Position numbers and translations under genes: made by a program | The notes under the pieces: generated by a model | The model's database searches: none | The model's input: the letters and a program-made list of their open reading frames with translations, nothing else | Told to the model about the DNA's origin: nothing | Shown here: one piece after another, positions 1 through 55,314 of the stretch | Position numbering within the stretch: the first letter of the stretch is position 1 | Layout: the number at the start of each line of letters is the position of its first letter | Origin: Gemmatimonadaceae bacterium | Lineage (GTDB): Bacteria > Gemmatimonadota > Gemmatimonadetes > Gemmatimonadales > Gemmatimonadaceae | DNA: 55,314 nucleotides | Assembly (NCBI GenBank): GCA_025453855.1 | Contig: JALOPO010000001.1 | Span: 1-55,314 of the forward strand | Direction: 5' to 3'

Positions 1-24
1 AGCCCGGTTCGCCGGTGCCGCGGG

Positions 25-98
25 CGGGACGTAGCGCAGCCCGGTAGCGCACCTGAATGGGGTTCAGGGGGTCGCGGGTTCGAATCCCGCCGTCCCGA
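25..98 (+). tRNA. tRNA-Pro (anticodon GGG)
   Basis: 74-nt cloverleaf. Acceptor CGGGACG/CGTCCCG, D-stem GCGC/GCGC, anticodon stem CCTGA/TCAGG with loop ATGGGGT, T-arm GCGGG-TTCGAAT-CCCGC, discriminator A. CCA is not encoded. Confidence 0.85.
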
Positions 99-105
99 CT
101 GTGGA

Positions 106-138
106 AGATTCGAGCTGGCAACCACTTGCAGATTCGAG
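106..138 (+). repeat. Two direct copies of AGATTCGAG spaced 24 bp, just 3' of the tRNA
   Basis: AGATTCGAG at 106-114 and 130-138, plus a related CAGATTGCG near 190. The position fits arm-type recombinase sites in an att region. Confidence 0.35.
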
Positions 139-222
139 TCGAAGCTGAATGGAAGGGCTCGGTGACGGTTTTGGTGACGGTTGCGTCCTCAGATTGCGCC
201 GAACGCCCCCCTGTGATGGTCA

Positions 223-259
223 AGCGCCCGCCCTGTCACTCCGACAGGGCGGGCGCTTT
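223..259. terminator. Strong GC hairpin between the tRNA and the recombinase gene end
   Basis: AGCGCCCGCCCTGTC-actcc-GACAGGGCGGGCGCT, a 15-bp perfect stem followed by TTT on the + strand. It lies 20 nt past the stop of the minus-strand gene ending at 280. Confidence 0.7.
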
Positions 260-279
260 GCTGTGGCGACAGCACGGAC

Positions 280-2118
280 TCAGACCAGCTTGGGGCACCG
301 TGCGCCGGTGGCGGCGAAGTCCGTTCGCGCATGCTGCATGACGCGCGCGGCGAGCACCAAGAGGTCGTGGTCGCTCGGGTTGAGGTAGACGCGGAGCGAC
401 GAGTCGCGATCCACGCCGCCCGCGTGGTCACGCGCCACGGTGCCGCGCACACGCACGGGGTCGTGCCCCGTGAGGGCCTCGTGGACGTCGGGGGGGATCT
501 GCCACGAGCGATAGACGTCCGCGAACAGGCGGCGCCAGACGCGCAAGTTGGTCTGCGGCGTCTTCGGCATGCCGATGATCTCCATCAGCTTCGTGTTCCA
601 GCCGGCGAGCGTCGAGTCGTCGTGCGGCGCGGGCGCGAAGTCCGCCAGCGGCATGCGCCCTCGCACCAGGGGACCGGGCGGGAACAGCGCGTAGTTCTCG
701 ATCTGGCCCGCGCGCAGCGCGGCATGTGCCTCGCGCAGGTAGCCACAGCGCATCTCGAACTCGAGCCACTCCACCTGGATCTCCGCCAGGAAGAGGTCGG
801 ACATGCCTTTCGTCCCCTTCTCCTGTGAGCGCACGACGAGGTAGCCCGCCTCGGTGAGCTGCACGTCGTTCGCCGTGAGCCGGTGGTATTGGGTCAGCCG
901 GTTCTCGATGCCCAGGATGAGCAAGAGGCGAAAGCGCGAGTCGATGGCGCGCCACGTGGTGCCCGGCGCGTGCGCGAGCGTCTGTCCGTCCCACGAGAGG
1001 TCGTGCAGGAAGAGGTAGTCGTTCGCCTTCGGGTCGGCGAGGAAGGCCGCTTCCTGCTGAGGGTACCAGTGCCGGATGAGGGCGAGCAGCAGGTCGGATG
1101 AGTCGCGGCACGGCATGGGCTTCCAGCCGGCAAGCGAACCCTTGGTGTTGGTGGGGACGCTGCCATCACGCTTCGTCGGTCGGAAGCGCAACACGCCGTC
1201 GGGGCCCACGCCCATGTGCGACCGACGCACCCGACCGGTGGCGTCGTCCGTCACCGCGAGCGCGAGCAGGGAGTGAATGCGCTGCCTCGGGTCACTGAGA
1301 TACGTCATCACGGCGCGCGCGAACGGAAGTGGCGGACGCCCCTGCGCCACGCTCTCGTCGAGAGCGCCCCCCACCGACTTCGCCAGCTGCTTGAGACGGT
1401 CGCGCAGGTCACTGAGCGGACGGAAGTTCTGGGCGCTTCGGAACTCCGCCGGTCGCACCGTTGCTGCGTGATTGAGCATCGCGCGGACCAGTTCCACGGA
1501 GCGCATCGCCCACTGGCCGGTGCCAAAATCAACCTTGGGGCCGTCCACACGGCGGAACGCGTCGACGAGGTCCTCAACCGTGAGCTGCGCTCGGCCGAGT
1601 CGGGTGCGCGCCGCCTCCAGGTGCTCCTGCCATTCGCCCTGGGTGTAGCCAGCCCCGATCCGGAGCAGAATCGAGCTCGCAAGCAGCAGGGAGTCGAAGC
1701 CACCGAGGTCCTCGAGCGGGCGCTGCACGTCCAGGATGGCGCGCACCTCCTCGATGGCGCGGCGCCACTCACGCGGCTGCTGGCTGTCCTCGTCGTGGAC
1801 CTTGCCAAGCGTCGGGTGCACGGCGAGTTCGAGCGCATCGTGCAACGTGGCACGGCGCACTGCAGTCTCTGCCGGGCCAACATCATCGGTGCTACGCGCG
1901 CGCTCTTCGGCGCGCTTGGCGAGCGCCACGCGATACGCGGGGGTGATCCGGCCCTGGTCGTCGCGAGCAGGCATGTCGAGGGAGCGGGTGATCCAGCGGT
2001 TGAGGGAGGCGTCCCACCACCGCACGCGGGCAGTGGGGCGGTCGGCGAGTTCTTCGATGGTCAGGCGGCGTCCGCAGGGGGCGAGATGCCGGAATCGGAC
2101 GAGGCGACGGCGGGGCAT
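280..2118 (-). CDS. Large tyrosine-recombinase-like integrase (start uncertain; ORF is open to 2301)
   Basis: Adjacent to the tRNA. The C-terminus carries LRVWRRLFA ... LTGHDP ... SSLRVYLNP, resembling the HxxR / GH / Y catalytic region of phage integrases. The start was taken at MPRRRL. Confidence 0.55.
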   Translation of the reverse strand: MPRRRLVRFRHLAPCGRRLTIEELADRPTARVRWWDASLNRWITRSLDMPARDDQGRITPAYRVALAKRAEERARSTDDVGPAETAVRRATLHDALELAVHPTLGKVHDEDSQQPREWRRAIEEVRAILDVQRPLEDLGGFDSLLLASSILLRIGAGYTQGEWQEHLEAARTRLGRAQLTVEDLVDAFRRVDGPKVDFGTGQWAMRSVELVRAMLNHAATVRPAEFRSAQNFRPLSDLRDRLKQLAKSVGGALDESVAQGRPPLPFARAVMTYLSDPRQRIHSLLALAVTDDATGRVRRSHMGVGPDGVLRFRPTKRDGSVPTNTKGSLAGWKPMPCRDSSDLLLALIRHWYPQQEAAFLADPKANDYLFLHDLSWDGQTLAHAPGTTWRAIDSRFRLLLILGIENRLTQYHRLTANDVQLTEAGYLVVRSQEKGTKGMSDLFLAEIQVEWLEFEMRCGYLREAHAALRAGQIENYALFPPGPLVRGRMPLADFAPAPHDDSTLAGWNTKLMEIIGMPKTPQTNLRVWRRLFADVYRSWQIPPDVHEALTGHDPVRVRGTVARDHAGGVDRDSSLRVYLNPSDHDLLVLAARVMQHARTDFAATGARCPKLV

Positions 2119-2888
2119 GAACGGCGGTAGACCCGTGCGCGTGGGATACCGACGGCAGCGGCGATCTCGAACCTGTCGCCACCTGCCGTGCGCTCCCGCG
2201 GGAAGAGCGCCTGCCATCGCATGGCGATGGCGTCCGCGGTACTCACAGCGTGCGGTGTGGCGCGGGGGGGCGCCGGCTCCTGTTCGGACGCCGCCGCGCA
2301 ACTCGATGCTGGCGTGTCGCTAGGCATCGGGGATTCGGCAAGGGCGAAGGACGAGTCTTCGCCTTGCGCGGGGGCCTGCGAGTGGACGGGTGGGCTCGCG
2401 TCCGGGGACCCATTCAGGAGGACTCTGGCCGAGGCCGACGGCGCTGCGGTCGTTCGCTCAAGTGTGCCCGGGGTCGTCGACGGCTCGACCAGGTCGCGAC
2501 GTCGGTGCCCCTCGCTGGTGCTCGGGGCCGTAGGATCCTGAGCCAGGACCGAAGGCGTGCTGGCAACTGCACGCTGGAGCCCCGCAACCTCTTCGAGAAT
2601 CTGCCGCGCGATCTGGTCACGCAGCCAGCTGGCCCGCGCGTCCTGCAACAGCATGTCCGGGTACCGACTCAGCACCGCGTCCACACACGCGGCGACGTCG
2701 GCAAGGGCGACCAGTTCTCCGTGAGCATCCTCGGCGTGGAGCGGTCGGTCCGGCATGTCGGCACTCCCACCGTCCAAGCCCTCCGCACGCATCCCCCGGG
2801 CGGGCGAACTAGCCCAACGGCCGAGTCCGGTGACCGACTGGGGCTGGGAAGGGGCAGGCGTGTGCATCGGGCCGGCAGCGAAGGTCAT
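2061..2888 (-). CDS. Hypothetical protein with C-terminal HTH (excisionase/regulator-like)
   Basis: ATG-initiated 275-aa ORF. The C-terminal DRFEIAAAVGIPRARVYRR looks like a helix-turn-helix. It overlaps the start of the recombinase gene. Confidence 0.45.
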   Translation of the reverse strand: MTFAAGPMHTPAPSQPQSVTGLGRWASSPARGMRAEGLDGGSADMPDRPLHAEDAHGELVALADVAACVDAVLSRYPDMLLQDARASWLRDQIARQILEEVAGLQRAVASTPSVLAQDPTAPSTSEGHRRRDLVEPSTTPGTLERTTAAPSASARVLLNGSPDASPPVHSQAPAQGEDSSFALAESPMPSDTPASSCAAASEQEPAPPRATPHAVSTADAIAMRWQALFPRERTAGGDRFEIAAAVGIPRARVYRRSCPAVASSDSGISPPADAA

Positions 2889-3014
2889 GCCGGCAGCCTA
2901 GGTCCCCGAAGCGTCGTTATCTTCACAGGTGTATGGCGCTCCTCCTCCAGTGGAGTCTCCAACAGAGCACTCATCTGTTTCTCGCGTCCTCCCCGTCTCC
3001 GTCCCCGTCTCCAG

Positions 3015-3695
3015 ATGCCGTCGGCGAGAAAGGACCCCTCGACTAGAAGCCGTGCCGGGACGCCCCCTCGCACGCGTCGGCGGTCTGGCAGGCCATCCGA
3101 TGGGCCGCTCGCCCACGGGACTCGACTCCTACAGGCGGTCGCTCTCTACGAGCAACTCGGTGCGTCCGAGGCGGCGCGGCGCCTCGGTGTCAGCCGGCGA
3201 ACCATCTACAACCTGCTCGAGGAGCATGCGCGCCGTCTGAATGCGGCTGGGGGCTCGCGCAACAAGCTCACGCAGGCATTCTACGAACGGCAGGACAACT
3301 GGGAGGCGCGCGAAAAGGTGCGCATCCGTCAGCAGCGATTCCGCGAACGGCGCAAGGAGGGAGATACGAGCACTGCCTCGCGTCGCGGCAAGCGTGTCGC
3401 GCGAGCGGGACGTATCCGTGTGCCCGAGTACCTCCAGGAACGGTTCAACCTGATGTCGCGCGTTCGCATGCTCTGCCCGACACTGATGCAGGCCATGCGT
3501 CACGACGCTGCCCGTCAGAAGGCCGCGTTCTCCGGCTGGGATGACGAACAGGTGGCTGCGCTTCTCTTTCGCGCAATGCGCTGGAAGCTCATTGCCGAGG
3601 CGAGTGAACTGGCTCGCGCGCTGTGCACCACATGGGGCCTTCAGCAGAACGCTGAGGAACGCTGGATGCCAGCGCTTGCTACAGAGCCCGACTGA
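3015..3695 (+). CDS. HTH DNA-binding protein
   Basis: Internal ATG of ORF 2250..3695. The motif LGASEAARRLGVSRRTIYNLLEE is a classic HTH. A basic coiled region follows. Confidence 0.55.
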   Translation: MPSARKDPSTRSRAGTPPRTRRRSGRPSDGPLAHGTRLLQAVALYEQLGASEAARRLGVSRRTIYNLLEEHARRLNAAGGSRNKLTQAFYERQDNWEAREKVRIRQQRFRERRKEGDTSTASRRGKRVARAGRIRVPEYLQERFNLMSRVRMLCPTLMQAMRHDAARQKAAFSGWDDEQVAALLFRAMRWKLIAEASELARALCTTWGLQQNAEERWMPALATEPD

Positions 3696-3832
3696 GGCAG
3701 CGCGCGCCACCTGACAAGAACGGCCCCCATCCGTGCGCCAACTCCAACCCAGCGCTCGTCGCCGGGGAAGCTGGGGCAGGATGGGGGCCTGCGCTCTTCT
3801 GTGACGTCGTCGTGCGGAGAGGGGTCGCTGCC

Positions 3833-4081
3833 TCACACCGACTGTACCACCGCCCCCGCCAGCTCCTCGACCTGCTGGTCGACGAGCCGCACCGTCTCCT
3901 CGGGGAGCACCTCACGGAGCGTCTCGCGGAGGTCCGCCGCCCACCGGGCAACGCGAGGGTTCGGCGAGCGGCCGCGGGCCAGATCCGAGTCCAGCAACGC
4001 GCGCAGGAGGTAGGCGCCGGTGAGCGCGTCGACGGTGATCGCCTTGGAGGGGGCGGGGGGCAACGAGGGGGTGGTGCTCAT
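3833..4081 (-). CDS. Small hypothetical protein (82 aa), last gene of the AAA+/HD operon
   Basis: The ATG at 4081 overlaps the stop of the upstream HD gene (ATGA). Protein begins MSTTPSLPPAPSKAITVDAL... Confidence 0.5.
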   Translation of the reverse strand: MSTTPSLPPAPSKAITVDALTGAYLLRALLDSDLARGRSPNPRVARWAADLRETLREVLPEETVRLVDQQVEELAGAVVQSV

Positions 4082-5268
4082 GCTCGGGTCTCCGCGTCGG
4101 AGGGGAATGGGACCAGCAACGACAGGAGCGTGTCCTGACCGCTCGGGGGGGCTGCGGTCACCACAGGCGGCGGGGCCGGAGGCACGTCGTCCGCCACGAG
4201 GCACGCGATAGTCGGGAGCACCGCGTCGGGTGCACACCGGTCGCTCGCCACCGGCGTGATGCGGACCGCATCGCGCGCCCATCCGCCGACGGGCTGCACC
4301 CAGTGCTCAGCGACCCTCGTTCCGGACCTCGCGGCCTGCGCCCCCTTCTCGACATGCGCCGAGGCCAAGTCCGCGGCGTGAAGGAGCCACGCCTCTCGGG
4401 ACGCGGGGCGCACATTCGAGCCCCACTCGGCCAGATTGTGGTGGCTCGCGACCACGTGCATGACATCGTCGAAGAGGGTGCCTTGCTCGGGCGTCATCAC
4501 GAAGCCAGCGTGCTCTGCCCGAGTCAGCGCCTCCTTGAGGCGCACGGCGCCCCACAGGATGTGCGTGGCCAGTCGACCGGCGTCGCCGATTCCACCACCG
4601 GCACGCAGTTCGTCGATCTTGCCCGCGTCGTGCAGGAGACCGCCGAGCACCACGACGTCGGTGTTGAGCGACACCGGGCCATCACCGTCCAACACGCTCG
4701 CGAGCGCGAGCGCCCCCTCGGTGACCTGCACGGAATGCCACCAGAGCCCGTGCCGCACGGCGTGATGATGCCCTACGGCGGCCGGCCACCGCCGCCAGCG
4801 GTTTGCGATGGTCTCACGCAACCCATCCCCCCACTCGAGTGCCGTGTGCAGCAGGACGTGAAGCAGCGCGAGTGCCGCCGGCGAGCAACGCTCTAGGAGC
4901 GCGCGCGTGCGGTCGTAGAGGCGCTCTGCCGACACCGGGCACGGAGGCACGCTCTCCTCGGCCACCGGGTGCGTGGCGGCCAGGATCGCGAGGTCGTCGA
5001 CACTCCACGCGAGGCCGTCGGGGAATGACGACACCGCGGAGCATCGCACATGGAGCGGCGTGCCGACGCCGACGTCGCGCCATTCGTCGAGGCGGTCGGA
5101 CCACACGCGCACCGTCGTCTTGCCCAACGCGTTCGCCAGGCCGATCACCGCGTACGGCTTGCCGTCCTTCGTCGTGCGGCGGTCGATGCTGGCCACCACC
5201 ACCGTGCCCTGCGCACTCTCGCCGATCCGGGTGGGGGTCGTGTCGCACGGGAACCGCGTGTTCGTCAT
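4078..5268 (-). CDS. OB-fold + HD-domain phosphohydrolase (YhaM/Cbf1-like nuclease)
   Basis: N-terminal OB-like segment GTVVVASIDRRTTKDGKPYAVIGLANALGKTTVRVW. HD signature residues HHHAVRHGLWWH, GGLLHDAGK, VVASHH, LLHAADL. GAGGAGGA lies 6 nt upstream of the ATG at 5268. Confidence 0.65.
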   Translation of the reverse strand: MTNTRFPCDTTPTRIGESAQGTVVVASIDRRTTKDGKPYAVIGLANALGKTTVRVWSDRLDEWRDVGVGTPLHVRCSAVSSFPDGLAWSVDDLAILAATHPVAEESVPPCPVSAERLYDRTRALLERCSPAALALLHVLLHTALEWGDGLRETIANRWRRWPAAVGHHHAVRHGLWWHSVQVTEGALALASVLDGDGPVSLNTDVVVLGGLLHDAGKIDELRAGGGIGDAGRLATHILWGAVRLKEALTRAEHAGFVMTPEQGTLFDDVMHVVASHHNLAEWGSNVRPASREAWLLHAADLASAHVEKGAQAARSGTRVAEHWVQPVGGWARDAVRITPVASDRCAPDAVLPTIACLVADDVPPAPPPVVTAAPPSGQDTLLSLLVPFPSDAETRA

Positions 5269-5305
5269 GCTGTCCTCCTCGCTTCCAGTGGGAAATGGGA
5301 CGTCG

Positions 5306-6250
5306 TCACGGGAGGAGCGCGCGCACGATCCGGTCGCAGGCGATCCCCTCGACCGCGTGGGCCAGGCTGCGCGGGCCGGCAAATGACTCGATGTCAAGGC
5401 TCGAGGCGGCATCGGACAGCGCGACGAGGGCGTCCGGGACCCCGAGCGCTCGCGCCAGTGCGTCGTAGGCGCTCTGCCGAACCTGAACGAGGTGCGTGCG
5501 CACTCGCGCGTCTACGCCCGGCAGCGACACGACGCTCCCCACGCGGTCTGCAAGCTCCGGCAGGAAGCCGACCTCGGTGAGCGTCCGACTCGTGATCGGG
5601 TGGCCGGTCGGCAGCATTGCGAAGGCGCCTGTGGAAAGCACCGCGAGCTTGTGCGTCTCGATGCGGAGCGGCACCGCGTCCTTCGCGGCGACGGCCGTCA
5701 CGACCCCCTCAGGATCGAGCAGCGGGAGCAGCGTCTCCTGACGACCGCGACGCCAACTGGCCGACTCGCGTTCGTGCCGGTGATCCCCGTAGCTCGCCAG
5801 CGAGAGCTTGCAGATCTCGTCGAGCACGAGGATCCCGCGCGGCGCCACATCACGGACCGTGATGGTGACCCCATCGGTCTGTGCGGCGAATGACGAGACA
5901 CCGCCGCAGAGCGCGCGGAGCGTGTCACTCAGCTGGGGCCCCGACCAGGTAGCCTCGGCCATGTCGGTGACGCAGAACCGAACCATCGGGACGCCGAGCG
6001 ACGCGGCGATAGTGCGCGCGATGAGGGACTTGCCGCTGCCCGTCGGGCCAGCGAGCAGCGTGCGCCACGGCAGTTCCAGGCAGTACCACGCGGTCGCCTG
6101 GACGGCGAGGCGCGCGAGCGCCCGCTCGAGCGGGCCGCCATCGTCACCGACGACGGTCGCCTTGAGGACCGCGAGGACGTGCGCGAGGACTGCGGGGGCA
6201 TCCTCACGCGGGGGCGGGGCCGAAGTGAGGGCAGGGAGCACCAGGGTCAC
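5306..6250 (-). CDS. ClpX/HslU-like AAA+ ATPase (no zinc-finger, no protease partner)
   Basis: Walker A GPTGSGKS and Walker B ILVLDEICK. ClpX-like segment RRGRQETLLPLLDPEG...LAVLSTGAF. A GTG start at 6250 is preceded by GGAGG. Confidence 0.7.
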   Translation of the reverse strand: MTLVLPALTSAPPPREDAPAVLAHVLAVLKATVVGDDGGPLERALARLAVQATAWYCLELPWRTLLAGPTGSGKSLIARTIAASLGVPMVRFCVTDMAEATWSGPQLSDTLRALCGGVSSFAAQTDGVTITVRDVAPRGILVLDEICKLSLASYGDHRHERESASWRRGRQETLLPLLDPEGVVTAVAAKDAVPLRIETHKLAVLSTGAFAMLPTGHPITSRTLTEVGFLPELADRVGSVVSLPGVDARVRTHLVQVRQSAYDALARALGVPDALVALSDAASSLDIESFAGPRSLAHAVEGIACDRIVRALLP

Positions 6251-6518
6251 GCGGAGCCTCCGAGTCGAATGGACTGTGCGGCACGTCGCGAGGAGATCAC
6301 ACGTCCCCTCGCATACGAAAGACAGCGGGCGGCCATAGGGCGATGGCTTGTGCGCTCGCGCGTGCGAGCGCTCACGGCGGATGCGTCGTATCGCATCGCC
6401 TCCAGCGCCCGCGCTGCATGGCGCCAACGCGCATCGCCATGCAGCCCGGGGCACCGATGGTGCGCGTCGCTTGTCAGCCGTGAGGCAGCGACCGACGGAC
6501 ATTGCGCACCCTCCTGCG

Positions 6519-7202
6519 TCAGGCGCCGCGCGCCCGGCGCCTCACCCGACGGGCCGGGAGCGACACCTGCGGCGCCGGCGCGGGCTGCGCCGGCCCGTGC
6601 TGCCCAGTCGCCCGCACGAAGGGCGCGAGGACGCGCACGAGCACCGGACGGACGATGGACAGGTAGCGCCGGATGCTGCGCTCCGAGAGGCCGAGCGCCG
6701 CCTCGATGTCCGCGTTCGCCGCGCCAGCTTCGTAGCGGAGGCGCACCAGCTCCTGCAGCCATGCCGGGAGGTTGGCGAGTGCGGCATCCCAGGCGGCGCG
6801 GATCGCCACGTCGCGCGGGTTCACCGCGTGCGTCGGCTGGACGAGGCATGCGGCGAACTGCGATGTGAGATCACCGGGCGCGCCCAGCCGGATGCGATCC
6901 CTGCCGCCGCCCGAGATCGCATACCGGAGCGCCAGCGTGCTAGCGGAGCGGGTGAGGTACGCCGTGACCTCGCGTTCGTGGGTGAAGGCGTCGGCGCGGC
7001 GCACCAACGGCAGCAGCGCATCCTGCGCCACGTCGAGGGCGATCTCCTCCGCGGTCCAGTCGCTCGCCCCCATGCGCGGCAGCAGCCGGGTGCACACAGG
7101 CAGCAGGGTGTCGATGGCCTTGTCGTAGTAGCGGATGGACCGGGGGTCCGTGTGCGGGCTGTGCGCGCCCTGAAGCGCGCGGAGCAGCGGAAGCAGCGCC
7201 AT
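6519..7202 (-). CDS. Sigma-70 family (ECF-like) RNA polymerase sigma factor
   Basis: Region-2-like DVAQDALLPLVRRADAFTHEREVTAYLTRSA. Region-4 HTH LPAWLQELVRLRYEAGAANADIEAALGLSERSIRRYL. Confidence 0.7.
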   Translation of the reverse strand: MALLPLLRALQGAHSPHTDPRSIRYYDKAIDTLLPVCTRLLPRMGASDWTAEEIALDVAQDALLPLVRRADAFTHEREVTAYLTRSASTLALRYAISGGGRDRIRLGAPGDLTSQFAACLVQPTHAVNPRDVAIRAAWDAALANLPAWLQELVRLRYEAGAANADIEAALGLSERSIRRYLSIVRPVLVRVLAPFVRATGQHGPAQPAPAPQVSLPARRVRRRARGA

Positions 7203-7555
7203 GTCGTACTCTCCTTGATTGGAGTGTGGCCCCTCCCTTGTGGAGCGGCCGTGGCGCAGCGTGTCGCGCTCTCACGGGGGGCGCCGGTGCTGAATCGGAG
7301 CGGCCATCCACACGCTTGTTCGTCGCACCGCCTGACTGACAAACCCGCCGATTTGACGGTCGAGCGATTGCGCTGACGTCACGCGCGGGTTGACGCTACG
7401 AGGGACGTCACCTGCCCGATGCGAGAACCGGATGCATGGGGGGCACACCAGCGAGTGGACGACCAGCCCCGAGCCAGCACCTTCGCGGAGGGGGGGGCTA
7501 CTTCGCCCCGTCGGGCCTCTCGCGGACGGCTCGCCGGCTGCCGTACGCTCGAGGC

Positions 7556-7858
7556 ATGACGACATCACTCTCGACCCCGGCTGGAGCTGCGCGAACGTCG
7601 CGAGCTCGACTGACCAAGCATCGCTGGCTCACCTTCGGCGAGGTTGTCCACCTCCTCCGGCTTCCGCGTCATGCGCGCCGCTACCTGCAACGCCGGCTGC
7701 TTGGATCGGCATGGGAGGACATCTTGCAGATTCAACGTCTTGCGGCTGAGCACAGCCGTGAGCTCCCTACACCGCCGGACAGTCCAGCCCCATGGGTCAT
7801 GTCCCGTCGCCTCGTGCTCACCCACCGGCGGGCGTTGCTGATCGAGCTGTTCGGCTGA
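7556..7858 (+). CDS. Small putative DNA-binding protein (AlpA/excisionase-like HTH)
   Basis: Internal ATG. The segment HRWLTFGEVVHLLRLPRHARRYLQRR resembles excisionase-type HTHs. It is divergent from the sigma factor gene. Confidence 0.4.
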   Translation: MTTSLSTPAGAARTSRARLTKHRWLTFGEVVHLLRLPRHARRYLQRRLLGSAWEDILQIQRLAAEHSRELPTPPDSPAPWVMSRRLVLTHRRALLIELFG

Positions 7859-7941
7859 CAAGAGGGCGGACCGAGTATGCGAGCGCCGCGCCGCGCCTCC
7901 GAGAGGCACGGCGCGGCGTGTCCGCGATGCCGAGCGTCCAA

Positions 7942-10566
7942 TCAGTGCGGCTTTCGGCGCCGCACCGCGATGATGCGCACATCAGCCCCTTGCCGCCGCC
8001 GCATCCAGGCCATCGCGAGGGCGCGCGGCATTCGCTCGATCTCGCCCGCGCGCGCCGCACGACTCCACGCATCCCAGAGGGCTGCGAAGTTGGGACGCCG
8101 GCCGGGCATCACCAGGAAGTCGATGACGGGCCGCTGGTGGAGCAGCGGATGGCGCCAGTCGGTGGCCTCGCTCAGGGCCGAGTGCTTCGCGGTGTCGATG
8201 GGCACCGAGTAGTCCTTCTTGAGGGTGCTGACGCGGTCGGTCGTCGCGCGCGCGGCCAATGCGTCCGGCTCGAATCGGGTGACGCGTCCCATGCTGTCGC
8301 ACCGCTCGAATGTGACTCCATCGAGCGCGAGGACCCCTAGGCAGTGCGTCGCCCACCACAAGCGTGTCACGTGGGGGGTGAGCAGCCACGGCCACCGGCG
8401 AGCGGCCTCGCCGTCGTTCAGCGGGATCGGATCGGCGATGATCCCGTACTCGTCCAGCCGCATGCCACGCATGGCGGCGAGCAGCGCAGCCCGGAAGCGC
8501 ACCCGGAGCCCGTGGGCATCGGCGTACGCCCCTGGCGTCACCTTGCCCCGCCGCGGGCGCCGCCACTTGCCGCCGTCGGTCACGAACAGCGCGAACGTGC
8601 CAGCGTGCAGTGCTTCCCGCATAGTCGCGTCGGCGGCGATCAAGCTTCGACGCTTGAGCGTGGGGAGCCACACGTGCGTCAGGTACTCGGCCAGCCACCG
8701 GTAGTCCACCGCAACGCGAGGCCACTGCCAGTGTCGCTGCCCGAAGTTCCTCGTCTTCAGCATCGCGAGCTCGTTGCCGAGCGTGACCGCGACTGCGGCT
8801 CCGCCGTAGTGCGAGTCCACCCGGGTGATCTTCTCGAGTGAGCCGTCCGCCGCGTAGGTCGCCTCGATGGTGACCTCCGTTTCGCGCACGCCCACGCGGG
8901 CGGCCCAGTGATTGCGGCAGCGCACGGGGTCGCCGACGAATGCCGCAAAGGCGAGCCACTGCCGCAGGCCCTCGCGATAGGCCTCCTCGGCTCGGTCGAG
9001 CTCCGGGTGCGACTCGCCCCCCTGCCTCCCGCGCTCAATCCGCTCGCCCTTCTGCGCATCAAGCCGGCTTCGCATGCCGTCGCACACTGCCCGCAGGCGA
9101 GACAGCTCGCACTCGGTCCACCAAGGCAGCGCAAAGGCGAGTGCCCAGGGCAGCGAGAACATGGTCGCGGCCTCGCGCTTGTTCTTGACGGGAGTCTCGG
9201 TGCCGAGCACGGACATGAGCGATTCGCGCGCCGTGCGCCATGCCGCCTCCGCTTGTGCGCGCTCGGCGGCCGCCTTCGGCGCGAGCACTCGGCCCTTGGT
9301 GTGGACGGCCGCCACATGCTGCGCCGCGCGCCACGCCGCGTCCGCGTCGGCGCGGACGGAGGGCACGAGGCCGCTCGAGAGCCCGGGGGACGCCTTGAGC
9401 AGGAGGCCGGTGCGGGCTGCCCACACCAGCACGGCTAGGAGGGCAGGGAGCCCGTCAGGCGTGGCTTCGGTCTCGCCGAGCAGGGAGTCGTCGTGAACCG
9501 CGTCGCGCTGCTGCAGTTCGTGCTCATTGAGATAGATCGGGAGCGGCTCAGTCCACCACCGCCAGAGGCGCGTCGTACGCGCGAGGTCGTGAGGGACGAC
9601 CCCCGCCTGTGCCGCGTGGAAGGCGAAGGCCACGATGCGGAGGAGTGCGGCCTCCATGTGGTCCAACGTCGTGTCCGAGCAGGCGATGCCCCCGGTGCGC
9701 CGCAGCGCCTGCCAGCGCTCGACGAGCGCGACCAGCGCCGGGACGACTGGACGCGCGATGTCCAGATGGCCGGCGACGGTCCCCGCGAGCCGACGGCTGG
9801 CGACGAGCCGTGCGGGCACGGGCCAGTGCGGAATCCCGGGGACCTGCAGGGCCGCCAGTTGTCCCAAGGCGGACCGCACGGCGAACCGAGTCTGGCGCTT
9901 CGGGACAAGCGTCGCGAGGCGCTTCCCCAAGGCGAGCGGTTCATTCGGCAGCTCGTCCGGCTGGAAGCCCGCCGCAGTGCAGGCGACCGCCAGGTGCATC
10001 AGGCCCGTGACGACCCCCTCGGTGACCGCCGGGCGATGGGCGCGCACCGCCGCGACCACCTGCTGCCACTCCTCGCTGAGCCGCGAGGTGCGAAGACGCA
10101 CGGGCGCCTTGTCACTAAAGCCGGACACGAGAGCCGTTAGGAGCCGACTTGCCCGCGTGCGGGCGGTGCGGCGCGAGTCGGGCGTGCTCCGCAACGACGC
10201 CACCGCCTCGGGAACGCGGTGCAGGAGCGCCCGGATGTCGGCTCCCTGCGGCCCGTGCTCGAGCGCGTAGCGCGCGCGCCCGACGCTCGCCTCGTCGGGC
10301 GTGAGGGTCGAGAGTGCGGCGTGCACGAGACCAGAGTGGACGTCGCTCCATGCGGACTGCACGGTGCTGGCCGACCATGTGCCCCAGTGCCCGTCCTCGC
10401 CGAGACACTTGGCCGTCAGCCCGGCACGCAGGTGCGGCTGCACCAGCGCGTGGAGATCCGCGAAGCGGATCGGCTGGGCGAGAGAAAGGCGGTGCGTGAG
10501 GCTCCGGGCCGCCTTGGTTCGACGACGTGACGGGCCATGATCCTTGTTCGTTCGGTTCCGCTGCAT
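7942..10566 (-). CDS. Giant (874 aa) tyrosine-recombinase-like protein
   Basis: The ATG at 10566 has GGAGG 5 nt upstream. The C-terminal region has LLTPHVTRLWWATH (HxxR) and ATTDRVSTLKKDYS (candidate catalytic Y). The long N-terminal extension is unrecognised. Confidence 0.5.
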   Translation of the reverse strand: MQRNRTNKDHGPSRRRTKAARSLTHRLSLAQPIRFADLHALVQPHLRAGLTAKCLGEDGHWGTWSASTVQSAWSDVHSGLVHAALSTLTPDEASVGRARYALEHGPQGADIRALLHRVPEAVASLRSTPDSRRTARTRASRLLTALVSGFSDKAPVRLRTSRLSEEWQQVVAAVRAHRPAVTEGVVTGLMHLAVACTAAGFQPDELPNEPLALGKRLATLVPKRQTRFAVRSALGQLAALQVPGIPHWPVPARLVASRRLAGTVAGHLDIARPVVPALVALVERWQALRRTGGIACSDTTLDHMEAALLRIVAFAFHAAQAGVVPHDLARTTRLWRWWTEPLPIYLNEHELQQRDAVHDDSLLGETEATPDGLPALLAVLVWAARTGLLLKASPGLSSGLVPSVRADADAAWRAAQHVAAVHTKGRVLAPKAAAERAQAEAAWRTARESLMSVLGTETPVKNKREAATMFSLPWALAFALPWWTECELSRLRAVCDGMRSRLDAQKGERIERGRQGGESHPELDRAEEAYREGLRQWLAFAAFVGDPVRCRNHWAARVGVRETEVTIEATYAADGSLEKITRVDSHYGGAAVAVTLGNELAMLKTRNFGQRHWQWPRVAVDYRWLAEYLTHVWLPTLKRRSLIAADATMREALHAGTFALFVTDGGKWRRPRRGKVTPGAYADAHGLRVRFRAALLAAMRGMRLDEYGIIADPIPLNDGEAARRWPWLLTPHVTRLWWATHCLGVLALDGVTFERCDSMGRVTRFEPDALAARATTDRVSTLKKDYSVPIDTAKHSALSEATDWRHPLLHQRPVIDFLVMPGRRPNFAALWDAWSRAARAGEIERMPRALAMAWMRRRQGADVRIIAVRRRKPH

Positions 10567-10674
10567 GCTGCCTCCGATCTTGAGGTGGTGACGCGAGTGT
10601 CCTCGCGGAGGCAGGCTGCCCGCTGGTGGCGGGGGGCGGCGAGGCGCTTGTGCGGGCGCGGGGAGCCCACGGCT

Positions 10675-10809
10675 CGGGTCACGCCGGGTCACGCACTTAG
10701 GGCAGCGCGTTGTACGGCTAGGACATCTTCTTCATCGGCGAGATTCAGGTGTCCGAACCGAACAACTCAACCAGCGGTCAGCGCGGTAATCGGGTCAAGT
10801 CGGGTCACG
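10675..10809. repeat. Two pairs of 10-bp-phased direct repeats CGGGTCA(C/A)G
   Basis: CGGGTCACG at 10675 and 10685. CGGGTCAAG at 10791 and CGGGTCACG at 10801. The repeats sit upstream of the 874-aa gene. Confidence 0.6.
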
Positions 10810-10920
10810 ACAACGCGTTGCCACCGAGACCTTGGCCGGTGTCCGTGCACGGGCCAACAACAAGAGCCGTAGCCCCGGCGCGCACGGGGAAGGTCGTGCA
10901 CGCCGGGGGCGGCGTAGACA

Positions 10921-11763
10921 CTACTTGACGTCAGTCGCCATGGGCTTCTGCGCCCTCGTGCGCCGCAGGCGGCTCGCGCTCGCGGCGGTGACCTGGTCCT
11001 GCAGCTCCTTGCGCGCCCGCTCCGTGGCGGCGAGCTCACCCTCCAAGCGACTGGCGGCGGACTTCGCCTCGAGGGTGACATCGCGCTGCCGGGCGGTCTC
11101 CGCCTCCGCGCGGTCCGCCCGTGCTCGCGCAGCTTCGAGGTCCACCTGCAGACGTGCGAGCTGCTCGGCGACGGCGACCGCGTCGGCCTGAGCGCGCTCC
11201 TGCTGCAGGAGCACCTTGGCGCGGAGCTCTCCGACCTCCTCCTCGGCACGGTCGCACCGACCGCGCAGCTCATCGAGGTCACGGCGCGCCACGTCGAGGG
11301 CGGTACTGGCGTCGTCCGCTCGCGCGGAAGCCTCCTGCGCGACTGCGTTCGCCCTGTTCAGGTCATCCACGAGCTCGTCGCGGTCGGCGCGCAGCTCCTG
11401 TTCGACCTCCTGCAGCCGACGCAGCTCGGCGTCGCGGCTCGCGGCCACTTGGGCGCCGAGCTCCCGGCGCGCCTTCAGCACCAGGCGCTTGAGAGTGAGC
11501 ACCGCGGCGTTCCACTCGTCGTCCACCGGGCCGTCGAACGCCTCGCCGGACGACGACGCCCGCTGGAGGCTGACCTCCCCATCCGCGCCGGCCGCCAGCT
11601 CCTCGTCGTCCCGGAGCGCCGCCAGCACTCGACCGGCGACCTCGCCGCTGCACCCCGCCTCCTGTCGGAGCCGCCGGTACGTGAGCGCTCCCCGCTGCTG
11701 CAGCAACCGCGCGGTCTCCACCAACTCGATCCACCGATCCGATCCGGGTTCCACCCGCTTCAT
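10921..11763 (-). CDS. KfrA-like DNA-binding coiled-coil protein
   Basis: The N-terminal WIELVETARLLQQRGALTYRRLRQEAGCSGEVAGRVLAAL resembles the KfrA_N DNA-binding domain. About 200 aa of Ala/Arg/Glu-rich coiled coil follow. Confidence 0.6.
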   Translation of the reverse strand: MKRVEPGSDRWIELVETARLLQQRGALTYRRLRQEAGCSGEVAGRVLAALRDDEELAAGADGEVSLQRASSSGEAFDGPVDDEWNAAVLTLKRLVLKARRELGAQVAASRDAELRRLQEVEQELRADRDELVDDLNRANAVAQEASARADDASTALDVARRDLDELRGRCDRAEEEVGELRAKVLLQQERAQADAVAVAEQLARLQVDLEAARARADRAEAETARQRDVTLEAKSAASRLEGELAATERARKELQDQVTAASASRLRRTRAQKPMATDVK

Positions 11764-12062
11764 TGGGCCACCTGTGCTTCCGTTCACTCCTGCGCTGGGC
11801 CGGTCGGTCGATCCGGTCATGCCGGAGGGCTGGCCGGCCGGCGGCTCGGCCACTTGGCGAGCGCACGGGGTCAGCGTGGATAGTGTGGGCGGCTCGGCTG
11901 GGGGCGCCCACTCTGGACGCGTGCGGGGCGATCCGGCCGGGTGCAACGGCCATCTGTGGCTTCCTCGCTCCCACTGGGCCGTGGTCGATCCGGATCGACA
12001 GCGATCCGGATTGCCTCGCCCGATCCGGATCCTCCTCGATCCGGATCAGAACTGATCCGGTC
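11728..12062. repeat. Array of GATCCGG(AT) motifs upstream of the kfrA-like gene
   Basis: At least 8 copies. Five are regularly spaced (16-19 bp) at 11987, 12003, 12022, 12038 and 12054. They include the perfect 14-bp palindrome TCGATCCGGATCGA at 11985-11998. Confidence 0.7.
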
Positions 12063-12241
12063 CACCGGCCGCCGCCCGCAGCCTCGCCTGCCTGTCCTAG
12101 GCTCTGTGCGACAGGGTGTGGAACGAGCGTCGGAACTCGGGGCTCTGGCGCCCGCCATGCGGTTACATGTTCAGCTCGCCGCGGCCCGTGGCGCGGAGTG
12201 GAGGGTACGCTTCGACCGGGGCGCGCACGTCTCGTCTGGGA

Positions 12242-12268
12242 GGGGTTTCGAGCAGTGCTCGAAACCCC
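12242..12268 (-). terminator. Hairpin downstream of the Cys-rich micro-ORF
   Basis: GGGGTTTCGAG-cagtg-CTCGAAACCCC, an 11-bp perfect stem. No U-tract on the minus strand, which is common in high-GC genomes. Confidence 0.5.
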
Positions 12269-12331
12269 TGGTTGTAGGAACGCCGGCTGGTCACTCGGCG
12301 GTCGTGCAACGTTCTACAAGGTGGCCGGCAA

Positions 12332-12457
12332 TCAGTCGCAGCAGCACTTTCCGCAGCACGGGCTGCCGTCACACCCGCAGGTGCAGGACGGGCAGTCGCA
12401 GCAGCACGCGTCGGTGCAGCAGGTGTCAGTGCGGGTAGCGTAGTCAGCGGTCGTCAT
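12332..12457 (-). CDS. 41-aa cysteine-rich peptide, metallothionein-like (not in the ORF track)
   Basis: MTTADYATRTDTCCTDACCCDCPSCTCGCDGSPCCGKCCCD, with 14 Cys. The ATG overlaps the TGA of the upstream merR-family gene (ATGA). GAGG lies 8 nt upstream and the ORF ends in TGA. Confidence 0.6.
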   Translation of the reverse strand: MTTADYATRTDTCCTDACCCDCPSCTCGCDGSPCCGKCCCD

Positions 12458-12981
12458 CGTCGTGACCTCGGGTTGGATGGGGGAAGGTCCTGCTCTTGGA
12501 AGCCTAGGCGGACCAGCGCGTCGCCTGGGGTCGTGCCCGCGTCGTCAAGCGCCTCGTCGTCGCGCGCCTCGTCGAGGGCGCCGATGATGGGGCAACTCGC
12601 GTCGTCTGTCGGGCCGTCGGGTCCGCAGGTCGCCTCGCACGTCTCGACGAGGTCGGCCAGCGCGCCGCGGAGCGCCAGGAGCTGCCGGACGCGGTCGTCG
12701 ATGTCGCGGACCTTGGCCGCGGCCACCTCGCGCGCTGCGACCGCGGCCGCCGGCCGCCGCGCGTCGTCCCGCAGCCGCACGAGCTCTTCGACCTCAGCGA
12801 GCGTGAAGCCGAGCGCCTGGGCGCGCTTGATGAACCGCACCAAGGCCGCCGCCTCGGGCGGGTACTCGCGGTAGCCACTCGCGCGGCGGCCGGTGGGCCG
12901 CAGCAGCCCACGCCGCTCGTAATACCGGAGCGCATCGACGCTCACGCCCGTCCGGGCGGCGAGGGTGCCGATGCGGAGCAC
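12454..12981 (-). CDS. MerR-family metal-responsive regulator (ORF is open to 13128; start uncertain)
   Basis: HTH LRIGTLAARTGVSVDALRYYERRGLL, a coiled dimerisation helix, and a C-terminal Cys loop ETCEATCGPDGPTDDASC. The GTG at 12981 has GAGG upstream. The GTG at 13128 would sit at the predicted transcription start. Confidence 0.7.
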   Translation of the reverse strand: MLRIGTLAARTGVSVDALRYYERRGLLRPTGRRASGYREYPPEAAALVRFIKRAQALGFTLAEVEELVRLRDDARRPAAAVAAREVAAAKVRDIDDRVRQLLALRGALADLVETCEATCGPDGPTDDASCPIIGALDEARDDEALDDAGTTPGDALVRLGFQEQDLPPSNPRSRR

Positions 12982-13134
12982 GTCGCCTCGGTGAGACCCC
13001 CTCAGCGCCTGGGGAAGGGCCTCACTCACTGGGGCACCCGCATGGCCCGACGCACGGCCCGGCGCACGGCCCGGCGCACGTGTGTCGGGGTTCCGAGGAC
13101 GGTAGGTGGCGGCGGGGGGAATGGTCACAAATGA

Positions 13135-13166
13135 ATCCTACACTCTGGAGCGCGCTCCAGAGTCAA
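13135..13166 (-). promoter_or_regulatory. ZntR-type MerR operator-promoter
   Basis: The minus strand reads TTGACT-CTGGAGCGCGCTCCAGAGTG-TAGGAT, with a 20-bp spacer. It contains the 22-bp palindrome ACTCTGGAG-CGCG-CTCCAGAGT. Confidence 0.7.
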
Positions 13167-13639
13167 GGGGCGGTGCCCTCCTCCCCCGCAGACACATCCC
13201 AGGTGTTGCCGAGGGTGCGCAGGATCTGGCAGTCGGCGACGGCGCGTCCGCCGCGGCACTCACCGATCACGCGTATCAGCTCGGTCCGGAGGGCCGCGAG
13301 TTGCGCGAGTTTCGCCTCGACCTGCGCCAGGTGGGCGCGCGCGAGCTGGTCGACGTCGGCACACGGCCGTCCGGGGTCGTCGGACAGCGACATCAGGTCC
13401 CGCACCTCGTCGAGCGAGAAGCCCAGATCCCGGGCGCGCCGCACGAACCCGAGCCGCTCGACGTCGACCGCGCCGTACCGCCGGTACCGTCCCGCGCCGG
13501 CGCGGGCGGGCGCGGGGAGCACGCCGACGCGCTCGTAGTAGCGGATCGTCTCGGGTGTGGTTCCCGTGCATGCGGCGAGCTCGCCGATGACCAGGGTGGC
13601 GGCCGCGGGAGGCGGAGGGACGGTCGGCGGGCTCGACAT
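13163..13639 (-). CDS. MerR-family regulator, PbrR/CadR-like divalent-metal sensor
   Basis: HTH LVIGELAACTGTTPETIRYYERVGVL. Cys in PCADV (the position-79-like ligand typical of divalent sensors) plus a C-X8-C loop ECRGGRAVADC. Confidence 0.75.
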   Translation of the reverse strand: MSSPPTVPPPPAAATLVIGELAACTGTTPETIRYYERVGVLPAPARAGAGRYRRYGAVDVERLGFVRRARDLGFSLDEVRDLMSLSDDPGRPCADVDQLARAHLAQVEAKLAQLAALRTELIRVIGECRGGRAVADCQILRTLGNTWDVSAGEEGTAP

Positions 13640-13659
13640 GGCCGGGTATCGTGCGGGGG

Positions 13660-13690
13660 TTGACCTTGTAGTTGCTACAGGGTGCAAGAT
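13660..13690 (+). promoter_or_regulatory. PbrR/CadR-type MerR operator-promoter (divergent)
   Basis: TTGACC-(19 bp containing the dyad CTTGTAG-ttg-CTACAGG)-CAAGAT. It sits between the merR-family gene and the TonB receptor gene. Confidence 0.7.
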
Positions 13691-13696
13691 ACTGGC

Positions 13697-16099
13697 ATGC
13701 GAACCCTTCGCCATCTGAGCCCCTATCCCTACCTGGGCCCACTGCCCCGCGTCGTCCTACTCAGCGTGGCTGTCGTTGCTGCCGTGGCCCCGGGGCGCCC
13801 CGCCGCCGCCCAGCCCGCGGCGACCGCCCGCGATACCCTCGCCACGCTGCGCGTGCGGGTCCGGCGGGACACCGTGCCCGTCGAGGGCGTGGTGGTCCGG
13901 AGCGGCCGCACAGGGACACCCACGGACGCGTCCGGGGCGGCCACCCTACGCCTCCCTGCGGGGCCGCACGCGATCATCACGGCGCGCATTGGCTTCCGGC
14001 CCGACACCACGCGGCTCACGCTGCGCGCGGGTCAGGACACTGCCATCGTGGTGCGGCTCGCCGAGCAGGGGTCGGCCCTCGAGGCCGTCGTCGTGACGTC
14101 CACGCGCGGCGAGCGCCGCATCGAGGACACGCCGCTTCGGGTCGAGGTGCTCGACGAGGAGGAGATCGCCGAGAAGGTGGCGATGACGCCGGGTGACATC
14201 GCCATGATGGTCAACGAGACGAGCGGGCTCCGGGTGCAGACTACCAACCCGTCTCTCGGCGGCGCCAACGTTCGCATCCAGGGGCTCCGCGGCCGGTACT
14301 CGCTCATCCTCGCCGACGGGCTGCCGCTCTACGGCGGCCAGGCGGGCGGGCTCGGGCTGCTGCAGATCCCGCCGGTGGACCTCGGGCGCGTCGAGATCAT
14401 CAAGGGCAGCGCGTCGGCACTCTACGGCAGTTCGGCGCTGGGCGGCGTGATCAACCTGGTGAGCCGACGCCCCGGCGACGACCGTGACGGTACGGCGCTC
14501 GTGAACCAGACCTCGCGCGGCGGCACCGACGGGGTGGCGTTCCTGTCCGGGCCCGCGTCGGAGCGGTGGGGGTACACGCTGCTCGCCGGCGCGCACCAGC
14601 AGCGGCGGAACGACCTGGACGGCGACGGCTGGACCGACATGCCCGGGTACGAGCGCGCGGTCGTCCGGCCCCGCTTCTACTTCGACGACGGCCGCGGGCG
14701 CACGGCGTTCCTGACGGGCGGGGTCACCGCCGAGAACCGGACGGGCGGCACGCTCGACGGCCGCACGGTGCCGGACGGCGGCCCGTACGGCGAGGCGCTG
14801 CGCACGCGGCGCGCGGACGTGGGCGGGCTCGCGCGATGGGTGGCCCCGGACTCCGGAGGCTTGGCCGGCATCGGCGCGCTCCGCGGGTCCATCCTCACCG
14901 TGCGGGGCTCCGCCGTCGAGCAGCGCCACGGCCACCGGTTCGGCGCGGTCCGGGAGGAAGACCGGCACCGCACCTGGTTCGGCGAGGCGGCCCTGACGGT
15001 CCCGCGCGTCGTCGGCGGCCGACCCGTGACCACGGTCCTCGGCGCCGCGCTCCAGCAGGACGCCTACCGCAACGCCGACGTCGCCGGCTTCGACTACACG
15101 TTCACGGTCCCTGCGGCGTTCGCGCAGCTCGACGTCTACCCGGCTGCCTGGCTGTCGCTCTCGGCCAGCGCGCGCCTCGACGCGCACAACGCGTACGGCA
15201 CGTTCGTGAACCCGCGGGTCTCGGCGCTCCTGCGCCGGCCGAGTGAGGGCGCGCTCGCCGGCTGGACGACGCGGCTCTCGGGCGGCACGGGGGCGTTTGC
15301 CCCCACGCCGTTCACCGAGGAGACCGAGGCCACGGGGCTCGCTCCCTTGGCCCCGCTGGCGGGCCTCGTGGCCGAGCGGGCGCGCAGCGCCTCGCTGGAC
15401 GTCGGCGGGCCCGTCGCGACGGCGCTCGGCCGGCTGGAGGTCAACGTAACGGCGTTCGGCTCGCGCATCGCGCACCCGCTCGCGGTCGTGGACGCCGCCG
15501 GCGTCACGGCCGCCGGCGCGCGTCGCATCGCCCTGCAAAACGCCCCCTTACCAACGCGCACCTGGGGCGGCGAGTTCCTCGCGCGCCTCGTGCACCCGCT
15601 GGGCGAGGAGCTCCCCGGCGGTGAGGAAGCGCCGTCTCTGCGGATCACGGGCACGTACACGTACCTGCGCTCGAGGGAGTGCGACCCGGATCGCGCGTCC
15701 GCAGGCGCGGCCTGCGCACGCCGTGAGGTGCCGCTGACGCCCCGGCACGCCGCGGGCGTCGTCACGACCCTGGAGCAGGAGGGGATGGGCCGCGTGGGGC
15801 TCGAGGTCTACTACACGGGGCGGCAGACGCTCGAGAACGACCCGTACCGCGCCGAGAGCCGACCGTACGTCGTCGTGGGGCTGTTAGGCGAGCGGGCGTT
15901 CGCGACGCCGGCTGGCGTCGCCCGGCTGTTCGTCAACCTGGAGAACCTGACCAACGTGCGACAGACCCGGTTCGACCCGCTGCTGCTGCCCAGCCGCGGC
16001 CAGGGAGGGCGGTGGGCGACGGACGCGTGGACGGAGCTCACCGGCTTCACCGTCAACGCCGGCGTGCGGCTCGGCTTCGGGCATCGGGAGGACCGATGA
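13697..16099 (+). CDS. TonB-dependent receptor with N-terminal carboxypeptidase-regulatory-like domain
   Basis: Signal peptide. Plug motifs VVVTSTRGERRIEDTPLRVEVL, GLRVQTTN.., RIQGLRGRYSLILADG and IEIIKGSASALYGSSALGGVINLV, followed by a long beta-barrel. Confidence 0.85.
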   Translation: MRTLRHLSPYPYLGPLPRVVLLSVAVVAAVAPGRPAAAQPAATARDTLATLRVRVRRDTVPVEGVVVRSGRTGTPTDASGAATLRLPAGPHAIITARIGFRPDTTRLTLRAGQDTAIVVRLAEQGSALEAVVVTSTRGERRIEDTPLRVEVLDEEEIAEKVAMTPGDIAMMVNETSGLRVQTTNPSLGGANVRIQGLRGRYSLILADGLPLYGGQAGGLGLLQIPPVDLGRVEIIKGSASALYGSSALGGVINLVSRRPGDDRDGTALVNQTSRGGTDGVAFLSGPASERWGYTLLAGAHQQRRNDLDGDGWTDMPGYERAVVRPRFYFDDGRGRTAFLTGGVTAENRTGGTLDGRTVPDGGPYGEALRTRRADVGGLARWVAPDSGGLAGIGALRGSILTVRGSAVEQRHGHRFGAVREEDRHRTWFGEAALTVPRVVGGRPVTTVLGAALQQDAYRNADVAGFDYTFTVPAAFAQLDVYPAAWLSLSASARLDAHNAYGTFVNPRVSALLRRPSEGALAGWTTRLSGGTGAFAPTPFTEETEATGLAPLAPLAGLVAERARSASLDVGGPVATALGRLEVNVTAFGSRIAHPLAVVDAAGVTAAGARRIALQNAPLPTRTWGGEFLARLVHPLGEELPGGEEAPSLRITGTYTYLRSRECDPDRASAGAACARREVPLTPRHAAGVVTTLEQEGMGRVGLEVYYTGRQTLENDPYRAESRPYVVVGLLGERAFATPAGVARLFVNLENLTNVRQTRFDPLLLPSRGQGGRWATDAWTELTGFTVNAGVRLGFGHREDR

Positions 16100-24875: not shown

Positions 24876-25172
24876 ATGTCGTTCTCGGTGGAATGCCAGA
24901 TGACGCGTAAGGCTCGACGGTTACCCCACCGTCGCGCGCTGGCAAGTCGAGACGCTGCACCGCCAGCTGGCCGGGGACGGGCGGCGCTGACGCAAGGGGC
25001 CGCCGATTACCACGAGGCGTCCATAGCGGTGACCCGGCACCCGTATCGGGCGTGTGAGGCGCGCGGTGAGCTCCGTTGCTACCGATGCGGCGCGCCGGCC
25101 CGCTGGCGCCCGTGGGATGACGCGTGGGTCGCTGCGTGCGCCGAGCACGCGCCCGAGGATGACGTGACGTGA
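24876..25172 (+). CDS. Small hypothetical protein with a possible zinc-ribbon (CxxC ... CxxH)
   Basis: ORF only. Contains CEARGELRCYRCGAPARW...ACAEH. No RBS was checked. Confidence 0.25.
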   Translation: MSFSVECQMTRKARRLPHRRALASRDAAPPAGRGRAALTQGAADYHEASIAVTRHPYRACEARGELRCYRCGAPARWRPWDDAWVAACAEHAPEDDVT

Positions 25173-25215
25173 CGCTCGTCGCTGTGGCGACGACTCACGC
25201 CTGCGAGCCCCACGG

Positions 25216-25551
25216 TCAGGGCTCGGTCGCGACCTCGCGCGCGGGACCGTCTCGACGTATCGCCGCCCCCACGGTGAGCACGGCCGCAAAGGCGACCGGC
25301 TCGAACACCGTCCACTGGTACGGCAGCGCGAATAGGTGCGCGAGCGCCGCGGCGACGGAATGTGAACGGGAGATCCCTGCGTCGCACGCGACCACGAGGG
25401 CGCGGGCGTCCGCAACATATGCCGCCACGAAGGGAACGATCTGCGCCGCATCGGAGGCTGAGAGCGGGATGCCGTCGTGCGTCCACGCGAATCGCCTGGT
25501 GTCATCCGCTTCGAGGTGCAGTTCGGCGTGCCAGCCGGGGAGGAGCGGCAC
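25216..25551 (-). CDS. 111-aa protein with a CX5R phosphatase P-loop
   Basis: VVACDAGISRSHSVAAAL matches the C-X5-R(S/T) signature of Cys-based phosphatases. Confidence 0.45.
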   Translation of the reverse strand: MPLLPGWHAELHLEADDTRRFAWTHDGIPLSASDAAQIVPFVAAYVADARALVVACDAGISRSHSVAAALAHLFALPYQWTVFEPVAFAAVLTVGAAIRRDGPAREVATEP

Positions 25552-25586
25552 GGCCGCCGCCCCTCATCTCGCTCCGCCTGCCGGAT

Positions 25587-25742
25587 CTATCGTCGGAACG
25601 TCTCTTTCGTCACGCCCAGCTTAGGGGCGATGGCACGGATCGCCCCCCACTGCGACGGATACTGCCCAGCCTGCCCCTGCGCGAGCCGGATGGCCCGCTT
25701 CCGGACTTCAGGCGAGAACTCCCCACGCTTCGGTGTGCCCAT
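25587..25742 (-). pseudogene. IS3-family transposase OrfA fragment (51 codons)
   Basis: MGTPKRGEFSPEVRKRAIRLAQGQAGQYPSQWGAIRAIAPKLGVTKETFRR stops where IS3 OrfA proteins continue with W.. Confidence 0.6.
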
Positions 25743-26197
25743 GCCTCCAAACCTCCCACAGGTGGGAGTCTCCGGGAAACCCGGGGCGGTTCAGATTGTT
25801 GAAGCTCTGCAGGTTGCTGATCCGTAGGTGTAGTTCCACTCCCGATCCCTGCGGGACGGTTTGAGGCCGCGTGGGTTGAATCGTCCGTGAGCCCAGATGT
25901 GGGGTCAGGATGCCTGATGGCAGCCTCGCTCGTTGGTTCGTCATGAGCCCCGCTTCGCCGCGGCTAGGCTCGTCGGTTCATCAGATTGGGCTAAGCCTTC
26001 GATTACACCGCCCGAGAGAACTCATGTTCTCTCGGGCGCACGCTGCGGAGGGGCTGGAACAAGGGCAAATCGCACGAAACATGGTGCAACGAGTGTTCCA
26101 CATGAAACACTCTCCTCATGCTGCGCGCTTCTCCCTGATCGTGGCGCATGGAGCGACTGCGCACTCATCTCGCCAGAGCAACCCGGCGAACGACGCA

Positions 26198-26215
26198 AGT
26201 TGAGGCCTCAACTCG
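26198..26215. repeat. Palindrome AGTTGAGGCCTCAACTCG (copy 1)
   Basis: 16-nt perfect palindrome. It is 17/18 identical to 37568-37585. Confidence 0.6.
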
Positions 26216-26429
26216 GGTCCCGCGCTGTAACGTGGACGCGCAGTGCCTCCAGTTTGCCAGCTGGGAAGCAGTGCCTGCTCAGCGCCGCCTTGGTGCGCAT
26301 CCGCCAGTAGTAGATCACCTGCATCCGCACCGGCCCCGTCGCCGGCATGAGCCGCGCGGTGGTCGGCGAGAGGAGCGTCTGCTGGAGCGGCGACAGGATC
26401 TGCTCCGGGGTGAATCGACTCTTCCGCAT
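26208..26429 (-). pseudogene. Degraded IS3-family OrfA relic
   Basis: MRKSRFTPEQILSPLQQ is a canonical IS3/IS407 OrfA start. The HTH region is scrambled (..RMQVIYYWRMR..), which indicates decay. Confidence 0.55.
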
Positions 26430-26629
26430 GAGATCGCACCTGCCCGGCTCACCCGGGCGATTGATCCCACGATACGTCACGTCATCGCTTTGCGTGGGTC
26501 GCCCTGGCCCGGAAAATGGGGGTTGGCGCCGCAGGGCGCCATGCCCCGATTTCGAGCCAGCGCTCGCGCTACTGTTGCGATGCCGGCGCCTGAGGCCGCG
26601 GACATCGCCGCCAATGTGCGGCGGCGCGG

Positions 26630-27115
26630 TCACGGCGCCTCCTCCACATGCTGCAACCCCTCGGTCACGAGGCGACCGACGTGCACGTCGTCGAGGGCGT
26701 AGTACGCGATCTTGCCGGTCTTCCGGTAGCGCACCAGACGGAGGTGACGCAGCGTGCGCAGCGAGTGCGACACCGCCGACTCCGACACGCCGACCAGCGC
26801 GGCCAAATCGCAGACGCAGAGTTCGCCCACGCCCTCAGTCGCGAGCGCGATCACGATTTGCAGCCGCGTCGGATCGCCCAGCGCCTTGAGCGTGTCGGCG
26901 AGCGTCCGGACGGTGGCGTCGTCCGGCAGCGCCTGCCGAGCTCGCTCGACCCGGACGAAGTCGACGCACGCCACCTCGCACAGACTCGCGGCGGTCGCAG
27001 GTAACGGTCGCCCTACGGGCTGCGACCGGCCGCTCCCCGCACGGGTACCCCGGACGCGGCTTGCCGTACCGGTACTGGATTGCGGACCTGTGGCTGGCAC
27101 TCTAGGTTCCTCCAA
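26630..27115 (-). CDS. ArsR/SmtB-family metalloregulator (start uncertain)
   Basis: LGDPTRLQIVIALATEGVGELCVCDLAALVGVSESAVSHSLRTLRHLRLV has the ELCVCDL alpha-3 metal site and the wHTH. The annotated start is a TTG. Confidence 0.75.
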   Translation of the reverse strand: MEEPRVPATGPQSSTGTASRVRGTRAGSGRSQPVGRPLPATAASLCEVACVDFVRVERARQALPDDATVRTLADTLKALGDPTRLQIVIALATEGVGELCVCDLAALVGVSESAVSHSLRTLRHLRLVRYRKTGKIAYYALDDVHVGRLVTEGLQHVEEAP

Positions 27116-27306
27116 CGTCTGAGCAGTCGTTCAGGCATCTGCTCGTATCGTAGGCGCCAACCTCCTCGCTCGCCACCGTCGCGATGGCCGTGTTCCCCTC
27201 CCTCGACCGTTTCGACCGTGCCCGGGAATCCGTGCGCCGAGTCGCCGTGCGCGGAGTCGCGCGTACGGGTGGGGAGGCGCAGGGCTGCGCGCTGGAGGCG
27301 GGCACC

Positions 27307-27792
27307 ATGGTGGGCGGCGTTCGCCGCGGTGTCCTCGGGGCGTTCGTGCGCTCTGGGGTGCGTCGGGTGGCGGCGCTCCTGGTGCTCGCGCTGCTGGCGG
27401 TGTCGCACGTGGAGGCACTCGTCGCCGACGTGCACGACGGCGACGCGACGCATGCCGAGTTGGTGCAGGCCGACGGCGCGGCCCGTCACGGCGCCGCGCA
27501 CGGCACCGGGCACCACGACGACGCTTCGCACGCGCGCGCCTCAGGCGAAAGTGCCACCGCGGACGTCTTGGACGTCGCGGTCACCGACGAGGTCGCAGGG
27601 CACGGGCACGTGCCCGGGCACCCGTACCACGCGTGCCACCACACCCATGCCCATGCGGACGCCGCCTGGTATGCCGCTGTGCGGCCGCTATCCGTCGCGC
27701 TGGTCGCCGTGCGCACGCCGACGTCCGCAGCTCGCGCGCAGGCGCCCCGAAACCGTGCGACCGAGCCGGAGATCCGGCCCCCCATCGCCTGA
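27307..27792 (+). CDS. Secreted His-rich protein preceding czcCBA
   Basis: Signal-like VRRVAALLVLALLAVSHVEA. His clusters HGAAHGTGHHDDASH and GHGHVPGHPYHACHHTHAH. Confidence 0.5.
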   Translation: MVGGVRRGVLGAFVRSGVRRVAALLVLALLAVSHVEALVADVHDGDATHAELVQADGAARHGAAHGTGHHDDASHARASGESATADVLDVAVTDEVAGHGHVPGHPYHACHHTHAHADAAWYAAVRPLSVALVAVRTPTSAARAQAPRNRATEPEIRPPIA

Positions 27793-28114
27793 GTCTCGCG
27801 CGCGGCGCTGACGTGCGGCCACTGTAGCCGTAGATGTCATGCGGCAGCTCCCTGGCACCGACCGGCACCGGCCGTCGGACGCCGGAGCGCCTGTCACCGC
27901 CGCGCACCCGTTCGACCTCGGCTGAGGTGTTCGCCAGTCGGCGATCCCCCGAGGCGGGCGGCCCCGCACCGTCCACGACTCGACCGCGTCGACGCTCCGC
28001 CGCCTGTGGCAGCGTCGGCCGCGGGTCCCCGTCACCCGTGGTGCCGCCGGCACACGTGGCGAGGGGCGTGGGCGCCGTTGGCGGGTGGACTCAGGCTCAA
28101 GGAGAGATCCGCTC

Positions 28115-29644
28115 GTGCTTCCCGTTGTCGCGCCCGCGTCGGCGCCTCTTGGCGCCCCCTGGCGCCCTCTCACGCGATGCCCCCTCCCTCGGGCGACGGT
28201 CGTGGTAGCCGTGGCCGTGGGGCTGGTCGGCCGACCGGCTGGCGCCCAGACACCTGCGGACTGCCCTACGGGGGCAGCGTCTGCCGGCATCGCGGCCGAC
28301 AGCGTGACGCTGTCACTCGCGGATGTGCGACGGCTCGTCTTCGAGAAGAACCTGTCGCTTCAGGCCGCGCGCCAGGAATCGGCCATCGCGCAGGGCGCCC
28401 TTCGCCAGGCACGGCTGTACCAGTTCAATCCTGATCTATCGCTGACGGCCGTCGACGCGGAGGCGGGCCAGTTGGGTGGCACGCCGCAGGTTGCGCTCAC
28501 GCAGGAGATCGAGTTCGCCGGGCAGCGCGGGCTCCGCATCGGTGCGGCACGCGTCGGCGTACAGCGGGCGGCGTTCTCGGTACAGAATGCCGCCCGCCTG
28601 ACCGTCGCGGAGGCGAGCAGCGCATTCTTACGAGCGGTCGCGGCCGAACGGCGCCTCGGTGTGGCGCAGTCGATCTTCGCGCTCAACGAGCGCCTGCTGA
28701 ACGCCGTGCGCATCCAGCTCAGCGCGGGTGAGATCAGTGCGCTCGACGCCAACCTGGCCGAGGTCGAGTTCGGCCGGTCGCGTGCCCGCGTGCTGGCGGA
28801 GCGCCGGGCCGCCACGGGCGCCCGGCTCGAGCTGCAGCGGCTCGTGGGCGTGGACCCCGCCGTACCCGTGCGCTTGGTGGACGACGGGCAGCCGCTGCTC
28901 GCGAGCCTCGCCGCCCCAGCGGTCGTCGCAGCAACGACCCGAGGAGTCGTCACCACGATGCCGGTTCCCGCGCGAGCGTCCGGCGCGGACACCGCCGCCT
29001 TCGATACGGACGCGCTCGTGCGGATCGCGCTCGAGCGTCGACCCGACCTCGCCGTCAACGCCGCGACGGTCGCCGAGGCCAGCGCGCTCGCGGCGGTCGC
29101 CGGCCGCGAGCGCGTGCCCAACCTTCGGCTCGGCGTCATCACCGGAAGCGGGAGCCGCGGCATCGGCGGGGTCGGCGGCGCCATCGCAGGCGGCCTCGGG
29201 CCGGTGGTCGGGCTCACGCTACCGATCTTCAACCGCAACCAGGGCGTGCTCGCGCAGCGCCGCGCCCAGGTCGAGCAGGCGCGGCTGGAGCGCGAGGCCA
29301 CGGCGTTGCGGGTGCGCACCGAGGTGATCGCGGCGGCGCGCGCCTACCGCACGGCGAGCGAGGAGGCATCGGTGTTCGAGGTGTCGGTGCTCCAGCCGGC
29401 GCGGGCCAACAGCGCCCTGCTCGACACGGCATTCCAGGCGGGCAAGATCGCGCTGCCCACGCTCTTGCTGCTCCGCAACCAGCTGCTCGATGCGGAGCTG
29501 GGCTACTACGACACGTGGCTGGCCCAGCGCGAGGCGCTGGTGCAGCTCGCCGCCGCGACCGGGGGCCTCACGCAAACCGGCGCCGGTGGGCGTGAGACCA
29601 CCTCCCTCGACACGACAAGGACTCCGACAAGGACCGCGCGATGA
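28115..29644 (+). CDS. czcC: Outer-membrane efflux factor (TolC/CzcC family)
   Basis: OEP repeats such as LSLADVRRLVFEKNLSLQAARQE.. and LLDAELGYYD... The GTG at 28115 has AAGGAGAG upstream. Confidence 0.8.
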   Translation: MLPVVAPASAPLGAPWRPLTRCPLPRATVVVAVAVGLVGRPAGAQTPADCPTGAASAGIAADSVTLSLADVRRLVFEKNLSLQAARQESAIAQGALRQARLYQFNPDLSLTAVDAEAGQLGGTPQVALTQEIEFAGQRGLRIGAARVGVQRAAFSVQNAARLTVAEASSAFLRAVAAERRLGVAQSIFALNERLLNAVRIQLSAGEISALDANLAEVEFGRSRARVLAERRAATGARLELQRLVGVDPAVPVRLVDDGQPLLASLAAPAVVAATTRGVVTTMPVPARASGADTAAFDTDALVRIALERRPDLAVNAATVAEASALAAVAGRERVPNLRLGVITGSGSRGIGGVGGAIAGGLGPVVGLTLPIFNRNQGVLAQRRAQVEQARLEREATALRVRTEVIAAARAYRTASEEASVFEVSVLQPARANSALLDTAFQAGKIALPTLLLLRNQLLDAELGYYDTWLAQREALVQLAAATGGLTQTGAGGRETTSLDTTRTPTRTAR

Positions 29645-30960
29645 TTCCGAAGTCCACACCCGCCTGGCCGACGACTCGTTCGCAGGGCACCGAAATGCGG
29701 CGCGCCGATGTGTGTCGCAGCCATCATGGCTGGCGGCCCGCTGCAGCGCTCACGGTGATCGCTCGGGTCCTGACCGGTGGGCTGCTCCTATCCGTGCTCG
29801 GTGCCTGCAGTCGCGGCGACGCTGACACGACGAGGGACGCGACGCCCGAATCGGCGTCGGCCAGGAAGGCGTCGGCCGCGCGCCCCACGGCGGACAGTGC
29901 CGCCGGCGGCCACAGCGCCGAGATCGTCACGCTCGACAGCGCGGCCGTCCGGCTCGGTGGCATCCAGGTCGACGCGGTGACCACGATCACGTCGACCGGC
30001 CTCCCGGTGACCGGCAGCATCACCTACGACCCGAACCGCGTCAGTCACGTGGGGCCGCGGACCGACGGGCGCGTCCTCACGCTGCGCGCCAACCTCGGGG
30101 ACCGCGTGAGCCGCGGGGAGGTGCTCGCAGTGCTCGAGAGCCCCGAGGTGGGGCAGCTCCGGGCCGAGGAGCGGGAGGCCGAGGAGCTCGTGCGCATCGC
30201 GCGCGAGAACTACGCGCGCGAGCAGGGGCTCGCCCGGCAGGGCATCTCGAGTCGGAAGGAGCTGCTCGACGCCGAGGCCGAGCTGCGCCGCAACCAGGCC
30301 GCCCTGCGGAGCGCGGAGTCCCGGCTCGACGTGCTCGGCGCCGAGCACGATCACAGCCAGGGCGGGCGCTTCTCGCTGACCGCGCCGTTCGCTGGGTCGG
30401 TGGTCGCGCGCGATGCGAGCCCCGGAGGCATGGCGACGCCCGCCGACACGCTGTTCACTGTGGCCGACCTGTCGCGCGTGGCCATCGAACTCGACGTGTT
30501 CGAGCGCGACCTCGCGCGCGTGCGCCGCGGGCAGCCCGTCGCGGTGACCGTGACCGCATATCCGGGCCGCACCTTCCAGGGGCGGGTCGCCTACCTGGGC
30601 GAGGTGCTCGACCCGCAGAACCGCACCGTCGAGGCGCGCGTCGAGATCCCGAACCCCGACGGGGCGCTCAAGCCCGGCATGTTCGCCACGGCGCGCATCC
30701 AGGTGGGAGGCGGCGGGCCCGCGCTCGTGGTCGTACCGCAGGACGCCCTGCAGGACGTCGGGGGGCGCCGCGTCGTGTTCGTGCCCGGCGTGCGCCCGGG
30801 CGAGTTCCGGCCGACACCGGTCGAGGTCGGGGAGTCGCTCGACGGCGGGCGCGTGGTGATCCGCGCGGGCCTCGCGCCCGGCGCCCGCGTGGTGGTGGCC
30901 GGCGCGTTCGCGCTCCGGTCCGAGCTCGCCAGGGCCGAGCTGTCCGAGGCTGAGCACTAG
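29641..30960 (+). CDS. czcB: RND periplasmic adaptor (CzcB/HlyD family)
   Basis: The ATG overlaps the czcC stop (ATGA). Contains lipoyl and beta-barrel motifs GRVLTLRANLGDRVSRGEVLAVLESPEV. Confidence 0.85.
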   Translation: MIPKSTPAWPTTRSQGTEMRRADVCRSHHGWRPAAALTVIARVLTGGLLLSVLGACSRGDADTTRDATPESASARKASAARPTADSAAGGHSAEIVTLDSAAVRLGGIQVDAVTTITSTGLPVTGSITYDPNRVSHVGPRTDGRVLTLRANLGDRVSRGEVLAVLESPEVGQLRAEEREAEELVRIARENYAREQGLARQGISSRKELLDAEAELRRNQAALRSAESRLDVLGAEHDHSQGGRFSLTAPFAGSVVARDASPGGMATPADTLFTVADLSRVAIELDVFERDLARVRRGQPVAVTVTAYPGRTFQGRVAYLGEVLDPQNRTVEARVEIPNPDGALKPGMFATARIQVGGGGPALVVVPQDALQDVGGRRVVFVPGVRPGEFRPTPVEVGESLDGGRVVIRAGLAPGARVVVAGAFALRSELARAELSEAEH

Positions 30961-30977
30961 GCCGGGGGACCACACTC

Positions 30978-34145
<3,168 letters not shown>

Positions 34146-34234
34146 GCGCCTCGGTGCTGCGTGCCGCACCCGCCGGTCGCTTGACCGGCGCGGTGCGCAC
34201 CACGCGGTGGGGCGACGGCGTCCGAGGCACACCC

Positions 34235-34621
34235 ATGCACGACACCTGTCCAACATCCGGCGGTGCCGGAAGGCGTTCGACCTGCGGCGGCTGCAAGGGG
34301 TGGACGGCGCGCATGCGTTCGCACGGCTTCCGGGTGACCGAAGTCGAGCATGAGGACCTCACGACCGTGATGTCGCAGGCCGGGGTGCCGTTGCTCCTGG
34401 ACGCGTGCCAGATCGCGCGCGTGGGCGCCTACGTGGTCGAGGGGCACGTGCCGGCGCCGGACGTGCGCCGGCTCCTCACCGAGCGGCCCACGATGACCGG
34501 GAGCGCCGCGCCGGGCATGCCGATGGGGTGGCCGGGCATGGAGGGGCCGTACCCGCCCGACCGCTACAACGTCCGGGCGCTCGACCGCGGCGGCGGCGGG
34601 CGCGTGTTCGCCGAACACTGA
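34235..34621 (+). CDS. DUF411 (CopG-like) metal-binding protein, variant motifs; start uncertain (GTG at 34142 possible)
   Basis: VEGHVPAPDVRRLLTERP and PGMPMGWPGMEG are family hallmarks. It has CGGC and DACQ where I recall CxCC and SCHT. Confidence 0.65.
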   Translation: MHDTCPTSGGAGRRSTCGGCKGWTARMRSHGFRVTEVEHEDLTTVMSQAGVPLLLDACQIARVGAYVVEGHVPAPDVRRLLTERPTMTGSAAPGMPMGWPGMEGPYPPDRYNVRALDRGGGGRVFAEH

Positions 34622-34672
34622 CGCCTCGCCCCGGCGCCGCTCCGGCGCCCTTCCTCCCTCATCCACGCGGCC

Positions 34673-37366
34673 ATGGAACGCACGACGGAAGACACGACCG
34701 AACGCATGACGGAACGCACGACCCGACTCGACCTTCCCCTCCTCCTGCCCGAGGTGGGGGACGCGCAGGACGCGTGCGTCGACCGCCTGGTGCGCCTGCT
34801 CGAGCGGCGCGCGGGCGTGGCGCGCGTGCACGTGCTGCGGGCGGGCGAGCAGGAGCCTGGCGGACCGGCGCCGTCCGCGGCGCCGCAGCTCTGCCTGCAC
34901 TATGACCCGGAGCGCCTGTCGCTGGCGCGCGTGACCGAGCTCGCGCGCACGGTCGGTGCGGAGGTCACGGACCAGTTCGGGCACGTCGTGCTCGGCTTCC
35001 GCGCGGTCGGAACCGAGGATGACGGGCGGCGCATCGAGGAGCGTTTGCGGGCGCTGCCCGGCGTGACGTCGGCCACCGTCAACTACGCGGCCCAGATGGC
35101 GCGTGTCGAGTTCGACCGTGGGCTGATCTCGCGCGACGGCGTCGAACGTGCGCTGGCCGACGTCGCGGGCGCACCGGCCGAGGATGCGCTCACGGCGGAC
35201 ATCGCCGCGGGGCGGGCGCGGGCGAACGGCGACACCGTACGTGGCGGCGCGAACACCCGCGCGCCGCGCGGCGGCGAGGTCGTCACGGAGGTCGTGACGG
35301 CGCGCACCGCTGGCGGCGCCACCGGCGCCGGCGGGGGCGAGGACCACGCGGACGACGAGGCACCTGCTGGCGCGTCGTGGTACCGCCGCAACCGCGAGCT
35401 CGCGTGGAGCCTGATCTCGGGCGCGCTCCTGCTCGCCGGCTGGCTGGTGGAGCGCGCGCAAGGCGTGGGCCCCGTCGCGATCGCGATCTTCGTCCTGGCG
35501 TACGTGTTCGGGGCGCGCGACAACGTCGGCCACTTCGTCAAGGACCTGCGCCAGGGACACGTCCACTTCAACATCGACCTGCTGATGGTGGTCGCCGCGC
35601 TCGGCGCGGCGGCACTCGGCGAGTGGGCCGAGGGCGCGCTCCTGCTCTTCCTCTTCAGCCTCGGGCACGCGCTCGAGCACTACGCGCTCGGCCGCGCGCG
35701 CAACGCGATCAAGGCGCTCGCCGAACTCGCGCCGTCGCGAGCGACCGTGCTGCGCGGGGAGGGTGGGGTGCGCCGGGAGGAGGAAGTGCCCATCGAGGCC
35801 GTGCGTCCCGGCGACTTGGTGGTGGTCAGACCCGCCGAGCGGCTGCCCGTCGACGGCACTGTCGCGGAGGGACGATCGGCGGTGAACCAGGCCCCGATCA
35901 CCGGCGAGAGCGTGCCCGTGGACAAGGCGCCGGGCGAGGCGGTGTTCGCGGGCTCGGTCAACGGCGAGGGCGCCCTCGTGGTCACGGTGACCACGGCCGT
36001 GGGCGACCGCACGCTCGACCGCGTGGTCAAGCTGGTGGCCGAGGCGCAGACGCAGAAGGCGCCGACGCAGCAGTTCACCGACCGGTTCGAGCGCGTGTTC
36101 GTGCCGACCGTGCTCGTCGGGACCGCCCTGCTCATCCTGGCGCCGCCGCTCTTCGGCGTGTGGGAGTGGCGGGTCGCGTTCTACCGAGCGATGACGCTGC
36201 TCGTCGCCGCCTCGCCTTGCGCCCTCGCGCTCGGCACGCCGGCGGCGGTGCTCGCCGGGATCGCGCAGGCGGCGCGCAACGGGGTGCTCATCAAGGGCGG
36301 CGCCCACCTCGAGACGCTCGGCGCGATCGACGTGCTCGCCCTCGACAAGACGGGCACGATCACCGTGGGCGAGCCATCCGTGACCGACGTGGTGCCGGCC
36401 GCCGGCGTGGATGACAACACCCTGCTCGCCATCGCAGCGGCCGTGGAGCGCCGCTCGCAGCACCCGCTCGCCAAGGCGGTCGTGCGGGCGGCTGAGCAGC
36501 GCGCGCTCCAGGTGCCGGAGGCCGGCGAGCTCGAGTCGGTCACCGGCAAGGGCGTGCGTGCGCGCGTGGGGGATGGCGTGGTGGAGATCGGACGCCTGCT
36601 GATGTTCGAGGGCGCACTCGAGGGCGCATTTGGCGGCGCGTCCGGGAACGAAGGGGCCATCGGGACCGGTGCCGCCGTGCCACCGGCCGTGCGCGACGCC
36701 GTCGCACGGCTCGAGCAGAACGGGCGCAGCACCATGGTGGTGCGCCGGCGCCTCGATCGCCCCAGGGGCGCCGACGCGCCCGAGTGGCTCGGCGTCCTGG
36801 GCTTGGCCGACGAGCCGCGCGCCGACGTGGGGAAGACGCTCGACGCGCTCCGCGCCGCGGGCGTGCGGCGAATCGAGATGCTCACCGGCGACAACGCCGG
36901 CGTGGGCAACGCGGTCGGGCGCGTGGTCGGGGTGGACGCGGTGCGCGCGGGGCTGCTCCCTGAGGACAAGGTCACCGCGATCCGCGAGTTGGCCGCGCAG
37001 GGGCAGGTGGCGATGGTGGGCGACGGCGTGAACGACGCGCCCGCGCTGGCCAACGCCACGGTGGGCATCGCGATGGGCGGCGCCGGCACGGCGGCCGCGC
37101 TCGAGACGGCGGACGTCGCGCTCATGGGCGACGACCTCGGGCGACTGCCGTTCGCCATTGGGCTGAGCCGCCAGGCACGCCGCGTGATCCGGCAGAACCT
37201 GTACGTCTCGCTCGGCGTGATCGCGCTGCTCATCGTGGCCTCGGTGACGGGCCTCGTGGGTATCGGCCCCGCGGTCATCGTGCACGAGGGCAGCACGCTC
37301 GTGGTCATCGCCAACGCGCTCCGGCTGCTCGCGTACCGGGGCGGCGACGGGCCCCTCAGGCGGTGA
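34673..37366 (+). CDS. P1B-type heavy-metal ATPase with SPC and HEGST motifs (P1B-4-like, Co/Zn/Cd class)
   Basis: ASPCALALGTP, DKTGTIT, HEGSTLVVIANALRLL and GDGVNDAPAL. The N-terminus has two ferredoxin-like HMA folds without CxxC. Confidence 0.85.
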   Translation: MERTTEDTTERMTERTTRLDLPLLLPEVGDAQDACVDRLVRLLERRAGVARVHVLRAGEQEPGGPAPSAAPQLCLHYDPERLSLARVTELARTVGAEVTDQFGHVVLGFRAVGTEDDGRRIEERLRALPGVTSATVNYAAQMARVEFDRGLISRDGVERALADVAGAPAEDALTADIAAGRARANGDTVRGGANTRAPRGGEVVTEVVTARTAGGATGAGGGEDHADDEAPAGASWYRRNRELAWSLISGALLLAGWLVERAQGVGPVAIAIFVLAYVFGARDNVGHFVKDLRQGHVHFNIDLLMVVAALGAAALGEWAEGALLLFLFSLGHALEHYALGRARNAIKALAELAPSRATVLRGEGGVRREEEVPIEAVRPGDLVVVRPAERLPVDGTVAEGRSAVNQAPITGESVPVDKAPGEAVFAGSVNGEGALVVTVTTAVGDRTLDRVVKLVAEAQTQKAPTQQFTDRFERVFVPTVLVGTALLILAPPLFGVWEWRVAFYRAMTLLVAASPCALALGTPAAVLAGIAQAARNGVLIKGGAHLETLGAIDVLALDKTGTITVGEPSVTDVVPAAGVDDNTLLAIAAAVERRSQHPLAKAVVRAAEQRALQVPEAGELESVTGKGVRARVGDGVVEIGRLLMFEGALEGAFGGASGNEGAIGTGAAVPPAVRDAVARLEQNGRSTMVVRRRLDRPRGADAPEWLGVLGLADEPRADVGKTLDALRAAGVRRIEMLTGDNAGVGNAVGRVVGVDAVRAGLLPEDKVTAIRELAAQGQVAMVGDGVNDAPALANATVGIAMGGAGTAAALETADVALMGDDLGRLPFAIGLSRQARRVIRQNLYVSLGVIALLIVASVTGLVGIGPAVIVHEGSTLVVIANALRLLAYRGGDGPLRR

Positions 37367-37567
37367 TGGGCATCGCCCGAGAGCGGATTCGATTCGGACT
37401 CTACACCAAGGTGTACGACTTCCCGGTCATGCGTCTGCCGCTCTCCCGGCGCGGCCGTCGCCACTTACTGACCTTCGCCGACTCCCACGCAAGCGAGCGA
37501 GAACGCTGCTGTCTCCGGGAAGCACGCGGACCGGACGCCGTCGTCGAGCACGGATCTCCGCGGCACG

Positions 37568-37585
37568 AGTTGAGGCCTCGACTCG
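37568..37585. repeat. Palindrome AGTTGAGGCCTCGACTCG (copy 2)
   Basis: 17/18 identical to 26198-26215. It lies between the convergent ATPase and cus operon ends. Confidence 0.6.
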
Positions 37586-37773
37586 CCGATGGCGCGGCTC
37601 GCGTACCCCCGGGCGCGATGCGGAGGGGAGGCAGACGGACGCCGTTGCCCGTCAGGCGAGCAGGCTAGGACGGGTCGCCGCCACGCCGCAGGAGGAGACG
37701 GCGCCGGCCACCCGCATCGTCGACAGGACCCCGCACCGTGGCGCGCGGCCGGACGCCCGCACTCCGCACCACC

Positions 37774-38061
37774 TCACACCCGCCCGACCCCAAGCCACAC
37801 GGCCAGCCCGCCCAGCACGATCCAGCACGTCCAGAACAGCGCCACCGACCACCAGGGCAGTCGCACCCCCGCGCGTCGCTCGATGTGCCGGCGCGCGATC
37901 ATGCTCCACGCGTGGAGCACGATCCCGAGGATGGCGAGCCCCCACGCCACCGGCGCCAGCGCCTTGGCGAGGAGCACGCCGACGCCGGCGCCGGCCAGCG
38001 CCGCCCCGCCGCTCGAGGCCAGCTGGATCCGCTTCTCGAGTGCCACCTCATCCGAGTGCAT
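37774..38061 (-). CDS. Small membrane protein (95 aa, ~3 TM) overlapping the cusA stop
   Basis: Hydrophobic segments AALAGAGVGVLLAKALAPVAWGLAILGIVLHAW and WWSVALFWTCWIVLGGLAVWLGV. It overlaps cusA by 14 nt. Confidence 0.5.
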   Translation of the reverse strand: MHSDEVALEKRIQLASSGGAALAGAGVGVLLAKALAPVAWGLAILGIVLHAWSMIARRHIERRAGVRLPWWSVALFWTCWIVLGGLAVWLGVGRV

Positions 38062-41000
38062 GCGTCCCTCCCTCGAGGAGTGGTGTCGTACGGTCGGCCG
38101 ACCGTGCGCTGCGGAGCCCCCGCTCGCGGACCAGCGACCAGATCGCGGGCACCACGAGCAGCGTCAGCACGGTGCTCGAGACCATCCCGCCGATCATCGG
38201 TGCCGCGATGCGCTTCATGACGCTCGCGCCCGTGCCGGTGCTCCACAGGATGGGCAACAGGCCGATCATCGTCGAGGCCACCGTCATGAGCTTGGGGCGG
38301 ACGCGCTCCACGGCGCCCTCCATGGTCGCCTCGCGCAGCGCCGTGAGGCGATCCGGTGCGTCGCGGCGCGCCTCCCACGCCGATTCCAGGTACACGAGCA
38401 TGATCACGGAGGTCTCGGCGGCCACGCCGGCGAGCGCCAGGAAGCCGATGGTCACCGCGACCGACCACTGGTAGTCGAGCCACCAGAGGAACCAGATCCC
38501 GCCGACGAGCGTGAAGGGGATGCTGAGCATCACGATCAGCGTGTCGCCCACCCGGCGGAAGTTGAGATAGAGGAGCAGGAAGACGAGCGCCAGGGTCACG
38601 GGGACGACGACACGCATGGTCGCCTTCGCGCGCTCCATGTACTCGTACTGGCCGCTCCACGCCATCGTGTAGCCGGGTGGCAGCGCCATCGCGCCCGCCA
38701 CCATGCGCCGCGCCTCGGCCACGTAGCCGCCGATGTCGCTCGACGCGACGTCCACGAAGACCCACACCGTCGGCTGCGCGTCCTCGGTGCGGATCACCAT
38801 CGGCCCGGCCACCTGCCGGATGCGCGCGATCTGACCCAGCGGCACCTGTCCGGCGGCGGTGGCGGTGGCTGCGGTGCCGGGTGACGCGGCGTCGGTGCTC
38901 ATGCCGCCCATCCCGCCCGCGCCGGCGCCGCCGGCCGAGGGCGCGCTCCGATGCTGCTGCGGCACGAGCACGGCGGCGAGCCGTTCGGGCGTGTCGCGCA
39001 GCTCCTGCGGATAGCGGACCCGCACGCCGTAGCGTTCGCGTCCCTCGACCGTCTGCGTGATCGTCATCCCACCGATGGCGGTGGCGATCACGGTCTGCAC
39101 GTCGCCGACGTTGAGCCCGTGGCGCGCGGCCGCGGCGCGGTCGATGTCGATGTCGAGGTAGTAGCCGCTCACCGCCCGCTCGGCGAAGGCGCTGCGCGTG
39201 GCGGGGAGCATCCGCAGGTGCCCCTCGAGCTCCGTGCCGAGGCGCTCCAGGGTGGCGAGGTCGGGGCCGTAGAGCTTCACGCCGACCGGCGTGCGGATCC
39301 CGGTCGCGAGCATGTCGATGCGCCCCTTGATCGGCATCGTCCAGGCGTTGGTGACGCCCGGCATGCGCACGGCCGAGTCCATGGCGGCGACGAGCCGTTC
39401 GTACGTCATGCCGGGGCGCCAGCGCTCGCGCGGCTCGAGCATGATCGTCGTCTCGGCCATGTCGAGCCCCGCGGGATCGGTGGCGGTCGAGCCGCGGCCG
39501 GCCTTGCCGAAGACGCTCGCCACCTCGGGGAACGCGGCGAGGATCGAGTCCTGCTGCCGGAGCAGCTCGCGCGCGCGCGCGACGCCGATGCCGGGCATCG
39601 TCGTGGGCATGAACAGGATCGTCCCTTCCTCGAGCGGCGGCATGAACTCGCTGCCGATCCGCTGCCAGGGGATCCACGTCAGGACGAGCGCAGCGGCGGC
39701 GGTGCCGATCACCGGACCGCGATGCGCGAGCACCCAGCCGAGCACCGGGCGGTAGGCGCGGATCATGGCGCGGCTCAGCGGGTTGCGGCGCTCGGTGAAG
39801 ATGCGCCCCCGGACGAAGAGCATCATCAGCACCGGGACGAGCGTGACGCTCAGCAGGCTCGCGGCCGCCATCGCGAAGGTCTTCGTGAGCGCGAGCGGCG
39901 TGAAGAGGCGCCCCTCCTGCCCCTCGAGCGCGAAGACCGGGATGAACGAGACGGTGATGATCAGGAGCGAGTAGAAGAGCGATGGCCCGACCTCCTGGGC
40001 GGCGTCGAGCACGACCTGCCGGCGCTCCTGCGGGGTGAGGCTCGCGGTGTCGATGAACCGCGCTCCGGGGGCCGCCCGTCGCTCCAGGTGCTTGTGCATG
40101 TTCTCGACCATCACGATGGCGGCGTCGATCATCTCGCCGATGGCGATGGCGATGCCGCCGAGCGACATGATGTCGGCGCCGATGCCGAAGGCGCGCAGCG
40201 CGAGGAAGGCGATGAGGACGCTCACCGGGAGCGTGACCACCGCGACGAGCGCCGATCTCGCGTGCAGGAGGAAGACGATGCAGATCGCCGCGACGATCAG
40301 CGCCTCCTCGACGAGGGTCTCCCGGATGGTGTCGATGGAGTCGAGGATGAGCCCCGAGCGGTCGTAGACCGGGCGCACGACGACGCCCGGGGGGAGCCCC
40401 GGTGCGATCTCGGCGAGCCGCGTCCTGACGCGCTCGATGGTGGCGAGGGCGTTCTCGCCCGAGCGCATGACCACGATCCCGCCCACCGCGTCGCCGCGGC
40501 CGTCGAGATCCGCGATCCCGCGCCGCACCGCGGGGCCGACGCTCACGCGCCCGAGCTCCGCGACGCGGATCGGCGTCCCCGCCGCGGTGGTGCCGACGAC
40601 GATGCTCTCGATGTCGCCGACGCCCTGCAGGTAGCCGAGGCCGCGGACCATGTGCTCGCGCTCGGAGAGCTCGAGCACCATCGCCCCGACGTCGGCGTTC
40701 GCGTTCTGGATCGCGCTGATGACGCGCGTGATCGGGATCCCGTAGGCGAGGAGCTTCGCGGGATCGAGGTCGACCTGGTACTGCTTCTCGAAGCCGCCGA
40801 CCGTCGCCACCTCGGCCACGCCGGGGACGGCGGTGAGGGCGTAGCGGAGCGACCAGTCCTGCAGGCTGCGCAACTGCGCGAGGTCCAGGCGGCCGCTGGT
40901 GTCCTCGAGCACGTACTGGTAGACCCACCCCAGCCCCGTCGCATCGGGGCCGAGGACCGGACTGACCGACGCGGGGAGCTTTCCCTTGAGGCCGTTCAGG

Positions 41001-41338
41001 ACCTCGAGCACGCGCGAGCGCGCCCAGTAGAGGTCCGTGGCGTCGTCGAAGATCACGTACACGAACGAGACGCCGAAGAACGAGTAGCCGCGCACCGTGC
41101 GGGCCCCCGGCACCTTGAGCATCTCGGCCGCGATGGAATAGGTGACCTGGTCCTCGACGATGCGCGGCGCCTGCTCGCCGTAGTCGGCCTGCACGATCAC
41201 CTGCACGTCGGAGAGGTCGGGGAGCGCCTCGAGCGGCGTGTGCCGGATCGCCCACGTCCCGCCGAGCGCGAGCACGAGGGTGACGAGCAGCACGACGAGC
41301 GGGTTGCCGACCGACCAGGCGATGAGACGACGAAGCAT
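38048..41338 (-). CDS. cusA: Cu(I)/Ag(I) RND transporter, CusA family
   Basis: The N-terminus TPLEALPDLSDVQVIVQADYGEQAPRIVEDQVTY...GPDATGLGWVYQYVL parallels E. coli CusA. It has a Gly/Met-rich insertion GGAGAGGMGGMSTD. Confidence 0.9.
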   Translation of the reverse strand: MLRRLIAWSVGNPLVVLLVTLVLALGGTWAIRHTPLEALPDLSDVQVIVQADYGEQAPRIVEDQVTYSIAAEMLKVPGARTVRGYSFFGVSFVYVIFDDATDLYWARSRVLEVLNGLKGKLPASVSPVLGPDATGLGWVYQYVLEDTSGRLDLAQLRSLQDWSLRYALTAVPGVAEVATVGGFEKQYQVDLDPAKLLAYGIPITRVISAIQNANADVGAMVLELSEREHMVRGLGYLQGVGDIESIVVGTTAAGTPIRVAELGRVSVGPAVRRGIADLDGRGDAVGGIVVMRSGENALATIERVRTRLAEIAPGLPPGVVVRPVYDRSGLILDSIDTIRETLVEEALIVAAICIVFLLHARSALVAVVTLPVSVLIAFLALRAFGIGADIMSLGGIAIAIGEMIDAAIVMVENMHKHLERRAAPGARFIDTASLTPQERRQVVLDAAQEVGPSLFYSLLIITVSFIPVFALEGQEGRLFTPLALTKTFAMAAASLLSVTLVPVLMMLFVRGRIFTERRNPLSRAMIRAYRPVLGWVLAHRGPVIGTAAAALVLTWIPWQRIGSEFMPPLEEGTILFMPTTMPGIGVARARELLRQQDSILAAFPEVASVFGKAGRGSTATDPAGLDMAETTIMLEPRERWRPGMTYERLVAAMDSAVRMPGVTNAWTMPIKGRIDMLATGIRTPVGVKLYGPDLATLERLGTELEGHLRMLPATRSAFAERAVSGYYLDIDIDRAAAARHGLNVGDVQTVIATAIGGMTITQTVEGRERYGVRVRYPQELRDTPERLAAVLVPQQHRSAPSAGGAGAGGMGGMSTDAASPGTAATATAAGQVPLGQIARIRQVAGPMVIRTEDAQPTVWVFVDVASSDIGGYVAEARRMVAGAMALPPGYTMAWSGQYEYMERAKATMRVVVPVTLALVFLLLYLNFRRVGDTLIVMLSIPFTLVGGIWFLWWLDYQWSVAVTIGFLALAGVAAETSVIMLVYLESAWEARRDAPDRLTALREATMEGAVERVRPKLMTVASTMIGLLPILWSTGTGASVMKRIAAPMIGGMVSSTVLTLLVVPAIWSLVRERGLRSARSADRTTPLLEGGTHALG

Positions 41339-41341
41339 CGG

Positions 41342-42772
41342 TCACTCCGGCGTGGACGGGTGCACGTGCCCGCCTTGCGCGGGGGCGGGCATCGCGTGCC
41401 CCTCGTGCGGCGACGGAGTCGTCCGTGGGGCCGGCGTCGGCGTGCGGGTCCGTGGCGATGCCGGCATCGGCATGGCCATCGGCATCGACGGGTCCATCGG
41501 CATCCGTGCCGTGGTGCCGGGCCGCGCCGTGGCGGTGTCGCGGGCGGGTGGAACGGTCACCTCCATGCCGGGCATGTCGCCCATCCCGCCGAGGGCGGTG
41601 CCGAGGTTCGATTCGGCGTCGAGCAGGAAGGTGGCGGAGGCGACGACGGTATCGCCGGCGGCGAGGCCGCGCACGATCTCGATCCGGTCGCCGGCCGCGG
41701 CGCCCACCTCCACCTCGCGCGGCTCGAGCGTGCCGTTCGCGAGGCGGCGGAAGACGAGCGCGCGCTCGCCCGTGACGAGCACCGCGTTGCGCGGAACGGT
41801 GAGCCCCGGTGCGGCCGCGTCGGCGGCCCCGCGCAGGCGGAGCGTCGCGTACAGGCCGGGACGCAGGCGCCCGTCGGCGTTCGCGAGCGCCACGCGCACG
41901 CGTGCCGTGCGCGTCTCGGGCGAGAGCGTCGGGTAGACGTAGGCGATGCGCCCCCGCCACGCCTCGCCGGGCCACGCGTCGAACTCCGCGGTCGCGGGCT
42001 GGCCGGTGCGCACGGCGCGGAGGTCCTGCTCGTACACCTCGCCCTCGACCCACACGGTCGAGAGATCGGCGACGAGGAGCAGCGGCTCGCCGGCCATGAC
42101 GCGCTGACCGGTGGTGACGCGCTTCTCGGTGATCACGCCGCTCGCCGGTGAGCGGAGCGTCACGGTGCGCTGCACCTCGCCGGTGCGCTCGATGCGCGCG
42201 ATCTCGTCGGCGGGGACGTCCCAGTAGGCGAGGCGCCGCCGTGCGCCGGCGACGAGATCGTCGGCCCCGGCACGCGTGTCGGCGGTGCCGGCGGCGACGT
42301 CGCGGGCGAGCCGACGGGCGAGGAGGAGCTCCTCCTGCGCGGTGACGAGGGCGGGGGAGTAGAGGCGGAGCAGCGGCTCGCCGCGACGGATCGCGCGGCC
42401 GGTGAAGTCGGCGTGCAGCGTCTCCACCCATCCCTCGACCTTGAGCGAGACGGTCTGCACGCGCGTCTCGTCGACGACCACCTGCCCGACGGTGCGGATC
42501 TCGCGCACGAGCGGCGTGGCCTCGACGGCGGCGAAGGTGATGCCGATGCGGCGCGCCTGGTCGGGCGTGAGCTGCACGGGGCGGGGCCCGTCACGGGTGG
42601 CCGCTCCACTCATCGCGGCGTGGTCGTGCGCCGTCGCGGTGGGGGCGGGCGTCGCATCGCCGCGCGTGACGTACCACGCGATGCCTGCGGCGACCACGGG
42701 GAGGCCCAGCGACAGTGCGAGCCGGCGGACGCGGGCGCCGCGGCTCGGCGCGGGGGGAACGGCGGTGCTCAT
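41342..42772 (-). CDS. cusB: RND adaptor, CusB family, with Met/His-rich C-terminal tail
   Basis: The ATG overlaps the cusC stop (ATGA). Tail: GGMGDMPGMEV...MPMDPSMPMAMPMPASP...HEGHAMPAPAQGGHVHP. Confidence 0.85.
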   Translation of the reverse strand: MSTAVPPAPSRGARVRRLALSLGLPVVAAGIAWYVTRGDATPAPTATAHDHAAMSGAATRDGPRPVQLTPDQARRIGITFAAVEATPLVREIRTVGQVVVDETRVQTVSLKVEGWVETLHADFTGRAIRRGEPLLRLYSPALVTAQEELLLARRLARDVAAGTADTRAGADDLVAGARRRLAYWDVPADEIARIERTGEVQRTVTLRSPASGVITEKRVTTGQRVMAGEPLLLVADLSTVWVEGEVYEQDLRAVRTGQPATAEFDAWPGEAWRGRIAYVYPTLSPETRTARVRVALANADGRLRPGLYATLRLRGAADAAAPGLTVPRNAVLVTGERALVFRRLANGTLEPREVEVGAAAGDRIEIVRGLAAGDTVVASATFLLDAESNLGTALGGMGDMPGMEVTVPPARDTATARPGTTARMPMDPSMPMAMPMPASPRTRTPTPAPRTTPSPHEGHAMPAPAQGGHVHPSTPE

Positions 42773-44103
42773 CGCGGGACTCCGGCAGGCAGGGCAGGGG
42801 AGGTGAGCCACGGGCGACCGGTCAGCATCTCGAGCTCGGCCCAGGCGCGGCCCTCGGTCGCGTCGAGCGCGACGAGCTCGCGGCGATACCGCGTGGCGGT
42901 CATCCGGTTGTCGAGGACGGTCATGAAGTCGACGGCGCCGCTGCGATACGACGCGAGCGCGGAGGCGGCCGCGGCGTCGGCCTGCGGGAGCACCGTCGTG
43001 CGGTACAGCGCGCGCAGCCGGCGCGCGCTCGCGAGCATCGCGTGCACCTCGGCGAGTCGGCGGCGCGTGTCGGCGCGCATCATCGCGAGCTCGGCCTCGG
43101 CCATCTCGCGCATCGCCGACGCCTCGTCGCGCATGCGGAGCTGCCGCGTACGCGCGAACACGGGGAGCGTGGCGCCCACCATCAGGCTCCCCATCCGGTC
43201 GATGCCCCCGTCCATGCGCCGCTGCCCGTACTGCACACCGACGCGGAGGTCGGGCCAGAGCTCGCGGCGTGCGAGATCGGCGTTGGCATCCGCGGCCCGC
43301 ACGGCCGCGGCACCCGCAACGAGCATCGGTCGGGCCTCGAGCGCGGCGGCGAGCAGTGCGGACAGCGACGGCAGCGTGTCGGGGAACGGCGGCGGCGTGG
43401 CCGCGACTAGGAGCCCTTCCGGGAGGGTGTCGAGCGAGGCACCGAGGCGAGCGGCGGCCGCATCGGCCATCGCGGTCATGCGCACGACCTCCTCGTCCAT
43501 GCGGGCGATCTCGACCCGCGCGCGGAGCACGTCGCTCTGCCGGCCATCCCCGACGCGATACATCGCGGTGGCGACGCTCGCCGCATCCTCGAGCAGGCGA
43601 CGGGTCTCGCCCGCGAGCCGGGCCGCCTCCAGCGCCTCCCACCGGTCGAGATAGGCGACCGCCACGTCGGCCCGGACGGTGAGCACGACGTCGCGCGTCC
43701 GTGCCTCGGCGCTCGCGGCGCGTGACCGGGCCGCGGTCGACGCGGCGCCGAGCTTGCCCGGCAGCGGCACCATCTGCATCACCTGCAGCTGGGCCATGCC
43801 GAGCACGGGATCGGGGCGCAGGCCCGGTAGCGAGTAGTTCATGGCGCCGAGCTGCAGCTCGGGGTCCGGCGGCCGCGTGGCGGTGCCGACGCGCGCGACG
43901 GCTGCGGTCGCGAAGGCCGCGGCGGCACGCACGCGCGGGTCGCGCACGGCCGCCAGCTGCTGCAGCGCCGGCAGCGTGAGCGTGTCGCGAAGGAACGGGG
44001 CGGGCTGCGCCCCGAGTGACGGGAGGGCGACGCTCGCGGCGAGGCACAGGGCGACTGCCCGGAAGCCACGCGGCGAGACGACCGCGCCGGAAGTGGATGG
44101 CAC
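42769..44103 (-). CDS. cusC: Outer-membrane factor, CusC/TolC family (start approximate)
   Basis: OEP repeats. Signal-like RGFRAVALCLAASVALPSLGAQ. The GTG at 44103 has GAGAGAGG upstream. Confidence 0.8.
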   Translation of the reverse strand: MPSTSGAVVSPRGFRAVALCLAASVALPSLGAQPAPFLRDTLTLPALQQLAAVRDPRVRAAAAFATAAVARVGTATRPPDPELQLGAMNYSLPGLRPDPVLGMAQLQVMQMVPLPGKLGAASTAARSRAASAEARTRDVVLTVRADVAVAYLDRWEALEAARLAGETRRLLEDAASVATAMYRVGDGRQSDVLRARVEIARMDEEVVRMTAMADAAAARLGASLDTLPEGLLVAATPPPFPDTLPSLSALLAAALEARPMLVAGAAAVRAADANADLARRELWPDLRVGVQYGQRRMDGGIDRMGSLMVGATLPVFARTRQLRMRDEASAMREMAEAELAMMRADTRRRLAEVHAMLASARRLRALYRTTVLPQADAAAASALASYRSGAVDFMTVLDNRMTATRYRRELVALDATEGRAWAELEMLTGRPWLTSPALPAGVPR

Positions 44104-44189
44104 GACGGAGAGCCTCTCTCGATGTGACGTGCCGTCGCCGACGTGCGACGGCGCGAGCACCGCACCGCGGCGCGGTGCGGGGACGCGTC

Positions 44190-44570
44190 TCAGCCGCGCG
44201 GCGGCGGATCGGCGCGTTCGAGGAGGGGCGTGGCCGGGGGGCGCAGGCCGTGCGCGTCCGCGAGCGACGACGGACGCGGTGCGGACGCGTCCACGGCACA
44301 TCGCACGACCTCGGCGGCCGCAAGGACGCTGCACCCGCCGCTCATCGGGCAACCGCACGATCCGTAGTCCTGCATCGGCGGCGCGTGGGGTCCCGGCGCA
44401 TGCGTGTCACTCGGCCCGTGAACGCCCCCCACCGCCGCGGGCACGCCCGTGGCGTCCAGCGATGCGTGCGTCGCGGTGCCCGACGCCGCGCCGCAATGCG
44501 CCGACGGCGCCGACCATGCCATGGCGGCGACGGCGAGCAGGAGCAGCGCGAGGAGGCGACGGAACGCCAC
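44190..44570 (-). CDS. Small secreted Cys/His-rich protein leading the cus operon (start uncertain)
   Basis: Signal-like FRRLLALLLLAVAAMAWSAPSAH, then CGAASGTATH..HGPSDTHAPGPHAPPMQDYGSCGCPMSGGC. Confidence 0.45.
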   Translation of the reverse strand: MAFRRLLALLLLAVAAMAWSAPSAHCGAASGTATHASLDATGVPAAVGGVHGPSDTHAPGPHAPPMQDYGSCGCPMSGGCSVLAAAEVVRCAVDASAPRPSSLADAHGLRPPATPLLERADPPPRG

Positions 44571-44667
44571 GGGGGGCAGGGGCGGAGACTGGGGTCCGGC
44601 GCGAGCGCGCCGGCGGGCCTGCGGTGCTGCGCATCCGGCGAGGCGGCCCGTGGCGCCCGGTGCGCGT

Positions 44668-44686
44668 GCTTTACGAACGATAAAGC
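44668..44686. promoter_or_regulatory. A/T-rich dyad GCTTTACGAACGATAAAGC in the cus/blaI divergent region
   Basis: 6-bp arms GCTTTA/TAAAGC. 15/18 identical to the reverse complement of 46648-46667. Confidence 0.55.
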
Positions 44687-44725
44687 GCCCGGTAGTTTCC
44701 GCAACGCACCCCCCCACGCCGAGCC

Positions 44726-45217
44726 ATGAGCCCCGTTCGCAAGTCGACGCCCCACGGGTGTGAGCCGGCCCGGCCGCCTCACCTGCAGGACACGATCCGC
44801 CTCTCCGCCGACGGCCTCGCGAAGGTTCTCGGCGACCTCGAGGCGCGGGTGCTCGAGGCCGTCTGGGCGCTGGGCACGCCGGCGCCGGCGCGCGCGGTGC
44901 ACGACGTCGTGGTGCGGGAGCATCCCGTGGCGCCGCTCACGGTGACGACCGTGCTCAACAAGCTCGTGGCCAAGCAGCTCCTCGAGCGGCGGAAGGTGCA
45001 CGACCTCCTGCACTACAGCGCGCGGATGACGCGGGACGCCTTCATGGCGCACGTCAGTCGCCGGGTGGCCGAGGGGATCCTGGCGTTCGAGCCCGCGCGC
45101 GTGGCGGCGTCGGTGATCGACGTGATGGCCGAACGTGACCCGGCGCAGCTCGAGGAACTGGAGCGCCTCATCCAGGCGGCCCGGCGGCAGCGGGACGCCG
45201 GAGCCGGGACGCCGTGA
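44726..45217 (+). CDS. BlaI/MecI/CopY-family winged-helix repressor (no C-terminal Cys motif)
   Basis: LGDLEARVLEAVWALGTPAPARAVHDVVVREHPVAPLTVTTVLNKLVAKQLLERR is the Penicillinase_R fold pattern. Confidence 0.75.
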   Translation: MSPVRKSTPHGCEPARPPHLQDTIRLSADGLAKVLGDLEARVLEAVWALGTPAPARAVHDVVVREHPVAPLTVTTVLNKLVAKQLLERRKVHDLLHYSARMTRDAFMAHVSRRVAEGILAFEPARVAASVIDVMAERDPAQLEELERLIQAARRQRDAGAGTP

Positions 45218-46281
45218 TCCCCGACGCCGACGCGCCGGCGCCTGCGCTTCGCATCCGGGAGCAGCGGCGTCGCCGCCTGCTGCTGCTCGCGCTCGCGACG
45301 GCGCTGCTCGCGAGCCTGACGCCCATCGTCGGCAAGCACCTCGTCGGCCTCGCCCATCAGCCGCTCACGGGGATCGACCACATCGGCGCACTCTGCCTCG
45401 TGGCGTTGCACCTGATCGTCGCCCCGGTGCACGAGGGCCTGCACCTGCTGGTCGGTGCCGGTGTCGTGTACGCCATCGCGGACCGCGCGCACGCCTGGTG
45501 GCGCGCCCGACGCGTGCTCGCGCCGCTGCCGCAGCAGCCGCCCATGCCGGGCGACCCGTTCGCGCTCGCGTGCGAGACGGCAGGGGTGCCGTCACGCCAC
45601 GTCTGCATCGTCGACGGCCTCCCGGTGCCCGCCTTCACGGCCGGATGGCTCAGGCCCGTGATCTACGTGGCCCGCGCCCTGGGCGACGGACCGGCCGCCT
45701 TGCCGCGCGAGCAGCTGGCGGCCGTGCTGGCGCACGAGGGGTCGCATCGCACGCGGCGCGATCCGCTGCGCCTCTTCGCGCTGCGGGCGCTCTCGAAGGC
45801 GCTCTTCTGGCTCCCCGGCCTAAGCGCGCTCACGGACGACGTGGCGGACGAGGCGGAGATCCGCGCCGACGACGCCGCGATCCGGGTCGTCGACCGCCTC
45901 TCGCTCGCCTCGGCGCTCGTCGCGCTCGGGCGATGGGACACCGCACGGGCCGGCGTGCCGGCGATGACGATGGGCGTCGGCTTCGTGCGTCCCGACCTGC
46001 TCGACCGTCGTGTGCGGCGGCTCGCGGGCGCCGACGCCGTGCTCGGCTCGCGGCTCTCGCGTGGGTCGGTCGCCTCGGCGGCCTGCCTCGTGGCGCTCGC
46101 GTGGACCTCGGGGCTGGTGGACGTGCACGGCCTCGCGCACCCGGCGACCGCCTCCGCGGTGGAGGCGCACTGCCACCACCTGCACGGGTCGCCGTGGGGG
46201 CACCTGTTCTGCCGGGCGGGCGTAGCCGGACCGGTGCTTCCGGCGACCGGCACCGACTGCCCCCACCGGTTCCACCCATGA
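45214..46281 (+). CDS. BlaR1/MecR1-like M56 membrane metalloprotease with a Cys/His-rich C-terminal tail
   Basis: The GTG overlaps the blaI-like stop (GTGA). TM helices, HEXXH as LAHEGSH, and the tail HCHHLHGSPWGHLFC...CPHRFHP. Confidence 0.7.
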   Translation: MIPDADAPAPALRIREQRRRRLLLLALATALLASLTPIVGKHLVGLAHQPLTGIDHIGALCLVALHLIVAPVHEGLHLLVGAGVVYAIADRAHAWWRARRVLAPLPQQPPMPGDPFALACETAGVPSRHVCIVDGLPVPAFTAGWLRPVIYVARALGDGPAALPREQLAAVLAHEGSHRTRRDPLRLFALRALSKALFWLPGLSALTDDVADEAEIRADDAAIRVVDRLSLASALVALGRWDTARAGVPAMTMGVGFVRPDLLDRRVRRLAGADAVLGSRLSRGSVASAACLVALAWTSGLVDVHGLAHPATASAVEAHCHHLHGSPWGHLFCRAGVAGPVLPATGTDCPHRFHP

Positions 46282-46318
46282 GACGGCCTTGGCCTCGGTG
46301 TGGGCCGCCAGTTGTGCC

Positions 46319-46366
46319 GTATACCCCCGGGGGGTACATTCGCCGGAGATACCCGGTGGGGGTATC
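46319..46366. promoter_or_regulatory. Two tandem CsoR-type GC-tract palindromes upstream of copZ
   Basis: TACCCCC-GGGGGGTA (46322-46336) and GATACCC-ggtg-GGGGTATC (46348-46366). Confidence 0.5.
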
Positions 46367-46387
46367 CGTCCTCCAGCTGGAGCCCTG

Positions 46388-46612
46388 ATGTCGTACTACG
46401 ATCTGACCATCGCCGGCATGACCTGCGCGCACTGCGTGCGTGGCGTCTCCGCGGCCCTCGCCCGTGTGCCCGGCCTCGTGGTCGAGCACGTGAGTGTGGG
46501 GCATGCCCGGGTTCGGGCATCGACGACGCTCGCCGTCGATTCGATCCGCGAGGCCGTCGAGGCGGCCGGCTACACCCTGACCGCCGTCGAGGCGGGTGGC
46601 GTCGCCACCTGA
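46388..46612 (+). CDS. copZ: CopZ-like heavy-metal-associated chaperone
   Basis: MSYYDLTIAGMTCAHCVRGV... has the canonical GMTCxxC ferredoxin-like domain. 74 aa. Confidence 0.85.
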   Translation: MSYYDLTIAGMTCAHCVRGVSAALARVPGLVVEHVSVGHARVRASTTLAVDSIREAVEAAGYTLTAVEAGGVAT

Positions 46613-46647
46613 ACGGCACACCATTCGCGCGAGTCGTCGCGCGCCTC

Positions 46648-46667
46648 GGCTTTATCCACCGTAAAGA
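46648..46667. promoter_or_regulatory. Second copy of the A/T-rich dyad (GGCTTTATCCACCGTAAAGA)
   Basis: Its reverse complement TCTTTACGGTGGATAAAGCC matches GCTTTACGAACGATAAAGCG at 44668. It lies 50 nt upstream of the gene at 46718. Confidence 0.55.
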
Positions 46668-46717
46668 CACCGGCTGCCGTCCCGGGCGGCCGGCACGAGC
46701 ACCCCGACTCCACGTCC

Positions 46718-47554
46718 ATGCCCCACCAGTCCCGTCGTCTCGCCCTGGTCGCTGCCGCCCTGCTCTCCGCGAGGGCGTCGCTCGGCGCGCAGACCGACTA
46801 CTTCAACACCGACGCCGGCCGCCCGCTGACCATCGAGGACGCGTACGCGCTCGAGCGACGGTCCATCGAGATCCAGGGCGCCCCCCTGCGCCTCGAACGC
46901 ATCCGCGGCGGACAGTACCGCTGGGGGATCGAACCCGAGCTGTCCGTCGGCCTCTTCCCGCGCACGCAGATCGAGATCGGTGTCCCACTGGTGTTCGTCG
47001 ACGACCCGTCGCGCGGCGACCGGCGCGCGGGTGCGGCGGGCGTCGACATGTCGGTGCTCTACAACCTCAACCGCGAGACGAGTCTCCCGGCGTTCGCCGT
47101 CGGCGTCGGGGCGCTGCTCCCCGCGGGCTCGCTCGGGCCGCGTGATCCGTACGGCAACGCCAAGGTGGTCATGACCCGCACCTTCCCCGCGTTCCGCGTG
47201 CACGCGAACGCGCAGGCCACGTTCGGCCCGCGCCTGTCGCTGCCGGCTGGGTCGCCCGATCCCGTGGGCGGCAACACGCTCGAGCTCTCGCGCTGGCTCG
47301 CGGGCGTCGCGGTCGACCGCACGCTGCCGCTCCGCTCGATGCTGCTCGCGGCCGAGGTCTTCGCCCGCGCGCCGCTCGTGCGCGGGCAGCCGCTCGAGTG
47401 GAACGCGGGCGTCGGCACGCGCTGGCAAGCCAACGTGCGCTGGGCGATGGACGCCGGCGTCGGTCGTCACCTCACCGGCGACGACCGCGGCTGGTACCTG
47501 ACGCTCGGCGGCGCCTACGCGATGGGCTGGCCGTGGCGCCCCGCGCGACGCTGA
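46718..47554 (+). CDS. Outer-membrane beta-barrel protein (MetA-pathway/transporter-like)
   Basis: Signal peptide LALVAAALLSARASLGAQ. Alternating beta-strand pattern with an aromatic-rich C-terminal strand. Confidence 0.55.
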   Translation: MPHQSRRLALVAAALLSARASLGAQTDYFNTDAGRPLTIEDAYALERRSIEIQGAPLRLERIRGGQYRWGIEPELSVGLFPRTQIEIGVPLVFVDDPSRGDRRAGAAGVDMSVLYNLNRETSLPAFAVGVGALLPAGSLGPRDPYGNAKVVMTRTFPAFRVHANAQATFGPRLSLPAGSPDPVGGNTLELSRWLAGVAVDRTLPLRSMLLAAEVFARAPLVRGQPLEWNAGVGTRWQANVRWAMDAGVGRHLTGDDRGWYLTLGGAYAMGWPWRPARR

Positions 47555-47592
47555 GACGCCGTCCCCTTCCTTCGACTTCCGAGAGACGTTCC

Positions 47593-49218
47593 ATGCGCCG
47601 CATCCGTCGACTGTCCCACCAGCTCGTCGCCGCGCTCGTCGTGGCGGTGCTGCCGACCCGCGCCGCGACGGCGCAGTGGTCGCAGGTCTACGAGCAGTTC
47701 TACCTGCAGGCCCCGCACAACTGGACCTTCCGCACCGAATACTCGCATGCGGATCGCCTCTTCAACGCCTTCGACTACGGCCACGCGATCCTCTACGAGA
47801 CGCTGTGGCGGAAGCCCGACGCGCCCGCGTCGCGGCTCGAGGAGAAGGAGTACGCGTTCCTCGTCAACCGCGTGCTGGTGCGCCCGCCGCGCAACCCGCT
47901 CGAGGAGGCGGCCATCGAGCCCATGTATGCCCGGCTCGCCCCCGAGGCGAAGATGATGTTCGACTGGGCGCACGTGCTGCACCGCCAGCTCTACGACGTG
48001 CTCGCCGACGAGCGGCTCGACCGGGCGGCGAAGGACCGCGAGGTGCAGCGGATCATCGCGTACTACAAGTCGCGCCCGGACCTGGCCTTCAGCTCGCGGC
48101 CGAAGAGCATGGCGCTGATGCAGGAGCAGCCGTACTCGCTCGCCTTCCGGAAGCGGTACCCGAAGTTCAATGGCCTCATCTGGGGCTACCACTGGCTGCA
48201 GATCGGCCTCTACGAGCCGCTCGTGACGGGGACGACGCGCGAGGCCCGGCAGGCCGGGGTCCGCGCGACGGTGTCGCGCTTCTTCCAGATGCTGCAGGAC
48301 GCGCCGACGCACATGCCGCACCAGATGCCGATGACGCCGGCGGTCGCCCCCGCGTTCGCGGCGCGGTACCCGGAGGCGGGGATCATCTTCGACAACCTGC
48401 ACAGCATGCACGACGTGGTGAGCGACATCCTCACCAACCCGGCGGTGCCGCGCGACCGGAAGCGCGCGGAGATCCTGCGGGCGGCGCGGCTCTTCAAGGA
48501 CGACACGTCGTACGTGATGGGGTCGACCGAGGCGTGGGTCCGCATGTCGCAGCACATGGGGGTCGAGAACATGGGCGGGCCGGCGGTGGGCTTCCTGCCG
48601 TCGATGCCGACGCCCACGGTCACCTACGGCGCCGTGATGACGCACGACGACCGCACGGGGGAGATGACGGGGTTCAAGTACGGGTCGGCGACGGGCGGCG
48701 ATCATGCGGCGCACGGGGCGCCCGTATCGGGCGGTGCCGGCGCCGATGCGCACGCGGGCCACGGGGCAGCGGCGCCGGTTCCGGCACCGGCCGGCGGGCA
48801 CGAGGGACATGCGATGCCGGCGGCGCCGAGCGCGCCGACCGCTCCCGCGGCGGCCGCAGCGGCCGCGTTCCAGCTCCGCATGCTCGGTGACTCGCTCATC
48901 CGCGCGCGGGTGATGGCCGACACGGCGATGCACCGGCTGGCCATGGAGGCGATGCAGGCGATGCCGCCGGAGCAGCGGGCGGAGGTGATGCAGCGCATGC
49001 ACGGGGCCGGGCACGATCACGGCGCGATGCACGGCGCCGCCGGTGCCGCGACCTTTACGCCACCGTCGCGCCGCGGCGCCACCCCGCGCCCGCGTCGCAC
49101 CCCGAAGGCCGCGGCCCCCGGCGGCACGACGCCGCGGGCCGGCGTGTCGAAGCCGGCGGTCCCGACGCCGGCACCCACCCGTGACCCGCACGCCGGTCAC
49201 GGGACGCACCGGCCCTGA
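47593..49218 (+). CDS. Secreted 541-aa protein of unknown function with four His-containing helix repeats and a His/Met-rich tail
   Basis: Signal peptide LVAALVVAVLPTRAATAQ. Repeats FDYGHAILYETL, FDWAHVLHRQLYDVL, WGYHWLQIGLYEPL and FDNLHSMHDVVSDIL. Tail segments GDHAAHG..DAHAGHG..GGHEGHAMP..MHGAGHDHGAMHG. Confidence 0.6.
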   Translation: MRRIRRLSHQLVAALVVAVLPTRAATAQWSQVYEQFYLQAPHNWTFRTEYSHADRLFNAFDYGHAILYETLWRKPDAPASRLEEKEYAFLVNRVLVRPPRNPLEEAAIEPMYARLAPEAKMMFDWAHVLHRQLYDVLADERLDRAAKDREVQRIIAYYKSRPDLAFSSRPKSMALMQEQPYSLAFRKRYPKFNGLIWGYHWLQIGLYEPLVTGTTREARQAGVRATVSRFFQMLQDAPTHMPHQMPMTPAVAPAFAARYPEAGIIFDNLHSMHDVVSDILTNPAVPRDRKRAEILRAARLFKDDTSYVMGSTEAWVRMSQHMGVENMGGPAVGFLPSMPTPTVTYGAVMTHDDRTGEMTGFKYGSATGGDHAAHGAPVSGGAGADAHAGHGAAAPVPAPAGGHEGHAMPAAPSAPTAPAAAAAAAFQLRMLGDSLIRARVMADTAMHRLAMEAMQAMPPEQRAEVMQRMHGAGHDHGAMHGAAGAATFTPPSRRGATPRPRRTPKAAAPGGTTPRAGVSKPAVPTPAPTRDPHAGHGTHRP

Positions 49219-50600
49219 TGCGTCGCCGTCGCACGTCGCTCGCCGTCGCGCTGCTCGTCGCGGCGGCGTCGCGCCTCGAGGCGCACGACCACCTGCGTGC
49301 GTCGACGCCGCGGGAAGGCGAGACGGTCGCGACGGCGCCGACGGCGATCCGCCTGCGCTTCGCGTCTCGTGTCGATCCCACGAGTGCGCACGTGACGCTC
49401 GCCGACGGGGCCGGGCAGGCGTTCGTGCTTCCCGTCGCGCCGGCGCATCCCGACACCGTCGCCGTCCTCGTGGCGACCGTCCCGGCGGGCGCGGCGCCCG
49501 GGGCATGGCGTGTGGCGTGGCGCATCGCGGGGCGTGACGGCCATCCGGTGACGGGTACCCTCCGCATCACGGTGCGGGCGAGCGCACCGGTCGACACGCC
49601 GCGGTGGTCGGCGAGGCCGACGCCGAACGCTGCACCCGCCGACGAGGACGCGTCGCCGGCCTTCGACGCCGGGGCGCCGCTCTACGTGCTCGTGCGCTGG
49701 GGCAGCTACCTCGCCCTGCTCCCGCTCGTCGGCGCCTTCGCGCTGCTGCTCGTCGTCGTGCCACGACTCGCGACCGATGACCGCGAAGCGATGGCCACGA
49801 ACGTCGCACGCGTCGGTCGCGTCGCCGCCGTCGCGCTCCTCGGTGTCGCCGCCGCACGCCTCGTCGCGCAGTCCGTGTCGCTGCACGGTGCGGCAGGTGC
49901 GCTCGACCCGGCGAGCATCGGGAGCGTGCTGCGGTACACGACGTGGGGATGGGCGTGGATCGGACAGGTGGCGGCCGTCGCGCTCGCACTGCTCGTGCTG
50001 CGGCGCCGTCCTCCCACGGGCGCCGTCACACGGGTCGGCGGCATCGTCGTCGCGTCGGCGCTCGGCGTCGCGAGTGCGGCCTCCGGCCATGCCGTGGCGA
50101 GCGAGGCGGGGACGGCGCTGCTCGTGACGGCGGATGCACTCCACACCCTCGGGGCAGGTGCGTGGCTCGGGGCACTCGGTGTACTGCTGGTGGTGGCCGT
50201 GGCACCGGCGCGCCATGACGCTGCCGGCGTCGCCGCCGTCGTCCGTGCGTTCGCCCCTCTCGCGCTCGGGGGCGCCGCGGCACTGGTCGTCAGCGGGGGC
50301 GTGCTCGCGTGGCATCACGTGGGCTCGCTGGCGGCGCTCACCGGTTCCACGTACGGCTGGCTGCTGCTCGGCAAGCTCGGAGTGCTCACCGGGATCGCCG
50401 CGCTCGGAGCCATCAACTGGCGTCGCCTCGGGCCGGCGCTGCCGTCGGCGCCCGCGGTGCGCCTCCTGCGGCGCAGCGTGCGTGGCGAACTCGCCCTGGG
50501 GGCGCTGCTGCTGCTCGTGACCGCCGTGCTCGTCGCCACGCCCACGCCACGCGAAGTCTCCGCAGACGACGCGGCCGCCATCGGCATCGCACCACCGTGA
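49218..50600 (+). CDS. CopC-CopD fusion protein (YcnJ-like)
   Basis: The N-terminal CopC fold begins AHDHLRASTPREGETV and ends ..WRIAGRDGHPVTGTLRITV. About 8 TM CopD helices follow. Confidence 0.8.
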   Translation: MRRRRTSLAVALLVAAASRLEAHDHLRASTPREGETVATAPTAIRLRFASRVDPTSAHVTLADGAGQAFVLPVAPAHPDTVAVLVATVPAGAAPGAWRVAWRIAGRDGHPVTGTLRITVRASAPVDTPRWSARPTPNAAPADEDASPAFDAGAPLYVLVRWGSYLALLPLVGAFALLLVVVPRLATDDREAMATNVARVGRVAAVALLGVAAARLVAQSVSLHGAAGALDPASIGSVLRYTTWGWAWIGQVAAVALALLVLRRRPPTGAVTRVGGIVVASALGVASAASGHAVASEAGTALLVTADALHTLGAGAWLGALGVLLVVAVAPARHDAAGVAAVVRAFAPLALGGAAALVVSGGVLAWHHVGSLAALTGSTYGWLLLGKLGVLTGIAALGAINWRRLGPALPSAPAVRLLRRSVRGELALGALLLLVTAVLVATPTPREVSADDAAAIGIAPP

Positions 50601-50640
50601 CGTTCGACCGCACCCGCCACGCCGCACTCGAGGACGGACG

Positions 50641-52878
50641 ATGACGCTGCCACACGACCATGGGTCGCACGCGGGACACGGACCGGGACACGAGCACGCG
50701 CGCCACGCAGCGCCGCCCGCACCGGCGCAGGGTGCCGACCAGCCGCACGCCGCGCACGACGGCTCGTCGGCGGAGACGAGCGCGAGCCTGCACCACGGCG
50801 CGCACGGGGCGCGCGATGCCGGGCGCGCCGGCGCACACGCGAGTGCCGCCGCCGGCGGGATGGCGGCCCACGCCGACGCACACGCCGACCATGGCGCGCA
50901 CGCCGGGCACAGCGTCGCGATGTTCCGGCGACTCTTCGTGATCTCCCTCGTGCTCACCGTGCCGACGCTCGTCTGGGGGCACATGCTGCCGACGGCACTC
51001 GGCGTCCACCCGCCGCGCGTCCCGGGCGCGGCGTGGCTCCCGGCGGTCTTCGGCACCGCCACCTTCGTCGTGGGCGGGCGACCGTTCCTGGGTGGTGCGG
51101 TGCGCGAGCTGCGCGCGCGGCTCCCCGGCATGATGACGCTGATCGCGCTCGCCATCGGCGTGGCGTTCGTGTTCAGCATCGCCGTGACGCTCGGCTTCCC
51201 CGGCATGCCGCTCTGGGAGGAGCTCGCCACGCTGGTGACGATCATGCTGCTCGGGCACTGGCTGGAGATGCGGTCGATCTCGCAGGCGCAGGGGGCGCTC
51301 GGCGAGCTGGCGCGCCTCCTCCCCGACACGGCGGTGCGGGTGACGGGAGGCGGGGGGCTGGAACGTGCCGAGACGGTGCCCATCGCCGCGCTGCGGGTCG
51401 GCGACGTCGTGCTGGTCCGGCCGGGGGCGAGCGTGCCCGCCGACGGGACGGTGCGCAGCGGCACGAGCACCGTCGACGAGGCGATGATCACCGGCGAATC
51501 GGCGCCGGTCGACAAGGCGCCCGGCACGCCGGTGATCGCCGGCACGATCAACGGCACGGGGGCGCTCCGGGTCGTGGTCACGGGAACGGGCGACGCAACG
51601 GCGCTCGCCGGGATCATGCGCCTCGTCGCCGATGCGCAGGCGTCGCGCTCGCGCGCGCAGGCACTCGCGGACCGGGCGGCGTACTGGCTCACCTTCATCG
51701 CGCTCGGCGCCGGCGTCGCGACACTCGTCGCGTGGCTCGCGGCCGGGGCGTCGCCGGCGTACGCCATCGAGCGCTTCGTCACCACGCTCGTCATCGCCTG
51801 TCCGCACGCGCTCGGGCTCGCGATCCCCCTCGTGCTCGCGATCTCGACGACGCTCGGCGCGCGCGCCGGGCTGCTCGTCCGCGACCGGCGTGGCCTCGAG
51901 GAGGCGCGGTCACTGACGGCGGTCGTATTCGACAAGACGGGCACGCTGACGCTGGGCGAGCACCGCGTGGTCGCGATGCGCACCGACGGCTCGCTCGACG
52001 ACGACGCGGCCCTCGCGCTCGCCGCCGGTGTGGAGCGGGACGCCGAGCATCCGGTGGCCCGCGCCATCGTGCGCAGCGCCGAGGCGCGCGGGGTGGCCCT
52101 TGCATCGTCGTCGGCGTTCGAGGCGATCCCGGGGCGTGGCGTGCGCGCCCAGGTGGGTGGGCGGCGTCTGGCCGGCGGTGGCCCCAACCTGCTCGCGGCG
52201 TTGGGCGTCACGCCGACGCCGCCGTTCGTCGCGTTCGCGCAGGAGGCGGCGGCGCGGGGGCAGGGCGTCGTGTATCTGGTGGACGAGTCGGACACCCCGA
52301 CGGTGCGGGCGGCGTTCGCGGTCGCCGACGCCGTGCGCCCGGAGTCGGCCGAGGCGGTGCGCGCACTGCACGCCGAGGGGATCGAGGTGGTGATGCTCAC
52401 GGGCGACGCGACCGCGGTCGCCGAAGGCGTCGCGCGCGACCTCGGCATCGACACCGTGCTCGCCCAGGTGCTGCCCGAGGAGAAGGCGGCGCACATCGCC
52501 GCACTGCAGCGGCAGGGGAAGCGCGTCGCCATGGTGGGTGACGGCGTGAACGACGCCCCGGCGCTGGTGCAGGCGGACGTGGGCGTGGCCATCGGCGCGG
52601 GGACAGGGGTGGCCGTGGAGGCCGGGGACGTGGTGCTCGTGCGCAGCGATCCGCGCGACGTGCCCCGCATGATCCGCCTGAGCCGCGCGTCGTACCGCAA
52701 GATGATCCAGAACCTCTGGTGGGCGACCGGCTACAACGTCGTCGCCATCCCGCTGGCCGCCGGAGTGCTCGCCCCCTGGGGCGTCGTGCTCACGCCGGCG
52801 ATGGGGGCGGTGCTCATGTCGGTGAGCACCGTGGTCGTCGCCATCAACGCCCAGCTCCTGCGCCGCCTGCGGCTGTGA
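50641..52878 (+). CDS. copB: CopB-type (P1B-3) copper ATPase with His-rich N-terminus
   Basis: CPH motif in LVIACPHALGLAIP, plus DKTGTLT and GDGVNDAPAL. The N-terminus reads HDHGSHAGHGPGHEHARH...HADAHADHGAHAGH. Confidence 0.9.
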   Translation: MTLPHDHGSHAGHGPGHEHARHAAPPAPAQGADQPHAAHDGSSAETSASLHHGAHGARDAGRAGAHASAAAGGMAAHADAHADHGAHAGHSVAMFRRLFVISLVLTVPTLVWGHMLPTALGVHPPRVPGAAWLPAVFGTATFVVGGRPFLGGAVRELRARLPGMMTLIALAIGVAFVFSIAVTLGFPGMPLWEELATLVTIMLLGHWLEMRSISQAQGALGELARLLPDTAVRVTGGGGLERAETVPIAALRVGDVVLVRPGASVPADGTVRSGTSTVDEAMITGESAPVDKAPGTPVIAGTINGTGALRVVVTGTGDATALAGIMRLVADAQASRSRAQALADRAAYWLTFIALGAGVATLVAWLAAGASPAYAIERFVTTLVIACPHALGLAIPLVLAISTTLGARAGLLVRDRRGLEEARSLTAVVFDKTGTLTLGEHRVVAMRTDGSLDDDAALALAAGVERDAEHPVARAIVRSAEARGVALASSSAFEAIPGRGVRAQVGGRRLAGGGPNLLAALGVTPTPPFVAFAQEAAARGQGVVYLVDESDTPTVRAAFAVADAVRPESAEAVRALHAEGIEVVMLTGDATAVAEGVARDLGIDTVLAQVLPEEKAAHIAALQRQGKRVAMVGDGVNDAPALVQADVGVAIGAGTGVAVEAGDVVLVRSDPRDVPRMIRLSRASYRKMIQNLWWATGYNVVAIPLAAGVLAPWGVVLTPAMGAVLMSVSTVVVAINAQLLRRLRL

Positions 52879-52985
52879 GCACTGGTCCCGGGACCGCCCC
52901 CGTCCCAGACTCCGTGCCGACTGCGCCGGCTGCCGACGCTCGTCCGCCGATCCCTGCGTCATCCGACCGCCCGCTTCGTCCGTCC

Positions 52986-53795
52986 ATGACCGCCACGCGC
53001 TCGCCCAGCCTGACGTACCGCGCCCGCCGCCTTCACCGCTGGCTCGGGCTCCTGATCGGTATCCAGTTCCTGCTCTGGACCGTGGGTGGGCTCTACTTCT
53101 CGTGGGTCGACCTCGACGACGTGCATGGCGATCATCTCGTCCGGCCGGCGCCGATGGTCGACGTGACGGGCGTCGCGACCACGCCGGCCGCGGCGGTCGC
53201 TGCGCTCCGTGCGCGCGAGCCGGTGTCCTCGGTGACGAGCGTCGACCTCGCGATGGTGGCCGGGGCGCCGACCTACCGCATCGTCGCGACGGTCGACGAC
53301 GGGCGCGGGGGCACGCGGCGGATCCGGCGGCTGGTGGACGCGCGCACGGGTGCCGTGCGCGGGCCGCTCACGCGCGACGAGGCGGTGCGGGTGGCGCAGG
53401 CGGCGTACACGGGCACGGCACCGGTGCGTCGCGTCAGCCTGCTGACGGCCGACTCGGTCTCGCCGCACCACGAGTTCCGCGAGCAGCCGCTCCCCGCGTG
53501 GGCGGTGCGGTTCGGCGATGGCGAGGGCGCGACGGCGTACGTGCCGGCCGAGGTGGGGCAGGTGCTCCGCATCCGCAACGACAGGTGGCGCCTCTTCGAT
53601 TTCCTCTGGATGCTGCACACCATGGACTACAAGGGGCGCGACGACTTCAACAACCTGCTGCTGCGCGCCTTCTCCGTGTTCGGCCTCGTGACCGTCGCTT
53701 CGGGGCTGACGCTCTTCGCGCTGACGTCACCGACGCTGCGTCGCCGGCGGGGTATGCGACCGGCGACGGGCGGTGCCCCCGTCACGACCGCGTGA
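52986..53795 (+). CDS. PepSY-associated TM protein
   Basis: RRLHRWLGLLIGIQFLLWTVGGLYFSW at the N-terminus and ..DFLWMLHTMDY..NLLLRAFSVFGLVTVASGLTL at the C-terminus. Confidence 0.65.
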   Translation: MTATRSPSLTYRARRLHRWLGLLIGIQFLLWTVGGLYFSWVDLDDVHGDHLVRPAPMVDVTGVATTPAAAVAALRAREPVSSVTSVDLAMVAGAPTYRIVATVDDGRGGTRRIRRLVDARTGAVRGPLTRDEAVRVAQAAYTGTAPVRRVSLLTADSVSPHHEFREQPLPAWAVRFGDGEGATAYVPAEVGQVLRIRNDRWRLFDFLWMLHTMDYKGRDDFNNLLLRAFSVFGLVTVASGLTLFALTSPTLRRRRGMRPATGGAPVTTA

Positions 53796-53835
53796 TCGAC
53801 ATCCGTCCGTCCTCTCACCACCTGCGAGGGTCCCG

Positions 53836-54342
53836 ATGACCACCCGTTCCCGTCTCTTCGTCGCCAGCGCACTCCTCGGCCTGTCGGCGCCGCTCCAGGC
53901 GCAGTCGGCCCGTTCCGCGGATGTCCGCGCGGCCGAGGCGGCGGTGCGTGCCGTCTTCGCCGCCGGCGAGCGCGGCGACCTCGCGGCGCTCGACACGCTC
54001 TACGCCGGCGACAGCCTCACCATCGTCGAGGGCGCGGGCATCAATCGCGGCTGGAGCGACTATCGCGACCATCACCTCGGGCCCGAGCTCAAGGAGATGA
54101 AGAACTTCCGCTACCGCCCCTTCGAGATCGAGCCGCGCGTGCATGGCGACATGGCATGGGTGACGTTCCGGTACGCGCTGCAGGCCGACATGAACGGGCG
54201 GGCGGTGGACGCGCTCGGGCGCGGCACGATGATCCTCGAGCGGCGGGGGCGCGGCAGTGCGGCGCGCTGGGTCGTGCGCCATTCGCAGACCGCTTCGCGA
54301 GCGCGGCGCGCGGGCGATCCGCCGATGCCGGCGGGTGCCTGA
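53836..54342 (+). CDS. Secreted SnoaL/DUF4440-like (NTF2 fold) protein
   Basis: Signal peptide, then AAVRAVFAAGERGDLAALDTLYAGDSLTIVEG, typical of NTF2-like domains. Confidence 0.5.
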   Translation: MTTRSRLFVASALLGLSAPLQAQSARSADVRAAEAAVRAVFAAGERGDLAALDTLYAGDSLTIVEGAGINRGWSDYRDHHLGPELKEMKNFRYRPFEIEPRVHGDMAWVTFRYALQADMNGRAVDALGRGTMILERRGRGSAARWVVRHSQTASRARRAGDPPMPAGA

Positions 54343-54384
54343 CCGACCATGTCACGCCGGCCCACCACGTCACACACACCGACC

Positions 54385-55239
54385 ATGTCGCGTCACGCCC
54401 GCGTGCTCGGTTCTGCCTCCGCCGTGCTCCTCGCCGGCGTGGCCGCCGTCGCGTCCGCCCACGACTTCTGGCTGGTGCCCGACGCGTTCCAGCTCGCGCG
54501 TGGCGGCACGCTCGCGGTCGAGGGGCGCACCAGCAGCAACTTCCCCGCGAGCCTGTCGGCCGTGACGACGGATCGCATCGCGTCCGCGGAGGTGATCGGG
54601 GCGGCGGGGCGCGAGCGGATCGGCGTGGTGGGGCAGGGGCCGTCGGTGCTGCGGCTCCGCCATCGGCCATCGGCGCGCGGGCAGTACGTGGTGGCGGTGC
54701 AGCTGCATCCGCGGAGCGTGCGCGAATCGGCGGCGGGGTTCCGGCACTATCTCGACGTCGAGGGCGCGCCGGACGCGCTCGCGCGCGTCGACCGCGAGGG
54801 GCTTCTCGCCGGGCGGGACAGCGTCACGCGCCGCTACGCCAAGTACGCGAAGACCATCGTCGAGGTGGGCGAGGGCGGGCGTGCGTGGCGCAGCGAGGCG
54901 GGACACCCGCTCGAGTTCGTGCCGGCGTCGGACCCGTCGCGGTGGCGCGCGGGCGACACGGCGACGGTCGTGCTCCGGTACCGTGGGACGCCGCTCCCCG
55001 GGATCCGGGTCCACGTCGACCAGGCGACGTGGCCGGCGATGGAGGCGGTGGCGGCGCGGCAGGTGAAGCCGCGGACGGTGGAGCTGCGGACCGATGGGGC
55101 GGGCCAGGTGATGGTGCCGCTCGACCGCGGGGGGCTCATGGCCGTGCGCACGATCCATGTGGTGCAAGCCGCGCAGGGGAGCGGGGCCGACTGGGACACG
55201 CACTGGGCGACGCTAGTGTTCCGCGCGGCGGCTCGCTGA
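54385..55239 (+). CDS. DUF4198 (NikM/CbiK-like periplasmic metal-binding) protein
   Basis: Signal peptide ending ..VASAHDFWLVP, the hallmark mature N-terminus HDFWL of DUF4198. Confidence 0.65.
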   Translation: MSRHARVLGSASAVLLAGVAAVASAHDFWLVPDAFQLARGGTLAVEGRTSSNFPASLSAVTTDRIASAEVIGAAGRERIGVVGQGPSVLRLRHRPSARGQYVVAVQLHPRSVRESAAGFRHYLDVEGAPDALARVDREGLLAGRDSVTRRYAKYAKTIVEVGEGGRAWRSEAGHPLEFVPASDPSRWRAGDTATVVLRYRGTPLPGIRVHVDQATWPAMEAVAARQVKPRTVELRTDGAGQVMVPLDRGGLMAVRTIHVVQAAQGSGADWDTHWATLVFRAAAR

Positions 55240-55314
55240 GGTAGCGGCGGTCGAGCGAGACGGCGGGCTTCCGCTGACGCGCGTGCGAGCCGGCGCTGGA
55301 GCGTGGCGTGGTCG

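Follow-up and report, generated by a model that had tools for sequence, protein, structure and literature searches.

A 41-codon reading frame at the end of a MerR-family gene in the Gemmatimonadaceae window (the whole 55,314-nt stretch of DNA analysed here) belongs, by sequence evidence, to a real and conserved family of cysteine-rich peptides that is almost never annotated and is missed by gene callers. We consider it likely that the frame is translated into a cytoplasmic mini-metallothionein, with translation, metal binding, stoichiometry and the identity of the metal all being inferred. What the evidence supports is a new sequence family in a known functional class, for which the inducing metal has been re-weighted towards Hg, Cd and Pb. 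The features of the window that bear on this reading are collected in Table 1.

Table 1. Features of the window around the cysteine-rich peptide gene
Feature	Positions	Strand	Basis and details
GC-rich hairpin	12241..12269	(-)	RNAfold; 13 bp, 3-nt loop, no U-tract; starts 63 nt after the peptide stop
Cys-rich peptide gene	12332..12457	(-)	Minus-strand reading and ORF list; core CCCDCPSCTCGCDGSPCCGKCCC
merR2, A-type MerR-family metal sensor, 224 aa	12454..13128	(-)	Pfam MerR_1, MerR-DNA-bind, MerR
Shine-Dalgarno-like GAGG	12466..12469	(-)	8 nt 5' of the peptide ATG, within the merR2 3' end
A-type MerR promoter/operator	13135..13166	(-)	TTGACT (13166-13161), 20-bp spacer, TAGGAT (13140-13135)
merR1, B-type CadR/PbrR-like three-Cys MerR	13163..13639	(-)	Best PDB matches CadR 6JGV and PbrR 5GPE
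B-type MerR promoter	13660..13690	(+)	TTGACC, 19-bp spacer TTGTAGTTGCTACAGGGTG, CAAGAT

A cysteine-rich reading frame in the window

The original prediction described an ORF of 41 codons with 14 cysteines and no histidine, and both the minus-strand reading and the ORF list agree with it. The frame runs on the minus strand from the ATG at 12457-12455 to the TGA at 12334-12332, and its product, MTTADYATRTDTCCTDACCCDCPSCTCGCDGSPCCGKCCCD, has 14 Cys among 41 residues (34%), no His, and a single Tyr that lies in a variable N-terminal tail. Within the core, 12 of the 24 residues are Cys (50%), and His and aromatic residues are absent. Together with the TGA (12456-12454) of the 224-aa MerR-family ORF, the ATG forms the overlap ATGA; this overlap and the GAGG upstream of it had both been claimed, and both are present.

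We compared the Cys density of this frame with that of every ORF of 30 aa or more in a six-frame translation of the window. It reaches 13 Cys in a stretch of 27 aa, while the runner-up has 7, and 40 Markov-1 randomisations gave maxima of only 5-7 Cys per 27 aa. Chance is excluded as the source of the Cys richness. The GC3 of the frame is ~88% in a genome of 73% GC, which matches the expectation for a coding frame.

No hydrophobic segment and no signal peptide were found in the window peptide. AlphaFold, run on the single sequence without metal, returned a pLDDT of 58.7 and no confident helical bundle; a model of such low confidence is compatible with a fold that depends on metal, yet it is uninformative on metal content. 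Searches of Pfam and NCBIfam with the window peptide gave no match at E<=1. The Cys-lined four-helix bundle of the Csp/DUF326 proteins, which takes ~100 residues or more, was considered and rejected, given a length of 41 aa, no confident bundle and no Pfam match. From the 12 thiolates in 24 residues, the Asp/Gly/Pro spacers, and the lack of a hydrophobic core, a signal peptide or a confident fold, we infer a metal-dependent thiolate cluster.

Homologues and their conservation

Protein databases hold almost no trace of the family. A word-indexed search of 5.8 billion proteins with the single window peptide as query returned one relative, P0001 (42 aa, 68% identity), which is encoded on contig L004, and a 12-member profile in the same search again returned only P0001. 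When 1.84 billion representatives were scanned exhaustively with HMMER, one additional match appeared, P0002, whose length of 76 aa was set aside as a gene-call artefact in which a TGA is read through; the DNA of its contig, L077, stops after 35 codons. None of 10 exact peptide sequences was present among ~15 billion predicted proteins, so the peptide is as unannotated as had been stated.

Metagenomes were scanned with degenerate DNA back-translated from CCCDCPxCxCGCD, using the motif TGYTGYTGYGAYTGYCCN-N3-TGY-N3-TGYGGNTGYGAY. The strict motif scan identified 11 contigs among 241 million metagenome records, and L077 was added through P0002. Motif scan and HMM searches together gave 13 further loci with the peptide beyond the window, all of them metagenomic, with GC contents of 59-75%. 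The reading frame is kept in all 13 and is free of stops and frameshifts in 12, and the codon-level variation falls mostly at third positions, which upholds the original claim of a real gene. Each family ORF starts with ATG and spans 29-41 codons, and a purine-rich site of the GGAG/GAGG type lies 6-10 nt 5' of it in all other loci. A Shine-Dalgarno-like site, whose absence would have spoken against the prediction, is therefore found in the window and at every other locus.

The alignment gives the family consensus M-x(4-16)-CCCDCPxCxCGCDxGPCCG[K/N]CCC-x(0-2). One exception was observed, L088, where the ORF diverges past ...CCGNCC and the usual stop is missing. The lack of variation in the first half of the core is in part a product of ascertainment through the search pattern. 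Outside the pattern, in PCCGxCCC, the variable sites at first, second and third codon positions number 1, 0 and 4 of 8, respectively. Within the patterned half, 9 of the 13 free third codon positions vary, which indicates substantial divergence among the loci. Not only Cys but also Asp, Pro and Gly are conserved across the family, with synonymous variation, and indels among the family ORFs are multiples of three.

The closest comparison is between the window and L004. Their DNA homology extends precisely from the MerR promoter to the peptide stop codon, and the 27-codon core differs by 6 synonymous and 3 non-synonymous changes. The L004 peptide is intact despite a 1-nt deletion in merR, and an IS element follows it.

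These observations bear on the possibility that the ORF has no functional protein product and is a chance high-GC frame, an antisense shadow, or a Cys-codon leader or attenuator. The ORF is indeed very short, a genome of 73% GC contains many spurious ORFs, this one shares its DNA with antisense ORFs (165 and 226 aa), and the peptide is absent from protein databases. We nonetheless give this explanation almost no credence. The frame is an extreme Cys outlier, and loci of 59-75% GC retain its Asp, Pro and Gly together with Cys while varying synonymously. Conservation does not extend to the antisense ORFs, given that homology stops at the peptide stop codon.

The family is rare. Its members were found on metagenomic contigs only, with isolate genomes lying outside the scope of the motif scan. 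A search of a genome collection with MerR2 gave 72 loci, none of which carries the peptide, including those of the closest MerR2 relatives. A tblastn search of a plasmid collection for the peptide and a motif scan of viral contigs for it both gave no match. Against the PDB, the family profile at E<=10 produced only a spurious Zn2Cys6 match (E=1.7). Six peptide motif strings were absent from 8.3 million full texts, and topical literature searches found no description of this Cys-rich peptide family.

Regulators, promoters and transcript ends

Gene order shows the peptide linked to putative heavy-metal sensors in three independent architectures. Architecture A, in which a promoter is followed by a merR2-type gene and then the peptide, is found in the window, L004, L078, L080 and L087. 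The merR2-type genes of these loci are 74-84% identical, and the element TTGACTCTGGAG-N4-CTCCA lies upstream of merR in every one of them, as well as in three merA-linked loci, L005-L007. The overlap of merR2 and peptide is 4 nt, as the exact ATGA, only in the window; it is 14 nt in the other A-type loci. The best NCBIfam match of MerR2 is MerR, and its best PDB match is Tn501 MerR (5CRL). Its metal loop reads C-x3-C-x11-C-P-I-I, with no Cys at the dimer-helix ligand position (Cys79/82). This loop is conserved in the A-type loci, and the merA-linked relatives have the same loop type.

The A-type spacer in the window contains a perfect 20-nt palindrome, CTCTGGAGCGCGCTCCAGAG, and the promoter is a close likeness of the E. 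coli zntA promoter. The merR2 start codon, a GTG at 13128, lies 6 nt past the -10 hexamer TAGGAT. This 6-nt distance from -10 hexamer to start codon is shared by the two MerR-type promoters of the window, and the merR2-peptide mRNA is for this reason probably leaderless. A MerR-activated transcription unit is expected to have -35 and -10 hexamers 19-20 bp apart, a dyad in the spacer and an adjacent merR, and all of these are met. Activation of the peptide promoters by MerR-type regulators is itself an inference from the general behaviour of MerR-family proteins, with no expression data behind it.

The nearest genomic relatives of MerR2 are found in the Gemmatimonadota-type MAGs L005-L007, with 59-67% identity and the same operator. 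The slot 3' of merR holds MerA in L006 and L007, with TIGR02053 scores of 486 and 507 bits (cutoff 454), and a small HMA protein in L005, so that the peptide sits where merA would be in an operon of the merR-merA type. Since the nearest genomic relatives of the MerR2 clade drive merA, Hg(II) is no less probable than Zn(II) as an inducer. The ZntR-type, metal-responsive promoter proposed originally is thus retained as far as the operator resembles PzntA, while the regulator belongs to a merA-linked clade.

Architecture B places the peptide directly behind TTGACCTTGTAGnnnCTACAAGGTG-TAnnnT, with a 19-bp spacer, in seven loci (L077/L084/L088, L079, L081, L083 and L085), with L082 being partial. 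The distance from TTGACC-TTGTAGnnnCTACAAGGTG-TAnnnT to the peptide is 60-110 nt. At five of these loci (L077, L081, L083, L085 and L088), the peptide is divergent from a three-Cys MerR that is 49-59% identical to MerR1 of the window. The contigs of L079, L082 and L084 are too short to reach a regulator gene, and the B promoter is present in L079 and L084. MerR1-type regulators have a dimer-helix Cys and a C-x8-C as ligands, and the three Cys are conserved in all B-type loci. The B-type promoter in the window itself drives a TonB-dependent receptor (ATG 13697) and a CDF efflux operon, divergently from MerR1. Architecture C is represented by L086 (59% GC), where an ArsR/SmtB-family HTH_5 regulator lies immediately upstream of the peptide and a TonB-dependent receptor is divergent from that regulator. 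The idea that the peptide and its own sensor form one operon therefore describes the A-type loci, whereas the gene is monocistronic from its own MerR-type promoter at other loci.

What induces the peptide remains ambiguous, with a ZntR-like operator, a merA-linked A clade and CadR/PbrR-like B regulators each pointing their own way. For the A-type loci, Hg(II) is favoured on account of the merA-linked regulator clade; for the three-Cys sensors of the B type, Cd, Pb, Hg or Zn is possible.

The hairpin downstream of the peptide was predicted at 11 bp and 64 nt from the stop; a hairpin is there, and RNAfold corrects its size and distance to 13 bp and 63 nt. It is likely that this hairpin (12269-12241) marks the transcript end. 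Nine of the 11 loci with enough downstream sequence have perfect hairpins of 11-16 bp, 18-65 nt past the peptide stop. Past these hairpins the loci no longer agree, and the genes that follow are different or convergent. Hairpins after the stop and varying genes beyond them indicate that the peptide is the terminal or sole gene of its transcription unit. A generic scan for sigma-70 promoters and terminators found nothing, which is explained by the 19-20-bp spacers of MerR promoters and by hairpins without U-tracts. For the Cys-codon leader or attenuator mentioned above, hairpins rather than genes following the peptide leave nothing to attenuate, which rules that role out, and Rfam, run on nine loci, found no family in the 5' UTRs or elsewhere.

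Neighbouring genes were annotated at nine loci by targeted Pfam scans. The window is a metal-resistance island with a TonB receptor and CDF operon, an OEP-CusB-like-RND system and two P-type ATPases. At other loci, the neighbours include a CDF with an HMA domain, OEP, CarboxypepD_reg/TonB-type outer-membrane proteins and metallophosphoesterases. Such a CDF is a direct neighbour in the window and in L087. A CarboxypepD_reg/TonB-type outer-membrane protein adjoins the regulator-peptide module in the window, L083, L085 and L086, and is absent at L077/L088, L081 and L087. The recurrence of this protein is not accounted for by a purely cytosolic sink.

Three further explanations can be weighed against these surroundings. 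The peptide could be a metal-binding partner of the sensor or of the pumps, resetting MerR (in a MerD-like manner or as a buffer) or delivering metal to the CDF, a P-type ATPase or an outer-membrane protein. The overlap of 4 or 14 nt between peptide and regulator genes in A-type loci would suit such a role, as would the HMA-domain protein or NmerA-MerA in the equivalent slot of the relatives and the CDF with an HMA domain beside the peptide in the window and L087. We regard it as possible but unlikely, however, because the B and C loci have a free-standing peptide with different regulators and neighbours, so that across the family the peptide goes with three unrelated regulators, and 12 Cys in 24 residues far exceeds what a chaperone site needs.

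The peptide could also serve to buffer thiols, redox state or electrophiles, or to store cysteine, independently of metal chelation. It is rich in thiols, and some MerR members (SoxR, NmlR) sense redox or electrophile stress, to which there were weak matches. The regulators nevertheless carry the metal Cys set of CadR/PbrR/MerR instead of SoxR/NmlR features, and the operators are of the ZntR/CadR type in a context of metal efflux, which makes this role very improbable.

In a third alternative, the ORF encodes the precursor of a peptide that is exported or post-translationally modified, for instance a RiPP or a metallophore of the chalkophore type, and that would work extracellularly with a TonB-dependent receptor. 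The CarboxypepD_reg/TonB-type proteins beside the module in the window, L083, L085 and L086 are what this explanation would expect, and the variable 5-17 N-terminal residues have a leader-like appearance. A conserved maturase, protease or exporter was found in none of the nine Pfam-annotated loci, though, there is no signal peptide, the sensors respond to metal excess rather than starvation, and the outer-membrane protein is missing from L077/L088, L081 and L087. This origin is accordingly judged improbable.

Proposed function and relation to known systems

The mini-metallothionein reading remains as the best explanation, and the peptide is most likely a metal-induced cytosolic peptide that sequesters Hg, Cd, Pb or Zn in a thiolate cluster, the binding being inferred. 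The steps by which it would act can be outlined as follows. Hg(II), Cd(II), Pb(II) or Zn(II) would bind MerR2, with Hg favoured for the MerR2 clade. The metal-bound regulator would then remodel the over-long promoter with its 20-bp spacer (13166-13135), giving a short transcript of merR2 and peptide that would be positively autoregulatory. Translation of the peptide may proceed by coupling or re-initiation at the ATGA overlap, assisted by the GAGG, and transcription would stop at the hairpin. The apo-peptide, presumed to be disordered, would fold round metal ions into a thiolate cluster; by analogy with the vertebrate MT alpha-domain, this could hold ~4 divalent ions on 11-12 Cys. The peptide would thereby buffer the cytosol while the efflux pumps of the island (CDF, RND and P-type ATPases) clear the metal.

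A broader reading is possible, although it is held only tentatively. It takes the peptide as a minimal bacterial metallothionein family that three soft-metal sensors, namely an atypical Hg-type MerR clade, CadR/PbrR-type MerRs and an ArsR/SmtB regulator, have recruited independently, and that replaces MerA as the sole output of the merR operon in the lineage of the window. If true, it would mean mercury or soft-metal resistance through sequestration rather than reduction, by a gene that standard annotation does not see.

The classical criteria for a metallothionein (Kagi/Binz) can be applied to the sequence directly. Low molecular mass (<~10 kDa) is met, with 41 aa in the window and 29-41 aa in the family, and so is the Cys criterion (CC, CxC and CxxC, with few or no aromatic residues or His). 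Induction by metal, a further criterion, is inferred from the MerR-type promoters directly 5' of the gene and from the ArsR/SmtB neighbour in L086. At the level of sequence, the peptide qualifies as a metallothionein in every respect, with the metal content inferred, and it stands outside the described MT sequence families.

SmtA/BmtA (MT family 14, PF02069; SmtB-regulated) are likewise small, Cys-rich and sensor-adjacent, and the cytosolic, metal-induced nature that they would share with the peptide is an inference on the side of the peptide. The L086 peptide, too, lies beside an ArsR/SmtB-family regulator. The peptide is half the size, however, and has CCC runs, while it lacks His ligands, zinc-finger-like fold elements and an aromatic core. 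An hhalign comparison with SmtA gave a probability of 0.2%, and the PF02069/Cys9His2 pattern is not met.

MymT of Mycobacterium tuberculosis, which binds Cu(I), resembles the peptide in its bacterial origin, its very small size, its Cys richness and its having escaped annotation, and its expression rises under metal stress. It contains His, CxC and CxHC motifs and is under the control of a copper repressor (RicR/CsoR-type), not of MerR. The hhalign probability against MymT was 0.7% over 2 aligned columns. With both probabilities below 1% and no relative in Pfam, NCBIfam or the PDB, the suggestion that the peptide differs from SmtA/BmtA and MymT and may form a new family stands.

With eukaryotic MTs (the vertebrate alpha-domain M4Cys11 and the Tetrahymena Cd-MTs with CCC), the peptide shares its Cys density, its CC/CCC/CxC grammar and the absence of a hydrophobic core, and its 12 Cys are comparable to a four-metal cluster domain. 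It differs in being bacterial, in consisting of a single domain of ~24 residues, and in being rich in Asp/Gly/Pro rather than Lys/Ser.

The closest regulatory precedent for the B-type loci is Zrd of Pseudomonas aeruginosa, a small Cys-rich zinc-ribbon protein that CadR activates directly and that was proposed as an MT-like sink for Zn/Cd (PMC12301328). The same paper describes Zrd as having a disordered N-terminus and two zinc-ribbon sites, each a mononuclear Cys4 centre (PMC12301328). The sequences are unrelated, and the contiguous CCC/CC runs of the peptide, in contrast to such sites, suggest a polynuclear cluster. Compared with merR-merA operons and HMA proteins (NmerA, MerP, CopZ), the peptide loci share the regulator clade and the operator, with the peptide in the MerA/HMA slot. 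They have no reductase, no GMTCxxC ferredoxin-like fold, no merT and no merP, and their output would be sequestration instead of reduction or transport.

Papers to 2026 on bacterial MTs deal mainly with SmtA/BmtA, Pseudomonas MTs and MymT (PMC13519478, PMC12301328). Because few bacterial MT families are known, sequestration is considered rare relative to efflux, and a sensor-wired family of 29-41 aa that is invisible to gene callers suggests that it has been under-counted in bacteria. The peptide is small enough to be synthesised as a high-density thiolate ligand for the biosensing or bioremediation of Hg, Cd and Pb. The placement of one output gene in both MerR-activator and ArsR-repressor circuits offers a natural experiment. 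The atypical MerR clade is of interest in its own right, with its C-x3-C-x10-12-C loop and its linkage to merA in Gemmatimonadota.

Genes around the peptide module

Taken as a whole, the window has the appearance of an island for heavy-metal resistance in a Gemmatimonadota-like soil bacterium of 73% GC. A second MerR-type promoter with a 19-bp spacer drives the gene for a CarboxypepD_reg-type TonB-dependent receptor, behind which an HMA-domain CDF exporter is encoded (see table). The ATG of the receptor, at 13697, lies 6 nt past the -10 hexamer, and its mRNA is therefore probably leaderless. A TonB-type outer-membrane protein under a metal-excess sensor was also observed at three other peptide loci (L083 and L085, where the peptide follows a 19-bp-spacer promoter, and L086, with an ArsR/SmtB-family regulator upstream), a recurrence for which we have no explanation.

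Features of the window outside the peptide reading frame
Feature	Position (nt)	Strand	Remark
Coiled-coil protein gene	10921..11946	(-)	Next gene past the GATCCGGATC array
GATCCGGATC palindrome array	11987-12060		4-5 copies, spacing 16/19/16 nt
12-nt tandem repeat cgggccgtgcgc	13035-13075	(-)	~3 copies, in merR2
Second MerR-type promoter	13660-13699	(+)	19-bp spacer; divergent from merR1 (CadR/PbrR-like)
TonB-dependent receptor, CDF exporter	13697-17046
OEP, CusB-like membrane-fusion protein, RND pump, two P-type (E1-E2) ATPases	28085-37366 and 50641-52878

Between the hairpin that follows the peptide and the next gene, we observed an array of the palindrome GATCCGGATC. Counting sites with one mismatch, the window holds 10 copies against 3.1 expected, and this 75-nt stretch contains all three of the exact copies (3/3) plus one with a single mismatch. 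The array resembles an operator or iteron array; no function is assigned to it.

The upstream sensor and its relatives

MerR2, the MerR-family sensor encoded directly upstream of the peptide, has an N-terminal extension of ~50 residues, within which the cgggccgtgcgc repeat was observed, translating to RAPGRAPGRASG. The corresponding stretch in the sister locus L004 is 24 nt shorter than in the window. A 1-nt deletion was also seen in the L004 merR at ~5921, representing either a frameshift or an assembly error, despite which the promoter and peptide ORF are still intact. DDE_3 and DDE_Tnp_1 transposases directly follow that module (6309-8609).

The closest genomic relatives of MerR2, at whose loci the peptide is absent (L005-L007, from Gemmatimonadota-type MAGs, ~3880-6400), form a clade lacking the canonical dimer-helix Cys, with a metal loop of C-x3-C-x10-12-C-P-I-I. 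Their genes have a zntA-like operator in front and a bona fide merA immediately downstream. This is an atypical Hg-sensor design, and a separate study of it may be worthwhile.

Database visibility and another Cys-rich ORF

The sole database entry for the peptide type found behind 19-bp-spacer promoters is P0002, a 76-aa JGI call (L077, 2143-2370). In this call a TGA stop was read as Trp (code 4-style), while the DNA encodes 35 aa, making the visibility of the family in protein databases merely accidental.

In Roseimaritima sediminicola (L016), a Cys-rich ORF (MMTNEAKQKCIDACVACAQECETCATQCC...) was observed at ~8353, ~4 kb away from a MerR homologue. This further example of a Cys-rich protein linked to a sensor resembles the DUF326/Csp four-helix type and shares no homology with the peptide.

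Follow-up and report, generated by a model that had tools for sequence, protein, structure and literature searches.

Two overlapping genes of a Gemmatimonadota bacterium, which encode a BlaI-like repressor and a membrane zinc protease, are read here, with moderate confidence, as a PetRP-type signalling pair of the BlaI/BlaR family that controls copper defence. The window, i.e., the whole stretch of DNA analysed, comprises 55,314 nucleotides with a GC content of 72.7%, and computation yielded the gene pair with its fold, topology, and conserved residues, its association with copper genes, and the motif of the operator (Table 1). Given the conserved Cys/His module on the outer face of the protease, the repressor is probably cut when metal appears outside, and metal-triggered proteolytic derepression is the best-supported reading of the locus. 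This much of the original prediction stands, through the conservation of the tail, the copper genes found near the related pairs, and the operator link; its choice of the tail as the lone sensor probably does not.

Table 1. Coordinates of the pair, its candidate operators, and the neighbouring operons in the window
Feature	Position	Strand	Basis and remarks
Predicted BlaI/MecI/CopY-family winged-helix repressor	44726-45217	+	163 aa; Pfam Penicillinase_R; without the CopY Cys motif
Predicted M48/M56 membrane zinc metalloprotease, BlaR/PetP-like	45214-46281	+	355 aa; Pfam, AF2, Foldseek, family profile
HEGSH zinc-binding/catalytic motif (H174, E175, H178)	45733-45747	+	aa 174-178; followed by DEAEIRADD (E215, D219), third ligand region
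Outer-face ligand cluster, loop 1 and flanks (H42, D55, H56, C61, H66)	45337-45411	+	aa 42-66; column counts of alignment A1
Predicted periplasmic Cys/His tail	46126-46278	+	aa 305-355 (51 residues); H305...H319-C320-x-H322...H330-L-F-C333...D-C349-P-H351
Predicted operator 1, CTTTACGAACGATAAAG	44669-44685	.	CTTTAY-N5-RTAAAG palindrome, 41 nt before the first codon of the repressor
Predicted operator 2, CTTTATCCACCGTAAAG	46650-46666	.	52 nt before the operon that begins at 46718
Inferred regulated operon	46718-52878	+	Pfam CopC/CopD, E1-E2 ATPase; regulon membership from operator 2 only
Inferred operon: exported protein without family	46718-47554	+	no Pfam/NCBIfam match
Inferred operon: His/Met-rich protein without family	47593-49218	+	no Pfam/NCBIfam match
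Inferred operon: CopC-CopD fusion	49185-50600	+	Pfam
Inferred operon: P-type ATPase	50521-52878	+	Pfam E1-E2 ATPase
Divergent operon, possibly co-regulated	38048-44591	-	Pfam OEP, HlyD_D23, ACR_tran
Divergent operon: small His/Cys-rich exported ORF	~44190-44591	-	only GC3 0.83-0.90 and a signal-peptide-like start
Divergent operon: OEP	42769 to ~44130	-	Pfam OEP
Divergent operon: CusB-like	41342-42766	-	Pfam HlyD_D23
Divergent operon: CusA-like RND	38048-41341	-	Pfam ACR_tran

The repressor and its partner protease

The repressor scores 69 bits against the Pfam profile Penicillinase_R (PF03965; E 5.8e-19), above the gathering threshold of 22.6, and 26.7 bits against the NCBIfam profile CopY_TcrY (TIGR02698), far under the equivalog cutoff of 121.95. 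Neither CxC nor the CxCx4CxC of CopY was found in the protein, whose sole Cys is C12, and the repressors of 68 related loci, which mostly contain no or one Cys, are also without the CxC motif; the original prediction had described exactly this, a Penicillinase_R fold devoid of the CopY metal site. The closest solved structure is that of Mtb BlaI (2g9w), which the family profile of the repressor matches at 6e-13, followed by MecI (2e-9) and BlaI (6e-9), and the entries 1sd6, 1okr, 1sd4, 2k4b, and 1p6r are matched as well. The best-conserved C-terminal stretch of the family, AVAAS(F/L/V)VDVLAE, aligns with SLVLNFVEK of MecI, which contains the site at which BlaI and MecI are cleaved, N101-F102, an Asn-Phe in the C-terminal dimerisation helix. 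At the equivalent of this Asn-Phe, which is not conserved, the repressor family presents Ser followed by Phe, Leu, or Val.

The GTG start of the protease overlaps the TGA stop of the repressor in the tetranucleotide GTGA at 45214-45217, and the two ORFs have a GC3 of approximately 0.90-0.91. Comparable junctions, i.e., overlaps of 8 or 4 nt or gaps of 1-4 nt, were found between the repressor and protease genes of five related loci (L002, L083, L084, L085, and L086). The coupling, like the HEGSH motif at residues 174-178, had been predicted and was found again here, and the public data contain a 99%-identical protein.

The assignment of the protease draws on several comparisons. It lies above the cutoff of the Pfam profile Peptidase_M48 (27 bits, cutoff 20.3) and below that of Peptidase_M56 (PF05569; 16.3 bits, cutoff 31), and a precomputed PF05569 match is present on many of its homologs. 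H174, E175, H178, E215, and D219 are invariant in an alignment of 88 sequences (A1). The HEGSH/DEAEIRADD region aligns with HEYAH...E(V)EAD of BlaR1, to which the family profile has a weak sequence link (E 5e-3). The AF2 model of the protein (pLDDT 84, pTM 0.83) retrieved ZMPSTE24 (4.6e-4) and the BlaR1 structures 8exs, 8exq, and 8exr (about 8e-3) in Foldseek, with a TM-score, normalised by the length of the target, of 0.49 against 8exr_B. A generic quality-control enzyme of the HtpX type was also considered, and this identity was rejected because the protease is strictly paired with a repressor and its outer module is conserved. As had been predicted, the protease matched no transpeptidase or PBP domain (PF00905); it extends for only 51 residues beyond its last TM helix. 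The lack of a beta-lactam sensor, which the original prediction treated as distinctive, loses that status, given that only about 6% of the M56 proteins carry a PBP domain (PMC13492132).

The model of the protease contains three long hydrophobic helices, and its Arg-rich N-terminus is predicted to lie inside, followed by TM1 (approximately aa 22-42), a periplasmic loop (aa 43-61), TM2 (approximately aa 62-88), a cytoplasmic protease domain (aa 89-282), TM3 (aa 283-304), and the periplasmic tail. The mean K+R content per 15-residue TM flank runs 4.3 (inside), 0.55 (outside), 4.55 (inside), 3.05 (inside), and 0.39 (outside), and by the positive-inside rule the loop and the tail are therefore predicted to be periplasmic and the protease domain cytoplasmic. 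The sensor of BlaR1 and the loop of PetP are placed likewise, and the position of the tail had been left to a topology check in the original prediction.

The last 37 residues, with 3 Cys and 7 His, are identical to those quoted in the original prediction, and the tail motif HCxH-x7-HLFC-x~15-DCPH is conserved in more than 100 Gemmatimonadota homologs, with 112 of 121 sequences matched in a regular-expression search. Given this strong conservation, the objection that had been set beforehand, of a tail not conserved in homologs, fails. In the alignment A1, C320, C333, and H305 are present in 88 of 88 sequences, C349 and H330 in 87, H351 in 86, H319 in 81, and H322 in 79, while H42, D55, H56, C61, and H66, in and beside the first loop, are each at least 99% conserved; the ligands of the loop and the tail remain conserved at 90-100% or more in homologs down to approximately 45% identity. 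The loop proper (aa 43-61) is free of Met and contains D55, H56, and C61 of this conserved set, with H42 and H66 lying just beyond its ends. As the residues of the loop and H305 are as conserved as those of the tail and share its side of the membrane, the sensor is probably formed by the tail together with H42, D55, H56, C61, H66, and H305, rather than by the tail alone. The candidate ligand set thus consists of H42, D55, H56, C61, H66, H305, H319, C320, H322, H330, C333, C349, and H351.

Copper genes, related loci, and the candidate operator

The copper locus that had been predicted around the pair was recovered by Pfam: the window encodes OEP-CusB-CusA twice, a pair of P-type ATPases, a chaperone with an HMA domain, one fusion of CopC and CopD, and a DUF4198 protein. 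The two family-less genes downstream of the pair, the small minus-strand ORF, and two other ORFs had no family in NCBIfam or Pfam, and the two downstream genes accompany the pair in 17 of the 44 long loci. Other regulators of the window, one of the ArsR family and two of the MerR family, could act on part of the same gene set. A DDE transposase at 21005-21616 is a sign of mobility in the window, and a tblastn search of the protease against the PLSDB plasmids returned no match.

The related genome loci number 80, all of them from Gemmatimonadota; one homolog of the protease (P0028) is encoded by Roseisolibacter agri, which, like Gemmatimonas, is culturable. The BlaI gene adjoins the M56 gene in every long related locus (43-44 loci, including a count of 44 of 44). 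Of the 43 long related loci, 38 have a recognised copper gene within 10 kb of the pair. In Gemmatimonas, for example, the gene order is OEP, multicopper oxidase, BlaI, and M56. In a second subfamily, whose members belong to Deltaproteobacteria and Thermodesulfobacteriota, the protease has a different Cys/His tail, and the pair heads operons for RND efflux of the Cus/Czc type, directly preceding OEP-CusB-RND. Taken together, the other BlaI-paired groups, with differing Cys/His tails, adjoin HMA, CopCD, or oxidase genes or head OEP-CusB-RND operons. The tails of these sister subfamilies are unlike in sequence, and all are rich in Cys, His, and Met.

The palindrome CTTTAY-N5-RTAAAG, which is likely the operator of the repressor, occurs exactly twice in the window, against an expectation of 0. 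With up to 3 mismatches, it was found upstream of the related BlaI-like genes in 50 of 72 regions, whereas only 26 of 720 windows taken as controls had it. The 1.03 Mb of related loci contain 55 sites that differ by no more than 1 mismatch, against roughly 0.2 expected (a rough estimate); none of them falls inside a recognised gene, 24 lie upstream of BlaI, and others precede CopCD, multicopper oxidase, DUF4198, or unk46718. Counterparts of operator 2 precede homologs of the 46718 gene in three loci (L033, L037, and L049). Operator 1 lies in the stretch from which the pair and the minus-strand cus operon diverge, and from this position the operon may possibly be co-regulated with the pair. In the subfamily of Deltaproteobacteria and Thermodesulfobacteriota, an operator-like TTCTAC-N5-GT(A/C)GAA is placed exactly between TTGACA and TATTAT or TATACT.

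The operator was absent from both the first cus cluster and the HMA gene of the window, the latter being preceded by its own palindromes, ATACCC-N5-GGGTAT. CsoR was considered as an explanation of these, and a tblastn search of the window with Mtb CsoR (an approximate query) gave no match. A scan of 44350-46800 for promoter and terminator consensus sequences had no match, and the folding of the spacer at 46282-46400 gave a z-score of 0.35, which makes an RNA element there unlikely.

Proposed mechanism and competing explanations

In the absence of metal, the winged-helix repressor would occupy CTTTAY-N5-RTAAAG at its own promoter, which faces the divergent cusCBA-type operon, and at the downstream operon. 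Its partner would be a three-helix membrane zinc protease with the catalytic domain toward the cytoplasm, whose periplasmic side would carry about a dozen invariant residues (His, Cys, and Asp), contributed by the first loop and the C-terminal tail together. The binding of periplasmic Cu, or possibly Ag, to this loop-plus-tail module may then reposition the membrane helices and activate the protease, which would cleave the repressor, probably in its conserved helix AAS(F/L/V)VDVLAE, the counterpart of the cleaved segment of MecI and BlaI in the alignment, so that the copper genes would be derepressed. The binding of metal, the identity of the metal, the activation of the protease, and the cleavage and its site are what we infer from the computed features.

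Several observations weigh against the proposal, namely the sub-threshold M56 score, the weak sequence link to BlaR1, the three instead of four TM helices, the other regulators of the window, the absence of the operator from the first cus cluster and the HMA gene, and the missing Asn-Phe. Some points speak against the sensing role in particular, given that the four invariant periplasmic Cys of the protease are an even number, which could form two structural disulfides, and periplasmic Cu(I) sites are more often built from Met and His. The copper genes may be regulated proteolytically while the loop and the tail serve as a thiol redox switch or as a structural knot, kept together by a fixed Zn site or by disulfides, the signal being indirect, such as disulfide or envelope stress driven by copper, metal at H73/H77 in the middle of the membrane, or delivery by another protein. 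This is a rather unlikely alternative, to which the even numbers of invariant periplasmic Cys in two subfamilies (4 and 6), the invariance of H73 and H77 within TM2, and the tail of the AF2 model, with only short helices and a moderate pLDDT of 56-87, lend some weight. However, the His positions are conserved as strongly as the Cys, the count of Cys is odd in the P0207 group, and the sister tails are unrelated and yet all enriched in the soft-metal ligands Cys, His, and Met; such divergence in sequence with retention of ligands is more in line with selection for ligands than with a fixed fold.

That the signal is something other than metal, e.g., a perturbation of the envelope or membrane or an organic compound, is improbable. 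The pair would then owe its place in a copper island to co-transfer or to the regulation of a general stress module, as the transposase hints at a mobile window, and in most M56 proteins the C-termini are short and uncharacterised and the signals unassigned (PMC13492132). Against this, the copper link recurs through long loci of varied gene order and in a second phylum-level group, and the operator directly precedes CopCD, multicopper oxidase, and DUF4198 genes. It is very improbable that the repressor itself senses cytoplasmic metal in the manner of CopY, with the protease removing it afterwards or having a housekeeping role like that of HtpX. The weak similarity to CopY_TcrY, the M48/HtpX-like best Pfam match of the protease, and the conserved His 59, 66, and 96 of the repressor would suit it, but the repressors of the related loci have no Cys motif, H59 and H96, though not H66, lie opposite His residues in the aligned Mtb BlaI, and the strict adjacency and translational coupling to a ligand-rich protease would be left unexplained.

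Starting from metal-triggered derepression, we tentatively extend the proposal to a widespread, unrecognised class of extracytoplasmic metal sensors, in which BlaR-like proteases with short, interchangeable outer modules of Cys, His, and Met would be paired with BlaI-like repressors in several phyla (Gemmatimonadota, Deltaproteobacteria/Thermodesulfobacteriota, and others). Irreversible cleavage of the repressor would switch on operons for the efflux of copper and heavy metals, the chemistry of the tail would set the metal specificity, and the class would stand parallel to the two-component and ECF systems, with PetRP as a specialised offshoot.

Comparison with known systems

The known regulators of bacterial copper resistance are CueR, CsoR, CopY, CusRS/CopRS, and ECF sigma factors, and a literature search for a regulator of copper resistance of the BlaI/BlaR type returned only PetRP and its reviews. 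A proteolytic copper switch of the BlaI/BlaR type has been shown once, in PetRP, where it serves a swap of photosynthetic proteins (PMC7896320). The novelty suggested by the original prediction is thus narrowed, as the proteolytic copper logic is already published and the new element is its link to copper resistance and efflux. If true, the logic of PetRP would also serve resistance to metals, and this in a soil phylum that has received little study, and the candidate ligands, the candidate operator CTTTAC-N5-GTAAAG, and the predicted regulon, including two conserved family-less proteins, make metal sensing by a BlaR-type protease directly testable, with a possible use as compact parts for copper-responsive biosensors.

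In Synechocystis sp. PCC 6803, the BlaI-like repressor PetR (Slr0240) is degraded by the sensor-less BlaR-like protease PetP (Slr0241) only with copper, as demonstrated in vivo and in extracts (Garcia-Canas et al. 2021; bioRxiv 10.1101/2020.07.31.226407; PMC7896320). By its published description, PetRP resembles the pair of the window in that its repressor, of the BlaI/CopY family, has no Cys site like that of CopY, and in that the next gene overlaps and encodes an M48/M56 protease devoid of a beta-lactam sensor. The operators are also alike in their half-site-N5-half-site plan, with GAC-N5-GTC bound by PetR (PMC7896320) and TAC-N5-GTA here, and the first loop of the protease corresponds to the extracellular loop in which the authors of PetP proposed a copper site, formed by M53 and M58 (PMC7896320). 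On the other hand, PetP ends directly past its last TM helix, with its two Met in the TM2-TM3 loop, whereas the protease of the window has a 51-residue Cys/His tail in addition to the His, Cys, and Asp of its loop, and four TM helices are predicted in PetP versus three here. PetRP controls plastocyanin rather than resistance; its targets are limited to petE, petJ, and two small genes, and copper homeostasis is stated to lie outside its control (PMC10141476), whereas the pair of the window, from a different phylum, is located among, and apparently controls, the cop/cus resistance genes.

With BlaI/BlaR1 and MecI/MecR1 of Staphylococcus aureus (PDB 8exp, 8exq, 8exr, 8exs, 8ext, 1sd4, 1okr), the pair shares the repressor fold, the HExxH...E motif of a predicted membrane zinc protease, the repressor gene upstream, a predicted extracytoplasmic element past the last TM helix, and the TAC...GTA core of the candidate operator. 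Unlike BlaR1 and MecR1, it has no penicillin-binding sensor domain, and its signal is likely metal rather than a beta-lactam. BlaR1 has four TM helices with the N-terminus outside, whereas the protease of the window has three in its model, a predicted inside N-terminus, and a sub-threshold M56 score, and, as the host is diderm, the sensing would be periplasmic, unlike that of S. aureus BlaR1.

CopY of Enterococcus hirae and Streptococcus pneumoniae belongs to the same repressor family and also regulates copper export genes. It binds Cu(I)/Zn(II) through its own C-terminal CxCx4CxC and needs no protease, whereas this motif is missing from the repressor of the window and its relatives. The mycobacterial BlaI/BlaR (Rv1846c/Rv1845c) and CenIR of C. 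difficile are likewise BlaIR-family pairs whose protease has no transpeptidase domain, and their signals are unassigned or tied to energy metabolism or the cell envelope (PMC13492132). These pairs have no reported metal context or Cys/His module, whereas the pair of the window has both.

Finally, CnrYXH of Cupriavidus metallidurans and CusRS/CopRS sense periplasmic metal and pass the signal across the inner membrane, which switches on an RND metal-efflux operon. Their machinery is wholly unlike that of the pair, and their outputs, through an anti-sigma and ECF sigma factor and through a histidine kinase and response regulator, respectively, are reversible, whereas the cleavage of the repressor proposed here would be irreversible.

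The repressor and protease genes

In a window with 72.7% GC, where real genes have a GC3 above 0.85, the two reading frames of the pair overlap by GTGA, and both lie in a metal island, as the original prediction had described. The first encodes a winged-helix repressor of the Penicillinase_R family (69 bits, E 5.8e-19), and the second a protease with HEGSH at residues 174-178, which passes the Pfam threshold of Peptidase_M48 (27 bits) and misses that of M56 (16.3 vs 31). The metal motif of CopY is missing from the repressor, again as predicted: its one Cys is at position 12, there is no CxC motif, and the CopY/TcrY equivalog model scores 26.7 bits vs a cutoff of 121.95. The protease ends in exactly the 37 Cys/His-rich residues that had been quoted.

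In the repressor profile, the best-conserved C-terminal stretch of the family, AVAAS(F/L/V)VDVLAE, aligns with the MecI segment SLVLNFVEK, in which N-F is the known cleavage site; the alignment agrees with cleavage of the repressor in this stretch and does not prove it. An N-terminal extension of ~20 residues, LQDTxRLSAxGLAKVLGDLE (residues ~21-40; 44786-44845), precedes the winged helix and is conserved in the repressor family, and the alignment to Mtb BlaI begins only at its LGDLE.

Features of the pair and its surroundings in the window
Feature	Position	Strand	Remarks
MerR-family gene	12454-13137	-	MerR-DNA-bind domain
MerR-family gene	13163-13756	-	MerR-DNA-bind domain; adjacent to the preceding gene
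DDE transposase fragment	21005-21616	+	upstream of metal island
HTH (excisionase/Xre-like) protein	22672-23595	-	upstream of metal island
ArsR-family HTH gene	26630-27130	-	adjoins first cus cluster
OEP-CusB-CusA and P1B ATPase	27.9-37.4 kb		metal island
Second CusA-CusB-OEP set	38.0-44.1 kb	-	ends adjoining the pair
Small unannotated ORF	~44190-44591	-	~133 aa; GC3 0.83-0.90
Operator 1 (predicted)	44669-44685
Repressor	44726-45217	+	163 aa; GC3 0.91
Protease	45214-46281	+	355 aa; GC3 0.90
Tandem ATACCC-N5-GGGTAT	46321-46337, 46349-46365		between protease stop and HMA chaperone start (46388)
Operator 2 (predicted)	46650-46666		52 nt upstream of operon starting 46718
Exported protein	46718-47554		278 aa; after operator 2
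Exported protein	47593-49218		541 aa; His/Met-rich C-terminal region; after operator 2
HMA chaperone, the above two exported-protein genes, CopC-CopD fusion, P-type ATPase, DUF4198	downstream of pair

Fold, topology and conservation of the protease

The AlphaFold2 model, built from 88 homologs, is confident (pLDDT 84, pTM 0.83). It runs from a helix (residues 10-43) through a short loop with beta structure (44-61) and a long helix (62-102) to a globular domain (115-270), a further helix (283-304) and a tail of 51 residues with two short helices. It was matched by Foldseek to ZMPSTE24 (E 4.6e-4) and to cryo-EM structures of S. aureus BlaR1 (E ~8e-3), with a target-length-normalised TM-score of 0.49 vs 8exr_B, a BlaR1 TM-plus-protease construct, and the family profile matches HtpX (9.6e-5) and BlaR1 (5e-3) over HExxH...E-x3-D. 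Averaged over the protease alignment, the K+R count in the 15-residue flanks of the membrane helices is 4.3 before and 0.55 after TM1, 4.55 after TM2, and 3.05 before and 0.39 after TM3. Read by the positive-inside rule, these counts predict that the protease domain is cytoplasmic, like the N-terminus, and that loop 43-61 and the tail are periplasmic, i.e., where BlaR1 carries its sensor, and on the side where the candidate copper ligands of the Synechocystis protease PetP were placed by its authors.

A search of 5.8 billion proteins returned more than 1,100 matches, of which those with names are all from Gemmatimonadota (Gemmatimonadaceae, Gemmatimonas, Roseisolibacter and Longimicrobium). 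The tail, whose conservation the original prediction had made its own point of refutation, is conserved: across 88 aligned sequences with 45-81% identity to the query, H305, C320 and C333 are present in 88/88, H330, C349 and P350 in 87, H351 in 86, H319 in 81 and H322 in 79, and the motif HCxH-x7-HLFC-x~15-DCPH is found in 112/121 sequences. Conservation reaches the same degree at H42, D55, H56, C61 and H66, which are located in the loop that connects TM1 to TM2 and at the outer end of either helix. Given that these residues are as strongly conserved as those of the tail, the candidate sensor comprises the loop as well as the tail. Deeper in TM2, H73 and H77 (45430-45444) are likewise invariant or nearly so and could relay metal within the membrane or make a helix-packing contact; they share one face of the helix, roughly mid-membrane, with H66 seven residues N-terminal of H73.

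Candidate operator, copper genes and sister subfamilies

The region that separates the repressor gene from the divergent cus operon has a single AT-rich palindrome, CTTTACGAACGATAAAG (operator 1). The pattern CTTTA-N7-TAAAG has exactly two copies in the 55-kb window vs 0 expected, the second copy being operator 2, and no further site with up to 3 mismatches was found there. Among related loci, CTTTAC-N5-GTAAAG is matched (<= 3 mismatches) upstream of the BlaI-like gene in 50/72 regions vs 26/720 control windows, and sites with at most one mismatch number 55 in 1.03 Mb vs ~0.2 expected, as estimated from base composition. None of these 55 sites lies inside a recognisable gene, and the genes that they precede include BlaI (24), CopCD (4), multicopper oxidase (3), DUF4198 (3) and the 46718-type gene (3). 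Given this placement in the window and in related loci, the repressor most likely regulates itself and controls cop genes through the candidate operator, and operator 1 may be shared by the divergent cus operon.

One genome per species was scanned, which gave 80 loci, all from Gemmatimonadota. When the window proteins were run by tblastn against these loci, the protease gene was adjoined by a BlaI-like gene in all 44 long loci (>= 12 kb, including the locus L002), which also contained CopC-CopD (29), P1B ATPase (26), multicopper oxidase (24-25), the two family-less downstream genes (17) and CusA/CusB (13). At least one recognised copper gene lies within 10 kb in 38/43 long loci from the scan, and the order in a Gemmatimonas genome is OEP, multicopper oxidase, BlaI, M56, then CopCD, DUF4198, CopC and CusBA. 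The two exported proteins, whose genes are conserved and which have no family in Pfam or NCBIfam, are likely to be new copper-handling proteins. Some MAGs have two separate BlaI/M56 pairs on different contigs (L023/L057, L034/L054, L019/L059), and such paralogous sensors seem to be common.

The window holds just two copies of ATACCC-N5-GGGTAT vs 0.24 expected, and this palindrome also stands directly upstream of HMA genes in four related loci (L022, L030, L049, L063). It resembles CsoR-type operators. Given these palindromes, and that no CsoR gene was found in the window, the HMA chaperone seems to be controlled by another regulator, whose gene lies elsewhere. As ArsR- and MerR-family genes are also present, several sensors seem to act on the metal island independently of one another; the ArsR-family gene, the two MerR-family genes and a putative factor acting at ATACCC-N5-GGGTAT may share control of its parts. 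The transposase fragment and the HTH protein upstream hint at an island that is, or was, mobile. The small ORF lies upstream of the OEP-CusB-CusA operon; its start, FRRLLALLLLAVAAMAWSAPSAHC, resembles a signal peptide, and one segment, HAPGPHAPPMQDYGSCGCPMSGGC, is rich in His and Cys. The ORF has no family match, and no homolog was found among the 80 related loci.

A profile search over 1.84 billion cluster representatives matched 117 clusters at E <= 1e-30 and ~4,900 at E <= 1e-10. The tail motif is kept in close representatives, and distant ones (~300-320 aa) have other short tails, again rich in Cys and His, or Met. One of these, P0207, has the tail DCPHAAMHDASHNHQHQ and is found in the order HMA, BlaI, M56 and, after more genes, CopCD; a multicopper oxidase accompanies them. 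Another, P0265, represents a subfamily from MAGs named Deltaproteobacteria or Thermodesulfobacteriota by NCBI, in which the tail, rich in His at its end, follows C(S/T)TxHCxxH-x5-8-C(K/R)xHC, and the loop has two further Cys. In 3/3 contexts examined, the pair heads an operon of BlaI, M56, a small uncharacterised gene (recalling the small ORF of the window), OEP, CusB-like and RND pump genes. Its promoters have TTCTAC-N5-GT(A/C)GAA exactly between TTGACA and TATTAT/TATACT, which is a typical position for a repressor site. With its TAC-N5-GTA core, this motif has the same geometry as the Gemmatimonadota operator, and the site of the Synechocystis repressor PetR, GAC-N5-GTC, resembles both.

Proposed mechanism and known precedents

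Building on the computed parts, topology, conservation, genomic linkage and operator, and on PetRP and BlaR1 as precedents for metal binding, protease activation and repressor cleavage, it is proposed that periplasmic copper, possibly silver, would be bound by the loop-plus-tail His/Cys module. The resulting change would be passed on through the membrane helices to activate the cytoplasmic zinc protease, which would then cleave the repressor and so derepress the cop genes linked to the operator and probably also those of cus. As a whole, this mechanism is considered moderately probable. Alternatively, the role of the Cys may be structural (disulfides) or that of a redox switch, the signal then being indirect; the even Cys counts speak for this reading, which is judged rather unlikely. 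It is improbable that the signal of this pair is not a metal, and slightly more so that the repressor itself senses the metal, with the protease being accessory or housekeeping.

The loop-plus-tail mechanism would largely bear out the original prediction, which had drawn the sensor too narrowly, at the tail, and had overstated the novelty of a logic already published for PetRP. Synechocystis PetR, of the BlaI/CopY family and without the CopY Cys site, is degraded only if copper and PetP are both present. PetP, a membrane protease of the M48/M56 type that lacks a beta-lactam sensor, is encoded by a gene whose start codon overlaps the stop of petR, and for its copper ligands the authors could only propose two loop methionines (PMC7896320). 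Its localisation is still listed as unresolved in a 2026 review. The targets of PetRP are petE, petJ and two small genes, and according to a 2023 review it is not a driver of copper-homeostasis genes, and what BlaR homologs do in heterotrophs is still to be elucidated (PMC10141476). In a 2026 survey, only ~6% of M56 proteins had a transpeptidase domain, and the commonest architecture was M56 plus a short C-terminus without a recognisable domain (PMC13492132). In the literature searched, no BlaI/BlaR-type regulator was found described for copper resistance. What would be new here is the recruitment of a PetRP-like proteolytic switch to copper resistance, distinguished by a conserved Cys/His module that is predicted to be periplasmic, together with a defined candidate operator and with sister subfamilies found in other phyla.
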